Origin: a virus
Virus record (IMG/VR): IMGVR_UViG_3300017987_000073
Coordinates: 1-64,000 of that record
Length of the DNA stretch: 64,000 bases
Reading direction: 5' to 3' (one strand)
Shown: in pieces, positions 1 to 64,000 of the stretch
Layout of the letters: each line of letters starts with the position of its first letter
Numbering within the stretch: the first letter of the stretch is position 1
Notes under the pieces: generated by a model
What the model saw: the letters and a program-made list of their open reading frames with translations, nothing else
Databases searched by the model: none
Told to the model about the DNA's origin: nothing
Made by a program: the position numbers and the translations under genes

Positions 1-292
1 CGCGAACGTCCTCGTCGTAAGGTTTCAAGTTCTCCACCCGCTCCCAGTACACCCGGCCGAACTCCCACGCGACCGGAACCTCGTCCTCCGACCACCCCAC
101 CTTGATCAGGTGCTCGAGCACCTCGCCGCGACCCGGCTCCCGGGGGAAGGCGATCGACCCCGACCACGCCCGCGGGTCCGTCTGATCGAGGACCACCCCT
201 CGGTGGGGACGCCCCCAACAATCCGGGTGAGCGCCGGCGTACGGCCAACGCTCCGCCCCGACCTCGAGTCCCGGTTCGATCTTCGCGCTCAT
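1..292 (-). CDS. hypothetical protein, runs off the window edge
   Basis: ATG at 292 overlaps the TGA of the upstream ORF (ATGA); open frame MSAKIEPGLEVGAERWPY... to base 1. Confidence 0.6.
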   Translation of the reverse strand, partial: MSAKIEPGLEVGAERWPYAGAHPDCWGRPHRGVVLDQTDPRAWSGSIAFPREPGRGEVLEHLIKVGWSEDEVPVAWEFGRVYWERVENLKPYDEDVR

Positions 293-462
293 CGCCACCC
301 CTCCCGCTCGCAGGACTCGACCAGCGCCCGGAGACACTCCAACGCCCCCGGCCGCGGCGCCCGACGCTCCCGCTCCCGCCGCTCCGCCGCCCTCCTCCGG
401 TTCTCAACCGCCCGCTCCCAACTCCGCCGCCCCAGATCCGTCCTGTGCTCGTACTCCTTCAT
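289..462 (-). CDS. small hypothetical protein (57 aa)
   Basis: GAGGAGG SD before ATG; MKEYEHRTDLGRRSWERAV...; ATGA coupling to next gene. Confidence 0.55.
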   Translation of the reverse strand: MKEYEHRTDLGRRSWERAVENRRRAAERRERERRAPRPGALECLRALVESCEREGWR

Positions 463-507
463 CGTCACACCCTCCTCGGGGGCCCCGGAGGGCCCCCCGT
501 CGAAGTT

Positions 508-903
508 CTACCTCGTGTAGTGGGCGACCCACGCCCGGATCCAGCTCGCCATCCGCGCGAGCCCCTCGTCCGAGGAGTCCCGCACGTGGGACCAGTCCCA
601 CAGCATCGTGGAGACCGACCCCGCGGGGAACACGCCCGAGGAGAGGTCCCCGAACCCGTCCGCCAAGAAGCGGACCGCCCCGTGCTCCTGGTTCGTCAAG
701 AGGGAGTAGAAGGTCCCGTCCCAGTGGAGGAACCGGAGGACCAGGTTCCAGTCGTCGTCGCCCGTCATCCGGGAGACGTCCAGGAGCCCCGCGGCCGCGG
801 CCGGGGAGATCGAGAAGTTGTCGTTGCGGGTCGGGAAGTTGAAGGAACTGGACATTTGGTCCTCCTTGGTTGGGGTTTGAAGTTCGTTTCGTCCGTCGCT
901 CAT
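508..903 (-). CDS. early hypothetical protein (SD-led start at 855, in-frame upstream ATG at 903)
   Basis: AAGGAGG before ATG 855; directly downstream of the leftward promoter module. Confidence 0.7.
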   Translation of the reverse strand: MSDGRNELQTPTKEDQMSSSFNFPTRNDNFSISPAAAAGLLDVSRMTGDDDWNLVLRFLHWDGTFYSLLTNQEHGAVRFLADGFGDLSSGVFPAGSVSTMLWDWSHVRDSSDEGLARMASWIRAWVAHYTR

Positions 904-971
904 AATATAATCTTGACACGCGATAAGATTTAGTCAAGGGGGAAGTGTATTTTTTTTTCAGAAAAGTGTAT
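904..971 (-). promoter_or_regulatory. leftward early promoter module (diverged copy)
   Basis: minus strand reads ATACAC-A tract-ATACACTTCCCCC-TTGACT-16 nt-CAAGAT-6 nt-ATG; contains AATCTT-N10-AAGATT palindrome at 909-930. Confidence 0.75.
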
Positions 972-983
972 AGAAAAAATCCC

Positions 984-1104
984 CGAGTAGCTCCCTCTTC
1001 TAATTGTTCAGTCGTTGTCGATAGATACACTTTTTCAAAAAAAAATACAGTTTCCCTATTGACCTAATCTTTCCCTGTGCTAAGATTTAAATATGAACGA
1101 CGGA
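984..1104 (+). promoter_or_regulatory. rightward early promoter module, copy 1 (121-bp direct repeat)
   Basis: TTGACC (1059-1064)-16 nt-TAAGAT (1081-1086) with TGn extension and upstream A/T tract; matches 1797-1917 except one base. Confidence 0.85.
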
Positions 1105-1620
1105 ACAACGACGAAGGAGAGCACGATGAAAACCACGAAAGAGATCGCCCAGGGTATCCGAAAAGCCCTCAAGTCCCGCGGTTGGAGCGCGCGTCAGGTC
1201 AGCGTCCGGGTCCGTCACCTCGGCGTGGATTCCGGACTCGCGGTCAAAGTTCGCGACGCGGGCGTCCCCCTGGCGGAGGTCCGGGAGATCGCGAAGAGTC
1301 ACGAGAGCGTCGACCGCGATTCGGAGACCGGCGAGATCCTGCTCGGCGGGAACCTGTACGTCGACGTGGACTACACCTCGGAGGCGCTCGAGCCGACGAA
1401 AGCCGAGATCCTGGCGAAGCTGGAGGCGGCCGACGAGGGCGAGCTCGTGGAGCTCGAGAACGGGCTGAAGCTCCGGCGGATCGACCGGTACTACTGGCGG
1501 ATCGACCACGCGAAGTGGAACCGCGACCGGGTATGCTGGGGCGCCGATTTCGCCGCCCAGCAAGCGGCCGAGATCACCCTCGGCGAGGACGTCGAGAACC
1601 TGTACCCGATCGCGGAGTAG
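1093..1620 (+). CDS. early protein; N-terminus weakly resembles LPD29-type polyvalent-protein domains (SD-led start 1126)
   Basis: AAGGAG before ATG 1126; IAQGIRKALK..VSVR..RDSETGEILLGGN. Confidence 0.7.
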   Translation: MNDGTTTKESTMKTTKEIAQGIRKALKSRGWSARQVSVRVRHLGVDSGLAVKVRDAGVPLAEVREIAKSHESVDRDSETGEILLGGNLYVDVDYTSEALEPTKAEILAKLEAADEGELVELENGLKLRRIDRYYWRIDHAKWNRDRVCWGADFAAQQAAEITLGEDVENLYPIAE

Positions 1621-1629
1621 GGGGCCACG

Positions 1630-1803
1630 ATGAAGATCACAGTGACCGCCAAGTTCAAGCGCGCCGTGTTCACCTGGGACGAGGAGCTCGAGACCTGCAC
1701 CGTGGACGCGATCGGGTTCGAGGAGGGGGAGCTCGACCTCCTCGTGGAGGCCAAGGTCCACGAGGGGGCTGATCTGGAGGGGTACCTCGTGGAGGTCGAG
1801 TAG
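1630..1803 (+). CDS. small acidic hypothetical protein (57 aa)
   Basis: MKITVTAKFKRAVFTWDEELE...VEVE; its TAG stop lies inside repeat copy 2. Confidence 0.65.
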   Translation: MKITVTAKFKRAVFTWDEELETCTVDAIGFEEGELDLLVEAKVHEGADLEGYLVEVE

Positions 1804-1917
1804 CTCCCTCTTCTAATTGTTCAGTCGTTGTCGATAGATACACTTTTTCAAAAAAAAATACAGTTTCACTATTGACCTAATCTTTCCCTGTGCTAAGATT
1901 TAAATATGAACGACGGA
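1797..1917 (+). promoter_or_regulatory. rightward early promoter module, copy 2
   Basis: near-identical to 984-1104. Confidence 0.85.
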
Positions 1918-2247
1918 GGGAACAAGATGAACGACGCCACCCAGACCGCAGTCCTCGCCCTGACCGTTTACCAGACCGCCCTCGCCGCCCTCGGCCACAA
2001 GTTCTCCCTGGGGGTCGACGGCTCCGTCGAGCTCGAGGCGAACCCCGAGCGCGCCGGCCGCTGGGGCGAGGTGACCGAGGAGGACCACCGGATCGCGGAG
2101 GACGCGGTCCGCGCCGCCTGGGACGCCGGCGAGCGGTCCGGTCGGGTCCTCGGGGTGGTGCTCCACCCGGACACGGACGAGATCGTGCCCCGGAACGACG
2201 AGGTCCCCCCGCCCATCGGACAGTGGTCGACCTACCAGGAGGTGTGA
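1906..2247 (+). CDS. early hypothetical protein (SD-led start 1927)
   Basis: GGAGG before second ATG; follows promoter copy 2. Confidence 0.65.
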   Translation: MNDGGNKMNDATQTAVLALTVYQTALAALGHKFSLGVDGSVELEANPERAGRWGEVTEEDHRIAEDAVRAAWDAGERSGRVLGVVLHPDTDEIVPRNDEVPPPIGQWSTYQEV

Positions 2248-2248
2248 G

Positions 2249-2500
2249 ATGAGCAATTTCAACGACTGGTTCGAGACCTTCCTGGAGGAGAAGAACCTCC
2301 CGTACGCGTCCTGGGAGCTCACCGCCCCTAACGGGACCCTCCACCTGATCGACTCGAACGTGGTGATCGAGGCGATCAAGGGCGCCCCGGCCGGGAAGCA
2401 AGCGGGGATCAAGGCGACGATCGTCAAGATCGACTTCCTGAACGGAGACGTCAACGACTTCTTCCGTCACCTCGCCCAAGCTTTAGTCAATAGATTCTAG
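2249..2500 (+). CDS. conserved phage hypothetical protein (83 aa)
   Basis: AGGAGG SD; WFETFLEEK...VKIDFLNGDVNDFFRHLA resembles a widespread phage family (from recall). Confidence 0.7.
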   Translation: MSNFNDWFETFLEEKNLPYASWELTAPNGTLHLIDSNVVIEAIKGAPAGKQAGIKATIVKIDFLNGDVNDFFRHLAQALVNRF

Positions 2501-2502
2501 TT

Positions 2503-2582
2503 GATACACTTTTTCAAAAAAAAATACAGTTTCCCTATTGACCTAATCTTTCCCTGTGCTAAGATTTAAATATGAGCGACGG
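2503..2582 (+). promoter_or_regulatory. rightward early promoter module, copy 3 (shorter)
   Basis: matches 1024-1096 from GATACAC through ATGA. Confidence 0.85.
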
Positions 2583-2922
2583 GGGAAACAAAAAGGAGGA
2601 CGAGATGGAGTTCACGATCAACGCCCTGTTCCTGGTACTCAACGCCGACCTGATCGCCCGGTTCCACCGGGTGTGGAGGCTCCGCCTCCGCCGCGCCGAG
2701 CGCGCTTGGGCGCTCGGTCTCCCGACCTCCTCCTACGACCTCGGGCTGGAGACTCAGCTCGAGAACCTCCTCGCCGCCCACCCCGAGGTGGTCCACGCCG
2801 CGAGCTCCTCCTTCGACTGGGAGGGTGAGCGCGCGGCCGCGGAGCGCGCCTGTCTGAAGCGAGGCGAGTACTCCGACCTGACCCTCGAAGTTTACCCCGA
2901 GCTCGGTGAGGTGCTCCGATGA
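2572..2922 (+). CDS. early hypothetical protein (SD-led start 2605)
   Basis: AAGGAGG before ATG 2605. Confidence 0.65.
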   Translation: MSDGGNKKEDEMEFTINALFLVLNADLIARFHRVWRLRLRRAERAWALGLPTSSYDLGLETQLENLLAAHPEVVHAASSSFDWEGERAAAERACLKRGEYSDLTLEVYPELGEVLR

Positions 2923-3161
2923 GACGCCGCCCCCTGGCCAATTACCGCCGCGAGATCTCCGAGACCCGGACCCGCCTGGAGGTCCGCGCCGCGGCCGAGA
3001 ACCTGCTCGCCGCCCTCGTCCTGGAGGACGGGGACCTGGACCCCCCGAGCCTCCCGACCCGGGAAGCTTGGGCGATCTTCCACGCCGAGTTTCACGAGAG
3101 TCACGCCCAACTGTTCGCGCGGAGCTGGAGAGCGGCGCGCGACTTCCTGAGAGGAGCGTAA
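2919..3161 (+). CDS. hypothetical protein (80 aa)
   Basis: ATGA overlap with upstream gene. Confidence 0.6.
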   Translation: MRRRPLANYRREISETRTRLEVRAAAENLLAALVLEDGDLDPPSLPTREAWAIFHAEFHESHAQLFARSWRAARDFLRGA

Positions 3162-3163
3162 AG

Positions 3164-3553
3164 ATGAAGTTGACCGTGTTCCGAACCGACGACCAGGGCG
3201 AGGTCCTCGCCCACTGCCGCTCGATCCGAGCGGTCCTCGGGTGCGCCCTGCGCGCCCCCCACCACACGGCCGGCCCGAAGGCGGTCGCCGGGGAGCTGGA
3301 GCTCGCCGCCGGCGGAGTCCTCCTCCTGGACGAGGCGGCCGACTTCCGGCGGGCCTGCTTCGAGGAGCTGGCCCGCCGGGTGGCGAGCCGGGTCCTCCGC
3401 GGGAAACCCCTCCCCCTGGCGATCGTCCTCCGGGTCGACGCCGACCCGAGCGAGCTCGAGCGCCTCGCCCGCGTCGCCTCCTCGATCCTCCACCCGGACG
3501 ACGTCGAGGCGCTCCGGCGCGAACCGACGGCGTCCAACCGGACCTGGAGGTGA
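3164..3553 (+). CDS. truncated ComM/YifB (Mg-chelatase-like AAA+) fragment
   Basis: RAPHHT...GELELAAGGVLLLDEAADFRR matches ComM RAPHHT...GEISLAHxGVLFLDELPEF; no Walker A; GAGGAG SD. Confidence 0.65.
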   Translation: MKLTVFRTDDQGEVLAHCRSIRAVLGCALRAPHHTAGPKAVAGELELAAGGVLLLDEAADFRRACFEELARRVASRVLRGKPLPLAIVLRVDADPSELERLARVASSILHPDDVEALRREPTASNRTWR

Positions 3554-3557
3554 CCCG

Positions 3558-3776
3558 ATGAGCCGGCGACCGAGAAGTCACTTCGGGCGAACCTGGATCG
3601 ACTGGAGCACGGGGGCGTGGTACCGGCCGGCGCCGGCGCGGGTCGGCGGAGTCTACACCTGCCGCGGGGGTTGGACGGACCGCGAGCGAGTCCTCCGGGC
3701 CCTCGACTACGTGGGGTCGAGTCCGGCGGAGGTCGAGATAATCCTGGCCTACCTGGGGCTGGAGGTGACGTCGTGA
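3558..3776 (+). CDS. hypothetical protein (72 aa)
   Basis: GGAGGTGA SD; coupled to next gene. Confidence 0.6.
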   Translation: MSRRPRSHFGRTWIDWSTGAWYRPAPARVGGVYTCRGGWTDRERVLRALDYVGSSPAEVEIILAYLGLEVTS

Positions 3777-4141
3777 GGAAGCGGATCGACTGGATCTTGA
3801 AGGGGAGGACGTTCACGTGCCCGGCGTGCGGCCGGAGCTTCCGGAGCCCGAGTCGAGCGGTCGCCCACGAGCGACGGGTCGGTCCGGAGGACGACGCCCG
3901 GCTCGCCGCGCTGGAGCGGGCCCTCGCGGGGGTGGAGGGTTGCCTCCGGACGATCGACGAGCTCGAGCGGGACCCCGACCACGTCCGCTTCGGGCCGAAC
4001 CTGGGGGAGCTCCGGAGCGCCCTGATCGACCGGCGGGTGACGCTCCTCCCGGACGTCCGCGCCGCCCGGAGGGCGGTCGAGCTCGGGTGTCGCGGGGAGA
4101 ACGCCGGCGCAACCGCTCAAAGAAAAACCGGGGGCGATTAG
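3773..4141 (+). CDS. C2H2-like zinc-finger protein
   Basis: FTCPACGRSFRSPSRAVAHER; GTGA overlap. Confidence 0.6.
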   Translation: MRKRIDWILKGRTFTCPACGRSFRSPSRAVAHERRVGPEDDARLAALERALAGVEGCLRTIDELERDPDHVRFGPNLGELRSALIDRRVTLLPDVRAARRAVELGCRGENAGATAQRKTGGD

Positions 4142-4147
4142 GTTTGC

Positions 4148-5068
4148 TCAAACGGTGCTTTTCTTCATCGAGAGGAACGACGGGAGGCCGCGGTCGTAAC
4201 GGTACTGACACGGATTACACCGCGCCTTGGATCCCAAGTTCGAAAAGACCTTCCCGCACCCGAGGCACGCCTTCAACCCGTCCGCCCGCCTCCTCCTCCG
4301 CTTCGTCGGCGTCACCGCCGCCTCCAGTGCGCTCATACCAGCGTTTATCCGCTCCCGGATCGTCCGCTGAGTCACCCCGAACGCCTCCGCAAGATCTCCG
4401 ACGGACATCCACCGACCGTTCACCTCGTGCCTCCCGAAGCACCTTCCACACCGCCGGGAGAGGCGGAGGTCACTCGAACGCCGGCGCGCCTCCGCCCCAC
4501 AACGAACGCACCTCACGAGGTAAAAATCAAGCCCCTCGACGGGGGCGAGCACCTCCCAGGTTCCACAAACGGTCCCAACCTCAAACCGCTCCCCCTCCGC
4601 TCTTTTCCTAACGGCGTCGAGACACTCCGCGCAACGCTTGTTCTTCCCCGCCTTCCCGTTCCCCTTCCCGTGAAACATCTCCGGCGGAAGCTCCCGCTTG
4701 CACTCCGGACAAACCCTCTTCGCGCGTGGCTTCGGCGCGGTTCGACGCGCGTCCTCCGCCGCCGCCTCGACGTCCATCCCATTCCGCTCCAGGCGGTACT
4801 CGAGCACGCTCCACGGAACGTCGAGAACGCGGGAGATCTCCGCGTGATCGACCCACTTCCCGCGAAACAGAATCTTCCCGGCGCAGGCGCCGCACCAACC
4901 GCCCCTGTTCTTCCGAACGTCAACGGCGGACCTCGCCGCGGTTGACCCGCAGCGCCGGCATCTAACTTCGTAGAGAACCCTGGAACCGCGTCGCGCCGGC
5001 CTCCCCGGCTGGATCTCCCGAATAACCTCCCAAATCCCGCAGACGTCACCGGGTTCAAGCCTGGGCAT
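4148..5068 (-). CDS. Cys-rich DNA-binding protein with a duplicated module of the type that accompanies homing endonucleases
   Basis: two copies of GxVCGxWEV...YxVRCxRCG...CxxC, each followed by an HTH-like segment and a CxxC ribbon; no clear nuclease motif. Confidence 0.6.
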   Translation of the reverse strand: MPRLEPGDVCGIWEVIREIQPGRPARRGSRVLYEVRCRRCGSTAARSAVDVRKNRGGWCGACAGKILFRGKWVDHAEISRVLDVPWSVLEYRLERNGMDVEAAAEDARRTAPKPRAKRVCPECKRELPPEMFHGKGNGKAGKNKRCAECLDAVRKRAEGERFEVGTVCGTWEVLAPVEGLDFYLVRCVRCGAEARRRSSDLRLSRRCGRCFGRHEVNGRWMSVGDLAEAFGVTQRTIRERINAGMSALEAAVTPTKRRRRRADGLKACLGCGKVFSNLGSKARCNPCQYRYDRGLPSFLSMKKSTV

Positions 5069-6422
5069 CTTCCCAGACCGTAATCACGGAGTCGATCCAC
5101 GCCTCGTCGTTGTCCCCCCGTGCCGCGAGAAAACTCCGGAGCTTCCCCCGGATCTCCGCCTTCATCTTCGCGGTGAGCTCCACGAGCGGGATCCCCCGCT
5201 CCTCCCGCGGAACCGAGATCCGCTCGATGGAGGGGAGTTCCACGCCGCAGAACGAGCAGATCCGGTCCCTCCGCGGAACCGCGGCGCCGCACTCCGGACA
5301 GACCCTCGGAAGGTTCTCCTCCGGAAGCTGGTGAGCGCCGAACTCAAGCGTGAACGTCCGCTCCGCCTCCGGCAACCCGAAACGAAGAACATTCCGCGCG
5401 TGGTCCAGAACGATCGTCCGGAGACCATCCGAGCGCGGTCGCATCGCGCGCCCAACCTGCTGAAGGTAGAGAGTGAGGGAGCAGGTCGGCCTAGCCAGAA
5501 CGACCGCGTTGACCTCCGGGAAGTCGAAGCCCTCCGAGAGAACGCCGACGTTGACGACCACGCGCGTCTCCCCTCCCCTCAGTCGATCTCGGAGACCGTC
5601 CCGCTCGGAGATCGACGTCCGCGCCGTGATCACCTCGCTCGAGACCCCGGCGTTCAAAAACCGACGCGCCAGACGCTCCGCGTGCTCGACGGAAACCGCG
5701 AATACGACGCCAGTCCCGTCCGCCGGAACACGTCGGCGAAACGCGTCCACGACGTTCCCCACGATACCGCGGCGGAGAACCCGCGCCCGGAGCTTCCCCG
5801 GCTGCCAGTCCCCGCGGAGGAGCTGAAGCCCCGCCAGATCGGGCTGAAACTCCTCCTTCGCGACGAAGCAAACCGGACTCCCGAGGAACCCGTCCCGAAC
5901 GAGACGCCCGGTCCGCTCCGCGACGACCATCGAGTCGAAGTGAGCCCCCAACGGCTTCCCGTCCAACCTGACCGGCGTGGCGGTGAACCCGGCGACCCGC
6001 ACCCCCGGGTAGGACGAAACGAGCCGCGCGTAGGTCCGCGCCGCGACCCGGTGCGCCTCGTCGACCAGAAGAACGTCCGCCGGTGGTAACTCCCGCCTCC
6101 TGGCGAGAAGCGGGTGGGAGGCCACGAGGACGGGTTGTCCGTCGTACTCGGGAAACGGGGAGCCCGGGTAGAGCGCCGCGAGGTCCTCCGGCGGAACCCC
6201 AACCGCAACCGCGGAGTCCGCGAGCTGCCGGAGTATCTCCCGACGGTGGGAAACGAGCAGGACGGAGAGCCCGTCCGCGGAGAGCCGGCGGGCAAGCTCC
6301 GTCGCCACGTGGGACTTCCCGGACCCGGCGGCGGAGACGACAAGCGGTCTCCGCCCGCGCCCGAACTCCGAGAGAACCCCCCGCACCGCCCGCCGCTGAT
6401 AATCACGAAGTTCGATCGGCAT
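5055..6422 (-). CDS. SF2 DEAH helicase (RadD/YejH-like) with C-terminal Zn ribbon
   Basis: LRDYQ, AAGSGKS, DEAH, TATP, SEGFDFP, QQVGRAMR, CPECG..CSFCG; start MPIEL after GAGGAGG. Confidence 0.9.
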   Translation of the reverse strand: MPIELRDYQRRAVRGVLSEFGRGRRPLVVSAAGSGKSHVATELARRLSADGLSVLLVSHRREILRQLADSAVAVGVPPEDLAALYPGSPFPEYDGQPVLVASHPLLARRRELPPADVLLVDEAHRVAARTYARLVSSYPGVRVAGFTATPVRLDGKPLGAHFDSMVVAERTGRLVRDGFLGSPVCFVAKEEFQPDLAGLQLLRGDWQPGKLRARVLRRGIVGNVVDAFRRRVPADGTGVVFAVSVEHAERLARRFLNAGVSSEVITARTSISERDGLRDRLRGGETRVVVNVGVLSEGFDFPEVNAVVLARPTCSLTLYLQQVGRAMRPRSDGLRTIVLDHARNVLRFGLPEAERTFTLEFGAHQLPEENLPRVCPECGAAVPRRDRICSFCGVELPSIERISVPREERGIPLVELTAKMKAEIRGKLRSFLAARGDNDEAWIDSVITVWEDAQA

Positions 6423-7204
6423 CGTCGTCACCTCCTCCCCCGTGTAACCGGAATGAGCCGGATGCCGGTGACCCCCCTCGAACCCCGTACACTTTCTCAC
6501 CCGAGGCGAAACCCCGGGTCGGAATCGCCTCGTCGGGCGCCAACCCCCCGAGATCCCTCGACTCCCGAGCAAGTGTACGAAATCGGGCGATTCTCGCCGC
6601 GATGAGGGGCCGCGAAGCGCGAAACTCCAGTGATTCCAGGTGGATACAGTCTTGTATGGGTGGGTGTGTATGGACGCGGGCCCAGCCGAGGGGCGCACCG
6701 ATCGCTGCCTAGCCCCGGGGTGCGACACACGCCCACCTCGCCCGATCGGGCCCCACGCCCCCCTCGTCCGCTCGCCGGCGCGAGCCCCCGAGTCGCCCCC
6801 GGCGACCCCCCGCGAGGAGCTCCGCGGAGCTCCCTCGGCCAGCTCCCCGGAACTCCAAGCCTTTGACTTGGTTGATATACACTCCCTTTAGGGAGTGTAC
6901 ACAGGGGTCACCGAGACCGAGGTCTCGAACCCCCGGGGCGAGGCGCCCCGGACCCCGAGAAGGCGCAGTAAACGACATCCCCCTCCGTCGGGCCCCGTCG
7001 TCCCCCTCGGGGTCGGGTGGGGGGCGTCCTCTCCCCCGGTTCGGTTCAGTGAATTCGATTGGTTGCGAGTCGGTTGAGGGTGGGTGGGTTCGTCGGTTCG
7101 GTTCGTCCGTCCCCCGCGGTTCCCCCTCGTCGTTTCCCCCGGAACTCGTTCCACGCTGGAGGGTGGTCACCCTCCCCCCTGAGTTCGGTTCTGTTCTTTC
7201 CTCT
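6423..7204. other. large non-coding region with serial hairpins and TACAC motifs
   Basis: no credible ORF; inverted repeats at 6740-6751, 6770-6785, 6792-6806, 6816-6833, 6878-6899, 6912-6927, 6933-6951. Confidence 0.55.
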
Positions 7205-8783
7205 TCATGAGGGCCTCCAGAACCACCTGATCACCCACTCGAGGACGCTCTTCGGAACTTCTTTGAGCGTCGTCCCGAACGTCTCCCCGGTGACGATCTC
7301 CACCTCCGGCTTCGCGTTGGTTCGGTGCGGGTGATTCCCCCTTCGTGCGATCCTCACCTCGAGGCCCCCCTCGAGCACCTCGGGCACAGGTCCACGCGTT
7401 CGCTCTCCGTCCTCCTCCCGGTCCACTTCGGCGGCGGTTTCCCGTCCAGAAACCACTCCGGGGGCGGGTTCCTCTCGATCCTCCACCTCAACCCGCAACC
7501 GTCGCAGATCACCTCGGGTGGACCCGGAACCAACCCGAGCTTGCTCATCGACGCCCCCACTCCGCAGCGGTAGCTCATCACTCCCTCCTTCGGTGCACTC
7601 CAACCCCCTTCAGTAGACTCTGACCTCCCACACGATCGCGTTCCTCCCCGGAAGGTCCCCCAGGTTCCCCTCGTACACGGAGACCTCGAGCGCGTGGTTC
7701 GGGAACCGCTCCAGCAGAGCCAGGTAATCCTCCCTCGAGCTCGGCGTCATCGGGCTCGTCAGCAGGCGGAACCCCCGCCACTCGTCCACCTCGAGGCTCT
7801 CCTCCCGCAGGGCGTCCCTCATCTGCGCCCTGACCGTGGTGTATCGTACGCTTCCCCCCGGCTCGTTCAGGTGCTCCCCCTGGATCACCACCCGGTGGTC
7901 CGGGGCCCGCTCGTTCACCGTGAACCTCCTCCGCTCGAACCCCTCGAGCGTCAGTCGATCCACCTCGAGCTCCACGTCCCCCTGGCGAACGTCGTACAGG
8001 CAGGGACCGCCGCCCCCCTCCCCCAGGTACCGGAGAACCACGTTCCCCTCGATCAGACCCGGGCGCCACTCCTCGAGCGTCCAGCTCCGGAGTCGGTTCC
8101 CGTACACTCCCCTCCGGAAGTTGGCGTGATTCCTGGCCTTGCTGGTCACCGGCGGGAAGTTCACGATCCCCGCTCCGGGGGCCACTCGTCTGCGGCTTGC
8201 CTGATGAAGTGACCGGACGCGTCGGTCGGCAGATCGGGCAACCCGAAGGCGCGCCGAACGCACCTCTCGCCGTCCAGGTAAGCGAGGCGCGCCGCCTCCC
8301 CGGGCGTGCAGTGACTAACACCCGGCAGGATCCGTCCCAGCTCTCTAATGTGTTCGATCGCATCGAGCGCCGCTCTTTGCGCCTCCGTGAGCCGTTCCCT
8401 TGGAATCAGCGCCGGCGCCGGCGGCTCCGGTCTCGGCTCCCGCGGCGCCTCGTTCACCCCGCCCTTGCGGACCTTCCCCTCCTCGATCGTCGTCATCTCC
8501 GCCTCCTCGGCTCGATCGGCGGGATCTCCGTCCCCTCGTCCTCGACCAGAATCACGAGATCCCGGTGCACCTTGGTGATCCTCGGCTGAAACCCGCACCT
8601 CTCGCAGGCGTCGAACTCCAGGTTCACCCCCGATTGCCAGTGACCCGAGACCGTGGCCAGCGTCCCCGCCGGAAACCGCCCGAACGCGTTGCTCAGCGAT
8701 CGCACGATCCGAACCCTCCGACCCACCAGTTGACTCATCTTCAGCTCGAGCGTCCGCCCGAGCGTCGTCTTGACCTTCGCCAC
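7205..8783 (-). other. run of small coupled hypothetical genes (7205-7357, 7354-7581, 7610-8164, 8161-8496, 8493-8783)
   Basis: ATGA/GTGA overlaps; CxxC motifs in two of them. Confidence 0.6.
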
Positions 8784-8804
8784 TCGTTCACCACCTGATA
8801 GAAA

Positions 8805-8882
8805 GCCGACGGGCGGACGCTACTCACGCCATCTTCCCCCCGGTTCCCCGGGGGGTGCTCTAAGCATTTGAGCTACGCCGGC
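8805..8882 (-). ncRNA. tRNA-like RNA with non-canonical anticodon and T arms
   Basis: acceptor GCCGGCG/CGTCGGC, TA, D arm GCTC..GAGC, then an 8-bp stem capped by GGAA instead of an anticodon loop; T arm lacks TTCG; no CCA. Confidence 0.65.
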
Positions 8883-8886
8883 ATAA

Positions 8887-9309
8887 TTACTTCTCTCCGT
8901 TCAACTTGTCGATCGTCTCCTCGGCCGAGAACGGAACCAGCTTGACCCGACTCGCCTCGAACGAGGCGAACGCCGCCAGGCGGACGTCGCTCTCCCGGTC
9001 CTCGAGCGCCGCGAGGACCCGCTCCACCCGCTCGCGGTCCCCATCCTCGACCTCCGGCTCCAGGTACGACCGCAGGTGAGCCCGGACCGACTCCAGGTGC
9101 CCCTCGAACGCCTCGGCGTGCTCCCGGACGCCCTTCAGCCAGAAGTCCAGGAACCGCTCGCTCTGCGCCTCCGTGAGCCGCCCGCCGCCGGCGAGCTCCG
9201 CGGTCGCAATGTTCGCCTTCCGGATCAGCCTCTCCCGCTCCTTGGGGTGCGGTTCGCGGGGGATCGACTCCACCGCCCTCTCGAGGACCTCCTTCGTGAG
9301 CTTCGTCAT
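8887..9309 (-). CDS. hypothetical protein with a segment resembling a major capsid protein N-arm
   Basis: IRKANIATAELAGGGRLTEAQSERF. Confidence 0.6.
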   Translation of the reverse strand: MTKLTKEVLERAVESIPREPHPKERERLIRKANIATAELAGGGRLTEAQSERFLDFWLKGVREHAEAFEGHLESVRAHLRSYLEPEVEDGDRERVERVLAALEDRESDVRLAAFASFEASRVKLVPFSAEETIDKLNGEK

Positions 9310-11360
9310 CTCGCCCCCTTGGCGTCCAGGATCAAAGCGAGGGCGGTCGTCTCGCTCACTCGTTCGTTGACCGACCCCTTCCGCACCGACCAGTGAACTC
9401 CGCCGACGTGCTCCGTCGGCTGATCCTTAACGTTCGCCAGCAACACGAGCTCCCACCCGTTCCGAAGCGTTCGCTTGCAGATCTCCTCGGTCTTGACGCT
9501 CATCTTCGCCTCCTGACCCGCGGCGCGAACTCCCGCCCGTCCCCCGGGCAAGGTTGACCGCGCTTCCTCCGGTCGTCCAGCACGTAGTCCCCGCCGATCC
9601 CGAACCGCTTCGACCGCTCCCCGCAGACCTCGCATCGGTAGGTGTCGTAGATCGCCTTCCCCCGCCGCAAAGTGAAGAGGTTCGTCTTCTCCCAAACGTG
9701 CTTCCTCGGAGGCGCCCGGTCCGGGGGGACGTAGTATACCGCCATCAGCTCCCGCGGGGGCTCCCCCGACTTCAAGGTATCGTTGAACCACTCCAGCGTC
9801 TCCTCCGACCACCGCCGCGGGTCGTCCGTCCACTCCCGGTGAATCTCCTCGAACGTCTGCTCCGAGCCCACCTCCCGCCAGACCAGCGCGAAGGTCCGCG
9901 AGGCGACCTCTCGACTCCCCTCCCCGCACGCCGGGCAAGGTGTGATCAAACCGGGGTTCTCGTGCCAGGGGTGGTCGCACTCGCTCATAATCGCCTCCTC
10001 CGGTCCACTATCCTCCGCTCGGTCTCCGTCATCCGCCGAGCGTCGAGCAACTTCAGTCCCCCGATCCAGCGGAGGAGCTTCCGAAACGTCGATAAACGTA
10101 TACAGACCCACCCACCGCGCGAGTCCTCGATCGTCAGGGTGAGGAACTGACTCCGGGCCCGCTGGAGAGCGTCGTCGGTCTGGACCAACTGCCCCACCTT
10201 GGCGACCACGTGGTCGCTCAATCGCCGCTCCCAGATCGTCACGTTCAGCGCCTCGACCTCCTCCCTCAACGTCGGCATTCTAAAGCTCCTCGAACAAGTT
10301 CTCCTCCAGGTCGAGCGCGACCTGGTCGCCGATCGACCCGATCACCTCCTCCTCGAAGGTCCGCCTCCGGGGAGGTCTCCCGCGACGTCTCCGCCGCTTC
10401 ACTGGCACGGTGAGGCGGAACCGGTGTCCCCCGAGCTCCAGGAGAAGCAGGGCGTCCGAACCCGATATCCGCGCCGCCAGGAGCCGCAGGGAGGGGATCC
10501 CGAGCGTCTCCCGCGCCCTCGCGACCTCCGCCTCCGCCCACTCCCTGAACTCGCTCATTTGGAGAACCTAAAACCGCTCACGAGTGGGTAGGGAGCGATC
10601 CTCCACCTGGATACTCGCCCGTACTCCACCGTGATCAGACCGCGAGCCCGAAGTCGGTGGAGCACCTTCGCCGCGTTTCGGGCGAGCGACTGCACCCCTC
10701 GACCGTTGGGTCGACTCCACCCCTCGGAGTCCGGCCAAAGCGCCTCGGCGACCTCGACGTTCGTCCTGGGCCCCACGTAGACCTCGAACAGAGCTCTCAG
10801 CTCCACCTCCGACAGGTCAGCGGGGAGAACTCTCATTCCTCACCTCGCGACATCAACTCGGCGTAATTGAACGGAGAACCCAGGGCTTCCTCGATCGTGA
10901 TACGCTCCTCCGACCACCCCAGAACCTGATTATTATACAGGTGGACGCGCTTGGGGATCGAGATTCGGTTGTGAACGAACCGAATTCCCTTCTCGGTCGG
11001 TTTCCACAAACCGGACGTCTTCGTCTGACCGTCGTCGTCCTCCGGGTCGTGCGGTTTCTGCATCAACAGACCCCAGTGTCTCGTCGTTCCGTACTCCTTG
11101 GTCCGGAGTACAAAACGCGGCGCGTCGCGAGGAACGTTGATCCAGTCCCGCTCACGCTCGTAACGTCGAACGATCCAAATCAACGCAGCCGACATCCCGC
11201 TGTTGAGTTTTCGTTTGTAGAGCTTGCAGAACTGACCGCAACACGGACAGAAGCTCCCATTATCCAGGTTGGCGAACACCCGATCCCGAGCTTGATCGAG
11301 CGTTCCTCGATATCTCCTCTCTTTCCGTCTCTCTCCCTCCTCGAACATCGATAGTTGCAT
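9306..11360 (-). other. run of small coupled hypothetical genes (9306-9503, 9500-9988, 9985-10278, 10280-10558, 10555-10836 wHTH-like, 10833-11360 Zn-ribbon/wHTH-like)
   Basis: overlapping start/stop codons, protein-like composition. Confidence 0.6.
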
Positions 11361-12018
11361 CAGAGGTACCCCTTCATCCAGACCGAGACGCTCCGGAGCG
11401 CGTCGTAGATCGCGTACGACCTCCGCGCCTCGTCCACGTTGATCAACATCCGGTTGGTCGCCTCCTGATGCGCCTGAGAGTCGATCGACTTCAGCTCGGG
11501 AACGTTCTCCGTCACGTTCTCGCGGATCTGATCCAGGCGCTCCTCGTACCGCTCCAGAACGCTACGCATCGTGTCCTCGACCTTGGCCTTGAGCTTCCCC
11601 CACCGCTCGAGCGCCCTCCGGAGGCGGTCTTCCGCGTCCTCCAGGAACTCCTCGAGGTCCTCCACCGAGAACTCCCTCGCGCGCTTCTCCGGCTCGCTCC
11701 ACCCTCGATCGTCCGGTACTCCACCGCGTGACCGTACTCCCGCGCGCTCTCGACCCCGAGCTCCATCCCCTCGGTCACCCCCAGGTCGGTGTAAATCGCC
11801 GTCGCGTGCGCCGCCCGGCGCCACTCGAACCCGGCCCGGATCCCGAGCTTCCGCTCCGCCTCGACCGCGTCGTTCAGGACCCCCCGCTGAGTGTAGAGCA
11901 GGTGCGACGCGTAGGGCGACTCCCCGCGGCCGATGCAGTCCCGGAGCGCCGCCCTTGCGTACGCCACGTTGAGCCGAACGTTCCCCTTGTAGGGGGACTC
12001 GACGATCACTCTCCTCAT
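11360..12018 (-). CDS. conserved phage protein (ESPYxG..ASHLLYTQ family) plus coiled-coil part, apparent frameshift near 11703
   Basis: frame of 11512..12018 turns to junk after VEYRTIEG; the -1 frame continues WSEPEKRAREF... to 11360. Confidence 0.6.
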
Positions 12019-12690
12019 TTACCACCTCTCGGGAGCTCAAACGTCTCGACGTCAACCACCTCCTCGCACGTCACGAGGTGGGTGAACTCCCCGGCCGCCG
12101 AGACCGCCGGCTCCGGCTTGGACAGGATCCTCCAGACGCCCGGTCTCCGCCCGTCCGAGTCCTCGAACCTGGCCAGGTCCCCGGGAACCAGGGTCTCGAA
12201 TGGGACCTCCTTCCACGTCTCCCCGTCCCTCTGGAGCACGAAGGTGTGGATATCCGTCGGAACCCGATTGAATTCATCCGTTTCGCTTCGCTCGTTCGTC
12301 ATCTCAACACTCGAACCTCTTGAACCAATTCGCCCAGCAGTCGTCGCAGAGCTCCGGAGCGTCGTCCGCGGCCCCCTCCGACCAGGGCTTGACCTCCCCG
12401 CAACCCGGGCAGGTCCAGCTCCGCTCGATCTCCACCCGCGTGGAGTCGATCACCTCCGTGATCACGAACGTCCCCGGGTACTCCCTCCGTCGGCGGAGCA
12501 CCTTGGTCTCGATCCACCACCACAGACGCCTCCACCACGGCGTGCGAAACACGAGCGGCCGCCCCACGTCGAACTTGGAGAAGTCCCCGACCCCGTGGAA
12601 GACGTCCATCACCACACCCCCAGTCCACCACCAGGGCGAGTCGGACGCTTCAGGAACATCCGATCGTCGTAGACCTGCACGAGCTCCCAC
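12015..12690 (-). other. two small hypothetical genes (12015-12302; 12304 to about 12612)
   Basis: coupled ORFs, second has CxxC..CxxC. Confidence 0.5.
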
Positions 12691-13241
12691 CCGTCCTCGC
12701 CCAGGGCGTCCAGCTTCTCCTCCGCGAGTTCCACGGTCCCCGGGAGGTCCAGAACGTGGTACGCGAACCGCGGCGGCTCGTACTGAAACTTCGTCTCCGC
12801 GCTCTTCGGTCCGTCCTCGACCTTCTCCCCCTCCCAGAGTCGACTCATCTCCCGAGCGGCCCGCGGCAACTCGAACTTGCTGGCCTTCTCCCGCGGCTTC
12901 GACTCGCCCGCCGGCCAGCCCGGCCAGGGCTCCCTGGAGCGAATCTTCGCCCCCATCGAGAACCCGCCGAGCTCCCCGAACCGAATTTTGTCCGCGATCG
13001 CCCTCGTGGTCCGCATCGTCAGATCGACGTCGATCAAATCGTCCTCTCGCTTTTCGCGCTCGAATTCAACTCGAACCCGCCGATCGGTGACCCTCGAGTT
13101 CAAGTCGTCGACCAACTTCTGGAGCGCGACGGGATCACCCTTGACCAGCTCGATCTCCGCGCGCTCCTCCCACCGAAGGACCCCGTTCTCCACCGTGATC
13201 AAGGCGACCGCCCCCTCGGTGTTAATCGTTCGCTCTTCCAT
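12609..13241 (-). CDS. chimeric protein: prohead-protease-like motif plus DUF4177-like C-terminus
   Basis: KIRFGELGGFSMG; EEKLDALGEDGWELVQV. Confidence 0.55.
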   Translation of the reverse strand: MEERTINTEGAVALITVENGVLRWEERAEIELVKGDPVALQKLVDDLNSRVTDRRVRVEFEREKREDDLIDVDLTMRTTRAIADKIRFGELGGFSMGAKIRSREPWPGWPAGESKPREKASKFELPRAAREMSRLWEGEKVEDGPKSAETKFQYEPPRFAYHVLDLPGTVELAEEKLDALGEDGWELVQVYDDRMFLKRPTRPGGGLGVW

Positions 13242-14318
13242 CTCGCTCGGCCTCCACGCACGGACAGGAGTTGTCCTCCCGCGTGCACCACTTCCCGCAG
13301 GTGTTGCACTGGCTCATCTCACCGCAAATCGGGCAGATCCCGCGGTAGTTGCCCCGGATCACCCCGACCCCGACGTCCACCTCGTCGTAATCCAGGTCGA
13401 ACCCCTCCGACCCGCAGATCGGGCACTTCGTCTCGTCAGGCACTGGGCAAACCTCCCCCCTCGATCAGCAGGACGCGGAGGTCCACGTCCATCCCGTTGA
13501 TCCGTCCCCGCGCGGCCCCCACCTCCTGGACCCCGAGCGCGAAGATCTCGGCGCAAGCCCCGCAGAGGAGGTGAGACTGACCGTCTCGCAGGATCAAACC
13601 CGGCTTCCCGGCGTCCAGGAGCCGATTCCTGCACCCCGCCGCCTCGCAGAGCGGGAGCACGTGTCGCGCGAACTTCACGGCGGGTCCTCGTCCCCGAGGA
13701 ACCTCGCGACCGCGTCGAGCTGCTCCTCGCCGATCGCGTCGTCCCGACCGTTGAGCACCTCCCCGAGCCGGTGGGTCGCCTCCGAGGTCACCGCGTCCGC
13801 GACCCGCTGAACCTGCCTCGGGAGCGTCTCCGCGCTCGCCTGGGCGTCCTCGAACGCCTCGATCTGCTCGGTCCCGATCTCGAACCACTCCCCGAGGTCC
13901 ACCTCCCACGCCGGGACGAACTGCGGCTCCGGCGACTCCGGCGCCTCCTGCTCGACCAGGGCCCGCTTGACGAACTTCACCCGGAGATCGAGCCGCGCCC
14001 CGACCTGAATCCTCCGCCGCGGCCTCACAGCGACACCCACGGCCGATCACCGCCCACCCGGATCCAGCGCCGACCAGTCCCCGGGTCGAACAGCGTCAGG
14101 TTGCTGTGCTCGAACTCCGATGCTATCGCCCATGCTCCGAAGAGCGTCAGCTCCCCCTCGAAAAGCTCGTAGTCCCCCCGACCGTTCGAGATCCTCGCGC
14201 AGGTCGGCGTCAACCACGCCCCACCGCAGATCACCACCGCCTTCGTGGGGACCCCCTCGGGTACCTTCAGGGTGACCTTGCGGTCCTCGTCCGTCGTGAC
14301 CTTGACCTCTCCGTTCAT
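13222..14318 (-). other. four small hypothetical genes (13222-13443 Zn ribbon, 13436-13678, 13675-14040, 14025-14318)
   Basis: coupled ORFs. Confidence 0.5.
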
Positions 14319-14539
14319 CTGGACCTCCCTCGGCTCGGCATCTTCGTCGGCTCGACCTTCCCCTCCCGGTAGAACATGATCAGCGAGAGGCAGTGGAACT
14401 CGCTGTCCGAACTCTGGACCACCTGGCGGTCCACCACGTTCGGACGCTCCCTCTTGATCCAGTCCGTGACCCGCTCCCCGAGCGACTCCCGCTCCTTCGC
14501 CTTGGTCGCCGAGAACACTTTCACTCCGTCGAACTCCAT
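14315..14539 (-). CDS. small protein of a family I recall from myxobacteria
   Basis: GVKVFSATKAKERExLGE..QSSDSEFHCLSLIMFY. Confidence 0.7.
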   Translation of the reverse strand: MEFDGVKVFSATKAKERESLGERVTDWIKRERPNVVDRQVVQSSDSEFHCLSLIMFYREGKVEPTKMPSRGRSR

Positions 14540-14550
14540 CTTCGTCCCTC

Positions 14551-15162
14551 CTAACCGAAATGAGCGCGGATCACGTCCTCCGCCGCTCGTTGGTAGGCTC
14601 TGACCGCCCACGGTCGCGGCCAGGCCCACAGGTAGTTGCCCCCGGAGAGCCGCTCGGCTCGGTGGGTGGCGTTCGCTCGGATCTCCTCCGGCGTGATCAA
14701 CCCTCGCTTCATACACTCCCTCCACGCGGCCTTGTCCGCGTCCAACTCCAGATAGAACCGTCCCGCCGCCAACCCGACGGGCAGGGGGAGCACGAAGTAG
14801 GCGAGCGCGAACCCCGGCGCCCCGAGCCAGGCCCGGAGCCGCCGGTTGATCCAAGCGACCGGGAATAAGATCCACCCGAACCAGGTCGCCTGCGTCGTGT
14901 GACGCCCCTCGTGGAAGATCAGGCGCTCGCTCAGGCTCTCCCAGAGTCGCGAGTAACCCTGCCGCGTGATCAGGGTCGTCGCGTACTCGTCCAGGAACGT
15001 CCGACGCGAGATCCCGAGCGCCAGTAGCCCCAACGTCAGGACCGCCCCGGTCCACCACAGGGCGCTCCAGTACCACGCGTCCTTCGTCTCGACCACCGCC
15101 ACCGGTTCGACCGACTCGACCAGCGCCTGGTAGCGGTACCTCTCGTTCGTCCAGCTTCTCAT
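14551..15162 (-). CDS. membrane protein with HExxH metallopeptidase motif
   Basis: hydrophobic segments; IFHEGRH. Confidence 0.6.
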   Translation of the reverse strand: MRSWTNERYRYQALVESVEPVAVVETKDAWYWSALWWTGAVLTLGLLALGISRRTFLDEYATTLITRQGYSRLWESLSERLIFHEGRHTTQATWFGWILFPVAWINRRLRAWLGAPGFALAYFVLPLPVGLAAGRFYLELDADKAAWRECMKRGLITPEEIRANATHRAERLSGGNYLWAWPRPWAVRAYQRAAEDVIRAHFG

Positions 15163-16014
15163 CTAACCCTCCAGGTCGTACACCTCGGCGATCCTCCGAC
15201 CGATTATCTTGAGCCCGAGATCCCGCGCCACCTCGAACGCCGCCTCCGGGTCGAGCCGCCCCCTCCGAAACGTCACCGGGACGTCGTGGAGCGAGACGAG
15301 GAACCTCATCAACCCGACGTGCTCCCGCCCGGCCGCCCGGAGCTTCTTGACCAGCCCCTCCAACTCCCGCGGGATATCCCCCTGGGGGTGCCCCAGCGCC
15401 ATCATCTCCGGCACGACGGAGGGGTTCCACCCCAGCAGGGCGACGGCCTTCTTCTCCCCGATCCCGGGCACCCCGGGCACGTCGTCCCCGGTGTCCCCCG
15501 CCAACGCCTTGTAGTCCCGAAACAGTCGGAGCGGGACCGGGAGCCGATCGTTCGCCTCCAGGACGTCGACGACGCTCTCCTCCGACCCTATCCGAAGCAA
15601 GACGTGAACCTCGCGCGAGACGAGCTGAAGGAGGTCCTGGTCCCGCGTGAGAACCAGGACCGGTTGAGGGAGACACCTCGCGAGCGTCCCGATCACATCG
15701 TCCGCCTCCCACCCCACCGACCACGCCTGGTCGATCCCCAGGTGCGTGAGCAGACCGAGGAGGTCGTGGAGCTCGCCCCGGTACTCCTCGTCCGGCTCCT
15801 TGCCCCTCCTCGACTTCTTGTAGTCCGGGAACCGCTCCACCCGCTTCGAGACGTTGTCCTCCGGGTCCCAACAGACCACGAGCCGACGCTCCGGGTCGAG
15901 CTCCTGAAGCTTCAGGACCCGCTGAAGGAACCGGTGCGCGAGGGTCCGCCTCCCCGGCACGTAGGCGGCCTTCGCGAACCCGCACCCGTCCATCAGAGCG
16001 GTCTTGTACCTCAC
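15163..16014 (-). CDS. 5'-3' exonuclease (PolI N-terminal/FEN family)
   Basis: MDG, YK..R, EADDVIGT, TRDQDLLQL, ALAGDTGDDVPGVPGIGEKKA. Confidence 0.92.
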   Translation of the reverse strand: MRYKTALMDGCGFAKAAYVPGRRTLAHRFLQRVLKLQELDPERRLVVCWDPEDNVSKRVERFPDYKKSRRGKEPDEEYRGELHDLLGLLTHLGIDQAWSVGWEADDVIGTLARCLPQPVLVLTRDQDLLQLVSREVHVLLRIGSEESVVDVLEANDRLPVPLRLFRDYKALAGDTGDDVPGVPGIGEKKAVALLGWNPSVVPEMMALGHPQGDIPRELEGLVKKLRAAGREHVGLMRFLVSLHDVPVTFRRGRLDPEAAFEVARDLGLKIIGRRIAEVYDLEG

Positions 16015-16760
16015 TCGACCACCTCGCCGCCCAGCGTCGTGACCCCCTCCGTGACCAGCGGGAGGTTCTCCTTGAAGTACTCGAACACGTCCCGGACGCA
16101 CCCGCGGATCTGCCACTGCGCGTGGGCGTCCAGCCTCATCTTGAAGACGTGGCGCCACTGGCGAAGGTTGAAGGTCGTGTAGACCTCGGTCTTCGTCGCG
16201 TTCGGCAGGAGCTCCCGAGCGTCCTCCGAGGGCACGCTCCGAAGTCTCAGCTCCTGGTAACCCTCGTACGCCGCGAGAGTTTTCTGGCAGAAGACCTCGA
16301 ACTTGTGGGTGATTTCCTGGTAACCCTCGACAAAGACGCCACCACCCTCCGTCCGCCGGATCACCGTCCCCTCGGACACCTCGGCGATCGACGGCGGGAC
16401 GATCACCCGGAGCCGCCCCGACTCCTCCCCCGCCGGCGCGTAGTCGCAGTACCTTTGACTCTCCTGGGTGAACGCCGCGAGCCGGTGGCGGACGAGCTGG
16501 TGACTCATCGAACGCGAGCCCACGAAGCACGCCGTGAAGACCGCGTGCTCCAGGATCGACTCGTGCTTCCACTTGATCCCCACCTTCCGGATGAAGGGAG
16601 CCGCGCTCCCCGACTCGATCCGGTCCTCGGACTTGTGCGAGACCCGCCCGCACTCCTCGACCAGCCGGAGGGCGTGATCCGCCCACGCCGAGTCGTACTT
16701 CGGGGTGATCATCTCGGCGTGGGGTCTCACCACGACCAGCTCCGCTCTCTTCTCGGTCAT
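16011..16760 (-). CDS. thyX: flavin-dependent thymidylate synthase (canonical)
   Basis: HESILEH, SRSMSHQLVRHRLAAFTQESQRY, EDARELLPNA. Confidence 0.95.
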   Translation of the reverse strand: MTEKRAELVVVRPHAEMITPKYDSAWADHALRLVEECGRVSHKSEDRIESGSAAPFIRKVGIKWKHESILEHAVFTACFVGSRSMSHQLVRHRLAAFTQESQRYCDYAPAGEESGRLRVIVPPSIAEVSEGTVIRRTEGGGVFVEGYQEITHKFEVFCQKTLAAYEGYQELRLRSVPSEDARELLPNATKTEVYTTFNLRQWRHVFKMRLDAHAQWQIRGCVRDVFEYFKENLPLVTEGVTTLGGEVVE

Positions 16761-17389
16761 AACAGCCTCCCTTTCAACCGCTCGACGCCCAGTTGCGCGA
16801 GCTCGACCCCGGCGCGCCGGAGCAGTTTGCAAGCCTCCTCCGAGAGCCCGTACCGGCTCCCGTAGTCCTCGGCGAAGACGACCCGCGAGATCCCGACCCG
16901 AAGGAACCGCTTCGAGCAGTCCCAGCAGGCGCTCGCCGTCGTGTAGACCGTCCCGCCCTTCGGGGACACCCCGTCGAGCGCGCACTGGAGGAGCGCGTTC
17001 TCCTCCGCGTGAAGCGTCCGAACGCAGTGACCCCCGCTCATCAGGTGCCCCCCGACCAACTTCGCCCCGCACTCGGGGCAGAGCGGCGGTCCGTCGTCCC
17101 GCGGCCTCACCTCCAGGTTGGGCGCGGCCGCGATCAACTCGACCTCCGCTCGATCGGCCTCCCACTCGCACTCGGGACAACGATACTCGTCGCAGTGGGG
17201 CTCCCCCGGGGGGCTCCCGTTGTACCCCCCGGCGATTATCCGGTTGTCCACCGTGATCACAGCCCCGACCCCGTGCCTCCCCGGGTCGAAGAGGAGCTCC
17301 GGTCCGCGGTCGCAAGTGGAGCGCGTCGCCGCCAGATGAGCGTGCAGCATGAAGAACTCGTCCCAGGGGAGACGTGGAATTCTGAACAT
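16757..17389 (-). CDS. dCMP deaminase with Zn-ribbon insertion
   Basis: RSTC, GYNG, HAEENA, CWDC; inserted CPEC...CPEC. Confidence 0.92.
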   Translation of the reverse strand: MFRIPRLPWDEFFMLHAHLAATRSTCDRGPELLFDPGRHGVGAVITVDNRIIAGGYNGSPPGEPHCDEYRCPECEWEADRAEVELIAAAPNLEVRPRDDGPPLCPECGAKLVGGHLMSGGHCVRTLHAEENALLQCALDGVSPKGGTVYTTASACWDCSKRFLRVGISRVVFAEDYGSRYGLSEEACKLLRRAGVELAQLGVERLKGRLL

Positions 17390-17398
17390 CTCAACCTC

Positions 17399-17908
17399 CT
17401 ACACCACGTTGGGGGCGGTCGCCGCCTTCCTCCAGATCTCGAGGTCCAGCTCCCGCGGGGTCTGTCCCCGTCGATCGGCCTCCTCCAGGAACTCGCGCTC
17501 GAGCTCCTCGTACTCCCGGACTGTTTTGGGGGGTCGAGCGTTCATCCACCGTAACACGTGTCGATCGAGGACCGCGAACCGCGCTTCCGGTCGCGTCCAT
17601 ACGACGAAGAACCGGCTCGTCTTTGGTCCGATCCCGGGAATCCGCTCCAACTCCCTCGGGTGACAAGTCCTCAGTTCCGGTTGTCTCCGGGAGAACTCGA
17701 GAAACGCCTTCTCGAGAATTCCATACCGCCCCGCGTTCGCCGCTCGAAGATCCTCCGGATGCGCAACCAAGTGATTGATTGGACTCCCCTCACCTCGAGC
17801 GAGGTGTATCTCCTTTAGTCGAGCGATCACCACGTTAGCGAATCGCGCCGACTTCCCGGCCACCACGATCGCGTAGATCAGGTGCCACTCGAGCTCGACT
17901 TCGCTCAT
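17399..17908 (-). CDS. HhH DNA glycosylase/lyase-like protein
   Basis: LERIPGIGPKTSRFF HhH motif and AVLDRHVLR. Confidence 0.7.
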   Translation of the reverse strand: MSEVELEWHLIYAIVVAGKSARFANVVIARLKEIHLARGEGSPINHLVAHPEDLRAANAGRYGILEKAFLEFSRRQPELRTCHPRELERIPGIGPKTSRFFVVWTRPEARFAVLDRHVLRWMNARPPKTVREYEELEREFLEEADRRGQTPRELDLEIWRKAATAPNVV

Positions 17909-18697
17909 CTACGCCCCCTGTTCAGGATCGCCCGGCACTCGTGGCAACGTGGTTGCAGATCCACGACTCCCGGCGCCGTCACCCGGAGCCCGACCCGCTG
18001 GACCGTCTTCCACCTCCCGCACCCCCCGCACTTCACCTTGACCCGCGCCTCCGTCTCGCCCGGGGAACCGCTCTCCTTGTTCGCGAACGTCCGCAGGAAG
18101 CGGAGGTCCACCCTCGCCCCGTTCACGAGCACACTCGTTCCGTTCACGCTCATCAGCTCGGGCGTCTCGTCCTCCAGGCCCAGCTCGATCAACCCTCGAC
18201 GCAACGACCGCACCTCCGCCGCGCTCAGGTGCCAGGACCGGCTCCCGACCCTCAGCTTGTACCGCTTCCCGTCGCTCGCCCGCTCGATCTCAATCGCCAT
18301 CGAGGACCTCCTCCACGCGGTTGACCGCCTCCGCCATCTGGTGATGCGCCTCGCCTCCGATTGTCTTCATCCGCCGAACCATCAGGCGCCCGGCGGCGAC
18401 CCGAGCCGTCAGGCGCACCGCCGCGATCGTCTCCTGCTCCTCCGGAGAGATCGCCTCCCCGTCCTTGATCTCCTCCGCGGCCCTAAGAAGCGAACGACAA
18501 GCGGCGATAAACGTCCGAATCGGCGCCTTCCTGTCCTCCCGCTTGGCGACCACCGCGACCGGCGTCTTCCGCCCGAAGAGCCCGAGCTCCGCCACGCGGT
18601 AACCCGCCGCCTCGAGCTCCCGCTGGAGCCGCTTCAGAGCCGCCACCTCCGCGGGGTCGAACCCCACCGCCAGCAACTTCGTCTCGCTCTCGTTCAT
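17905..18697 (-). other. two hypothetical genes (17905-18300 Zn ribbon; 18290-18697)
   Basis: coupled ORFs with SD sequences. Confidence 0.55.
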
Positions 18698-18822
18698 CTC
18701 GACCTCCACCCCTTGTAACGGCGTATGCGCCCGCTGGAGGCGCCGGTGACCCCGGCGTCCCTTCCCTCGTCCTCGGTCGTTATGAGCGCCCCAAGGGGCC
18801 AGATTTGGACGGAACCGACCCT

Positions 18823-21534
18823 CTAGCCGCAACCGTTGGTGGTGCCGCACGTGGGGCACCGGTGACAAGCGCCGTTCGGCTCCATGATCGAGCCGCAGTT
18901 CGAGCAGGGTGGGCCCGAGACGTGTCGGTGTCGATTACTCGGAACCTCCTCCACCTCGATCGACGGCGTCCTCTCCCCTCGCCGCACCCCGTCCGGAAAC
19001 TCGATCTCGAGCCATCGGAAGATGTAGTCCAGGACGGAGGTAGTCAGTCCGATCTCCTGGTTCGAGCTGTACCCCGCCGGCTCGAACCGGGTCCGGACGA
19101 ACTTCTCCTTCAGCACCTCGAACGGGGCTCCATACTGGAGCGCGATCGACGTCGAGGTCGCCCACGCGTCCAGGAGCCCGGAGACCGTGCTCCCCGTCTT
19201 CGCCATCACCACGAAGATCTCCCCGAGTCGTCCGTCGTCGTGCATCCCCGCCGTCACGTACCCCTCGTGACCGGCGACGTCGATCTTGTGCGTCAAGCTC
19301 CGCCGCGTCCCGGGGAGCTTCCGCCGACCGATCACCTTCTCCGGGGGCGTCCACGCGAGGTCGAGCGTTCGCTTGTTCCCGTTTCCGTTCTTCTTCTTGA
19401 CCTTGGTCTCGAGCGGCTGGGACTCCTTCGACCCGTCCCGGTAGATGGCGATCGACTTCAGTCCCAGGTGCCACGACAGGTCGTAGACCGCCTTGACGTC
19501 CTCCACCGTGGCGTCGGCCGGGAGGTTGACCGTCTTCGAGATCGACCCGCTCAGGAACGGCTGAACCGCCCCCAGCATCCGGACGTGCCCCTCCCAGGGG
19601 ATCGACCTCCCCGCCGTGTCGGGGAGCGCGCAGTCGAAGACCGGGAGGTGCTCCTCCCTCACGACCCCGTCGAGGCGCCCCGTCTCCCGGAGCTGGCGAA
19701 CGGCTCGCTTCATATCACCCACCGGGTACCCGAGCCGCAGGAGCGCCCGATCGACCGCCCGGTTCTCGTAGGTCATCTCCCCGCCCCCGACCAGCTTCTT
19801 CGTCTTCAGAAGCGCCAGATCCGGCTCGATCCCCGTCGTGTCGCAGTCCATCATAAACGCGATCGTCCCCGTCGGCGCGAGTAGGGTCGTTTGAGCGTTC
19901 CGAAACCCGTGCTCCCCCCCGAGCTCGACCGCCTCGTCCCACGCCTCCCGAGCGCGGACGACCAGGTCCACCGGGGCGAGGGCGTACTCCTCCTGAATCG
20001 CCGTCCGGTGCCGATCGATCACGCCCCGCATCGCCGCGGCGTTCGCCGCGTACCCGACGAAGGGCCCCTTGACCGCGGCGATCTCCGCCGCGCGCCGGTA
20101 GGCGACCCCCGTCATCAGAGCGGTCACCCCCGCGGCGAACTCCCGGCCGGCCTCCGAGTCGTAGGGGAGACCTCTCGCCATCAAAGTCGCCCCGAGGTTC
20201 GCGTACCCGAGCCCCAGCGGTCGAAACGTCCGACTGTTCTCGTGGATCCCCTTGGTGGGGTAGCTCGCCCGGTCGACCAGGATCTCCTGGGCGAGGATCA
20301 ACGTCTCCACCGCGTGGGTGAAATGATCGATCAGGAACCCTCCCCCCGAGTCCAAGAACTTCAGGAGGTTGATCGAGGCGAGGTTGCAGGCGCTCTCGTC
20401 CAGGAACATAAACTCCGAACATGGGTTCGAGGCGTTGATCCTCCCGTCCGTCGGGCAGGTATGCCAACGGTTCGCCGCGTCGTCGAACTGGAGTCCAGGA
20501 TCCCCGCACGCGTGCGACGTCTCCGCGATCAGGTCCAGGAGCTCGCGAGCGTTCACCTCCCCGACCTCCTCGCCCGTCTTCCGCGCGATCAGCGGCCACC
20601 TCTCGCCGGCGTCCGCCGCCCGCATAAAGGCGTCCGTCACCCGAATCGAGTGGTTCGCGTTCTGGAAGAACACCGACGCGTAAGCCTCCCCGTCGATCCC
20701 CTCGCCGTACCCCGCCCGCACGAGCGCCCGCGCCTTCTCCTCCTCGGCGCGCTTGCACTTGACGAACTCCACGATGTCCGGGTGGTCGACGTTCAACGAG
20801 ACGATCTTCGCCGCCCGTCGCGTCCGACCCCCCGACTTGATCACGCCGGCGAACGCGTCGTAACCCTTCATAAAGGAGATCGGACCGGACGCGGTCCCGC
20901 CCGTCGAGAGCTGCTCCTCCCGACCGCGCAGGTTGGATAGGTTCACGCCGGCGCCGCTCCCGTACTTGAAGATCATCCCCTCGGTCTTCGCCAGGTCGAG
21001 GATCGACTCCATCGTGTCCTTCACGTGGTTGATGAAGCACGCCGAGCACTGCGGCCGCTCCTCCACCCCCACGTTGAACCAGACCGGGGAGTTGAACGCC
21101 GCCCGCTGCGTCACCAGGAGGTGGGCGAGCTCGGCCTCAAACGCCCCTCGATCTTCACCCACCTCGAAGTACCCGTCCGCCAACCCCCAGTCGGCGATCG
21201 TCCGGACGACCCGCTCGATCAACCCCCGAACCGAGTCCTCCCGCTCCGGCGTCCCGAGGCGCCCGCGAAGGTACTTCGAAGCGACCACGTTGACCGCCAT
21301 CTGACTCCAGTTCTCCGGCGCCTCGACCCCCGTTTGCTCGAAGACCACCCCGCCCTTCCCCTCGATCCTCGCGTCGCGTCGCTTCCACGGTCCCGCCCCC
21401 TCGAAGACCCGATCCAACCATTCACCCCTCTCGGTGAAGAGTCGCTTGACCCTCCTCCGAGGTCCCATCTCCTCGCGCGTCTCCGTCCTCCTGACTTCCT
21501 TGACTTCCGTCGTGACCGTGAGCTCCGGTGCCAT
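18823..21534 (-). CDS. nrdJ: class II (B12-dependent) ribonucleotide reductase with C-terminal TSCPD-like domain and Zn ribbon
   Basis: FNSPVWFN, QCSACFI, GGRTRRAAK, SNPCSE, CNLAS, APTGTI, SGSISKTVN. Confidence 0.95.
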   Translation of the reverse strand: MAPELTVTTEVKEVRRTETREEMGPRRRVKRLFTERGEWLDRVFEGAGPWKRRDARIEGKGGVVFEQTGVEAPENWSQMAVNVVASKYLRGRLGTPEREDSVRGLIERVVRTIADWGLADGYFEVGEDRGAFEAELAHLLVTQRAAFNSPVWFNVGVEERPQCSACFINHVKDTMESILDLAKTEGMIFKYGSGAGVNLSNLRGREEQLSTGGTASGPISFMKGYDAFAGVIKSGGRTRRAAKIVSLNVDHPDIVEFVKCKRAEEEKARALVRAGYGEGIDGEAYASVFFQNANHSIRVTDAFMRAADAGERWPLIARKTGEEVGEVNARELLDLIAETSHACGDPGLQFDDAANRWHTCPTDGRINASNPCSEFMFLDESACNLASINLLKFLDSGGGFLIDHFTHAVETLILAQEILVDRASYPTKGIHENSRTFRPLGLGYANLGATLMARGLPYDSEAGREFAAGVTALMTGVAYRRAAEIAAVKGPFVGYAANAAAMRGVIDRHRTAIQEEYALAPVDLVVRAREAWDEAVELGGEHGFRNAQTTLLAPTGTIAFMMDCDTTGIEPDLALLKTKKLVGGGEMTYENRAVDRALLRLGYPVGDMKRAVRQLRETGRLDGVVREEHLPVFDCALPDTAGRSIPWEGHVRMLGAVQPFLSGSISKTVNLPADATVEDVKAVYDLSWHLGLKSIAIYRDGSKESQPLETKVKKKNGNGNKRTLDLAWTPPEKVIGRRKLPGTRRSLTHKIDVAGHEGYVTAGMHDDGRLGEIFVVMAKTGSTVSGLLDAWATSTSIALQYGAPFEVLKEKFVRTRFEPAGYSSNQEIGLTTSVLDYIFRWLEIEFPDGVRRGERTPSIEVEEVPSNRHRHVSGPPCSNCGSIMEPNGACHRCPTCGTTNGCG

Positions 21535-21542
21535 CTCTCCTC

Positions 21543-21902
21543 CTAGAATCCGCAGGCGTCCAGGCGCCTGATGAACTTGGTTTTGAACTGCTCGAGCGTC
21601 CAGCTCGACGCCGGCGTGCTCCCCCCCTCGAACTCCTCGGAACAGAATCGGGCGATCTCGCCGGCGATCCGCCGATCCTCCGGCGCCAATCTCTTGATGA
21701 ACAGCGAAACGTCGAAGATCCCCTCCTCCACCGGACTCCACCGGATCAACGACGACAACTTCTCCAGGTCGTACCGCCGCGCGAACGACGGTCGCTCCCA
21801 CTTCCCGAACCTCTTGACGAACTCCTCGTCCCCCTCCGTCGCCTCCCTGACCCGCTGCACCGCGCTCTCGACCAAATTGTCCACGACCGAACCCTTCGAC
21901 AT
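21543..21902 (-). CDS. hypothetical protein
   Basis: GAGGAG SD, 119 aa. Confidence 0.6.
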   Translation of the reverse strand: MSKGSVVDNLVESAVQRVREATEGDEEFVKRFGKWERPSFARRYDLEKLSSLIRWSPVEEGIFDVSLFIKRLAPEDRRIAGEIARFCSEEFEGGSTPASSWTLEQFKTKFIRRLDACGF

Positions 21903-22199
21903 TCGGCTCCTCCTCTCGTTACTGGTTGCAGTCGCCGCAGACGTAGATCCGCGGCGAGTCGGGTCCGGCGTTGGGTGGGATCGTCTTGAGCTTGGAGGCG
22001 GGGAACTCGCGACCGCAGCGAACGCAGGTGATCAGCTTCTCACCGAACAGAGATCCCGGATCTTCCTCCGGTTTCGATCTCCTCGGTCTTATTGCGTTTC
22101 TCCTGCCGGATGGCGCGATCTTCACGGAACGAACTCCTCGCGAACCCTCCCAGCTTACCCACCCGCTGGACCCTTCGACAGGTTAATGGTTTCATAAAA

Positions 22200-22889
22200 T
22201 CAAGGTGTGATTATCCGCCGCTCACCCGGGGGCGGGAGCTTCGGTCCACCCTCCTCGTCCAGCTTCGCCAGCCGCGACTCGAGCTGCTCCACGAGCTCGC
22301 TCACCTCCTTCGAGAGGGCGATCCCAGAAGCCCGAACCTCCTCGACGAACTCCCGCGCCCGCTCCAGATCCCGCGCCTGGAGGTACAGCGAGAGCACCAT
22401 CGGCACGTCCACCGCCTCCGAACCGAGCTCCCCGGAGAGCTCCCGGAGCCGCGCGGCGATCTCGAGCCGCCGGTCGTTCTCGACCCCCTCGCTCTGCGCC
22501 TCCTGCGCCAGCGCGGCGCGCTCCTTCATCAGGTCCGCCTTCCGCTGCACCGCCTCGCGCGTCCCGCCGTCCCACCCCGCGTGGTTGGCGTCGAGCCACT
22601 GCTCGATACAGTTGATCACCGTCGAGGCGGAGTTGTTCGCCCGCACGAGCTCCCGAACGGTCTTCGAGATCTTGTTCTGCTCCGCCGCGAAGGTGTGGAA
22701 GTTCGTCGTCAAGTCGTCGACCTTCCGAACGAGCGCCGGGAACTCCCCCTCGAGCCGCGCCACCTTCTCCGCGAGCTCCTTTCTCTTCTTGCCCTCCAGT
22801 TGCGCCCCGAGGACCTTGATGTCGCTCAACTGCTCCTTGACCTCGGCGATCTCCTTCTCCAGATCTCGCTTCGTTTTCGTCGCGCTCAT
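22200..22889 (-). CDS. coiled-coil hypothetical protein
   Basis: heptad-rich, 229 aa. Confidence 0.7.
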   Translation of the reverse strand: MSATKTKRDLEKEIAEVKEQLSDIKVLGAQLEGKKRKELAEKVARLEGEFPALVRKVDDLTTNFHTFAAEQNKISKTVRELVRANNSASTVINCIEQWLDANHAGWDGGTREAVQRKADLMKERAALAQEAQSEGVENDRRLEIAARLRELSGELGSEAVDVPMVLSLYLQARDLERAREFVEEVRASGIALSKEVSELVEQLESRLAKLDEEGGPKLPPPGERRIITP

Positions 22890-23233
22890 TCGCTCCCTCC
22901 TATCAGGCGAAGCACCGCCTCCGCCTCGTTGGTCATCATCGCGTGCACCACCCGGGCCACCACCCGCCAGAACGCCCCGCCCTGGCGGTCCCGCGGAAGA
23001 TCGAGATCCCGGTCGTCCTGGAGGAGCTCGAGGTGTTGATCCACCGAAAGCACCGGCCCGAGCGTCCGGAGCCTCTCCTCCGGCTCCGGAGCCGAGACGT
23101 TCCCCGCGACCAGCGCCTTCCCCAGGTCCCGCGCCACCTCCTCCGGGCAGTCCCTCAGCTCGCCCTCGACCCGCGCCCGCTCCAGGAGCCAGGCGAGCGT
23201 CGAGCTTCTGATCACCGCGTAGCCGTCGCTCAT
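22886..23233 (-). CDS. hypothetical protein
   Basis: start MSDGYAV with ATGA overlap. Confidence 0.55.
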   Translation of the reverse strand: MSDGYAVIRSSTLAWLLERARVEGELRDCPEEVARDLGKALVAGNVSAPEPEERLRTLGPVLSVDQHLELLQDDRDLDLPRDRQGGAFWRVVARVVHAMMTNEAEAVLRLIGGSE

Positions 23234-23913
23234 TCCAACCCCCTCGCGTCGAACCGCGCCGGTCCGAGCCCGACCCCCGGGAAGTGCTTGTGACGCTCCG
23301 TCCCGTCCGCCAAGTCGACCAACTTCTTCGCGGCCCCCTCCACCGGCGCCGTCTCCGCGTCCACCGGGACCTCCGCCTCGGGCAGTCGCCGCACCCCGAC
23401 CAGCTCCGGAGCCAGCAGGTGGTAGACCCCCAAGTTCGGCGGTCGGTGCCAATAGTCGAGGGCGATCCGGAGCGCGTGGTCCATCACCTCGTGGATCTGC
23501 ACCTTCGCCCGCGTGGTGAAGGACGAGGGCTCACTCGTCGTCCCCAGCGTCACGAACCGCTTGACCGGCGCGCCGGCGTTCACCAGGTTCAGGAGAAGGT
23601 CGACCCCGCCGTTGACGTACCCGCTCCACGCCACCCGGTAGAGGGCCCACTCCCGCTCCACCGGGTGTCGACACGCCAGGTGAATCACCGCCTCGACCTC
23701 CCCGAACCGCTCCACCTGGAAGTGCGCGTGGTTCACGTCCGCCCGGACGTAGGTCACCGAATGCTGTGGGTTCCGGAACTTCGGCTCCTCCCCCTCGTCC
23801 AGCCAGCACGTCGAGTGATCGTCCACCACGATCGCTCGGTGCCCCCGCTCGACCAACTCGTCGACCACGTGGGACCCCACGAATCCGCACCCACCCGGGA
23901 TCAGAACGATCAT
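23230..23913 (-). CDS. NAD-dependent epimerase/dehydratase family protein (degenerate C-terminal half)
   Basis: GGCGFVGSHVVDELV..VVDD..VIHLA; no clear YxxxK. Confidence 0.8.
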   Translation of the reverse strand: MIVLIPGGCGFVGSHVVDELVERGHRAIVVDDHSTCWLDEGEEPKFRNPQHSVTYVRADVNHAHFQVERFGEVEAVIHLACRHPVEREWALYRVAWSGYVNGGVDLLLNLVNAGAPVKRFVTLGTTSEPSSFTTRAKVQIHEVMDHALRIALDYWHRPPNLGVYHLLAPELVGVRRLPEAEVPVDAETAPVEGAAKKLVDLADGTERHKHFPGVGLGPARFDARGLE

Positions 23914-24924
23914 CGGTGAGCTCCGATCCGGCGCTTCCGCCGCGTCGTCTTCCTCACCCGCTTTGCGCTCCGCTTCGGCTTCAGAGTGATCGTCTGCGCG
24001 ATCACGTCGACGCTAGCCACCTCCATCCACCACCCCTTTACCGGCCCGACTTCGTCGCCGACGTTGAACCGGGGCCACCCGTCGGGAACGGCGGTTCCCG
24101 GGAGCGGCTCGCTGTCCGGCTCGAGCTCCTCCACCCTCTTCTTCGCTCGAGCGAGCACCTGCTCCACCGTCTCCGGAGGCTTCCTCGGCGGGAGGATTTT
24201 CTCCACCCCGTCCTTCAGGTCCTTCGCCACCTCGTGCAACCTTCCAGTATCTGGGTTCATTTTCCATCTCCTTCAACTTCGCGAAAACCGGGGTCGCGTC
24301 CGGCGCGTGTTTCTTCAGGAGCTCGCGGAGCTCCCGGATCTCACGACGTCCGTCCTCCAGGTGGAAGGTCGTCAACCGATCGACGCTCTCGTCCAGAGGA
24401 GCGCGACCACCTCCTCCTCCATCCGATCGGTCTGCTCCCCCTCCCCGGTCCGGGCCCGCTGGAGCGCCAAGCGGAGCGCCTCCCGCGCCGGTGAGTTGTT
24501 CACCTGCGTCTCGTCGTCGAGACCGATCAGATCCTCGTCCACCTCGATCTCGAACTCGTGCATCACCGCCGGCCGGTACACCCGGACGTAGAACGAGCTA
24601 ACTCCCATAGCTCTCCTCCCAGTAGTGAGGCGACTCCAAGGCGAGCGCCTCGAGCTCCTCCACCGTCCGCTCCTCCGTCCCCGCGTCCTTGGCTTCGTCG
24701 CACATGAACTCCCCGTGCCAGCACGCGGCCCGGTGACAAGCGGCACAGACCGTCACCGTCCGCACCTCCTCACACCACGACGTCACCCCAAGGTTGTCCA
24801 GGAGGTTCCACAGAACCTCGTTCAACGCCTTCGGATCCTCCTCCTCGAGATCGACCGTGGTCTCCGCCGTGTCCTCGTTCCCGTTTCCCCGCGAAACCGA
24901 GACACCCACCTTGAACCGCTTCAC
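23910..24924 (-). other. four small hypothetical genes (23910-24260, about 24257-24375 frameshifted, 24372-24608, 24598-24924)
   Basis: coupled ORFs. Confidence 0.5.
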
Positions 24925-26066
24925 TTGATCCTCCAGGACTTCAACTCGCGGTCGAGTCGCCCGTTCGTCGCCGGCCCGGCGTCCCCGTCCACCTTCAACC
25001 CTCGCCCTCGCTGGAAGATCCGCACCGATCGTCGAACCAGGTTCGGGTCGGCCTCGACCCCTCCCACGTAGTAACCGAGGCGATGCAGCGCCTCGATCGT
25101 CTCGTGGGGCGTGTCGATCACCCCCTCGATCCTCCGGGGATCGAAGTCGTCGATATCCTCCTCCGCCCGATCGGCCTGACGCTCGTCGAGCTCCTGGATC
25201 ATCCACGGATCGTCGTCGTCCTTGAATCCGTCCTCGACGTCGTCGTACTCGGCGAGCCAGACCAGATCGTCCACGTGCGTCTTGTCGAAGAGCACCGCGT
25301 TCCGGAGCTCGTGGAGATCCACCGGGAGGACGACGTCGTTCTTGTGGGGGTTCACGTTGTGGTGAGCGAGCATCCAGAGCGGATCTAGCGACTCGGGGTA
25401 CAACGCGTTCAGGTACCGCAGGATCGTGATCACCGTGGCCAACGACCCGCGGGAGAACGACTCCCAGAAGGACACGCCGCCCGACGTCTTGATCCGGATC
25501 ACCTTCATCCCCGCCGGGATCTTGGTCGTCCACTGCTCAGGCCACCAGTAGAAGTCGAGATCCTCGACGTCGTGACTCCCGAACTTGAAGAACTCGTCCC
25601 GCGTGATGTTCTCCGGGTTCGGACTCTTTCCCTTCAGGCACGGACGCAGAATCCCCGCGTTGCGAATCTCGGTCCCCGCGAGGTACCGATTGACGTGCCC
25701 CGCGTGCCACGAGGGTTGATAGGGGGGAACCACCTGCACAGCCTCCGCCCGGAGGTCATTGTCGAGCTCGAGCTCCTTCCGGAGCGCGTCGAAGCGCCGG
25801 TCGAGCGCCTTCGCGATCACCCAGTTGGAGGACGCCCGGTGCCCGAGCACGAAGTGTCGGATCGTCCCGGAGTACTTGACCCCCGCCGTGAAGTGGAGTA
25901 TGTGCCCGATCGGGTGCTCGTACAGCCACTCGTCGTAGCAATTCCCCGTCGGCCAGTGGGGGTGAAGCGTCTTCATCGCGACCCGAACGTACTCGGCCGA
26001 GTAGGCGGCGAACCTCTCGAAGAAGTCCTTCGCCTCCGCCTTGGTGTAGTGCGTCACTCTGTTCAT
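24921..26066 (-). CDS. endolysin: N-acetylmuramoyl-L-alanine amidase plus C-terminal peptidoglycan-binding domain
   Basis: ILHFTAG, SWHAG, GTEI, AHH; LHRLGY..FQRGRGLKVDGDAGPAT. Confidence 0.85.
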   Translation of the reverse strand: MNRVTHYTKAEAKDFFERFAAYSAEYVRVAMKTLHPHWPTGNCYDEWLYEHPIGHILHFTAGVKYSGTIRHFVLGHRASSNWVIAKALDRRFDALRKELELDNDLRAEAVQVVPPYQPSWHAGHVNRYLAGTEIRNAGILRPCLKGKSPNPENITRDEFFKFGSHDVEDLDFYWWPEQWTTKIPAGMKVIRIKTSGGVSFWESFSRGSLATVITILRYLNALYPESLDPLWMLAHHNVNPHKNDVVLPVDLHELRNAVLFDKTHVDDLVWLAEYDDVEDGFKDDDDPWMIQELDERQADRAEEDIDDFDPRRIEGVIDTPHETIEALHRLGYYVGGVEADPNLVRRSVRIFQRGRGLKVDGDAGPATNGRLDRELKSWRIK

Positions 26067-26458
26067 TCTCGTCTCCTGTCCACGACCACGATCACGTCGT
26101 ACACTCGCACGGGCGGACCGGGGTCGACGAAGTCCCTTATCCAGTGATCCGTCTCCTCGTTCCTCCGCTTCCGGAGGAGAAGTCGAATCTCGATCATCGT
26201 CAACCGAACGAACCCCGGGGGGTTGCCCCTAACCCTGGTCCGCCTCCGGATCTGACTCCGGACGCGGGAGAGGATCTGGTGAACCCGCTTGACCGGAGGC
26301 GAGGCGTACCCGTACCCCGGACACTCCTTGCACGTCGCCCCGCAACTCGGGCACCGACACCCCCGATCCACGAGGGGTCGATCCGGTGGCGTCGGGCAGT
26401 CACACGCCATCTTCCTCAGTCGCCCCGCCTGCAAAGCGAAGTTGTCGTCCACGTCCAT
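26063..26458 (-). CDS. Cys-rich hypothetical protein
   Basis: CxC/CxxC clusters. Confidence 0.5.
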   Translation of the reverse strand: MDVDDNFALQAGRLRKMACDCPTPPDRPLVDRGCRCPSCGATCKECPGYGYASPPVKRVHQILSRVRSQIRRRTRVRGNPPGFVRLTMIEIRLLLRKRRNEETDHWIRDFVDPGPPVRVYDVIVVVDRRRE

Positions 26459-26489
26459 CTTGCAGTACAGTTCCCGATCCTCCCCGGCT

Positions 26490-26924
26490 TCACTTCGACC
26501 GGTAGTACAACGTGACCTCGCTCAACGCCCGAGGTTTCCCGAGTTTCCTCCAGAGTCCCACCGAGAGGTCGACTACCGCGCGCCACCTCCACCCCGGGGG
26601 CGGCCGCCGCTTCACCCAGACCTTCCACCGTCCCTCGGCGACCGCCCGCTTCAGCTTCCCGCGGTAGATCCCGAAGGGCCCGGCGTCCTGCACCGTCGCC
26701 CACTCGCATCTCTTCGTCCGCCTCGCGCAGACCAGAACCGGCGTCCCGCACCCGATCCGCCACCACTTCCGGTGAGCAATGTGAACCTGATCCTCCGTGA
26801 ACTCCCCGCCGCAGGCCAGCTCGCCGGAATTGAACCCGTCCCCCGGTCGATAGACCGAGAGTCGCCCCCGCTCCATCTCGTACCCCGAGGAGAGCAGGCT
26901 CAGGATCACCGCCACCCAACTCAT
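26490..26924 (-). CDS. RlpA-like double-psi beta-barrel protein (lytic transglycosylase-like)
   Basis: ACG, IAHR, CGTPVLV, VQDAGP, VDLS; N-terminal hydrophobic stretch. Confidence 0.75.
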   Translation of the reverse strand: MSWVAVILSLLSSGYEMERGRLSVYRPGDGFNSGELACGGEFTEDQVHIAHRKWWRIGCGTPVLVCARRTKRCEWATVQDAGPFGIYRGKLKRAVAEGRWKVWVKRRPPPGWRWRAVVDLSVGLWRKLGKPRALSEVTLYYRSK

Positions 26925-27558
26925 CGAACCCGCTCCAACCAACGGTCGACGCCCCCGCGGATCCCGCGGAGCGCCGCGTCCTGCTTCTCCGTAACGTGGG
27001 ACTCCGTGTCGATCCACTCCACGATCCCCTCCACCTTCTCCTGAACCTCCTCCGCGAACTCCTCGGCCCCCAGCGGGAGCCGCCCGCTCTCCGCGTGCTC
27101 CCTCAACAGGTTGAGATCCGCGACCAACTCCTCACCGAAGTCGACCGCCTCGTCCGGTGTTATCATCATTGCACCTCCGCTAACCGCTTGACCCGCGGTT
27201 TCCGCTGCATCTTAACCCGAGTTACACCCTTCTCCGCAAGCGTTCGATGTAAGGTTTCGTACACCTCGAGCCGCCGGCGAACCTCCCGCACGATCGCCGG
27301 CGGGAGAAGTTCCCACCCCCGACGTCCGAGCTCGTCTATCAACTCCGACGCCGGGAGCCGCCGCGGGATCTGCCCGAGCACCGTCGAGACGATCTCCGCC
27401 CCCACCTTCTTCCCGATCTTGTCCCCGGAGTAGCTCTCGACCACCTCGGCGACCGCACCCTCGACCGCCGACTCGAGGGAGTCCCGGAAGAGTCCCGTCG
27501 CGACGTCCTCGAGCTCCACGCGGTCCCCGCCCCGCAAGTCGTCGTACATCTCAGCCAT
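26921..27558 (-). other. two hypothetical genes (26921-27169, 27166-27558)
   Basis: coupled ORFs. Confidence 0.55.
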
Positions 27559-28242
27559 CTCCGACCTCCTTCGCGAACGGCTGATCCAGCACGTTCACGG
27601 GTTGCTGCTTCGTCGTCCGCAGGAAGCCCCGACGCTCCGACTCCGGGAGGTCCTCCAGCTTCACCTCACCGGCGCGGATCCGGAGCTCCGTCCGAAGGAG
27701 CTGGGCGATCACGTAGGCGTCCGCCACGTTCCCCGCGGCCCCGTCCGTCTTCCCGAACTCCAGGAAGTTCCGACCCTCCCACTTGTCCCGACACGCGAGG
27801 ACCATGTCCGCCTTCTCGGCGTCCCCCCGCCCCGTAGCGAAGATCTTGACCCCCTGGACGTCGTAGGCCCTGAAGGGGATCCCCAGAAGCAGGAGCTCGA
27901 TCCTCACGAGCCCCCCGACCTCTCCGAGCGAGTGCGCGAACGCCTTCCGCGCCAGAGCGTAGTCCTCGAGCGCCGCGTGGGTCGGCTTCCACTTCGCCAG
28001 GAACGCCCCCAGGTTGACCCGCAGGTCCGCCAACCGAAGCACTCGCCCGAGCTCGTCCCCCGCCTTCACCTCCCGCGGCGCGAGCGCGCCGAGTTCCCTC
28101 TGCTTCTTGCGGCGGTCTTGTTGTCGGCGTAGTACATCAGATCGACCAGCGCGCCGTCGACCAACGCGACGGCCGCCGTCCCGCGCGCCGACTGATCGAT
28201 CCCGACCAACGGTCCGGACCCCGCTCCGATCAGTCGCTTCAC
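27551..28242 (-). CDS. RuvC-like Holliday junction resolvase, frameshifted near 28108
   Basis: VGIDQS in one frame; LEDYA, VKIFATGRGDAEKADM, NVADAY in the -1 frame. Confidence 0.8.
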
Positions 28243-29105
28243 CGCTTCCTCCTGTCTTCCATCAACCGCCTCGCCGCGGCCCGCACCTGCTCCGGATCCC
28301 GCTCCACGTAGTAACAGACCCGCTTCGCTCGATCCGCCGCGACCAACGTCGTCCCCGTCCCCCCGAAGAGGTCCATAACCAGACCCCCCTGGGTGCTCCC
28401 GGTCCGTACGAGCTTCTCGATCACGTCCAGCGGCTTCTGAGCTCGGTTCAAGAACTCCCCGTCCTCCCTCCGAAGTCGCTCGACGGTGTGCACCACCGGC
28501 CGCTCGACCCACCACGGGCAAACCACCGGGAAGAACTCCCCGTCTGGCGCCGCGACGAACCAGCTCCGCTGCTTCGGGAGGTTGTCCAGATAGAAGGGAG
28601 CCCCGACCCCCGAGCTCATCACCAGGAATTCGCATGCCGAGGCGACGCAGGCCTTTCTGATCGAGTGTGGCGGGTTCGACTTGGCCCACACGTAGGTGGG
28701 CCACACCTTGAGACCCACCGACCGGAGCGCCCGCTTCACGTCGGAGAGCCACCAGTCCGAGGTCCAGACCCACACGTTCGCGTGTGGCGCCAGACGTCCC
28801 GCCGCGGACGCCAACCGCTGGAGGAGTTCCTCCATCTGCGCGTCGTCGACTTTGTCCCACTTCTCCTCGAAGTGCTGGTCCTTCCGATCCCTCCGCTCCT
28901 TGGAGTTGGTCTTCAGGGACGTCAATCGACTCGCCACGTCGGCGAGTTGGTAGGGCGGATCGGCGACCACGAGCTCGACGTTCCCGATCCCGATCAGGTC
29001 CTTCAGGAACTTCGCGTCCGTGGCGTCCCCGCAAGCGACCACGTGACCCACCTCCGGGTCCTCCCAGACGAACCCGGGAGCTATCTCCGCGCGCAGGTTC
29101 TTCAT
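28239..29105 (-). CDS. N6-adenine/N4-cytosine DNA methyltransferase (beta order)
   Basis: DPPY, QKP, DLFGGTGTT. Confidence 0.92.
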   Translation of the reverse strand: MKNLRAEIAPGFVWEDPEVGHVVACGDATDAKFLKDLIGIGNVELVVADPPYQLADVASRLTSLKTNSKERRDRKDQHFEEKWDKVDDAQMEELLQRLASAAGRLAPHANVWVWTSDWWLSDVKRALRSVGLKVWPTYVWAKSNPPHSIRKACVASACEFLVMSSGVGAPFYLDNLPKQRSWFVAAPDGEFFPVVCPWWVERPVVHTVERLRREDGEFLNRAQKPLDVIEKLVRTGSTQGGLVMDLFGGTGTTLVAADRAKRVCYYVERDPEQVRAAARRLMEDRRKR

Positions 29106-29108
29106 CGG

Positions 29109-29528
29109 TTAGAAGGGGATATCGTCGTCGAAGGGTGAGTCGCCGTATTCTTTCCCATCGCCTCGATCGGACTCCTCGGACGTCCGCTCCGACTTGGGCT
29201 TACCCAGGAAGATCACGTTCTCCGCGACGACCTCGGTGATCCACCGCCGTTCGCCGTCCTTGTCCTCCCAGCTCCGAGTCTCGATCCGTCCCTCGACGTA
29301 AACTTGCTGACCCTTCACGAGCCACTCGTGACACTTCTCCCCGAGCGCCCCCCACGCGACGACCTTGTGCCAGGTGGTCTTCTCGTTCCAGTTGTCGTCC
29401 TTGCCCTTCCACGACCGACTCGTCGCAATCGCGAAGTTGCAGATCGCCGTCCCGCTCGAGATGTACCGAAGCTCGGGGTCCGCCCCGAGCCGTCCGAGCA
29501 AGGTCACCTTGTTGACCGTCTTCTCCAT
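29109..29528 (-). CDS. ssb: single-stranded DNA-binding protein
   Basis: VNKVTLLGRLGADPELRY...VYVEGRIETRSW...DDDIPF. Confidence 0.97.
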   Translation of the reverse strand: MEKTVNKVTLLGRLGADPELRYISSGTAICNFAIATSRSWKGKDDNWNEKTTWHKVVAWGALGEKCHEWLVKGQQVYVEGRIETRSWEDKDGERRWITEVVAENVIFLGKPKSERTSEESDRGDGKEYGDSPFDDDIPF

Positions 29529-29538
29529 CGAATCCTCC

Positions 29539-31740
29539 CTAATCGGTCCAGACCGCGGACCGATCCTCGTCGTCCCACCGGTGCACCGTCACGACCGAGT
29601 CGAACTCGCGCCGCACGTCCGCGTGGGTGATCAGGAGCACTTGCCTGATCCCGAGGTCGTTCATCTTTCGCCTCAAAAGCCCGTGGAGCGCCGCTCGGTT
29701 CGGCTCGTCCAGCGCCCCGTCCGGTTCGTCGATCAGCAGGTGCTCGCACCGCACCGCCCGGATCGCCCCGGGCAACGTCGCGAGTCCCAGCCTCGCCCCG
29801 AGCGAGAGGAGGACCTTCCCACCCCCCGAGTCCAACTCGAAGGAGCTCTCGTTTCCCCCGTCCTCCACCTCCAGACGGAGCTCGTCCCGCCGGCGCTTCC
29901 GCCGCGGCGCCCCGCAAACCTTGCACACGTGCGTCCGCTCGCCCTTCTCGAACGCCTCGCCGCACGCCAGACACCCCGGCTCCCAGTCCTTGAGCTCACG
30001 GGTCGGCTCGAACCGGAGACGAAGCGTCGTCCCGAGCACCTCGAGCACCGAGTTCATCGCGTCCTCCGCCACCCCGAACGCGTTCTCGAGCTCCCGACTC
30101 GGAATCCCACTCGCGCCGAACGCGTAGCTCGTCCAGGCCAGCCTAGAGATCCGCTCCCTGATCTCCTCTCGCTCGGACGCGATCCCATCGAGCTGCTCCC
30201 TCGCGCGCTCGTACTCGGCGACCGCGGCGCGAGCGTCCGCCGCCCGCCGCTCCAAGTCGTCCCGGTGCTGCACCGCTCCGTCGCACCGCTCCACCGCCTC
30301 GGCAAGGTCTCGCACCACCCGAGCGTCGATCCCCGGGATCTCCTCGATCCGCTTCTCCAGTCGCTCCAGGTCGCGCTCGATCGGGTCCTCTCGCTCCAGA
30401 GCCGCGCTCGCCTCCTTCAACTTCCGCTCCACCTCCGCGAAGTTCCGCTCCGCCTCCTCCGTCCCCGGGCGCTTCCGCGCCTCCTCGAGCTCGTCGACGG
30501 AGCTTTCCAACTTTCTCCGGAACCTCGAAGCCTCGCTCGACCGATCCTCGGCCGCCTCGATCTCCCGCTCCAGGCGCTCGAGCGCCCGACGCGTGGTCAG
30601 ACCCTCCCGCTTGATCTCGTCGAGAACCGACGAGTCCGCCTCGATCCGGTCGCACGCCTCGCGCAGTACCGGACACACTCCCGTTCTGGTCTTCTCGAGC
30701 TCCTTGTACTTCTCGAGCAGGGAGTTCCGTCGATCGGCGTTCTCGTCCCGCTCCCGCTTCAAGCGGATCACCTCGTCCCGGACTTTGGCGAGATCGTCGC
30801 GCACCGCCCGGAGCGCCTCCTCCTCCACCTCGAGCGTCCGAACTCGCTCGTCCCGCTCCCTGGCCTCCCTCACCGCTTGCTTGGCCCTGGTCAACGCGAA
30901 CTCCGCGTTCCGGTGGTCGCTCTCCTTCTTCCGAGATCGTCGGTCCCACTCCTCCCGAAGATCCTCGAGCTCGCGCTCGAGCTCCCGTCGGCGACCTTGC
31001 TCCTCGTCCTCCGCCTTCATCGCCGCCTTGAGCTCGCGAACCCGCTCCTCAGCCCGATCGACCTCGACCCTCGACCTATCGAGCTCCGCGACCAGTCCCT
31101 CGAGCTCCTCGGCCCGAGCGTCCCCGTCGTTCAACACCTCCTCGAGCTCTCGCTCCCGACGATCCAACGCGCGCAGGTCCGATCGCGCCGCGTTCAACCG
31201 CTTCCGCGCCAGGTCGGCGCGAGGTACCCACCTATCCGTCCGGAACCAGGGGGAGACGATCCGCCGCTTCTCCGCCGGCGTCGCCTTCAGGAACCCGTGG
31301 ATCTCCCCCTGGACGAACGCGTTCGTGTTCAGGTACTCGTCATAGGTCAACCCGAGGATCTCCCGCTCGACCGCCCGCTTCAGATCCTCGTCCGAGATCT
31401 TCGATCCGTTGAGCTCTCTAATCGGGTCTCCACCGGCGGTCCGCCCCCGCTTGATCGACCACTCCCGAGCGTCCGAGCTCTCGACCTCCACCTCGACGAA
31501 CGCGTCCTCCTGCCCTCGAGCGAGTCGGTGGGCGAAGTCGTCCACCCGCTTCCCCCGGAACTCCCCGTGGAGCGCGTACATCGGAGCGTCCACCGCGAAG
31601 AAAGACTTCCCCGCCCGGTTGCTCCGAACCTCGCTGTCCTCGTACCTGGCGATCACCACGGTGGGCCCGAGCGGAAGCTCGACCGACCACTCCCCCAGAA
31701 ACGGCCCGGCGTTCGTCACTCCTATCCGTCGATAGATCAC
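29539..31740 (-). CDS. SbcC/Rad50-like ATPase
   Basis: NRAGKS, FVQGE, coiled coil with CPVL hook-like motif, SGGGK, LLIDEP, LITH. Confidence 0.92.
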   Translation of the reverse strand: MIYRRIGVTNAGPFLGEWSVELPLGPTVVIARYEDSEVRSNRAGKSFFAVDAPMYALHGEFRGKRVDDFAHRLARGQEDAFVEVEVESSDAREWSIKRGRTAGGDPIRELNGSKISDEDLKRAVEREILGLTYDEYLNTNAFVQGEIHGFLKATPAEKRRIVSPWFRTDRWVPRADLARKRLNAARSDLRALDRRERELEEVLNDGDARAEELEGLVAELDRSRVEVDRAEERVRELKAAMKAEDEEQGRRRELERELEDLREEWDRRSRKKESDHRNAEFALTRAKQAVREARERDERVRTLEVEEEALRAVRDDLAKVRDEVIRLKRERDENADRRNSLLEKYKELEKTRTGVCPVLREACDRIEADSSVLDEIKREGLTTRRALERLEREIEAAEDRSSEASRFRRKLESSVDELEEARKRPGTEEAERNFAEVERKLKEASAALEREDPIERDLERLEKRIEEIPGIDARVVRDLAEAVERCDGAVQHRDDLERRAADARAAVAEYERAREQLDGIASEREEIRERISRLAWTSYAFGASGIPSRELENAFGVAEDAMNSVLEVLGTTLRLRFEPTRELKDWEPGCLACGEAFEKGERTHVCKVCGAPRRKRRRDELRLEVEDGGNESSFELDSGGGKVLLSLGARLGLATLPGAIRAVRCEHLLIDEPDGALDEPNRAALHGLLRRKMNDLGIRQVLLITHADVRREFDSVVTVHRWDDEDRSAVWTD

Positions 31741-31768
31741 GCCATCCTCCTGAGTCTCGAACTCCGCT

Positions 31769-32161
31769 TCATTCTCGATCCCCCGAGTCCGCGGCCCGGG
31801 CGAGCTTCGCGGCGAACTTCACCAGCCCCTTCGGGTCGCTCGGCTTCGTCTCCTCCGCGAAGAGACGGAGCGACTCCTCGATCGTCAGCTCCACCTCGTG
31901 GCGCGCGTCCCGCTTCACCTTCCGCCGCGCGACGTGCACCGTCGGCACCTTGCAGTAAATCGCGCCGGCCTCCAGGATCTCCGTCCGGAGCCCGTGGCGA
32001 TCCACCTGGTCGGAGAGCTCCTCCGACACGTAGACCACCGGCTTGACCCGAGCACCGGCGACCGACTCCGGGATCGCGAACCTCCCGTTCCACCCCGTGT
32101 CGAGCTCCCACCTAACCTCGAGCGTCGGGTCCGCCCCGGTTTCGATGAAGCGATCCCTCAT
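31769..32161 (-). CDS. probable detached C-terminal domain of SbcD/Mre11
   Basis: begins RFIET, as expected after the KG.. strand that ends the upstream nuclease ORF. Confidence 0.55.
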   Translation of the reverse strand: MRDRFIETGADPTLEVRWELDTGWNGRFAIPESVAGARVKPVVYVSEELSDQVDRHGLRTEILEAGAIYCKVPTVHVARRKVKRDARHEVELTIEESLRLFAEETKPSDPKGLVKFAAKLARAADSGDRE

Positions 32162-32430
32162 ACCCCCTCCTGATCTCGCATCACCTCGAGCACGTCGTTG
32201 AACTCTCGGCGAAGCTCCGAGAAGAGCCGCTTGACCCCGTCCGGAACCGTGTCCCCCGGCTCCAGGGTAACCGAGGCCCCCAAGTTGATCGCGAGGGACT
32301 CGAATTCGGCGACCCGGTACTTCCGCTCGAGCGAGAGCCACACTCGATCCTGCTCCACCGGCGCGCTCGGAGCCTGGACCCCGAATCCCCCCGGTGGTGG
32401 TTTCAACTTCTTCAACCTCTTCTCGTCCAT
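32158..32430 (-). CDS. small phage protein (90 aa)
   Basis: SD and ATGA coupling; KYRVAEFESLAINLG. Confidence 0.65.
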   Translation of the reverse strand: MDEKRLKKLKPPPGGFGVQAPSAPVEQDRVWLSLERKYRVAEFESLAINLGASVTLEPGDTVPDGVKRLFSELRREFNDVLEVMRDQEGV

Positions 32431-32431
32431 C

Positions 32432-33169
32432 TCATACCTCCGCTAAGATCATCCCCTTCGGATCGTCGGCCTCCCCGAAGTCCACGTGAATCGAGGAGCC
32501 CACGACATTCACCTTCCCGACCTCCTGGTGCTTGTGCACGTGCCCGGCGTACACCCGGATCACCTTCTTGCTCTTGATCAGACGCGCCGGGATCGAGACA
32601 CCCGTGTCCCGCTGCACCGGGTCGAACTCCCCGAGCTTGACCCCCGGGACCTCCAGGTGCGAGAAGACGACGATCGGGAGGTCGGCCTTCTTCAGGATCT
32701 CCTTGGAGCTCTCCTCCAGGTACTCCTCCGCGCTCCCAGCCTCGCGCCGGAGCGCCCGGTCGTCCGTCACGTGGGGCAGGAAGACCAGAAGGTGGTCCTC
32801 CACCCGGTGACTCGAGACCCACTCCTCCACCGAGACCCGGTCGAAGTATCCCTCCAGCGGAACGAAGGGGTCGAGCGGGTGCGACAACCCCCGAGTCGGG
32901 TGGTCGTGGTTCCCGACCAGAAGGAACGCGCGCCCCGAGGTCCTGGAGGCCCACTCGGCGACCTCGACGAAGTACCTCATCGCCACCTCGTAGACCGCCG
33001 GCGTCGGGCGCGAGTTGTGGAAGAGATCGCCCAGGTCGACGTAGACGTCCGGTCGCTCCCGCCTGAGCACCTCCACGATCCCCCCGAGCACCCGCTCCTG
33101 CTCCTCGAGTCGCTCCATCCCGTCCGAGACGAGCCCGAGGTGCTTGTCCCCGCTGATCAAGATCCTCAC
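32432..33169 (-). CDS. SbcD/Mre11-like metallophosphoesterase nuclease
   Basis: GDKHLG, LGDLFH, GNHD, SH, GHVH, GS..DFGE. Confidence 0.9.
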   Translation of the reverse strand: MRILISGDKHLGLVSDGMERLEEQERVLGGIVEVLRRERPDVYVDLGDLFHNSRPTPAVYEVAMRYFVEVAEWASRTSGRAFLLVGNHDHPTRGLSHPLDPFVPLEGYFDRVSVEEWVSSHRVEDHLLVFLPHVTDDRALRREAGSAEEYLEESSKEILKKADLPIVVFSHLEVPGVKLGEFDPVQRDTGVSIPARLIKSKKVIRVYAGHVHKHQEVGKVNVVGSSIHVDFGEADDPKGMILAEV

Positions 33170-33456
33170 GACTCCCCCCTCGTCTCGAGCACCGCCTTCA
33201 AGATCTCTTCCTCGCGGAAGTCGAGCTCGACCTCCCCGAGCGCGATCTTCTTGACCTCCCGGAAGTACGCGACCGTGGCGGCCGCCAGCTTCAGGAGCTT
33301 CCGGTCCTCGTCCGGCAGACCGAACTCCCCCGCGAGCGTCAGCGCCGCGCAGACCAGATCCGCCGCGTGCAGAACGTCCGACCCGAGGTCCCCCCTCCAG
33401 TTGCACGCCCGGAGGAACGCCTCGAAGCGCGTCAACCTACTCTCTGAACTCGTCAT
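33166..33456 (-). CDS. hypothetical protein
   Basis: coupled ORF. Confidence 0.55.
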   Translation of the reverse strand: MTSSESRLTRFEAFLRACNWRGDLGSDVLHAADLVCAALTLAGEFGLPDEDRKLLKLAAATVAYFREVKKIALGEVELDFREEEILKAVLETRGES

Positions 33457-34615
33457 TCAACTCCTCCGCCATCTTCTCCCAGTTGCGCTTGACCGCGCCG
33501 TTCTCGTCCGGCGGCGCCTCCTCCTTGAGCCAGGTCAGAAACTCCGCCTTGCTCCCGGCGAGCCGCTCGTCGCCCTTGAAGTACCCCTTCCCCGTCCGGT
33601 GCTTCACCAAACCGCGCGTGATCGCCTCCTCCCGCACCTCGCGGGCGAAGTCGAGTCCCAGGGGCGTTTGATTCGTCGCCCCCACTGACGAGTAGAAGTA
33701 GGCTACCTCGTTCAAGTGCGGCCCGAGGGAGTTCTTGACCACCTCGAGCTCGTGCTTCTCACCCACGAGGACCTTGTCATCCTTGTTCTTCACCTCCGCC
33801 TTGACCCGGCCGCAGGACGTCACCCGACAGATCCACCCCCCGTCGTAGATCGGGGACTCCCCGCCCTTGACTTTGTAGGTCCTCTGCCCGGGCATCGTGT
33901 CCATCCGCTTCGACTCCCGCTGAACGAAGACGAGGATCTCGTCTCTGTTCAACGTGGGGATCAACTTGTCGAGCCACTTGGAGGTCAGGAGGGCCCGAAG
34001 CGGATAGCCCCGCGCCTCGACCTTCCCCTTCAGGAGCTCCTCGAGCTCGCTGGAGGGCGTCAATCGGTTGACGGAGTCCACCGCGATCGCCAGGAACGCC
34101 CCCTCCGGGAGTTCCCCGCCCTCCTTGGCCTTCTTGAACTTGGCCCGGTACTCCTCGATCTTGGCGATGCACTCCTCGTAGGTCCGCGGCTTGTAGTAGG
34201 CCACCTCGTCGAGCGCCCCGCAGATCGTCGAGAACCACTTGAGGTCAACCGCCCGACACTCCGCGTCAACGAAGAGCCCCCACCCCCCGGTGGCCCACGC
34301 GTCGTAGAGCACCTCGGCCGCGAAGAGCGTCTTCCCACCCTGGCTCGGTCCGTGGACCACCCCGAGCATCCCCCCGGGTATCCCGCCACACTTCAGCCCC
34401 CGGTTCAACGAGGTGAAGCGCGTGGGACACACGAGGGGCGGCGGGATCTCGCTCCAGAGCTGGAAACCCTCGATCGACCTCACCGCCTTGGAGAGCGTCT
34501 TGCTCCGAGCCGAGACGGGCGGGGGACGAACCGAGGCCACCTCCTCGGAGGTCGCCGGCTCGGCGGCCTCGGTCGTCTCCCGCTTCACTCGGCGGGACTT
34601 GCCCTTCTGCGCCAT
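33437..34615 (-). CDS. RecA/UvsX-like recombinase
   Basis: GGIPGG, GPSQGGKT, FVDAE, VDSV, VVKN. Confidence 0.88.
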   Translation of the reverse strand: MAQKGKSRRVKRETTEAAEPATSEEVASVRPPPVSARSKTLSKAVRSIEGFQLWSEIPPPLVCPTRFTSLNRGLKCGGIPGGMLGVVHGPSQGGKTLFAAEVLYDAWATGGWGLFVDAECRAVDLKWFSTICGALDEVAYYKPRTYEECIAKIEEYRAKFKKAKEGGELPEGAFLAIAVDSVNRLTPSSELEELLKGKVEARGYPLRALLTSKWLDKLIPTLNRDEILVFVQRESKRMDTMPGQRTYKVKGGESPIYDGGWICRVTSCGRVKAEVKNKDDKVLVGEKHELEVVKNSLGPHLNEVAYFYSSVGATNQTPLGLDFAREVREEAITRGLVKHRTGKGYFKGDERLAGSKAEFLTWLKEEAPPDENGAVKRNWEKMAEELNDEFRE

Positions 34616-36018
34616 CAGAAGGGACTCCCGTCGTCCGGCGCGTACTTGGCGTCACAGTCGGGGTGAGGACACTCGATCGCGTCCTGGGGCACCGGCTCCC
34701 GGCACTTCGGGCAGATATCGTAATCCTCACCCTCGCCGGGGGTCCATCCGAGCTTCTTACTCGGAGCCTCCTCCTTGACCATCTTCTCCCGTGGCTTGCG
34801 CTCGGTCTTCTTCTCCAGCTTCTTCTCCTCCTTGGGCTCCTCCTTCTTCGCCCGCCGCTTCGACTTCTCCTCCTTGGGCTCCTCCTTCTTCCGACGAGTC
34901 CGTCGCTCGACCTTCGGCGGAGGCTCCTCCTCCTTCTCCTCCTCGCCCTGGTCGTCCTCGCCCTGGTCCTGGTCGTCCTCGCCCTGGTCGTCCTCGCCCT
35001 GGTCGTCGCCCTGGTCCTGGTCGTCGCCCTGGTCCTGGTCGTCCTCGCCCTGGTTGTCGCCCTGGTCCTGGTCGTCCTCGCCCTGGTCGTCGTCACCGTC
35101 CTTCGCGCGCTTCGACTTCCCGCCCTTCGACTCCTCCTCCTTCGGCTTCTTGAACGTTGCCGCGTCCACCTCGACCTCGAAGTCGTCGAGCACGATCGCG
35201 GCGTTGAGCACCGCGCACATCGCGTCGGGATCGTCGAGCTTGATCTCGTCGTCGAGGTCCGGCGGCTCGGCGTCGAGGATCGCCATCAGCTTGGAGTCCT
35301 TCTCCAGACGCTTCGCCTCCTGCGGCCGCGCCCTGGCGGAGTACATATCAGTCCCCTGCTCGTTCTCGTCGAACGTCAGGATAAACGGATACGGTGTGAT
35401 AAAGGGGTTCCCCTCCTCCTCGCCGCTCTCGTCGATCTCCGACTCGATCTCCTTCCGGATGTCGTTCCCGAGCGACTTCGCCCCGGATAGAATCTCGGCC
35501 TTGAGATCGGGCGGGCGGTTACCCTTCGAGTCCTCCACCATCACCGCGACGCAGACGAAGTCGCTCTGCGGGACCAGTCGCTTCCGGAAGTTGTACCCCT
35601 CCCAGCCGAGGATCTCACCTTTGCAGAGATCCATTTTGTTCCGCCCGCTCCCCACCGAGATCACGATATCCTCCGCGTCGATGCTCTTGTCCTCCTTGAG
35701 CATCTTCCGGAGCTTGGCGAAAGGATCCTCCTTCGGATCGTTCGAGACGTTGTAAGGCACCGTGACGACCTTGACCTTCGGTTTCCGCTTCGAGTCGTCA
35801 CGCTTCCGCTTGCCCTCACCTTCGCCCTCCTTCTCCTTGACCTCGACCTCCTTCGGAAACCAGACCCGAAGTCGATCCACGATATCCGTGTCCGGGTGAA
35901 GCACGACCTTCGCCTTCGGTCGCCAGTCCATCCGATCGGTCCTCGAGCGCGTTTTGGTCGCCTTGCGGAGCTTCTCCATCTTCTCCCGAGCTCGCTTGAT
36001 CCTTTCTTCCTTCGTCAT
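34615..36018 (-). CDS. gp32-like ssDNA-binding protein with long acidic repeat, Zn ribbon and SSB-like tail
   Basis: context between RecA and UvsY-like; (GEDDQDQ)n; CPKC..CPHPDC; ends DDGSPF. Confidence 0.6.
   Translation of the reverse strand: MTKEERIKRAREKMEKLRKATKTRSRTDRMDWRPKAKVVLHPDTDIVDRLRVWFPKEVEVKEKEGEGEGKRKRDDSKRKPKVKVVTVPYNVSNDPKEDPFAKLRKMLKEDKSIDAEDIVISVGSGRNKMDLCKGEILGWEGYNFRKRLVPQSDFVCVAVMVEDSKGNRPPDLKAEILSGAKSLGNDIRKEIESEIDESGEEEGNPFITPYPFILTFDENEQGTDMYSARARPQEAKRLEKDSKLMAILDAEPPDLDDEIKLDDPDAMCAVLNAAIVLDDFEVEVDAATFKKPKEEESKGGKSKRAKDGDDDQGEDDQDQGDNQGEDDQDQGDDQDQGDDQGEDDQGEDDQDQGEDDQGEEEKEEEPPPKVERRTRRKKEEPKEEKSKRRAKKEEPKEEKKLEKKTERKPREKMVKEEAPSKKLGWTPGEGEDYDICPKCREPVPQDAIECPHPDCDAKYAPDDGSPF
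34942..35093. repeat. coding tandem repeat built from 6-21 bp units (GCCCTGGTC(CTG)GTCGTCCTC)
   Basis: visible tandem array encoding G(E)DDQ(DQ). Confidence 0.9.
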
Positions 36019-36596
36019 TTCGTCTTCTCCTCGCCCCTCCGGGGCAGCATATCCGGTGAAATTCCACGACGGCGCTCGACTAAATCCGCCTGCTTCCTCA
36101 AGCTGGCCGACCTCGACTCCCACGCGGCGTGCATCTGCTTACACATATTCCGCTCGCGCTCGAGCTCACGCCTCGCCCGCCTCCACTCCCGGTAGTCGTT
36201 GACGTGCGCCGCGATCCAGTTCTCGATCAGGTCGGTCGTGATCTGACCGCTCATCCGCTTCTCGCGCTTGTCCCGCTCGAGCGCGTCCCGGGCGTGTTGC
36301 GACCACTCGGCGAACGCCGCACGCCAGTGAATCTCGAACTCGTCGAGCTCCTCGATCGCTACCTGGAGTAACATCCCAGAGCGCCGGAGGTTCGCCTCCC
36401 CCTCGTCGAGTGCCCTCAAAATCCTCTCAGCCGAGGCCCGCCCGTCCCCGAGCGAGAGGTCCCCCTCCAGCTTCTCCCAGACCTGCTCGATGTTCACGTT
36501 TCGTAGCCGCTGGTTGAGGAACGCGAACCGCTCGCCCCGCTTCTTGTGCTCGTCCAGCGCCGCGGACGAGGTCAATTTCTTCGTTCGTCTTCTCAT
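36015..36596 (-). CDS. UvsY-like recombination mediator (helical)
   Basis: IENWI..DY....AWESRSASLR pattern and gene context. Confidence 0.45.
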   Translation of the reverse strand: MRRRTKKLTSSAALDEHKKRGERFAFLNQRLRNVNIEQVWEKLEGDLSLGDGRASAERILRALDEGEANLRRSGMLLQVAIEELDEFEIHWRAAFAEWSQHARDALERDKREKRMSGQITTDLIENWIAAHVNDYREWRRARRELERERNMCKQMHAAWESRSASLRKQADLVERRRGISPDMLPRRGEEKTK

Positions 36597-36597
36597 C

Positions 36598-39478
36598 TCA
36601 CCCCTCTATAACCGCGATGCGGACGCGCGGCGACCTGCGGAGTTCGTCCAGCTCTGGAGGTCCGAGAACCCCCTTCGGGTTCGCCCGGATCTGATCGATC
36701 GCCTTCTGGACCTTCTTCGGGTCCCGAAGCCACTTCTTGTAACGATCGACCAACTTGACTCGTCGCTTCCGCTGCGAGACGAGCCACCGCGTCCAGTCCT
36801 TGCCCGGGTAAACCACCTCCAGGATCCGCTGAGACGCCGGATAAATCACCTTGTCCCAGTAGTACTCGGGGTCGTAGGTGATCTCGTCGCTCTCCTCGTA
36901 CTCGTCCCTGGTCACCCCCTGGAGAGGAGACCCGGACTTCGTCACCACGTACTCAACCTTCATCCCGACGAAGAACTCCCGCCCGTGCTCCCGGATCTGC
37001 TCCGCCAACTTCACGTGGAGGGATTGACTCTTGTACCTGTCCGGCTCCTTGCTGATCCCCTTCCCGATCACCACGTCGTCGACCGTGAGCTCCCCGGCCA
37101 GACAACTGTCGAACGCCGGCTCGACGATCTCCCGCTCCATCTCGTCCGCGTCGATCCCCTTCATCAGGATCGCGTCGAGCACCGCCTTCTGGAGAACCCG
37201 CGTCTTCCCCGAGCAGTCCGAGCGCATCACCTCGAGCCCCTTGACCTCGACGTGGTCGGTCTTCCCGCCCTTGTGAGACAGCATCCGGCCGGCGTACCGC
37301 TTCTTCTTGACGAAGAAGATCCGGTCGAAGATATCCTCGAACTCCAGGAGGATCGCGTTCCACTCCAGGTTGCAGTTGCACTCCTTCAGGATCTCGACGT
37401 ACCGCTCCTGACAGTAATCGACGAACCGCTCCCCGATCGCGTTGAGCTCGGCGATCCGCTCCTCCTCCGTCGCCCACTCCTGGTCGGTCGGCGCCAGTTG
37501 GATGTACACCGAGTCCGTGTCACCGTAGAGCGGCGCGAACCCGTTGGCCCGGGCGAACTTCTCGGTCAGTTTGATGAAGAACTGACCGGAAAGGGTGATC
37601 GCCTCCGCTAACTCCGTGTCGTAGAACCGACTCCTCGAGTTCCCCATGTCACCGTAGAAGGACAGCCCGAGCCTCTTGAACGAGTAGGCGAGTCGGTAGT
37701 ACAGGAGGAACAGATCGTCCTGAGTCGTCCCCACCACCTCGAGCCGCTGCTTCTGGAGGTCGGTGTACTTCTTCCGCCGCTCGAGCGTCCTCTCGAACAT
37801 CTGGGAGATGTACCCCTGTTGATCGATCCGAAAGGTTGTCCCACCCTTGTGAACGACGACCGGCGACCCATCTTCACCCACCTTGTCCAGATCTATCTCA
37901 GGGATCCTGCACAGTTGCGTGGGGTCGAAATCCGGCCGAGATTCGGTCTTGACTATCGTCTCCGGCGAAATGTTGAAAGCCCGCACCATCGACGGGTACA
38001 GGCTCTTGAAGTCGAACGCCGCCACGTTTCGGTGCATCCCCACCTGGGGCGGGAAGACGTAAGCCCCCTCGTACTGGTCCGGCTTCCTCGGCGACCAGTA
38101 CCTCGTCCGGAAGTGATGACCCTCCTTGAAGCCCTTCTTCAGGAGAAGCTGATCCACCTTGGTGGAGATCTGGAAGTCGTTGGGAAACCCGTTGGCGATC
38201 CGGCAGAAGAGCTGCTCCACCATCACGAACCCGGTGAACGCCTCGAGCTTCCGGAGGATCGTCGAGTCCAACCGGTTGTACTCCTCCAGAAGCTCCGGCT
38301 CGTACCGGTACAGGTTGATGAACTTCGGCGTGATCCCCGGCCGCCGCTCCCGGAAGATCGTCCTCCAGTCCAGCTTCTTGATCTTCAGGACCTTGTCCCC
38401 GATCGAGTCCAGCGAGAACGAGATCGCGTCCCCACCGGCGCGGACGTAGTGCCGCTTGAAGATCGGCAGGGGGTCCACGAGGAGGTTGTACCTCCAGTCG
38501 ACGAAGATCTTGTGGTGGTAGAATCGATAGATCAGGACCGGGAAGTCGAACCCCGTCCCGTTCCACGCGCAGTGGACGTCGTACTTGCTCAGGCACCGCC
38601 TCTTGAACTCGAGAAGCATCTCCCGCTCGGCCTCGTCCGTCTCCTCCCGCAGGATCACGAAGCCCTGGTCGTCGGGGTCGTCCTCGACCCGGTCCCCCTC
38701 CCACGCTATCGACAGGATCCGGTTGTGCTCCTTGTTGTCGAAGCCACCGACGGAGTCGTCCGTCTCGATGTCGATGAATCCCATGTGAAACTTGGGGTTG
38801 ATCCGAATATCGTAGTCCGTGAGGAAGCGTTGCTTCGGCGTCAGGTCCGCCTCGAGCGGCTCGACTCCCTTCCGGTCGCACCACCGGAGCGTCCAGTGAA
38901 CGTCGGTCCACCGGTCCCGGTCCTGCGGAAACCTCACCGCCTGCGGCCGCTCCCCGAGCCAGAAGGCGTCGGCCCAGTGACCCCCGTACTCCGGGTCCCC
39001 TACCCGCTGAAAGTACCGCTTCCGGTTGAACTTGGGGAAGTTCTGCTCGATGTAAACTCGATAGTAAAGCTCCGGAAAACGCGGATCAGGCTCGACCCGC
39101 TTCGCGTGGTTTCGACAGAGCCAGGCCCACTTATCCTCGGGCACCTTCCGGTAGTCCTCCGCCGTGATGTAGAAGTACCACTCGAACGGGTGGACCTCCT
39201 TCACCCGCCTCCCGGTCGCCGGGTCCCTCGTCAGGAGGACGATATCCTTCCCGTCCGACCACCCGTGGTAGTAGTAGGTGTGAGGGTTGAAGACGAAGGA
39301 GGAGTCCTTCATCTCGTCGAAGTCAGCCGCCTCCGCGAGGTCCTCGAACGCCCGCTTGTCCTTGACCTTCTTGGAGTCGATCGCCTGCTCGTACTGGGCC
39401 CGGTGCTCCACCTTCTCCGAGAGGTCGTCCTCGAGCGCCTGGGTGTCCGAGTCCTGGATCAGGTCAGCGCCGGCTCGA
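36598..39478 (-). CDS. family B DNA polymerase (start unresolved; probably fused to upstream UDG-like domain)
   Basis: DIETD, NGTGFD, YNRLD, DFKSLYPS, KRLGLSFYG, YGDTDS, KKRY. Confidence 0.95.
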
Positions 39479-40046
39479 AAGCCTCCCTGATCCTCCTCGC
39501 GTCCCTCTCCAGGTTCGTCCACTTCCGAAGCGTCGAGATCGGGTGACGCAGGAGCACCGCCTCCGCGAGCGTCCCGTCCACCCTCCTCCGACTCCCGAAG
39601 TCGCTTAACCCGAGGGGGGCGCCCGCCGCCCTCCCGAAGACCAAAACCCTCCTCAAGTTCGGAAGGATCTCCAGTTCTCTCCTCAAGTGAATCTTCCAGC
39701 ACGTCTCGACCTCCTCCGGTCTGAGTTCTCGGTTCCCCGGCGTCGCGCACTTCACCGCGTTCGTCGCGTAGACCTCCCGAAGGTCCAGCTCGGCGACCCT
39801 CGACAGATGCCAGAACGCCCGCGCCGCCCCGCGGAGCTTCAGCGCGGCCGCCCTGGACCCGAGCCGCCCGAGGAGCGGCGCCAAAAAGCACCCCACGCAC
39901 CCCCACCCCTCGGCCACGACAGATGGGTTCAACCCCACGACCGCGATCCTCGCCCCCGCCGGCCCGTACCCGACGCACCTCGGGAGACCGAGGTCACCGA
40001 GCCCGCAGGCGCGGCAAGCTCCGGTTCTTCTCAAGAGCACTCGCAC
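39459..40046 (-). CDS. uracil-DNA glycosylase superfamily domain (family 4/5-like, 4Fe-4S)
   Basis: CRAC, GLNPS, TNAVKC, ETC, HP. Confidence 0.85.
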   Translation of the reverse strand: MRVLLRRTGACRACGLGDLGLPRCVGYGPAGARIAVVGLNPSVVAEGWGCVGCFLAPLLGRLGSRAAALKLRGAARAFWHLSRVAELDLREVYATNAVKCATPGNRELRPEEVETCWKIHLRRELEILPNLRRVLVFGRAAGAPLGLSDFGSRRRVDGTLAEAVLLRHPISTLRKWTNLERDARRIREAFEPALT

Positions 40047-40569
40047 CCAAGATCCCCGCGTTCAACGCCGTCTCGACCCCTCGGATCAACTCCTCCCTCG
40101 CCTTCGTCCGATCCGAGGTCTCGATCCCCAGCAGGTTTCCCCCGAGCTTCAGCCACTCGTTCGCCACCTGGTAAAACGAACTCTGAATCTTTATCTCCGT
40201 CTCCAGCGTCCGCCGCGGAACCCCGTCCCGCTCGATCACCCGACGCCGAGCCGCTTCGACCGGACAGTCCAACAGGAAAACCCACACGCTCGCTGCGAGG
40301 TACCGCTTCAGGTCGTGGGAGTACCCCCTCATACCGTCGTACACGACCGAGGAGAGCGCCCAGCGGTCCGCCACGAAGTCGAAGCGCCGCGAGAACGCCA
40401 GCAGATCGAAGTTGCACTGAATCCCCAGCTTGTAGATCTCCACGTCCGAGAGCTCCCCGATCGCCCCGTGCCGCACCGAGTCGCGGAAGACGAAGAACCC
40501 GAACTGCTTCAGCGCCTCGCACGCCGTGGTCTTCCCCACGCCGTCGATCCCCTCGATCGCGATCAGCAC
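39994..40569 (-). CDS. dNMP (thymidylate-like) kinase
   Basis: IAIEGIDGVGKTT, ADRW..S..VY, FLLDC. Confidence 0.88.
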   Translation of the reverse strand: MLIAIEGIDGVGKTTACEALKQFGFFVFRDSVRHGAIGELSDVEIYKLGIQCNFDLLAFSRRFDFVADRWALSSVVYDGMRGYSHDLKRYLAASVWVFLLDCPVEAARRRVIERDGVPRRTLETEIKIQSSFYQVANEWLKLGGNLLGIETSDRTKAREELIRGVETALNAGILGASALEKNRSLPRLRAR

Positions 40570-41623
40570 GACGCCACCCCCTCCGAGGGTTGTCCGGACG
40601 GCCCGGCCCAAAAGCCCGCCTTGCCATCGACCTCGAAGAGCTGTCGATCGGTCCTCGCCAGGTCCTCGAAGGTGACGTCCTCCGGTCGATCCTCCTTCGC
40701 ACCCGGTATCACGATTCCTAGCTGCCTGGAGATCGTCTCCCGATCCGAGCACGCCTCGTTGAACTGCGCGACGTTCGGATCAGCGGGACCCGGACCCTTC
40801 ACCTGGTTCCGCCACACGATCGGTACAGACACCCGAACGCCTCCGCCGTCGTGTGCGCCCGGTGGTAGCAGCACGCCTCGACGAAGTCGCACCGCGGCCG
40901 GAGCCACTTCGAGAGGTAGGGAAACGCGTCGTCCTTCCCGAGCCTGTCCCGCAGGAGCCACGCCACCGCGACCGTGTCCTCCGCCTCGCTGAACGTCATC
41001 CGCTTGGCGCAGAGGTTCTTCAGCGCGGCGTAGTTAATCGACATCACGAACCGGTGCACGCACGAGATCGGGAGCAACTCCCGCGCCTCCTGCCAGGAGG
41101 TCACCCCGTCCGACAGAAACTGACCGTAAGCTCGCTTCGCGTGCTCCGCCACGTCGATCGCCTTCTTCAGCTTCATCGGATCCCGCCACGTCGACTCGTG
41201 GAACCGAAAGGGGACGTCCGCGTGGTTGTTGTCCCGCGTCCCGAGCGACGCGAAGACCACCCCGAGCCTCGCCCGGGCGATCTGGTCGAAGCTCCACCTC
41301 GAGAGCCCCTGCACCGCGAAGGTGAACTTCGGCGCCTCGAGCGCCAGGGGAAGCGCCCGCCCCATAAGCACCGACCGCACCACCTCGAATCGGTGCTCCG
41401 GCTTTGTCCGATCCCACCTTATCGCCTGGTTCGAGACCGCCGATCCCCAGGTCGCCACCGCCATCGTGAAGAGCGACCGGTAGGGGTTCATCGGCGCGTC
41501 GATCAGATCCACCTGAATCCCCTCGACCCCTCGGAAGTACCGCGTCTTGACCCGCGGCGCCTGGTGAGGGAGCGTCCCCAGTTGCTCCCGTATTTCCCTG
41601 ATTATCTCCGCTCTGCTTCTCAT
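40563..41623 (-). CDS. divergent ThyX-fold flavoenzyme (second paralog); apparent frameshift near 40812 joins a C-terminal extension
   Basis: ALEAPKFTFAVQGLSRWSFDQIARAR..GTR, QEARELLP, INY..L....KR. Confidence 0.8.
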
Positions 41624-42576
41624 CTCGACCCCTCCAAAATTCTGCTCACCTCCTCGAGCGCCCGCCCAAGGTCGGAGACCTTCGTCGCCCCCTCCACGTC
41701 GATCCCCCGGTTCAACTCCCCGGCCACCAGCACCACCCGCCGACCGATCCCCACGACGTCGGACGCGACGACCGGGTCGTCCTCCACCATCGCCACGAGT
41801 CCCGGGAAGTCGTCGAGGATCTTCCGGTGCTTCTCCGGGTGGAAGAGGATCCCGTCGAACCGAAGTTTGTTTGAGTTGAGCCACTCCAAAGTGTCGGCGT
41901 AAATCCGACTGAAGCGCCAGTAAGGACGACGCGAGAGGAGAACCACCGTCCCACCGGCCGCGCGAATCCCGTCCAGGAGCTCCTTCGCCCCCTCCTTCAC
42001 CCCCTGGAACCGTTTCTCCCCGCTCCGACGGTAGTGATCCTTGCTGATTTCGTAACCCTCCGCCCCGATACTCGCCTTCAAATCGGCTCGCGTCTCCGCG
42101 TTCACGTCGTTCGGAAGTGACTTCCGCGCGAACTTCAGGTACGAGGTCGGCCAGTCGTTAAGAACCCCGTCGACGTCCACCCCGACGATCGGGTCGCTCG
42201 GAGAGATCGCCCGGAGCCGCCGCTCCATCCCGTACCGACACTCCACGACCTGACTCTTCCTCCCGAACTCCTCGAAGACCTCGGCCGCCGTGAAGCCCCA
42301 GACGTTCGCCAGGCCCAGCAGGAACTTGAAGCAGTCGACCCACTCCTCGAGCGCGTTGGACCGCACCACCTCCCCGCCTCCGGCTTGGTGCATCTTCCAG
42401 GGCGTCTCCCGGAGGAACTCGTGGAGCTCCCCCTCCACGTGAAGAACGAATTGCTTCGTCCACTCCACCCGGCCCGCCTTCGAGAGCTCGTCCAGGTCGA
42501 GCCGGTGGTCCTGGAACACCCTCCGATTGAACTCCCGTTGACGATCGAAGATCTCGTCCAGTCTATCCGATTGCAT
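41620..42576 (-). CDS. all-alpha dNTP pyrophosphatase (dimeric dUTPase/dCTPase-like) fused to HAD 5'-nucleotidase
   Basis: GELHEF..PWKMH..LEEWVDCFKF; DVDGVL...VEDD. Confidence 0.85.
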   Translation of the reverse strand: MQSDRLDEIFDRQREFNRRVFQDHRLDLDELSKAGRVEWTKQFVLHVEGELHEFLRETPWKMHQAGGGEVVRSNALEEWVDCFKFLLGLANVWGFTAAEVFEEFGRKSQVVECRYGMERRLRAISPSDPIVGVDVDGVLNDWPTSYLKFARKSLPNDVNAETRADLKASIGAEGYEISKDHYRRSGEKRFQGVKEGAKELLDGIRAAGGTVVLLSRRPYWRFSRIYADTLEWLNSNKLRFDGILFHPEKHRKILDDFPGLVAMVEDDPVVASDVVGIGRRVVLVAGELNRGIDVEGATKVSDLGRALEEVSRILEGSR

Positions 42577-43522
42577 ACAACTCCTCCGCGACGTCGTGGA
42601 TCCGGATCGCGTGGTCCCACCGCGCCATCCGTCCGACGTGTCTGACCAGACCTCCCCACTCCTCCGCCTCCCTCGAGTCCCCGAGCACCTGCACCCGTGC
42701 GCTCGGTCCAACGTGCACCGCCTCGACCGCCTCGCAGAACCCCAACGGGGCGTCGATCGAGTTGAACTCGTAGACGCACCCCCGCGCGGGAGGCCCGCAG
42801 AGGAACTTCACCCGGTCGAAAAGAAGCGCCGGCTCCACGTTGTACAGAAACTCCCGAACACCCCGCCGCCGCTCCTTGGCGATCCCCACGTTGAACGGCT
42901 TCCCCACGACCCACGTCTTCCACCCCGCTGAATACTCCCGCCGATCTCGGAACCCCTGGGTATTGGTGAATTCGGGGGTCAGAGAGTCCCAGATCGGCGC
43001 CGGGAGGGTGTTGATCACCCGAGTCGCCCGAACGGGTTCCTCCAACCCCTGGACCCGAAGAAACGCCTCCACGGCCCCGGAGCTCGTGACCTCGAGCACG
43101 CGTCCAGGAACAATCGTCACTCGCGCCTCGAGACGCCGAACCAGTTCATCCACCGAGACGTCGAACGTCTCGATCCCACCCGAGCGCCCCGAGCTCGCCG
43201 CCGAGTCCGGAACCAGCGTCTTCAGACCCTTCAACCCTCGACTCCGGCGGTAGTAGTAGGCGCGGAGTTCCTCGGGCACTCGGTCCACCACCTCACCACC
43301 CGGGGCGATCCAACCGAACCGCACCGTCCGAGGGCGAAACCCTCCCCCTCCAACCTCCTTCAGGAGCCGCTCCGTCGCCGGAGTCCTCCACAGGTAAGTC
43401 GGGGCTAACTCCCGAAGTCGAGAATCACCACCGACGTTGTCCCCGATCACGAGGTCCGCGCGCAGTATCGCCGCGGCCACGAGCCCGACCGGACCCGCTC
43501 CCAACACCACCGTTCTGTTCAT
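42563..43522 (-). CDS. FAD-dependent oxidoreductase (UDP-galactopyranose mutase/HemY-like fold)
   Basis: VVLGAGPVGLVAA, VGG, INTLP, VGRMARW. Confidence 0.75.
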   Translation of the reverse strand: MNRTVVLGAGPVGLVAAAILRADLVIGDNVGGDSRLRELAPTYLWRTPATERLLKEVGGGGFRPRTVRFGWIAPGGEVVDRVPEELRAYYYRRSRGLKGLKTLVPDSAASSGRSGGIETFDVSVDELVRRLEARVTIVPGRVLEVTSSGAVEAFLRVQGLEEPVRATRVINTLPAPIWDSLTPEFTNTQGFRDRREYSAGWKTWVVGKPFNVGIAKERRRGVREFLYNVEPALLFDRVKFLCGPPARGCVYEFNSIDAPLGFCEAVEAVHVGPSARVQVLGDSREAEEWGGLVRHVGRMARWDHAIRIHDVAEELYAIG

Positions 43523-43525
43523 GGA

Positions 43526-44236
43526 TCACCCGGAGTAACGACGCATCACGCGAAGACAGATCGCGATCACGTCCTTCGCGATCTCCCCCACGTAGAAGTA
43601 ATTGGACCTCCCGAGATGACGACGCTTTCGCTCGACCGCGTCGTGAAACTCCAGCCCGTCGATCTCGTCCAGAAAACCGTCGTCAACCGAGAAGTGGACG
43701 TTGAGACCACGACGAAACACCGCGAATCTCCTCACGAGGTTGTTGTCGTAGTAGGTCGTATATTGACCGTTTCGCTTCTTGGTCCAGCCGTCCGGCAGGT
43801 GCTCGGCGAGCTTCTCGTTGATCTGATCCGCCTCGATCCCGGAGAGGTCCGATTGTCGGGTCTTGTCCCGCCGCTCCTTCTCCTTGCGCTCGACCTCCTC
43901 GACCACCTCGTTTCGGTCCCGACCGTCGACCTGAACCCCGACCTTCTTCGCCCGCTTCTGGAGTTCCTCGGCGTCGATCTGCGGGTCCTCCGTGTCGTCC
44001 AGCACCACCCCGCACGCCCAGCACACCTCGATATCCCCGTCGATCGGCGACTGACACTTCCCGCAGACGTAGGGAAGGTCGTGCTCCTCCTCCTCGAGCT
44101 TCTTCAGCACCTCCGTGTGGGCGGTCTGAAGCTGGCGTGCCCTGGGCTTCCACCCGAAGGCTTTCTCGCAACTATCCTTGAGGGTCTTCAAGTTCAAAAC
44201 CTTGAATCGCGGTCCCTCCAGTTCCGGTGTCGTCAT
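43526..44236 (-). CDS. Zn-ribbon hypothetical protein
   Basis: GGAGGTGA SD; CGKC..CWAC. Confidence 0.7.
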   Translation of the reverse strand: MTTPELEGPRFKVLNLKTLKDSCEKAFGWKPRARQLQTAHTEVLKKLEEEEHDLPYVCGKCQSPIDGDIEVCWACGVVLDDTEDPQIDAEELQKRAKKVGVQVDGRDRNEVVEEVERKEKERRDKTRQSDLSGIEADQINEKLAEHLPDGWTKKRNGQYTTYYDNNLVRRFAVFRRGLNVHFSVDDGFLDEIDGLEFHDAVERKRRHLGRSNYFYVGEIAKDVIAICLRVMRRYSG

Positions 44237-44271
44237 CTTCACCTCCTGTCCCTTCATATCCGAAAATGTAC

Positions 44272-44859
44272 CTACTCGATCAAATCCTCGAACGCCGCTC
44301 TCAGTTCGGAGATGATCGGATCGCCCGGCTCCAGAGGTGAGTCGTCTACCTCCAGGATCTTGGCGATCACCACGCGAGCCTCCGCGCTCAGCTTGCGCTC
44401 TGCCCCCCGGATCAGGAGCTCGACCGCGAACTCCTCCTCCGTGTGGATCGACCCAAGGTCCCCGTCCGTGATCTCGGTCGGCGTCTCCGGGTTGACCAAC
44501 CGGCGCGCCTGCCACCACATCGCGGTCCGCGCCGAGCACTCGACGAACGTCCCGAGCGTCACGAGCTCCGAGACGCCCCGGATCCCGTGCTCCTCGAGCG
44601 CGTGTTCCACGAGGTCCCTCCGCTGGAGGAAGACCTCGCCGCACCTGGAGCAGAACCAGACGAATCGGCGCGTGCTCTTCGAGATCGACAGGAGACCCTC
44701 GTTCACGAGGTCGTCCGCGGTCGCGGACGGGAGGGTGGGAAACTTCTGGAGGGTGACGTTCGCGGTCCTCTTCAACCACTCCCCGTACTCGACCGCCACC
44801 TGATTAAACGTGTTGTTGCTTGGCTTTGCCCGATACTCCCTCAGCACGGACTCGTTCAT
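44272..44859 (-). CDS. sigma70 region-2-like protein with inserted C2H2 zinc finger
   Basis: ADDLVNEGLLSISKSTRRF-[CSRCGEVF..DLVEHALEEH]-LGTFV...AMWWQAR. Confidence 0.65.
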   Translation of the reverse strand: MNESVLREYRAKPSNNTFNQVAVEYGEWLKRTANVTLQKFPTLPSATADDLVNEGLLSISKSTRRFVWFCSRCGEVFLQRRDLVEHALEEHGIRGVSELVTLGTFVECSARTAMWWQARRLVNPETPTEITDGDLGSIHTEEEFAVELLIRGAERKLSAEARVVIAKILEVDDSPLEPGDPIISELRAAFEDLIE

Positions 44860-44861
44860 AG

Positions 44862-44941
44862 GCGACCTCCTTTGAGAAGGTCGCGTCTTATCGCATACCT
44901 TATTATTTGTAAAGCTTAAAGTGAAGGGTCGAGGAAGTGTA
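44862..44941 (-). promoter_or_regulatory. promoter and SD-occluding hairpin for the sigma-like gene
   Basis: TTTACA-17-TAAGAC; GCGACCTTC-TCAAA-GGAGGTCGC stem covers the SD. Confidence 0.6.
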
Positions 44942-44943
44942 GT

Positions 44944-45660
44944 CTAACCGGCGACTTGTGCGGCCTCCTCCTCCGCCTTGAGCCGAGAGAGACGCTCGTA
45001 GGTCAGGAGGACGGACCGCACGTTCGAGGCGTACCAGATCCCCCCGTTTTTCGACTTCACGCCCCGGTTGTTCAGCCGCTCGGCGATCGCGTGGTAAGGG
45101 AACCCGCTCTCCCGGAGCTGCACCATCCGCAGGAGAACCTTCATCTCGGGCCCGTGCTCGACGAGCTGCTTCCCCTCCTTGGCGAACCCGAAGGGCGTCT
45201 TCCCGTAGACCCGCCGCTGGCGCGCGCACCGCTCCGAGGCGTCCCGGCACCTCCGGGAGATCTGCTCCCGCTCCATCTCGGCGACCGCAGCGAGGATCGT
45301 GAGGGTGAATCTCCCGTGAGGCGTCGAGGAGTCGATCTGCTCCCGGACACTCACGAACCCGCGACCAGCGCGCTGGAGCTGGGATACCAACCCCAAAAAG
45401 TCCAGCACCGACCGGGAGAGTCGATCGATCGCGTAGACGATCAGGGCGTCCGCCTCCCCGTCCAGGACCCGCTCGAACGCCTCCCGCACCCCCGGCCGGT
45501 TTAGAGACTTCCCGCTCTTCCCCTCGTCCCGGATCACGTCCACGATCTCCGCGTCGACCAGGTCGGCGTAGGACCTTATCTTCGCCTCCTGGTCCGCGAG
45601 GGAAACCCCGTTCTTCGCTTGGTGAGCCGTAGATACCCGAATATACGAGATTAGCTTCAT
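44944..45660 (-). CDS. serine recombinase (resolvase catalytic domain plus short recombinase DNA-binding domain)
   Basis: YIRVST, SGKSLNRPG, DRLSRS, AEMERE, PFGF. Confidence 0.95.
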   Translation of the reverse strand: MKLISYIRVSTAHQAKNGVSLADQEAKIRSYADLVDAEIVDVIRDEGKSGKSLNRPGVREAFERVLDGEADALIVYAIDRLSRSVLDFLGLVSQLQRAGRGFVSVREQIDSSTPHGRFTLTILAAVAEMEREQISRRCRDASERCARQRRVYGKTPFGFAKEGKQLVEHGPEMKVLLRMVQLRESGFPYHAIAERLNNRGVKSKNGGIWYASNVRSVLLTYERLSRLKAEEEAAQVAG

Positions 45661-45670
45661 CTCTCCACCT

Positions 45671-45735
45671 CCCTTATACACTTATTGTAGCAGTTTAATA
45701 CAGTTTGTAAAGGGAAGTGTACAACTAAGTGTACG
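45671..45735 (-). promoter_or_regulatory. recombinase promoter / possible res-like site
   Basis: TTTACA-16-TACAAT with TGn; four TACA(C/G)TT motifs in both orientations. Confidence 0.65.
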
Positions 45736-46350
45736 TCACTCGACGTAGGTCTTCCGGAGGGCGTCGACGTCGCGCGAGGAGAAGGCGGTTCCGCCGCCGT
45801 CGAGAGTGGGGTACATGATCGAGGACCTCTCCCGATCGTGGTCGAGCCCGAAGACGTGCCCGAACTCGTGGAGCGCGGCCCGCCGGAGGGTCTCCCCCTC
45901 GAGCTCGCGGTCGAAGCTCACCGTCGCGGAGAGGATCCTCCCGTCCCGCTTGTCGAAGCGGTGCTGAGTCACCGCCCCGTGGCTCTCGACGTCCTCCTCG
46001 GCGTCCCGGAGCTTGAGGTAAACCGACCCGTCCGGAGCCCACCTGAGCGCCTCCTGGAGCGCCCAGGGGACGCAGGGACCCAAGAGGTCGCCGACCTCCC
46101 GCTTGACCTCCTGGCGGACGCTCTCGTAAGCCTCCAGGTACTTCCCGGGCAGGTCCGCCGCGTGGAAGCAGGAGATCGGAAGGTCCGAGCGCGTCCACTT
46201 GAGCTCGTGTCCGTCCCGCTCCAGAAAAGTGAGGTCCCCCGGCCGGACGATCAGAGCGTAGATCACCCCACCGACCGAGAGTATCGCGATCGCCGCGCCG
46301 ATCCACGCCGTCCAAGGGTCAGTTTTGAACAAGCTCAGCAACCACTTCAC
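45736..46350 (-). CDS. matrixin-family (metzincin) metalloprotease with N-terminal TM
   Basis: HEFGHVFGLDH and SIMYP Met-turn. Confidence 0.88.
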   Translation of the reverse strand: MKWLLSLFKTDPWTAWIGAAIAILSVGGVIYALIVRPGDLTFLERDGHELKWTRSDLPISCFHAADLPGKYLEAYESVRQEVKREVGDLLGPCVPWALQEALRWAPDGSVYLKLRDAEEDVESHGAVTQHRFDKRDGRILSATVSFDRELEGETLRRAALHEFGHVFGLDHDRERSSIMYPTLDGGGTAFSSRDVDALRKTYVE

Positions 46351-46574
46351 GACGCCTTCTCCATTTCCACGCGCCGGTCGTACCCGTCGAGGTACGCCTT
46401 CGCGTCGCTCACGTGGATCAACCACCCTCGACTACCGGGCGGCCGACTCGCGCGCAGTTTCCCGGATCTGATGTCGTACAGAACCGCGACGCGCGTGATC
46501 CCCCGCGCCGCGGCCACCTCCGGGAGGGTGATGAAGTTTCTGTTGGGGTGTCTGGTCGCTCTCTCTTCGCACAT
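46347..46574 (-). CDS. excisionase-like HTH protein
   Basis: ITLPEVA...IRSGKLRA...WLI. Confidence 0.75.
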   Translation of the reverse strand: MCEERATRHPNRNFITLPEVAAARGITRVAVLYDIRSGKLRASRPPGSRGWLIHVSDAKAYLDGYDRRVEMEKAS

Positions 46575-46575
46575 C

Positions 46576-47724
46576 TCACGATCTCCTGACCCCGGTCCGA
46601 AACCTGACCCTGACCCGAGCCACCTCCGCCGGCGGACGAAGCGCGTCCAAGATCACCGCCTCGTCCGCGTCCCCCGGGTCGGTTCCCGCCGGGAGTTGCC
46701 TCACCGCAACCCGGGTGAAACTCCCGAGTTGCTCCTCCACCGTCTTAGCGAGAGTTTCGCCGCCCTCGTCTCCGTCGGCCATATGGATGAGGAAAGGCGC
46801 CGTCCGGAGGTGCTTCGCCTGCGCCGCGTAGAGACGCCCACCGAGCGTCGCCGCGACCGAGTAGTCGAAGCCGTGGTTTTCCACGATCCCACGTACCCGC
46901 TCGGCGTCGAAGTTCCCCTCGACCAGAACCACCGGCCTCCCGGGAACGATCCCGTCGGGCGCCCAGAGCACTCCGGCGCCCTTCCCCAGCGGGAGCCCGG
47001 GGCAGTATCGCCCCTTCAGGTTCGATGCTAGCCGTTTGGTCGTCCCCCGCAGGTACCAGTTGACGACCCGCCCCTCCCACCTAATCGGGAAGAGAACCCC
47101 CGGGACCGTCTTCCCGATCGCCGTCTTGAGCCGTTCCCCCGCGTTGTACACCACCCGAACGTCGAGCTCCCGCGCCCGCTCGGGTGAAATGAACCTCCGC
47201 TCCAGGTACCGCTGGAAACTCTCCTCCGCCTCATCGATCGGCTTGTTCGGCGGGAAGAGGAGCTCCGTCCAGTCCGCCGACCGGATCCGACGATTCTCGA
47301 TCTTTGGGTCGGAGGTCCCGAATCCCTCCCGGTTCAGAAACTCCCTCCGAATCCAGGCGGCCGCCGCCGACCGTTGCTCCTCGTTCGGCCAATTCAACTT
47401 TCCGTCCTCGCGCTCCCCCCACAGGTCGAACTTGATCTTCGCGACCAGGTCGAGGAAGTTGAACCCCCTCATCGAGTCGTCCGGGTGCGACCAGCAGTTG
47501 AACCACCCGAGCCGACACCTCCCTTCGTCGTTCTCCTCGTCCTCGACGCAGACGTGGAAGCTCGGGTGCTCGTCCTCGTGGTCCGGATCCGGACACTCCG
47601 CGTAAACGTCAGGCCCGTTGTACCAGAGCACCTCGATCCCGAGCTCCTCGAGCACCTCCTCCATATCCACTTTCCGGAGGAGCCGCTGCACCCGCTCCAG
47701 ATCCCGGTCCCGCCTCGACGTCAC
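46576..47724 (-). CDS. DNA primase (Zn-binding plus Toprim)
   Basis: CPDPDH..PSF..FNC; VEGNFD; DGDEGG; DPG. Confidence 0.9.
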   Translation of the reverse strand: MTSRRDRDLERVQRLLRKVDMEEVLEELGIEVLWYNGPDVYAECPDPDHEDEHPSFHVCVEDEENDEGRCRLGWFNCWSHPDDSMRGFNFLDLVAKIKFDLWGEREDGKLNWPNEEQRSAAAAWIRREFLNREGFGTSDPKIENRRIRSADWTELLFPPNKPIDEAEESFQRYLERRFISPERARELDVRVVYNAGERLKTAIGKTVPGVLFPIRWEGRVVNWYLRGTTKRLASNLKGRYCPGLPLGKGAGVLWAPDGIVPGRPVVLVEGNFDAERVRGIVENHGFDYSVAATLGGRLYAAQAKHLRTAPFLIHMADGDEGGETLAKTVEEQLGSFTRVAVRQLPAGTDPGDADEAVILDALRPPAEVARVRVRFRTGVRRS

Positions 47725-49049
47725 TTGCCCCCCTTGCCCCCGAAGTAGTCGTCTGTGTGCTTTCCGATCCGACAGATCTCCGGCTGGAACTCGAACCCGA
47801 CCGTCACGTTCTGCGGCCCGCGCCGCTGCTTCGCGATCTTCACCTCGAGCACGTCCTCGTCGTCCTCCTCCGGGTTGTAGTACGCCGACCGATGGAGCAG
47901 GAGGACCAGGTCGGCGACCTCCTCGTACCCCCCGGAGTTCTTCAGCTCGTGGAGGTGCGGCCGCGGGTTCTTCACCCGTTTGATCCTCCTGATCTGCTGC
48001 ACCACCACCGCGCAGAACTTCCGCCGCTTGGCGAGCTTCTTGAGGCGCCGGAGCTCAGCGGTCACGTAAGCGGCGTCCAGCTCCCCCTGGAGGAGGTACT
48101 CGAAGAGGTCCAGGATCACCACGTCGAAGTCCTCCTGCTCCACCGTCGCCTCGAGCTCGTCCAGGTTGCTCATCTGATCGTCGAACACGACCCTCTCGTC
48201 CGCGAGAAGCTCCCGCGCCTTCTTCCGGAGACCCGACAACTCCTCCCCGGTGAGTTCGTCCGGAGTCTTGATCACCTTCTCCGCCTTGACCCGAGCCCTC
48301 ATACACGCGATCTGCTCGACCACCGACTCCGTCCCGGCCTCCACCGGAACCGAGAGCACCCGCTTTCCGTGGTTCACGAGCCGAGAAGTCAGGTTCGAGC
48401 AGAAGGTCGACTTCCCCATTCCTGGACGACCTGCGACCACGACCACCCTCCCCGGCCTCAACCCCTCGTAGAGTTGATCGTCCAACCCGGAGAAGTGCGT
48501 GGGAACGAAGTTCTCCGTCCTCCGGTTGGCGAGCTCCAGGAGCTCCCCGTACCACTCGTTCAGGAGACCAGTCCCCCTCCGTGAGCGGGAGTCCGCCGAA
48601 CTCCCCTCACGGAGCTTTCGGAGGACCTCCATCGCGACCGCCTCGGCGTCCTCGACGCTCGCGTGGACGTCGTCCAGCGTGTCGTAGAGCCGAGAGAACG
48701 GCTCCGCCGCCGCGTACTTCGTCGCCCCCGCCCGGAGGAGCTCCAGGTGAATCCGAAAGTTCTCCGCGCTCAGGGCCCCGAAGTTGTCCTCCAGGTCCCG
48801 GAGGTACTTGTACTTGACCACCTCCCCGGTGATCTGGATCACCGAGTCCGCCGCGTAGCTCGCCCCCCGCTTCCTCAGCTCCCGAAGCGCCTCCATCGTC
48901 GCCCGGTGCGTCGGGTGAGTGAATAGCTCGGGGTCGATCCGGAGGACCTCCCGCTCGAACGTCTCCGGGTCCCCGACCAGCGCCCCGAGAACCACCTGCT
49001 CGTTCCCCGTGTTGACGTCGATCACCAGGTTCGTCTTGTCCTCACCCAC
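47721..49049 (-). CDS. dnaB: replicative DnaB-like helicase
   Basis: AGRPGMGKST, QQIRR, PHLHELKNSGGYEEVAD, IAKQRRGP. Confidence 0.93.
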   Translation of the reverse strand: MGEDKTNLVIDVNTGNEQVVLGALVGDPETFEREVLRIDPELFTHPTHRATMEALRELRKRGASYAADSVIQITGEVVKYKYLRDLEDNFGALSAENFRIHLELLRAGATKYAAAEPFSRLYDTLDDVHASVEDAEAVAMEVLRKLREGSSADSRSRRGTGLLNEWYGELLELANRRTENFVPTHFSGLDDQLYEGLRPGRVVVVAGRPGMGKSTFCSNLTSRLVNHGKRVLSVPVEAGTESVVEQIACMRARVKAEKVIKTPDELTGEELSGLRKKARELLADERVVFDDQMSNLDELEATVEQEDFDVVILDLFEYLLQGELDAAYVTAELRRLKKLAKRRKFCAVVVQQIRRIKRVKNPRPHLHELKNSGGYEEVADLVLLLHRSAYYNPEEDDEDVLEVKIAKQRRGPQNVTVGFEFQPEICRIGKHTDDYFGGKGGK

Positions 49050-49689
49050 GGTTCCGCTCCCTTCGCGTCTCACCGATCATCAGGATCTCCTCGAACCGAC
49101 CCAAGAAGTCGTAGAACCTCGGAGATTGACTTTTGAGCTCCTCGTCCGACAGGTTGCAGGTCAGCACGGTCGAGAGCTCCTCGTCGTACCGGTGCTCGAT
49201 CACCCTCTCGAGGAAGTCTCGCTCCCCCTTGTAGTCCGCGATCCGCCCGATGTCGTCGATCACCAGGAACGCGCAGTTGAACAACCGCCCCCTGATCTGC
49301 TCGTAATCCTCCGAGTCCTCGTCGTCCACCACCCGGTTGAACCGGTACTCCCCGATCTCGGACGCCCGAGCGAAGAGGGGCACCCGCTCCGCGTCGAAGA
49401 AGTGGATCCCCCGACTCTTGATCCCCAGGTACGCGCGCCGGAGCAGGCACGCCGAGCTCATCGTCTTCCCCGTCCCGAAGTTCCCGCCGATCAGCAGGTG
49501 GACCGGGTCCTCCAAAAACGACCCCTCCAGCAGATCGTCGGCGAGCTCCTCGAGTCGCTTCAGCGACTTCGCGTAACCTTTCCCGCCGAGGTCCCGCATC
49601 TCCGAGACCTCCACCGCGGCGAGCCGAGATGGTATCCGCAATCGGCGGGCGATCCTTCGGCACCGCTCCTCGTCAACTCCGTCCTTCAT
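49042..49689 (-). CDS. DnaC/IstB-like helicase loader ATPase
   Basis: GNFGTGKT, LVIDDIG, RY..TCNL. Confidence 0.9.
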   Translation of the reverse strand: MKDGVDEERCRRIARRLRIPSRLAAVEVSEMRDLGGKGYAKSLKRLEELADDLLEGSFLEDPVHLLIGGNFGTGKTMSSACLLRRAYLGIKSRGIHFFDAERVPLFARASEIGEYRFNRVVDDEDSEDYEQIRGRLFNCAFLVIDDIGRIADYKGERDFLERVIEHRYDEELSTVLTCNLSDEELKSQSPRFYDFLGRFEEILMIGETRRERNRG

Positions 49690-50950
49690 TTCTCCTTCGC
49701 TCCCTCTCTGCGATCACGCGCTCCCAGTTCTCTCGAGTCCCGGCCCGGTCGTTGACCTCCCGAAGCGTCTCGCGCCGACCGCCGGCGTTCCTTCCCCTTC
49801 TATCCAAAATGTCCAGAAGCGTCTGAGGATTACTCGGGGTGAAAAAGTAGTTGAAGCTCACCGGTTGCCCCCGAGCTTCCGCCCGCTCCAGAATCGCGTC
49901 GATCGCGTCCCTCGCTCGAGCTCGATCCCCCTTCAGGTGTCGGTTCGTGAAGCTCGCCGCGTTCTTCGCCGAGGCGGCGATCGCCCGGTTCTTCACCCCG
50001 GCCGCGTAGAAGTTCTCGTCCTCCTCCCCAAACGCCGCCAGGTACTTCGTCACCCAGTACCCCACGAGGTCCATCCCGGACCACATCTTCACCAACCTCG
50101 AAGCGTGAGCGGAGAGTTCCCACCGCTTCGAGGGGGTTTCTGCGAGCTCGGGTCCGCTCGGGGGTCGAAGTTGCTTCACCCTCCTCCCCGAGCTCCTCGC
50201 CTCCCTCTCCGCGATCTTTTCCGCGGCCCGCTTCAAACCCTCGGGCGAGTCCTTGTCGTGAGTGTCCTCGATCTCCTCGTCCCCCAACTCCTCGTCTCCG
50301 GATTCCTCGAGCTCGTACACTTTCTTTCCTCGTCCGGGGTGTGTATCAGATTTCTCCTCGTTCACTTTCGCTCGAGGTGATTCACCTCGAGCTAACATAG
50401 AACTCTTATCCTCTACTCTTAAAGATCTCTTATTGGGGGTGTCAGTTTGACGCACCCCCCTGTGTTGTTTTGACGCACCCCCCCTGTGTTGTTTTGACGC
50501 ACCCCCTTCGTCCTCTTGGGGTGCGTCGTTTTGACGCACCCCCCTGCGTTGATTCGCCGCACCCCCCTCTGTACACTTGCTCTCGTCTAGGGTCTGTACG
50601 CGATCATCAGCGGTCCGATCGCGGGCCTTCTCGGTGAGGAACTTCTCGTTCGAGGGGTCGTCCAACCACTCCGGCCAGAGCGGCTTGACGTCCACGAGGT
50701 GCATCCCGCGCCTCCGCTTCCGCCGGCGCTCGACCAGGCCGAGGTCCTCCAGCTTGTCGAGGATCCGATTCACGTTTCTGCGGTCGTCGATCCCGGACAC
50801 CTCGGCCAACTTCTTGATGCTGAGGTTGTTTCTCTTCATCTCGTCCCACGTGTGGATCACCGACCAGAGGTACTTGTCCCGAAAGGTCAGATCCTTGCAG
50901 TGAGCGATCGGAGCTGGGATCTGATAGAATACGTAATCCTTGGAGTTCAC
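49673..50950 (-). CDS. replication initiator with N-terminal wHTH
   Basis: wHTH; internal iterons; upstream of loader, helicase and primase. Confidence 0.8.
   Translation of the reverse strand: MNSKDYVFYQIPAPIAHCKDLTFRDKYLWSVIHTWDEMKRNNLSIKKLAEVSGIDDRRNVNRILDKLEDLGLVERRRKRRRGMHLVDVKPLWPEWLDDPSNEKFLTEKARDRTADDRVQTLDESKCTEGGAANQRRGVRQNDAPQEDEGGASKQHRGGASKQHRGVRQTDTPNKRSLRVEDKSSMLARGESPRAKVNEEKSDTHPGRGKKVYELEESGDEELGDEEIEDTHDKDSPEGLKRAAEKIAEREARSSGRRVKQLRPPSGPELAETPSKRWELSAHASRLVKMWSGMDLVGYWVTKYLAAFGEEDENFYAAGVKNRAIAASAKNAASFTNRHLKGDRARARDAIDAILERAEARGQPVSFNYFFTPSNPQTLLDILDRRGRNAGGRRETLREVNDRAGTRENWERVIAERERRRNEGRS
50395..50570. repeat. replication origin: iterons plus AT-rich flank inside the initiator gene
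   Basis: TTTGACGCACCCCC x4 plus a degenerate copy; inverted GGGGTGCGTC-N5-GACGCACCCC at 50518-50542; AT-rich 50395-50434. Confidence 0.85.
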
Positions 50951-51315
50951 GGTCGCACCTCCCCCTCCTCGAACGTGTCCCAGTCGTCGTACATCTCCCC
51001 GTCCTCGTCGATCACCGTGACCCACCCGTCGCAAGCGTAGGCGGCCGCTTCCTGGGCCAGCCACTCGGGACAACGGATCCGGTACCCGCGCTTCTCCACG
51101 CTCCAACTGATCACCAGCCCCTTACCCTTCAGATCCTCCATCACCTCGAACAAACGCTCGACGGTGACGCCGACCCGTCCGGCGATCTCCCCCCAGTCGG
51201 CCGGTCGATCGGTGTAGGTCCAGGTGTCCAGCGAGCCGAAGACCGCCTTCTCCTCGAAGGTCAACCGCTCGCTGGCCATCACCTCCAGCGGCGTCAAGAA
51301 TAACGGGAAATTCAT
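50947..51315 (-). CDS. wHTH protein paralogous to the initiator N-terminus
   Basis: LTFEEK/LTFRDK, DTW/HTW, GLV, PEWL shared. Confidence 0.75.
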   Translation of the reverse strand: MNFPLFLTPLEVMASERLTFEEKAVFGSLDTWTYTDRPADWGEIAGRVGVTVERLFEVMEDLKGKGLVISWSVEKRGYRIRCPEWLAQEAAAYACDGWVTVIDEDGEMYDDWDTFEEGEVRP

Positions 51316-51372
51316 CGGACCCTCCTCCGCGAAAGTTTGACGAGGTGTTGTACCGCGTCCCCTGTTCAGTTG

Positions 51373-51702
51373 TTAACGCGATGTTCGCGGGGCGTGATCC
51401 GAGCAGAAGCGGAGGGGCCCGCCGAGGACGTCCGAGGTCGAGGCTTCCGAGCAACCGGCGACGCCGCAGAGTCGGATCGCGTGCCGCGGCCGCACCTTGG
51501 CGTGGAAGAACCGCCCCTTGCTCTCGCTCGCGACCAGGGCGTGGAACAGGTCCCGAGCTCCGGGGTAACGGTAGGCGGGTCCGGCCTTGAACCAGACGAT
51601 CAGGTCCTCCCCTATCACCCCGGCCGCGGCCAGGTTCGAGCTCTCGACCTCGGCGAACTCCTCCACGAGCTCGCGGTCGGTGTCCAGGTACTTGGCGTTC
51701 AC
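51373..51702 (-). CDS. KTSC domain protein
   Basis: VESSNL...LIVWFK..YRY...SESKGRFF. Confidence 0.85.
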   Translation of the reverse strand: MNAKYLDTDRELVEEFAEVESSNLAAAGVIGEDLIVWFKAGPAYRYPGARDLFHALVASESKGRFFHAKVRPRHAIRLCGVAGCSEASTSDVLGGPLRFCSDHAPRTSR

Positions 51703-52390
51703 GGTTTCACCTCCTCCTCTTTGGCGTCCAGCAGGCGGGCCTCCCGAACGTGTTTCTTGGCCTCCTCGATCACCGCCGCTCGAGCCGCGTCCGCCAGCCC
51801 GAACAGGACGTTCGCTCGCTCCCACGCCTGAAGGTTGTGGAACCTCCTTCGATCCCGCGCGAGAACCTCCGCGTCCGACCCGAAGACCGGCGTCCGGACG
51901 AGGTTAAAGATCCGCTCGACGACGTGCGGAGCCGCCGCCCCACCCTCCAGGAGCTCGGCGACGAACTCCTCGACCCGTCCGAGGTCGTACTTCTCCTCCT
52001 CAATGGCGTACAGCGGGCGATCGGGGTCGAACCCGGGGCAGATCGACACCCCGTCGATCTCGATCGAACCGTCCTCTCGTCGCCAGCCGCTCAACTCGAA
52101 GTGCGCGTTCGCCTTCTTCATCGTCGACCTCCCCCCAGCGGATCGAAGTGCCACTGAGCCGCCGTCGAGCAGCACCTCGCGATCCGCTCCGGCGTGAATC
52201 CGTTTCGCTTCAGAAGCTCCACGGCCAGGTCGATCAGAACCACCGCCGCGGTCACCTTGTCCAACCTCGCTCGGCTCGCGTTGACCAGCACGTGGCGCTG
52301 GAAGACGTCGGCGACGTCCTCGTCCACCGTGGGACCCTCGCCCGGTACGAAGAACCGGGGCGCGTGCCCCGGGAGCACGATCTTACCCAT
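51699..52390 (-). other. two hypothetical genes (51699-52121, 52118-52390)
   Basis: coupled ORFs. Confidence 0.55.
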
Positions 52391-54014
52391 TCAAAACCTC
52401 CCTCTCGAGCTCTCGCACGAGCTCGGGCGTCAGGGGTTCGCGCGACTCCGGCGTCTCCGAGTACCACACCCGGTGGGGCGCCCTCACCGCTCGGAAGACC
52501 TCCCGCAGGTGGCCCTTTAAACCTCGGACTTTCTTATCCCAAAAGTAAAAGTAGGTCGCGTCCCCCTTCGTCGGGTGCTTCCGCTTGAAACGCCCGAGCT
52601 GCTGCGTCAAGCGCCCGGGGTTGCTCGCCGTCGGCGTGCACCCGAATCCGCGGGCCAGACGCCCGATGTCCATCCCCTCGTCCCCGACCGTGGTCCCCAC
52701 CGCGACCAGGAGCGACCCGTCCCCGAGGCGCTCCGCCGTCCGGTCCTGCTCCTTGGAGTTCTTGCCCGCCATCAGACGACCGCAGTCCACCTTCCGGCGC
52801 TTCAGCCACGCCTGGAGCTCCAGGCAGAACTCCCGGCGGTCCGCCAGGAGGAGACACGTCCGCCCCGAGTGGATCTCCGGGAGGAGGTACTCCAGGATCC
52901 GCGCCTGGCGCCCCCGGTCCCGGGACATCTCGTCGAGCATCTCCCCGTGGGTGTTCAGCGGGCCGTCGAAGAGCGTTTTCCCGGCCCACCGCTTGACCGC
53001 GGCGACCGCCGACTCCCGCTCCCTCCGGTCGAAGCCCTCCCGCTCGAGAAACCCCTCCAGGTTCAGGTCGAACTCGAAGTCCGTCGGGACCACCACCACG
53101 TCCACCGGGATGATCCGACCGTAACGGTCGAGGTCCTCGTCCCGGATCTGGAACAGGACCCTCGGCCCGACCGTCCGCCCCTCGCCCCGCTTCTTCCGGG
53201 TGTACTCCGACCCGAAGGAGTCGAAGAAGAGGACCTCCTTCCCGTCCTTCCGCTTCGGGGTCGCGGTCGCCGCGATCCTCCACCTCGCCGGAAACGAGTT
53301 CACGAGCTCGGCGAAGGTCGTCGCCGGCGCGTGGTGCGCCTCATCCAGGACCAGACACCCCCACCGCCTCGCGAAGCTCGGGTCCCTCCGAACCAGGTTC
53401 AGCACCGTCTTGACCATCCCGATCGTCAGGTTCCGCTCCCGCTTCGCCTTCCCGTACAGAACCCCGATCTCACTCTCCTCGACGAAGAACCGCTCCGCCG
53501 CCTTCTGGAGCCACCCCTTCAGGATCCGCTCCGTGTGCACGAGCACGAGGGCGCGTTCGCCGGCGTCGCTGATTAACTTCAGGAGGATCTCCGTCTTCCC
53601 GCTCGCGCAGGGCCCGAGGATCACCCCCTGGCGCCGGAGGAGCGCCTGCCGCGCCGCGCTCAACTGGTCGGCCCCGAGGTTCCACTCGCTCGGCTCGGCG
53701 TAGGTGACCCCGAGCGGTCCGGTCCCGCGGACCGTTCGGTCGTCCACCGCCGGCTCCGCACCGTTCCTCCGGAGGATCTCGACGAACCGGTCCCACCCTC
53801 CGCGGGGAAGGAGGAGCTCCTCCGGGGTCACCTCGACCAGTCCGATCGTCCGCGGCGTGTCTCCGGTGTAGAACCCGAGGCGTTTCTTCTTCCAGAAGTC
53901 CGGGTTGTCGTACTCGAAGGCGTCGCGGAACTCGCGGATCTTGAACCCCTTGTCCAGGAGTTCCTCTTTAGATAATCGTAACTTGGCGTCTATCGTGACG
54001 TTGATTCGTTGCAT
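52383..54014 (-). CDS. SF2 DEAH helicase (second), apparently leaderless
   Basis: CASGKT, DEAHH, TATP, EGMD, QQLGRFKR; TATAAC 5 nt before ATG and no SD. Confidence 0.9.
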   Translation of the reverse strand: MQRINVTIDAKLRLSKEELLDKGFKIREFRDAFEYDNPDFWKKKRLGFYTGDTPRTIGLVEVTPEELLLPRGGWDRFVEILRRNGAEPAVDDRTVRGTGPLGVTYAEPSEWNLGADQLSAARQALLRRQGVILGPCASGKTEILLKLISDAGERALVLVHTERILKGWLQKAAERFFVEESEIGVLYGKAKRERNLTIGMVKTVLNLVRRDPSFARRWGCLVLDEAHHAPATTFAELVNSFPARWRIAATATPKRKDGKEVLFFDSFGSEYTRKKRGEGRTVGPRVLFQIRDEDLDRYGRIIPVDVVVVPTDFEFDLNLEGFLEREGFDRRERESAVAAVKRWAGKTLFDGPLNTHGEMLDEMSRDRGRQARILEYLLPEIHSGRTCLLLADRREFCLELQAWLKRRKVDCGRLMAGKNSKEQDRTAERLGDGSLLVAVGTTVGDEGMDIGRLARGFGCTPTASNPGRLTQQLGRFKRKHPTKGDATYFYFWDKKVRGLKGHLREVFRAVRAPHRVWYSETPESREPLTPELVRELEREVLNG

Positions 54015-54136
54015 AACCCGTTATAACCGAGCGATGTGAATGGTCCGTTTACAGGGGAGGTTTTCAAAAAGTCGAGGGGGGAACGTTGAAAAGTTCGGGG
54101 ACCCCGACCCGCGGCGACGATCCGGACCGGGGCCCC

Positions 54137-54577
54137 CTAGTGGGCCATCTTTTGAACTTGCTCCAAAGAATCCGCAGGTTTTCTCAACTTCGGACGCGCG
54201 ACGCGCTTCTCGACCGCGGCGAGCGGCTTCCGCTTGGTGAGTTCGGCGAGGTCCTTCTCCGGGATCGGGGCTTGCCGGCGGGGACTCCGCGCTAACTTCA
54301 CCAGGAGCCCCACGAGCTCCCGGCGGTCGTTCGCCGCCTCCCTCCGGATCTCCGCGAGCTCGCGCCGAGCGGCCTCGAGCTCCGCCTTGTTGGCCCTCAC
54401 CCACTCCTGGAGGCGGACGATCTGGTCGGCCTTCTCGCGATTCACCGCCGCGACCGTCGTGGTCTCCGCCTGGTACTGACTCCGCACCGCCGAGTAGGCC
54501 CCCGGCAGCGCCACGATCGCGTAGGCGATCACCTTCCCGATCGCGCGCCGGCGGCGCGTCCTCGCGTCCTCGCTCAT
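54137..54577 (-). CDS. membrane-anchored coiled-coil protein
   Basis: N-terminal TM then heptads. Confidence 0.65.
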   Translation of the reverse strand: MSEDARTRRRRAIGKVIAYAIVALPGAYSAVRSQYQAETTTVAAVNREKADQIVRLQEWVRANKAELEAARRELAEIRREAANDRRELVGLLVKLARSPRRQAPIPEKDLAELTKRKPLAAVEKRVARPKLRKPADSLEQVQKMAH

Positions 54578-54590
54578 CTCGACCTCCCGG

Positions 54591-54974
54591 TCACTCGTCG
54601 CCGTTGGCCGCCAGCATCTCCGCGGTCACCGCGGGGTGCTCCTGCCCGGTGAGTTTCTTCCGGGTCACCGTGGATTCGCTGCGGGTCGCCGCGGCGAGCT
54701 GAACCACCTTGGTCGAGCTGATCTTCGCCAGCTCGGCGGCGGCCAGGGCCCGCACGTGCGGACGGCGACTTCTCAGACCCTCCTGGGCGTGGAGAGCGAC
54801 CTTCAGTTGACCCTCGTCGATCAGACCTCGATTCAAGAGGAGCTCCCCCAGGATTCGGTCCTCGCTCATTCGGCTCTGCTCCCGGAGGACGTTACCCAAC
54901 TCCGACCGCGAGATCGCCTTCATCCGAACGAGGATCGACCCCAGGGAGTGAACCCCCGTGTCGTCTCTGCTCAT
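54591..54974 (-). CDS. stand-alone MshEN-like domain protein
   Basis: tandem SLGSILVRMKAISRSELGNVLREQ and ILGELLLNRGLIDEGQLKVALHAQ. Confidence 0.75.
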   Translation of the reverse strand: MSRDDTGVHSLGSILVRMKAISRSELGNVLREQSRMSEDRILGELLLNRGLIDEGQLKVALHAQEGLRSRRPHVRALAAAELAKISSTKVVQLAAATRSESTVTRKKLTGQEHPAVTAEMLAANGDE

Positions 54975-55198
54975 GGTTGCTGACTCCTGCGGATCTCCTT
55001 CACGTCCTCCCTGACCTGCTGCAAGGTGGAGTGAACCTGCTCGTCCTTCTTCACCTGGGCGACCGCCAACTCGTAGAGCTTGTCCGACAGTGAGACGGAA
55101 CGCCTCCAGAGCGCGACGACCCCGACGAGCAAGGTCGCGCAGAGCAACCCCCAGGGGGCGCCGGACTCGAGGAGTCCCTTCAACAGCGAGTGCGTCAT
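54971..55198 (-). CDS. small holin-like membrane protein
   Basis: 75 aa, one TM plus coiled-coil tail. Confidence 0.5.
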   Translation of the reverse strand: MTHSLLKGLLESGAPWGLLCATLLVGVVALWRRSVSLSDKLYELAVAQVKKDEQVHSTLQQVREDVKEIRRSQQP

Positions 55199-55275
55199 TC
55201 ACTTCTCCAGAGCGAGGGGGCGGCGTCACCCTTACAGGGTACCTCAAAAAGTCCACTTTCCAAGAGGGAGATGAA

Positions 55276-55752
55276 TCAGCGAGCGGCGCTCACGCCGGTG
55301 CAGACCCCGCCGGAGATCAACGCCCCGGTGATGAACGCGAGGTACCGGCTCTTGTACCACGGGGGGGAGGCGCTGGCGCCGTCCAGGGCCTTCTCGTAGA
55401 TCAGCTTCTGTCGGTCTAGGTCCCGGCGGAGCGCCTCGTACTTCGCCCGCTCAGCGGCGACCTCGGCGGCGTGGATCGCCGTCAACTTCTCGAGCCGCGC
55501 CTTGGTCTTCTCACGCTCGGCCTCGAGCTCGAGCTTGATCTTCCCGACGTCGGACTCGAGCTCGGTGACCAGCTTCGCCAGGGCGGCGGGGGTGAACAGA
55601 ACCCCGGTGAAGGGGACCTTCCCCCCCTCCTTCACCTCCGCCCGGCGAACGTCGAGTTTCGGTGGGTCAGCGCCGAAGGATCTCGTCGACGCGAGCGAGC
55701 AGAGCGTCGGGATCGTCAGTGAGATCACGAAACTTCTTAGCAGTCTGTTCAT
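55276..55752 (-). CDS. exported coiled-coil protein, spanin-like
   Basis: signal-like N-terminus, C-terminal hydrophobic segment, overlaps upstream gene by 86 nt; no clean lipobox. Confidence 0.45.
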   Translation of the reverse strand: MNRLLRSFVISLTIPTLCSLASTRSFGADPPKLDVRRAEVKEGGKVPFTGVLFTPAALAKLVTELESDVGKIKLELEAEREKTKARLEKLTAIHAAEVAAERAKYEALRRDLDRQKLIYEKALDGASASPPWYKSRYLAFITGALISGGVCTGVSAAR

Positions 55753-56005
55753 CGAGCTCCTCCAGTCGCTTCTTCTTACGCTCGGCGATCGCGCGGAGCT
55801 CGGCTTCGAGCTCCTTAACCTGTTTCTCCGCGATCGCGCGCGCCTTGGTCTCCGCGTTCTTCTCCTCGACCAAACGGGTCCGCTCGGAGTCGATCAACCC
55901 CGAGCGGTCCACACGCGGTCGGTTTCGGTGGATCAGGTACCAGATCACCCCGACCACCGCTGCGCCGACGCCGACGCCGATCAAAATCCAACCCCAGGTA
56001 GGCAC
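55667..56005 (-). CDS. inner-membrane spanin-like protein
   Basis: N-terminal TM plus coiled coil. Confidence 0.5.
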   Translation of the reverse strand: MPTWGWILIGVGVGAAVVGVIWYLIHRNRPRVDRSGLIDSERTRLVEEKNAETKARAIAEKQVKELEAELRAIAERKKKRLEELDEQTAKKFRDLTDDPDALLARVDEILRR

Positions 56006-56008
56006 GAC

Positions 56009-56617
56009 TCACCCCACCTTCGGCTTCGTGGCCTCGGCCGCGGCGACCTTCGCCTCCGCCTCCGGGATCTTGGCGAGGATCATCCCGCGGAGCTTGGCCT
56101 TGATCCGCTCCACTCCCTTCAGTTTGGCGTCGACCTGGTCGACGAACTCCCAGGCCCACTCCTCCTTCTTGGCCCCGTCGCTCTTCACCCCCTTCTCTCT
56201 GAGGTAAGCGGCTCCCTTCTTCTCCGCGTAGGTCGCCGCCTTGTCCGCGATCCCGTCGAGCGTCTCGAGTTCGACTTTCAGACCCATCTTCCGCAGAAGC
56301 CAGAAGACGAGGACCGACAGAACCGGGATCAGAATCGGCACCACCAGCTTGAAGATCACGTCGTAGAGCAGCGCCTGCCACCAGGTTTGTGTGGGCTCCT
56401 GAGCGGCCGCAGGGGCGGTCGCCGGCGCGGTGGTGCTCTCGCCCACGTGAGGCGCCGCGGGCGTCGTGGCGGGCGCCGACGGCGCCGGAGCGCCCGAATC
56501 CACGACCGCCCCGGCCGCGGGTTGGGTAGCGGTTCCCACGTCCGGGGCGGCTAGGATAGGTGCGGCTAAGCTAAGAGCGGTCACGATAACCAGAATTTGT
56601 GCAATTTTACGAGTCAT
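56009..56617 (-). CDS. holin-like (LL-H type) membrane protein with Ala/Pro-rich N-terminal extension
   Basis: TM then IADKAATYAEK...GAKKEEWA. Confidence 0.5.
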   Translation of the reverse strand: MTRKIAQILVIVTALSLAAPILAAPDVGTATQPAAGAVVDSGAPAPSAPATTPAAPHVGESTTAPATAPAAAQEPTQTWWQALLYDVIFKLVVPILIPVLSVLVFWLLRKMGLKVELETLDGIADKAATYAEKKGAAYLREKGVKSDGAKKEEWAWEFVDQVDAKLKGVERIKAKLRGMILAKIPEAEAKVAAAEATKPKVG

Positions 56618-56641
56618 TTCACTCTCCTTTTCGAAAGTTGG

Positions 56642-57097
56642 TCACTGCGGGGCGTGTTCCCCGCAGGTGCTCACGTTCTCGGTGTCCGGGGTGACCGGCG
56701 CGAGGGTGGCGGCCGGGCGCGCCGGGCGCGTCGACTCCGGGAGACTCGACGCCGACGGGTCCGAGGTGGGCGCCGCCCCGGTCGGGATCGACAGCTTCTT
56801 CGCGGCGACCTTCTCGATCACCCGCTTCGCCAGGCCCTCGACCCGCTCGACGGGCTTCCCGTTCTCGATCCGCTCCACCTTCGACTCCTCGAGCGCGACC
56901 GGGAGGACCTCCCGCTCGGCGTGGTCGACGGCGTCGAGCAGAGCGGAGACCGAGAGCTTGACTCGCCGCGCGCAGGTGGGACACAACGCGTTGTGGATCG
57001 ACCTCGTGCCCCGCCGACGGAGCTCCCGGAGGTCCTCCAGGGGGATCTCGACCTCGAAGTCGTGCCCGTCGCAGGGCACCGTGAAGGTTTGAATCAT
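56642..57097 (-). CDS. hypothetical protein
   Basis: SD-led ORF with CxxC. Confidence 0.6.
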   Translation of the reverse strand: MIQTFTVPCDGHDFEVEIPLEDLRELRRRGTRSIHNALCPTCARRVKLSVSALLDAVDHAEREVLPVALEESKVERIENGKPVERVEGLAKRVIEKVAAKKLSIPTGAAPTSDPSASSLPESTRPARPAATLAPVTPDTENVSTCGEHAPQ

Positions 57098-57109
57098 CTC
57101 GTCCTCCGA

Positions 57110-60100
57110 TCAGGGGTGCTGCAAGTTGTGGGAGTTCCCGAACCTACCGACCACCGCCTCCTTGTCCCAGAACTCCCAGTAATCCAGGACCACGTTCTTA
57201 GCCGCCGCGGCCTGCGTCTGGAGCCAGATCGACGGCGCCACCATCGCGGGGTCCCCCGCGAGCGAGGCGTGGAAACCCGACTCGCCCCCGTAGGAGTTGG
57301 CGACGTGGTTCTTCTTCTCGATCGTCCAAAACGCCATCGTCCCGGTGATCTCGATCTCGAACCACTGGTACTCATCGACCGACAGTCCGCAGATCGGGTC
57401 GGTGACGTACCAACTCGAGGGAGGCTCGAGCCACCCGCCGCGCCACGTTCCGATCGGGTCGCCGGCGTAGTTGAGGACGAAGTACCACCTCCGGTTGCTC
57501 CCGCCGCTGTTCTGGTAGAAGCCGTGGACGAGTTGCATGTCGGTGAACGAGGAGACCTTGACCCTCGAGCGGTACATCCACCGGAAGTCGTGGTCGCTGT
57601 CCACGTTGCAGGGGAGGAGATCCAGCCCCATTTCCGCGACGTCCGAGATCGAGGTCCCCGTGATCAGCTCGACGCACCCGTGCCCGAACCCAGCTCCGTC
57701 CGTGACGTCCCGAACGTAGGCGCTCCCACCCCCCACGAAGTTGGTGTAGTAGGGTCCGAGGGAGGTGAAGGGACTCCCCGTCCGCGGGTAGGTCAGGAAG
57801 TCGTCCCGGAAGTGGGGACCTCGATCCACCGCGCCGTTGGTCTGGACCGCGAACGTCGGCCAGGTGTGCTGCGTCGGGATCAACTCCGGGAAGCCGTAAT
57901 CCACGACCAGGGCGAACGCCGTGTCCCGGTCGGAGAGCAGCCCGCCGGCGTTGTAGATCCGGAGCCCGTCGCGCGAGTAGTAGTCCTCCTCACCGGTCGC
58001 CCCGGTCGCCACCCCGCCGTTGATCAGGACCGACCGCAGGAACTTGATCGGCCAGTCGATCGGGTCGGCTCCGACCTTGCTCGGGTCGATCACGATCATC
58101 TCGCGCGGCTCGTAGTACTGCGACGCCCCCGACTTCGAGTGGTCGTAGACCACGATCTTCCCGGCCTCGGTCAGGATCCGGAGATCCGCGGCGTTCCGCT
58201 GTCCGTCCTGGAGGGTGAGGATCGTCCCCTGCCACCACTCCGCGTTGCCTCCCCCGAACGGCGCCGAGTTGGCCACCGTGAAGCGCGGCATCAGAACGCT
58301 GCACTTGCACGAACCCCCCACGAAAGTCTTCGCGATCCCGTCGAGACGTCGGAGATCGAACGTGTTCGTCGTGAAGGCGTCGATCACGTACAGCCCCTCG
58401 TCCGACTCGTCGTCCGCGTCGAACACCCACACGAGGTGCATCTTCGCGTTCAGACGAAGAGCGAGCGCCTCCAGATCCACCCCCGAGCGGTTCAGGGTGA
58501 GCGTCCAGCTCGACGTCGAGAGGGTGCAGTCCGTCTCCTCGTTCAGGAGGTCCGTCCCGGAGTTGATCGGCTGGACGCACGCGATCGGGATCGCCGAGAC
58601 GTCGCCCATCTCGGCCAGCATCATAAACTGGCCGTAGTCGCTCGACCCGTACTTGCTCAGGGTCAAGAGACTGTTCCTCGGCCCACCGGTCTCCGCCAGG
58701 GAGGTAACCCGGATCGTGCCGTGCTTCGTGATCCTCCCGTGGACCTCGTCGCCGGCGTTGCTCATGAACTCCGCGGCGTCCGAGGAGTTCCGCCCGTAGA
58801 TCCGGAGCGGCGCCGGAGCACCCTCCACGTTCCCGCCGGTGAGCGTCAGGGCCCGGGTAACCGCCTTGTGCTGGTCCGCCGCGATCGACTCCCCGCTGGC
58901 CATCACCGCCCGGAGGATCGAGACGTTCCCCGTCTCGGAGCTCCCCCAGGGCGTGGTCACCGCCGATCCGTCCAGGTTCTCGAGAGTCAGGACCGCCGCC
59001 GCGATCGAGGTGATCTTGTAGAGTCGGTTCATCCCGCTCGTCGCGAAGTCCCACAGGAGGACGAAGTCGGCGTCCTCGTCCACGTTCGCGGTCACCGCGT
59101 CCGCTCCCCCGCGGGTCAGGTTCACCGTACCCGCCGCCCCGGTCGTCCCCGGTTCGTCCTCCTGGAGCACCGTGGAGTGGACGATCGGCGTCAGGTTGCA
59201 GAGCGCGACCCCCGTCTGGCGCTCGTTGATCAGGGTCAGCGAGAGCGGAGCGCCCTCGGTCGCCCCCTTCCGGTCGAGGACCAGGAGGGAATTCATCGAG
59301 TCGCCGGAGTCCGAGCTCTGGATCCGCACCGCCCCGCCGTAGGTCGAGCTCGGGGTGATCGTCCGACCCGAGGTGTAGGCTTCCTGGAGGTCCGGGTTGA
59401 TCCCGTCGGAGACGTCCACCTGGTCGATCACCGAGTACCCACCGGGGACGTTTCCCGCGCCCCCGCCGGTCACGATCCCCACGAACGCGTAGGGCGAGGT
59501 CGACCGAAGGTCCGTCTTCCGCACCGTCACCCCCTGGGCGTGGACCTGGTAGTCCGCGACGTCGGTCGACGCCGCCCCGCTCGCCTGCCCCAGGAGCCCC
59601 GCCGTCTGGACGTAGTTCTTCGACCCGTCCCACTGAACCAGGAGGTTCCGCTCGATCGCGACCGAGTCGTCGATCGTCTTCGCCCGGCGGAGCCAAACCG
59701 TCGCCAGCCGCCCGGCGTGCGTCACCCCGGACTCGAAGACCGAGTCCACCTGGATCGTGAGCTGCCCGCTCGCCTCCGTCACCGCGTCCGGCTCGTCCAC
59801 CTCGCCGATCGCGTCCACCTCCACGTCGTAGAACATCGCCGACGAGATCCGCGGGTTCCGAAGAACCCCGTCCGGGACCAGGCAGTGACGCACCGCCACG
59901 TAGTAGGGGACCCCGAGCGAGTTCTCGAAGTAAATCGCCGTCCCGTCCGCCCCGTCCAGCGTCAAGATGTTCCCGTCGCCGTCGAGCCAGTCCTTCGGGA
60001 GGTTCGAGACCGTGAATCGGTCCGTTCCCCCGGAGACGATCGAGCACGACCCGAAGCAACCCCGTTGACTCCCCCAGACCCGCTGAGAGATCTCCCGGAG

Positions 60101-60196
60101 CCGGAGCTCGAGGTAGTCGAAGAAGGTGTCCTTTATCCGCTGTTGACCGAGGTTCCGCTTGTCCTCGAAGTAGGTTCTCTCTTCACCCGTCGACAT
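57110..60196 (-). CDS. large virion/tail-fibre-like protein (1028 aa)
   Basis: G/T/S/D-rich beta composition, internal duplicated module, follows baseplate-like gene. Confidence 0.7.
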   Translation of the reverse strand: MSTGEERTYFEDKRNLGQQRIKDTFFDYLELRLREISQRVWGSQRGCFGSCSIVSGGTDRFTVSNLPKDWLDGDGNILTLDGADGTAIYFENSLGVPYYVAVRHCLVPDGVLRNPRISSAMFYDVEVDAIGEVDEPDAVTEASGQLTIQVDSVFESGVTHAGRLATVWLRRAKTIDDSVAIERNLLVQWDGSKNYVQTAGLLGQASGAASTDVADYQVHAQGVTVRKTDLRSTSPYAFVGIVTGGGAGNVPGGYSVIDQVDVSDGINPDLQEAYTSGRTITPSSTYGGAVRIQSSDSGDSMNSLLVLDRKGATEGAPLSLTLINERQTGVALCNLTPIVHSTVLQEDEPGTTGAAGTVNLTRGGADAVTANVDEDADFVLLWDFATSGMNRLYKITSIAAAVLTLENLDGSAVTTPWGSSETGNVSILRAVMASGESIAADQHKAVTRALTLTGGNVEGAPAPLRIYGRNSSDAAEFMSNAGDEVHGRITKHGTIRVTSLAETGGPRNSLLTLSKYGSSDYGQFMMLAEMGDVSAIPIACVQPINSGTDLLNEETDCTLSTSSWTLTLNRSGVDLEALALRLNAKMHLVWVFDADDESDEGLYVIDAFTTNTFDLRRLDGIAKTFVGGSCKCSVLMPRFTVANSAPFGGGNAEWWQGTILTLQDGQRNAADLRILTEAGKIVVYDHSKSGASQYYEPREMIVIDPSKVGADPIDWPIKFLRSVLINGGVATGATGEEDYYSRDGLRIYNAGGLLSDRDTAFALVVDYGFPELIPTQHTWPTFAVQTNGAVDRGPHFRDDFLTYPRTGSPFTSLGPYYTNFVGGGSAYVRDVTDGAGFGHGCVELITGTSISDVAEMGLDLLPCNVDSDHDFRWMYRSRVKVSSFTDMQLVHGFYQNSGGSNRRWYFVLNYAGDPIGTWRGGWLEPPSSWYVTDPICGLSVDEYQWFEIEITGTMAFWTIEKKNHVANSYGGESGFHASLAGDPAMVAPSIWLQTQAAAAKNVVLDYWEFWDKEAVVGRFGNSHNLQHP

Positions 60197-60207
60197 TCAG
60201 CCCTCCT

Positions 60208-63156
60208 TTAAGGCCACTCCGCGCACTCGTTGGAATCCGGTGGATCCCCGTCCGGCGGCGGTCCGATCCGAGCGTACTCGTGGGGGCAGACCGAGACGTC
60301 CACCAGTCTGCACGTCGCCTCCTGCCCGGTCAACGACGCGATCGCCAGCTTCCCCTCGTGTCTCTCGTCGTTCGTCGCCTCGAGCACCTTGTCGCCGTCC
60401 AGGAACCCCTTGATCAGGAGCGTCGGACCGGCGACTATCTCGGTCTGTACCATCAGATTGTAGTAGATATCCTCCCGGAAGTTCGCCGGGTAGACCCGCG
60501 AGTCGAGCTCGGTCCGCACGCCCCCGATCACCTTGTCCAGGTAGACCTTCCGGTTCGCCCCCAGCGGGTCGAAACCGATCGCGTGAAAGTTGTCCTCGTC
60601 GAGGTAGTCGAAGCGGAGCTCGCATCGACCGCCCGGCACGTCCGAGAACTTCACCTGGATCCACGCCGTGAGGTTCGTCCAGTTCGCGTCGAGGTTCGCG
60701 TCCGTCTTGAACACGCACCCCGCCGGAAGCGTGATCTCCCCCGCGTCGAAGTCCTCGACCGGAGTCCCGCTCACCGTGAGCCACGCCCCCGACCGCTTGA
60801 ACTTGTCCTGAAAGGCGAGCCACCGGACGAAGATACGCTCGTTCGCCGGCCTCATCACCCGAACCAGGTTCTCGATCAGGTCGCGGTCGACGTCCCCGTC
60901 GTCCACCACCCGCACGTCCGAGCAGAACTCGTCGGGGTCCACCCCGACCCGGAAATCGTTCAGCGTGTCCGTCGAGAGCGGCGCCGGCAGCCCGAACCCG
61001 TCCGTCACGTGGCACCGGTTCGCGCTCCCGTCCCAGAAGGAGTAGACCGTCCGGACCACGTTCTTCGGGACGTACTTCACCCGCACCCGGTGGGGGACCG
61101 CCTCCGTCGTCCCGAGGAGCGTCGAGAGGTCGAAGTCCAGGGTCGGGAGCGGCCCGACGTCGTCCCAGTGCACTCCCCAGGTCTGCACCGCCGAGACGTC
61201 GTTGTAACCGAAGGTGTACCCCGACCAGGCGCTCGCCGCGAACGTCGACGCGTTCACGTTTCCGAACACGTCGATCCCGTTGATCGACGCCTTGACGTAG
61301 GTCCCCGTCCGCTGGATCCTCATCCGGTACGTCTCCCCCGCCACGAACCGGTAGTTGATCGGACCGGCTCGCACCGTTCCTCCGGCGTCCACCAGAGCGA
61401 CCGTCACGTCCGACCACTGGAGGAAGTACTCCCTCACCCCGTCCCCGAGCCCGATCCTCCACGGGCGCCCGTTCAGGGAGACCACGTCGGTCCCCGTCCA
61501 CCTCGCCCCGAACTCCGCCGCCGTCGGGTCCAGCGCGGCGTCCTCCCGCGTGTAGTAACCTCCCTCGTCGTTCCCCACGTGTTGGTCGTGGTAGAGCCGC
61601 CCCGCCGAGAGCGAGAAGTGCGTCCCCTCCGCCCCACCGTTCACCGCGTGGTACGTCCACCCCGGATCGTCCGCCGAGGGTAGGAGGTCCATCTCGAGCA
61701 CCCCGTCGACCTCCAGCGCGTCGGGGTACGTCGAGGGACTCATCCCCGGCTCGTCCAGGAGCCACACGTCCGGGTAGAGCTCGGCGTGACCGATCTCCAT
61801 CTCCTCGATCAGCACCCGGAAGTGGAACCAATTCAACGTCCGGACCTGCTTCGCGCTCATCGACTCGAGCGTCTCGACCAGACCTTTCGACGTCCCCTTG
61901 TACTTCCACATCCGCGCCGCGATCGAGATCAAGCGCCGGAGGTCCGCTTCCGCCAGCCCTCCGGTCAGGTAGTCCAGCTTCGAGGTCAAACCTACGATCC
62001 ACTTCAGGTACTGGAGCGCGTCCGCCGGCGTCTCCGCCGGGTCGTTGATCTTCATCAGGGACTTGATCCGCGCGTAGGTCGCCTCCCACTCCTTCTGAGG
62101 CCCGCGGAGCCACCGCCAGACGAGCAGGTCCCCGTAGTGACGATCCAGGTCCCTCATAGACTGCATCAGGAACCGCCAGATGTCCCACGAGAACTCGGCC
62201 TCCGTCGTGAAGCTCCAGCTCTCCGTCGCGCTCAACCCCATCGCGTCCTCGACGTAGACCTGGACCAGGAACGTCGAGGACCCGTCGACCGGGTCGGTCG
62301 GGACCAGCGAGACGTTGTAACCGTTGATCGCGTTCGGGTCGATGACGCTCCCCGACCACGCCGCGTCCCAGCTCGAGCCGTCGTAGATCTCCTGCCCGTC
62401 CCAGTAGACCTTGATCAACACCACCCCGACGTTGTCCCCCACCGCGAACTCGAAGGGCCCGTCCCGCGGGACGTCCGTCGAGCCCGCCGCCGGGTCCTGG
62501 TCCGTCACGTAGGGCGGCGTCGAGTCGAGCTCCTTCGTCTCGAAGGTGTAGGAGTAGCACTCGAAGAACCGGAGCCCGTCCCAGACCTCCACCCGAACGC
62601 TGATCAGGGAGTCGTCCGGGAGGTCGCTCGGCGGCGTCAGCTCGTAGTCGAAGCCGTACTCGTCGTTCGCCGGCTTCGAGGCGCTCCAGCCGTTCTGAGC
62701 GGCCCCGTTCTCGTAGACCGACAACCACCCCCCGCCGCCCCCGTCGTCCACTGAGACCTTCACCAGGGTGTCCTCGACCCCGATCGACTCCACGTCCGCG
62801 TGGGTCTCCCCCAGGACGTTCACCCCCCGCTTCTCCGTCTCCGGCACGATGTCCCCGAGCGGAATCACCAGCGAGAGCCCCTGCGGATCCACCTCCGTCT
62901 CGCCGGCGTAAGGCGCCAAGCTCGCCGTGATCACGTAGGGGTTGGTCTCCGGAGTCGGAACTCGCTCGATCGAGAAGCTCGTCGCCTCCCCCACGTACTC
63001 CGACCAGATCGGGACCTCCCCCTGCCGCTCCAGGTCCCCGACGAAGAGGTAACTCGCGATCGTCTCCTCGACGTACTCGTCCCCCCACAGGGGGACCTCA
63101 CCCTGGCGATCCAGGGTGGCGACGTCGAAGGTCGAGGTTTTTCCGGTCCAGGTCAT
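60208..63156 (-). CDS. baseplate/tail protein with P2 gpI-like domain, Ig-like and lectin-like domains (982 aa)
   Basis: PAETPADALQYLKWIVG...WKYKGT; DSTPPYV..P Ig-like segment. Confidence 0.75.
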   Translation of the reverse strand: MTWTGKTSTFDVATLDRQGEVPLWGDEYVEETIASYLFVGDLERQGEVPIWSEYVGEATSFSIERVPTPETNPYVITASLAPYAGETEVDPQGLSLVIPLGDIVPETEKRGVNVLGETHADVESIGVEDTLVKVSVDDGGGGGWLSVYENGAAQNGWSASKPANDEYGFDYELTPPSDLPDDSLISVRVEVWDGLRFFECYSYTFETKELDSTPPYVTDQDPAAGSTDVPRDGPFEFAVGDNVGVVLIKVYWDGQEIYDGSSWDAAWSGSVIDPNAINGYNVSLVPTDPVDGSSTFLVQVYVEDAMGLSATESWSFTTEAEFSWDIWRFLMQSMRDLDRHYGDLLVWRWLRGPQKEWEATYARIKSLMKINDPAETPADALQYLKWIVGLTSKLDYLTGGLAEADLRRLISIAARMWKYKGTSKGLVETLESMSAKQVRTLNWFHFRVLIEEMEIGHAELYPDVWLLDEPGMSPSTYPDALEVDGVLEMDLLPSADDPGWTYHAVNGGAEGTHFSLSAGRLYHDQHVGNDEGGYYTREDAALDPTAAEFGARWTGTDVVSLNGRPWRIGLGDGVREYFLQWSDVTVALVDAGGTVRAGPINYRFVAGETYRMRIQRTGTYVKASINGIDVFGNVNASTFAASAWSGYTFGYNDVSAVQTWGVHWDDVGPLPTLDFDLSTLLGTTEAVPHRVRVKYVPKNVVRTVYSFWDGSANRCHVTDGFGLPAPLSTDTLNDFRVGVDPDEFCSDVRVVDDGDVDRDLIENLVRVMRPANERIFVRWLAFQDKFKRSGAWLTVSGTPVEDFDAGEITLPAGCVFKTDANLDANWTNLTAWIQVKFSDVPGGRCELRFDYLDEDNFHAIGFDPLGANRKVYLDKVIGGVRTELDSRVYPANFREDIYYNLMVQTEIVAGPTLLIKGFLDGDKVLEATNDERHEGKLAIASLTGQEATCRLVDVSVCPHEYARIGPPPDGDPPDSNECAEWP

Positions 63157-63165
63157 CTAAGCCTC

Positions 63166-64000
63166 TCAGTGCTGCGGCGTCACCTCGGGCCACTCGAAGG
63201 CGATCCCGTCCCTGAAGTGAATGAAGTCCGACGCCCCCGAGCTCGCCTCGTCGAACGTCGTCCGGTCCCCGATCCCCTCGCGCACCGAGTAAAGTCCGGA
63301 GATCTTCCCGACGATGCTGTACAGGTTGTTCTCGTTCTGCGGGTCCGCGATCACGTAGGTCCCGGCGATCACGTCCTCCTGGGTGAAGCCCGACGCGTTC
63401 GAGCGCCGCGCGTTGCTCTCCCTCGAGCTCCACTGCGTCAGCGTGTCCGAGTACCCCGAGGCGCTCAGGTCCGCCATCCAGAGGTCCACTTGCCCGGCGC
63501 GGTCCCACCACTGGTACCCGTGCCCGACGTTCCGGCCCTCGACGTCGTACCCCCGGTTGAACCGGTCCTCCGTCGCCTCGTAATCCGACCCCTTGCACCC
63601 CATCAGAGCCACCTGCTCCGCCGTCGCGAGCCCGTAGTCCGCCGGGATCAAGTTCGAAACGATCGCCCCCAGGTACTGACCCCCCGTGTCGTTGTGAACC
63701 GCCACCGTGAGGTACTCGCCGGCGTCGTCCCCGAACGCGTAGAGCCAGAGGTCGTTGGAGGCGTCCGCCCCGAACTTCACCGGCCCGATCACCTTCCCCG
63801 ACCCCGGAGTCCAGTCCGCGTTGGTCGAGACCCGGAACTCCAGGTGCTGGTACCCACCCTCCGCGCTCCCGCGGTAGGCGACCTCCACCTCCCATCCGTT
63901 GGCGTGCGGCGTCCGACACCGGAAGAAGTTCCCGTCCATCGACCCCATCGTACCGCCGCTCATCCCGGAGACCCCGAACCGGGAGCTCTCGATCGTCTTG
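63166..64000 (-). CDS. virion protein, may start beyond the window edge
   Basis: open frame in the structural cluster. Confidence 0.65.
   Translation of the reverse strand, partial: KTIESSRFGVSGMSGGTMGSMDGNFFRCRTPHANGWEVEVAYRGSAEGGYQHLEFRVSTNADWTPGSGKVIGPVKFGADASNDLWLYAFGDDAGEYLTVAVHNDTGGQYLGAIVSNLIPADYGLATAEQVALMGCKGSDYEATEDRFNRGYDVEGRNVGHGYQWWDRAGQVDLWMADLSASGYSDTLTQWSSRESNARRSNASGFTQEDVIAGTYVIADPQNENNLYSIVGKISGLYSVREGIGDRTTFDEASSGASDFIHFRDGIAFEWPEVTPQH

Follow-up and report, generated by a model that had tools for sequence, protein, structure and literature searches.

The window, i.e., the whole 64,000-nucleotide stretch of DNA that we analyzed, which comes from an uncultured marine/sediment phage, carries a six-gene cassette with an intact gene for a divergent protein of the ThyX (FDTS) fold, which belongs to a virus-only family with altered catalytic residues. 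We propose, with confidence about evenly balanced, that the cassette is a nucleotide-pool pathway that would give the adjacent polymerase a non-canonical, uracil-derived (C5-modified) deoxynucleotide. The evidence comes from the anatomy and integrity of the genes, from the protein fold and its pattern of residues, and from conservation and synteny. The first-pass annotation had suggested a base-modification pathway built on a second ThyX; the distinct clade, the conserved cassette and the T4/SPO1-type logic of the nucleotide pool agree with this suggestion, whereas its preference for cytosine was not supported.

Cassette layout and integrity of the ThyX-like gene

ORF and Pfam analysis located six co-oriented minus-strand genes with tightly coupled starts and stops at 36598-43522, in the order flavoprotein X319, MazG-HAD, ThyX-like, dTMP-kinase-like kinase, UDG and PolB. 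All six had been claimed in the first-pass annotation, as had a dCMP deaminase and a canonical ThyX; profile scores confirmed these two, which lie 24 kb away. The features are as follows.

42563..43522, minus strand: X319 flavoprotein, 319 aa; GxGxxG at the start, flavoprotein fold predicted with confidence; heads the invariant core
41620..42576, minus strand: fusion of an all-alpha, MazG/dUTPase_2-like NTP pyrophosphatase and a HAD phosphatase (MazG-HAD); ATG at 42576
40563..41623, minus strand: ThyX-like enzyme, 353 aa with the missing base restored; ATG at 41623; Pfam Thy1 E 2e-13
40811..40811, no strand: one-base deletion, a C absent behind 40811, which falsely truncates the ThyX-like ORF at 40799
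39994..40569, minus strand: dTMP-kinase-like P-loop dNMP kinase; GTG at 40569; Pfam Thymidylate_kin E 2e-10
39459..40046, minus strand: divergent, family-4-like protein of the UDG superfamily; Pfam UDG E 2e-9, 38 bits; separate gene just upstream of PolB
36598..39411, minus strand: PolB, family B DNA polymerase with a 3'-5' exonuclease domain; GTG at 39411; DNA_pol_B E 4e-46
16011..16760, minus strand: canonical ThyX; Thy1 E 1e-46; TIGR02170 125 bits against a cut-off of 88; intact RHR...SQRY; groups with the RHR clade
16757..17389, minus strand: dCMP deaminase, predicted dUMP supplier; Pfam dCMP_cyt_deam_1 E 5e-15

The MazG-HAD and X319 genes overlap by 14 nt, the ThyX-like start lies in an ATGA overlap with the stop of the MazG-HAD gene, and the kinase start and the ThyX-like stop overlap as GTGCTGA. 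The 53-nt overlap at the kinase/UDG junction does not require a frameshift. The PolB start at 39411 was fixed by comparison with the relative L001, in which UDG and PolB are likewise two genes and an ATG stands where the window has its GTG; a UDG-PolB fusion and a recoded PolB start were thereby ruled out.

The ThyX-like gene is intact and encodes 353 aa (41623..40563). The C missing behind 40811 was present in contigs of three other runs (X1, depth 153; X3, depth 131; X6, depth 4), and P0001, a 97%-identical relative, reads through the site; therefore, the protein ends at 40563, and its C-terminal extension continues in the ORF 40563-40961. The ORF assigned to this gene in the first-pass annotation (40799-41884) was thus wrong at both ends. 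A programmed frameshift and a pseudogene were ruled out, as the extra C occurs in three other assemblies and the site is not slippery. The phage was found at a depth of 130-150x in ordinary shotgun assemblies, and this ready assembly at high depth, which counts against the pathway proposed below, indicates that any modification does not block sequencing.

Fold, residues and clade of the ThyX-like family

The ThyX-like protein consists of a ThyX core and a conserved Cys-rich C-terminal extension of ~100 aa. The top 50 PDB fold matches of its AF2 model (pLDDT 94, pTM 0.93) were all ThyX or polyoxin PolB, a UMP methylase, and comparison with ThyX structures gave a Foldseek E of 1e-10 and a TM of 0.6-0.75 on the target. 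The protein scored 51 bits with Pfam Thy1 (PF02511; cut-off 24.8) and 29.4 bits with the NCBIfam thyX equivalog (TIGR02170; cut-off 87.9). Identity to ThyX/FDTS was only 16-19%, a single-sequence phmmer search against PDB returned an E of about 0.5, and BLASTP of the ThyX-like protein against the canonical ThyX of the window found no significant similarity; the two are linked only by profiles and folds. The ThyX-like proteins formed a monophyletic virus-only clade apart from canonical ThyX (SH-aLRT 99), indicating that the gene is not a casual duplicate.

We read the pocket by sequence alignment together with published residue roles. The family shares with ThyX/FDTS (T. maritima TM0449 and M. 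tuberculosis ThyX) the fold, the dUMP/flavin arginines and the uracil-activating arginine, whereas it differs in the signature, the folate His, three FAD contacts, the C-terminal extension and its separate clade. The signature RHR-x7-S-x-R-Y is not kept; the family reads RAR-x8-G-T-R-D, in which Ser to Gly (S88 to G) and Tyr to Asp (Y91 to D) are invariant and His to Ala (H79 to A) is the norm, with other residues in some members. Apart from that variation, the change from SHQLVRHR...SQRY to FDQIARAR...GTRD noticed in the first-pass annotation is real and fixed family-wide. New invariant acidic residues stand in place of Tm H74 and Y91 (D at both). The histidine that stacks folate in ThyX (Tm H53, Mtb H75) aligns to Ala, within LEA. 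Of the five FAD contacts described for Mtb ThyX, three are lost: S71, H96 and R190 (phosphate/ribityl) align to Leu, Ala and Ala. Counterparts of the arginines that bind dUMP and flavin in ThyX (PMC6514825), Mtb R87, R95, R97, R107 (R or K) and R199, show no or hardly any variation, and the arginine corresponding to T. maritima R174, which activates uracil via N3 deprotonation (PMC8316439), is invariant. The alignment indicates that the altered catalytic residues are fixed, not decayed. Inteins were found at no fewer than four sites, all within conserved motifs, a pattern that by analogy resembles that of other essential nucleotide enzymes. Members of the family can be recognized by the motif FDQ..RxR..GxRD.

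Partner proteins and conservation of the cassette

X319 has a two-domain FAD-type fold of the UDP-galactopyranose mutase (UGM)/protoporphyrinogen oxidase/amine oxidase class. In structural comparison UGM was best at Z 21.1 and related oxidases reached 17-19, i.e., protoporphyrinogen and amine oxidases lay only 2-4 Z units below UGM. X319 had no match in Pfam, PHROG or NCBIfam, and its profile found nothing significant among PDB sequences; it differs from UGM and GR2-class flavoproteins in its 12% identity, the lack of a Pfam match and a length shorter than any UGM. MazG-HAD matched Pfam dUTPase_2 with E 8e-4 and 20.1 bits, under the cut-off of 22.9, and its PHROG matches were NTP pyrophosphohydrolase, dUTPase and PNK-phosphatase. 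In PDB its profile matched dimeric dUTPases best (E 6e-5) and, weakly, also DCTPP1 and 5'(3')-deoxyribonucleotidase. The metal motifs ExxE..ExxD and HAD motifs DxDGV..DD were kept in 15 of 15 aligned homologues. The kinase scored 35 bits with the dTMP kinase equivalog (cut-off 83), and the UDG lay far under the cut-offs of the family-4 models (TIGR00758, 37 bits against 125; NF040953, 38 bits against 250).

The core of flavoprotein, MazG-HAD and ThyX-like gene recurred in 18-19 of the 19 loci, among them relatives as distant as about 36-45% identity, in phages that use PolB, PolA or PolIII-alpha (family B, A or C polymerases); conserved synteny, which the first-pass annotation had proposed as a check, is thus borne out. 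MazG-HAD adjoins or lies near the ThyX-like gene in 18 of the 19 loci. A UDG stands beside or is fused to the polymerase in 14/19, the fusions to PolA or PolIII-alpha occurring in other lineages, and a dTMP-kinase-like kinase of two size classes was likewise found in 14/19. The dCMP deaminase is adjacent to the cassette in five loci and inside it in distant loci. An RmlD-like SDR recurs in the cassettes of relatives, to which the epimerase-like ORF of the window (23230-23913) showed no BLASTP similarity.

Canonical ThyX co-occurs with the ThyX-like gene in 5 of 11 genomes, the phage of the window included, which argues for a non-redundant role of the latter. Two complete relatives, G002 and G008, have neither canonical ThyX nor ThyA, and G002 keeps the dCMP deaminase; in four more genomes, all of them partial, the ThyX-like gene was seen alone, and ThyA (PF00303) was not found in the relatives searched. 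The cultured phages in INPHARED held no member of the family, only weak matches to ordinary ThyX, and 185,579 species genomes yielded four MAG contigs and no isolate. The family is uncultured and abundant in marine and sediment samples.

Proposed pathway, alternatives and known systems

In the pathway that we infer, the substrate, the product, cofactor use and every enzymatic step of the cassette are putative. The dCMP deaminase and the dUTPase-like half of MazG-HAD would supply dUMP, and the HAD half would remove a competing canonical dNMP, most plausibly dTMP. The ThyX-like enzyme would grip dUMP by its kept arginines and activate C5 via the R174-type arginine. Because the folate-stacking His and the Ser and Tyr 'lid' are lost, it would release a product other than dTMP, which may be 5-hydroxymethyl-, 5-hydroxy- or another 5-substituted dUMP. 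X319 may give reduced flavin or tailor the substituent, the kinase would phosphorylate the product, and the UDG beside or attached to the polymerase would remove misincorporated plain uracil. The ThyX fold, the kept arginines, the fixed changes, the distinct clade, the invariant core, the inteins, the intact gene, the co-occurrence with canonical ThyX and the precedents in known phages given below count for this pathway. Against it, canonical ThyX in five genomes, including this phage, is awkward if thymine is fully replaced; the lost FAD contacts leave flavin use by the ThyX-like enzyme putative; and the ORFs scanned yielded no glycosyltransferase or other DNA-level tailoring enzyme. A more specific version, which we consider a long shot, is that the folate-free ThyX-like enzyme and X319 hydroxylate or alkylate C5 of dUMP via an adduct at flavin N5, formed with oxygen or with an aldehyde larger than formaldehyde, yielding a new class of thymine replacement (e.g., 5-hydroxy- or SP-15-like polyhydroxyalkyl-uracil), all at the mononucleotide level.

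A dUTPase-like, a TS-like and a TMPK-like protein with a dCMP deaminase also fit plain dTTP supply, which counts against the proposed pathway. The ThyX-like protein would then be a very divergent flavin-dependent dTMP synthase, maybe folate-independent or with a partner reductase, in an ordinary series from dUTPase through thymidylate synthase to dTMP kinase. We regard this as rather unlikely, yet as a serious rival; the absence of any other thymidylate synthase from G002 and G008, the dCMP deaminase kept in G002, the four partial genomes with the ThyX-like gene alone, the neighbors resembling dimeric dUTPase and dTMP kinase, and the retention of all dUMP-binding and dUMP-activating arginines speak for it. 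In addition, true ThyX is able to use formaldehyde for methylating dUMP when folate is absent (PMC8316439); therefore, an enzyme that has lost the folate His might still make dTMP. However, such an enzyme would be redundant with canonical ThyX where both occur, its score is far under the thyX equivalog cut-off, and the methylene-transfer Ser and Tyr are invariantly replaced, where Y91A slows methylene transfer >100-fold in true ThyX (PMC8316439). Moreover, dTMP synthesis would have no need of a HAD that is always fused, of a flavoprotein that is invariant or of an RmlD-like SDR that recurs.

The first-pass annotation had held C more likely than T because canonical ThyX is retained. The ThyX-like enzyme would then modify dCMP (5-methyl, 5-hydroxymethyl or 5-hydroxy) as T4 gp42 does, with canonical ThyX covering dTMP and the pyrophosphatase acting as a dCTPase. 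This genome does combine, as T4 does, a housekeeping synthase and another enzyme of TS fold, along with dCMP deaminase, kinase and pyrophosphatase; the invariant aspartates for Tm H74 and Y91 could contact the cytosine amino group, and the MazG half has the weak profile match to DCTPP1. However, canonical ThyX is often absent, as in G002 and G008, and the R174-type arginine, which stabilizes N3-deprotonated uracil, is invariant, a guanidinium facing the 4-amino group being unfavorable. The dUMP-supplying dCMP deaminase is kept in G002 and, where it lies in the cassette, drains dCMP towards dUMP, and the fused nucleotidase would destroy the dCMP substrate; we thus consider modification of dCMP very unlikely. 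We give just as little chance to a role outside DNA bases, in which a uridine/thymidine-nucleotide sugar or some cofactor is the substrate of the ThyX-fold protein and the flavoprotein similar to UGM, or in which the ThyX-like protein senses nucleotides without catalysis. The cassette always adjoins the replicative polymerase and UDG rather than structural or lysis genes, the motif inteins and strict conservation argue for catalysis, and no nucleotidyltransferase or glycosyltransferase was seen.

Cassettes of a thymidylate-synthase homologue, a kinase and a dNTPase make 5hm- and 5ho-pyrimidines (PMC13326640). Co-expression and LC-MS had served to test the 5-hydroxycytosine synthases. The gene set of this type (second TS homologue, dNMP kinase and dNTP pyrophosphatase in one cluster) is present here and conserved across the 19 loci. 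As with T4 gp42, SPO1 gp29 and RB69 gp48, a TS homologue on a mononucleotide is clustered with a dedicated kinase, a dNTP pyrophosphatase and a HAD phosphatase (PMC13326640). However, the phage pyrimidine-modifying synthases described in that work are all ThyA-fold (PMC13326640), whereas the enzyme of this cassette is ThyX-fold and its modified product putative. Polyoxin PolB of Streptomyces cacaoi (PDB 4p5b) is the only characterized neofunctionalized ThyX paralogue; it is still a C5 methylase and, unlike ThyX, accepts UMP as well as dUMP (PMC5954106). It is similar in that it adds a further ThyX-fold enzyme to the housekeeping one, for a C5-modified uridine nucleotide, and is among the top structural matches, whereas the phage family has rewritten catalytic residues and lies in a replication cassette.

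UDG-polymerase fusions mark T-modified phages (PMC13697223). Bacillus phage SP-15, which has hypermodified thymine, encodes two Thy1 proteins, gp9 and gp130, and the second, divergent one was hypothesized to be a modifying (hmdUMP) synthase (PMC5977210); this idea thus precedes our proposal. Likewise, of the two ThyX-fold proteins of SP-15 one is canonical-like and the other very divergent; SP-15 also has a UDG with the polymerase, and gp130 directly after the SDR gene gp129. However, gp130 is without the motifs of the ThyX-like family, and its role is hypothetical as well. A sequence relationship between gp130 and the family was ruled out (hhalign probability 2.6%).

The ThyX-like family has a defined partner set of flavoprotein, MazG-HAD and kinase. 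If the proposed pathway is true, evolution would have arrived at modified DNA a second time and independently, through a ThyX-fold synthase, and flavin-N5 covalent catalysis would gain new chemistry; if the flavin-N5-adduct version is true, no other ThyX-fold synthase for DNA modification would precede this one. A product that is a new base would be of interest for evasion of restriction and CRISPR, for the reading of metagenomic 'dark matter' and for enzymes to make modified DNA.

A conserved six-gene cassette in the window

Six genes on the minus strand are translationally coupled and encode X319 (a 319-aa flavoprotein), an NTP-pyrophosphatase/HAD fusion (MazG-HAD), a ThyX-like protein, a kinase, UDG and PolB. 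The first-pass annotation had described six co-oriented genes here; all of them exist, and Pfam supports the ThyX-like, kinase, UDG and PolB assignments. The cluster and the genes directly upstream are as follows.

44944-45681, minus strand: serine recombinase (Resolvase and Recombinase domains)
44272-44859 and 43526-44200, minus strand: two ORFs without a family match
43522..42563, minus strand: X319, no Pfam match
42576 (ATG)..41620, minus strand: MazG-like and HAD fusion; 14-nt overlap with X319, GGAGGAG ribosome-binding site
41623 (ATG)..40563, minus strand: ThyX-like; ATGA overlap with the preceding stop, Pfam Thy1 E 2e-13
40569 (GTG)..39994, minus strand: kinase; GTGCTGA overlap, Pfam Thymidylate_kin E 2e-10
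40046 (GTG)..39459, minus strand: UDG, Pfam UDG E 2e-9
39411 (GTG)..36598, minus strand: PolB, Pfam DNA_pol_B E 4e-46

The MazG half of the fusion retains ExxE...ExxD motifs and has dimeric dUTPases as its nearest match (E 6e-5), with a sub-threshold match of the fusion to Pfam dUTPase_2; DxDGV...DD is retained in the HAD half, which shows a weak resemblance to 5'(3')-deoxyribonucleotidase.

The ThyX-like gene is broken in the record. Its homologues are 310-400 aa long and continue past '...SCG' into a conserved, Cys-rich extension (RNP...FNExC[ST]D...QLGIxIP...), which in the window sits in a different frame (ORF 40563-40961). At the break the window reads TGTGGC^GGAACC, whereas GGCCGG is implied by the relatives. 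A C behind 40811 is present in Logan contigs from three runs (depth 153, 131 and 4), indicating that the frameshift is an error or a minor variant of the record; the record itself may derive from two of these runs, and the other is an independent sample of low depth. The restored product has 353 aa and is 97% identical to the homologue P0001. The same contigs also read T, not C, at 42473.

The cassette was compared across 19 loci (the window and 18 relatives from IMG/VR) by tblastn, all-against-all ORF clustering, Pfam scans and profile-profile comparison. The ThyX-like gene was present in all 19 and MazG-HAD in 18, the exception being a truncated contig. In 18 loci the gene directly upstream encodes a flavoprotein, which is X319 in 12 of them and a 250-aa homologue in the other 6 (hhalign 98%, E 3e-13). 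The dTMP-kinase-like kinase and UDG were each found in 14/19 loci, an RmlD/epimerase-type SDR in 9/19, and a dCMP deaminase adjoining the cassette in 5/19. The serine recombinase and two unmatched ORFs keep their order upstream in L001-L006.

In the window's group, UDG is a free gene beside PolB. The UDG domain is fused at the PolA C-terminus in L007 (10998-13397) and at the PolIII-alpha N-terminus in L008 (6162-9962); in L013, Pfam detected PolA and exonuclease domains only. The PolIII-alpha ORF of L010 (11724-15413) groups with UDG proteins by ORF clustering alone and has no Pfam UDG domain. Because UDG is joined to PolA or PolIII-alpha in distant relatives, the cassette travels with three unrelated replicase families. 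The synteny search suggested at first pass found the core genes recurring together beside a polymerase. The module therefore persists as a unit in phage lineages whose replicases are not homologous, and its place is always next to the polymerase.

Genomic surroundings

The window is the opening 64 kb of one virus record of 80.6 kb, has a G+C content of 62-69%, and carries nearly all of its genes on the minus strand. By Pfam, its replication and nucleotide-metabolism region encodes a class II-type RNR, dCMP deaminase, canonical ThyX and Rad50/Mre11-like proteins; canonical ThyX (E 1e-46) and the deaminase lie where they had first been placed. RecA, DnaB, primase, helicases, an N6/N4 DNA methylase and a serine recombinase were also identified. 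Other genes of the window are listed below.

28239-29105, minus strand: N6/N4 DNA methyltransferase (Pfam N6_N4_Mtase E 4e-17)
23230-23913, minus strand: epimerase-like ORF, 227 aa, whose match to NAD-dependent epimerases/GalE is confined to their N-terminal half
11512-12018, minus strand: DUF7768 protein (E 3e-26), early region

Because the methyltransferase is encoded, ordinary methyl marks are probably present in the phage DNA too. The epimerase-like ORF is either truncated or hit by another record error, and had no BLASTP similarity to the RmlD-like SDR of the relatives' cassettes. Many ORFs around the DUF7768 gene lack any family match.

A rewired ThyX-fold protein

A word-indexed search recovered 88 ThyX-like clusters, each of metagenomic origin, with contigs reaching about 110 kb; an exhaustive search yielded 228 clusters (50% identity) at E<=1e-3, falling to 38 at E<=1e-30. 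The AF2 model, built on 63 sequences, had a pLDDT of 94.3 and a pTM of 0.93, and its top PDB matches were all either ThyX or PolB of polyoxin biosynthesis, a UMP/dUMP methylase (E about 1e-10, target TM 0.6-0.75, 16-19% identity). Against the thyX equivalog (cut-off 88), the ThyX-like protein scored 29 bits and the window's canonical ThyX 125 bits. In a tree of 134 rows, one clade (62 rows, SH-aLRT 99) contained every one of the 47 rows that have the FDQ motif, and it was separate from the RHR clade to which the canonical copy belongs. Between the two lay another unusual group, with the signature THQLVRTR...GGRD (P0133-P0224); it has lost the RHR His, SQRY has become GGRD, and its motif is intermediate between canonical ThyX and the rewired family.

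The family profile aligns to M. tuberculosis (Mtb) ThyX with E 8e-5. Several positions are replaced, invariantly or nearly so: H53 (T. maritima, Tm, numbering), which we take to be the folate-stacking His of ThyX, and the RHR His are Ala; the FAD contacts S71 and R190 (Mtb) are Leu and Ala; S88 (Tm) is Gly; the Tyr 'lid'/general acid Y91 (Tm) is Asp; and the His preceding the conserved Gln is Asp. Combining this alignment with published residue roles, we found that R87, R95, R97, R107 (R or K) and R199 (Mtb), which in ThyX bind the dUMP phosphate and base and the flavin, are kept (PMC6514825, PMC8316439); one of these arginines activates uracil via N3 deprotonation (PMC8316439). In true ThyX, methylene transfer is strongly slowed by S88A, R90A and Y91A, the last by >100-fold (PMC8316439). 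ThyX can also methylate dUMP from formaldehyde via a flavin carbinolamine, free of folate (PMC8316439); therefore, an enzyme that has lost its folate site may still carry out C5 chemistry.

Inteins interrupt the family at >=4 different sites, all within conserved motifs (F|DQ, the RAR loop, GxRDN and KRxxF|CE; carriers P0090, P0091, P0096, P0120, P0135 and P0145). Inteins usually occupy the functional cores of important nucleotide enzymes, and their positions here argue against a decaying pseudo-enzyme. An intein also seems to interrupt the YGD|TDS motif of the L001 PolB (11921-16384, 1487 aa).

Candidate product and occurrence

The cassette is real, intact, strongly conserved and virus-only, and is centred on a rewired ThyX-fold enzyme. 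We give roughly even chances to the prediction that it makes a C5-modified dUMP, incorporated by the neighbouring polymerase. We favour dUMP over dCMP as the likely substrate because the uracil-activating arginine is invariant, a dCMP deaminase lies inside the cassette, and dCMP, were it the substrate, would be broken down by the fused nucleotidase. A cytosine-directed pathway, preferred at first pass on the ground that canonical ThyX is retained, is accordingly improbable to us; that argument does not generalise, as whole-record searches found canonical ThyX in G001, G003, G006, G007 and the window genome but in neither of two complete genomes, G002 and G008, nor in four that are partial. G002 retains dCMP deaminase. 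ThyA was not found in the five of these six records that were searched (all but G009), and the absence of both enzymes keeps alive the alternative that the ThyX-like protein is a divergent dTMP synthase; given the score below the equivalog cut-off and the replaced Tyr, we regard an unusual dTMP synthase as unlikely, although less so than a cytosine pathway. A role outside DNA is about as improbable as the latter, the cassette standing always beside a polymerase.

Precedents exist for parts of a C5-modified dUMP pathway. PolB of polyoxin is the known neofunctionalised ThyX paralogue, according to a 2018 review (PMC5954106). Phage pyrimidine-modifying synthases were described solely as ThyA homologues in 2021 and 2026 NAR papers (including PMC13326640); these include flavin-using 5-hydroxy-dCMP synthases, in clusters with TMPK-like kinases, dCTPases and HAD phosphatases (PMC13326640). 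A UDG that adjoins the polymerase or is fused to it typifies the SP-15-like phages that have T-modified DNA (PMC13697223). Bacillus phage SP-15 has two Thy1 proteins, of which gp130 was hypothesised in 2018 to be an hmdUMP synthase (PMC5977210); gp130 matches structurally and lies after an SDR gene, but it is not related by sequence to the ThyX-like family. In SP-15 (L023:45026-46911), which has hypermodified thymine, the very divergent gp130 starts at the last base of the gp129 SDR gene, annotated 'acyl carrier protein reductase', a pairing that echoes the cassette SDR of the window's relatives.

No member of the ThyX-like family was found in cultured phages, and among 185,579 species genomes only four MAG contigs held one. 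Metagenomes from sediment and seawater contain the window phage in abundance: in runs X1 and X3, one sediment and one seawater, word depth across 39400-43600 was about 153 and 131 (contigs of 75 and 58 kb). These depths indicate an abundant environmental virus, for which material for direct DNA chemistry exists.
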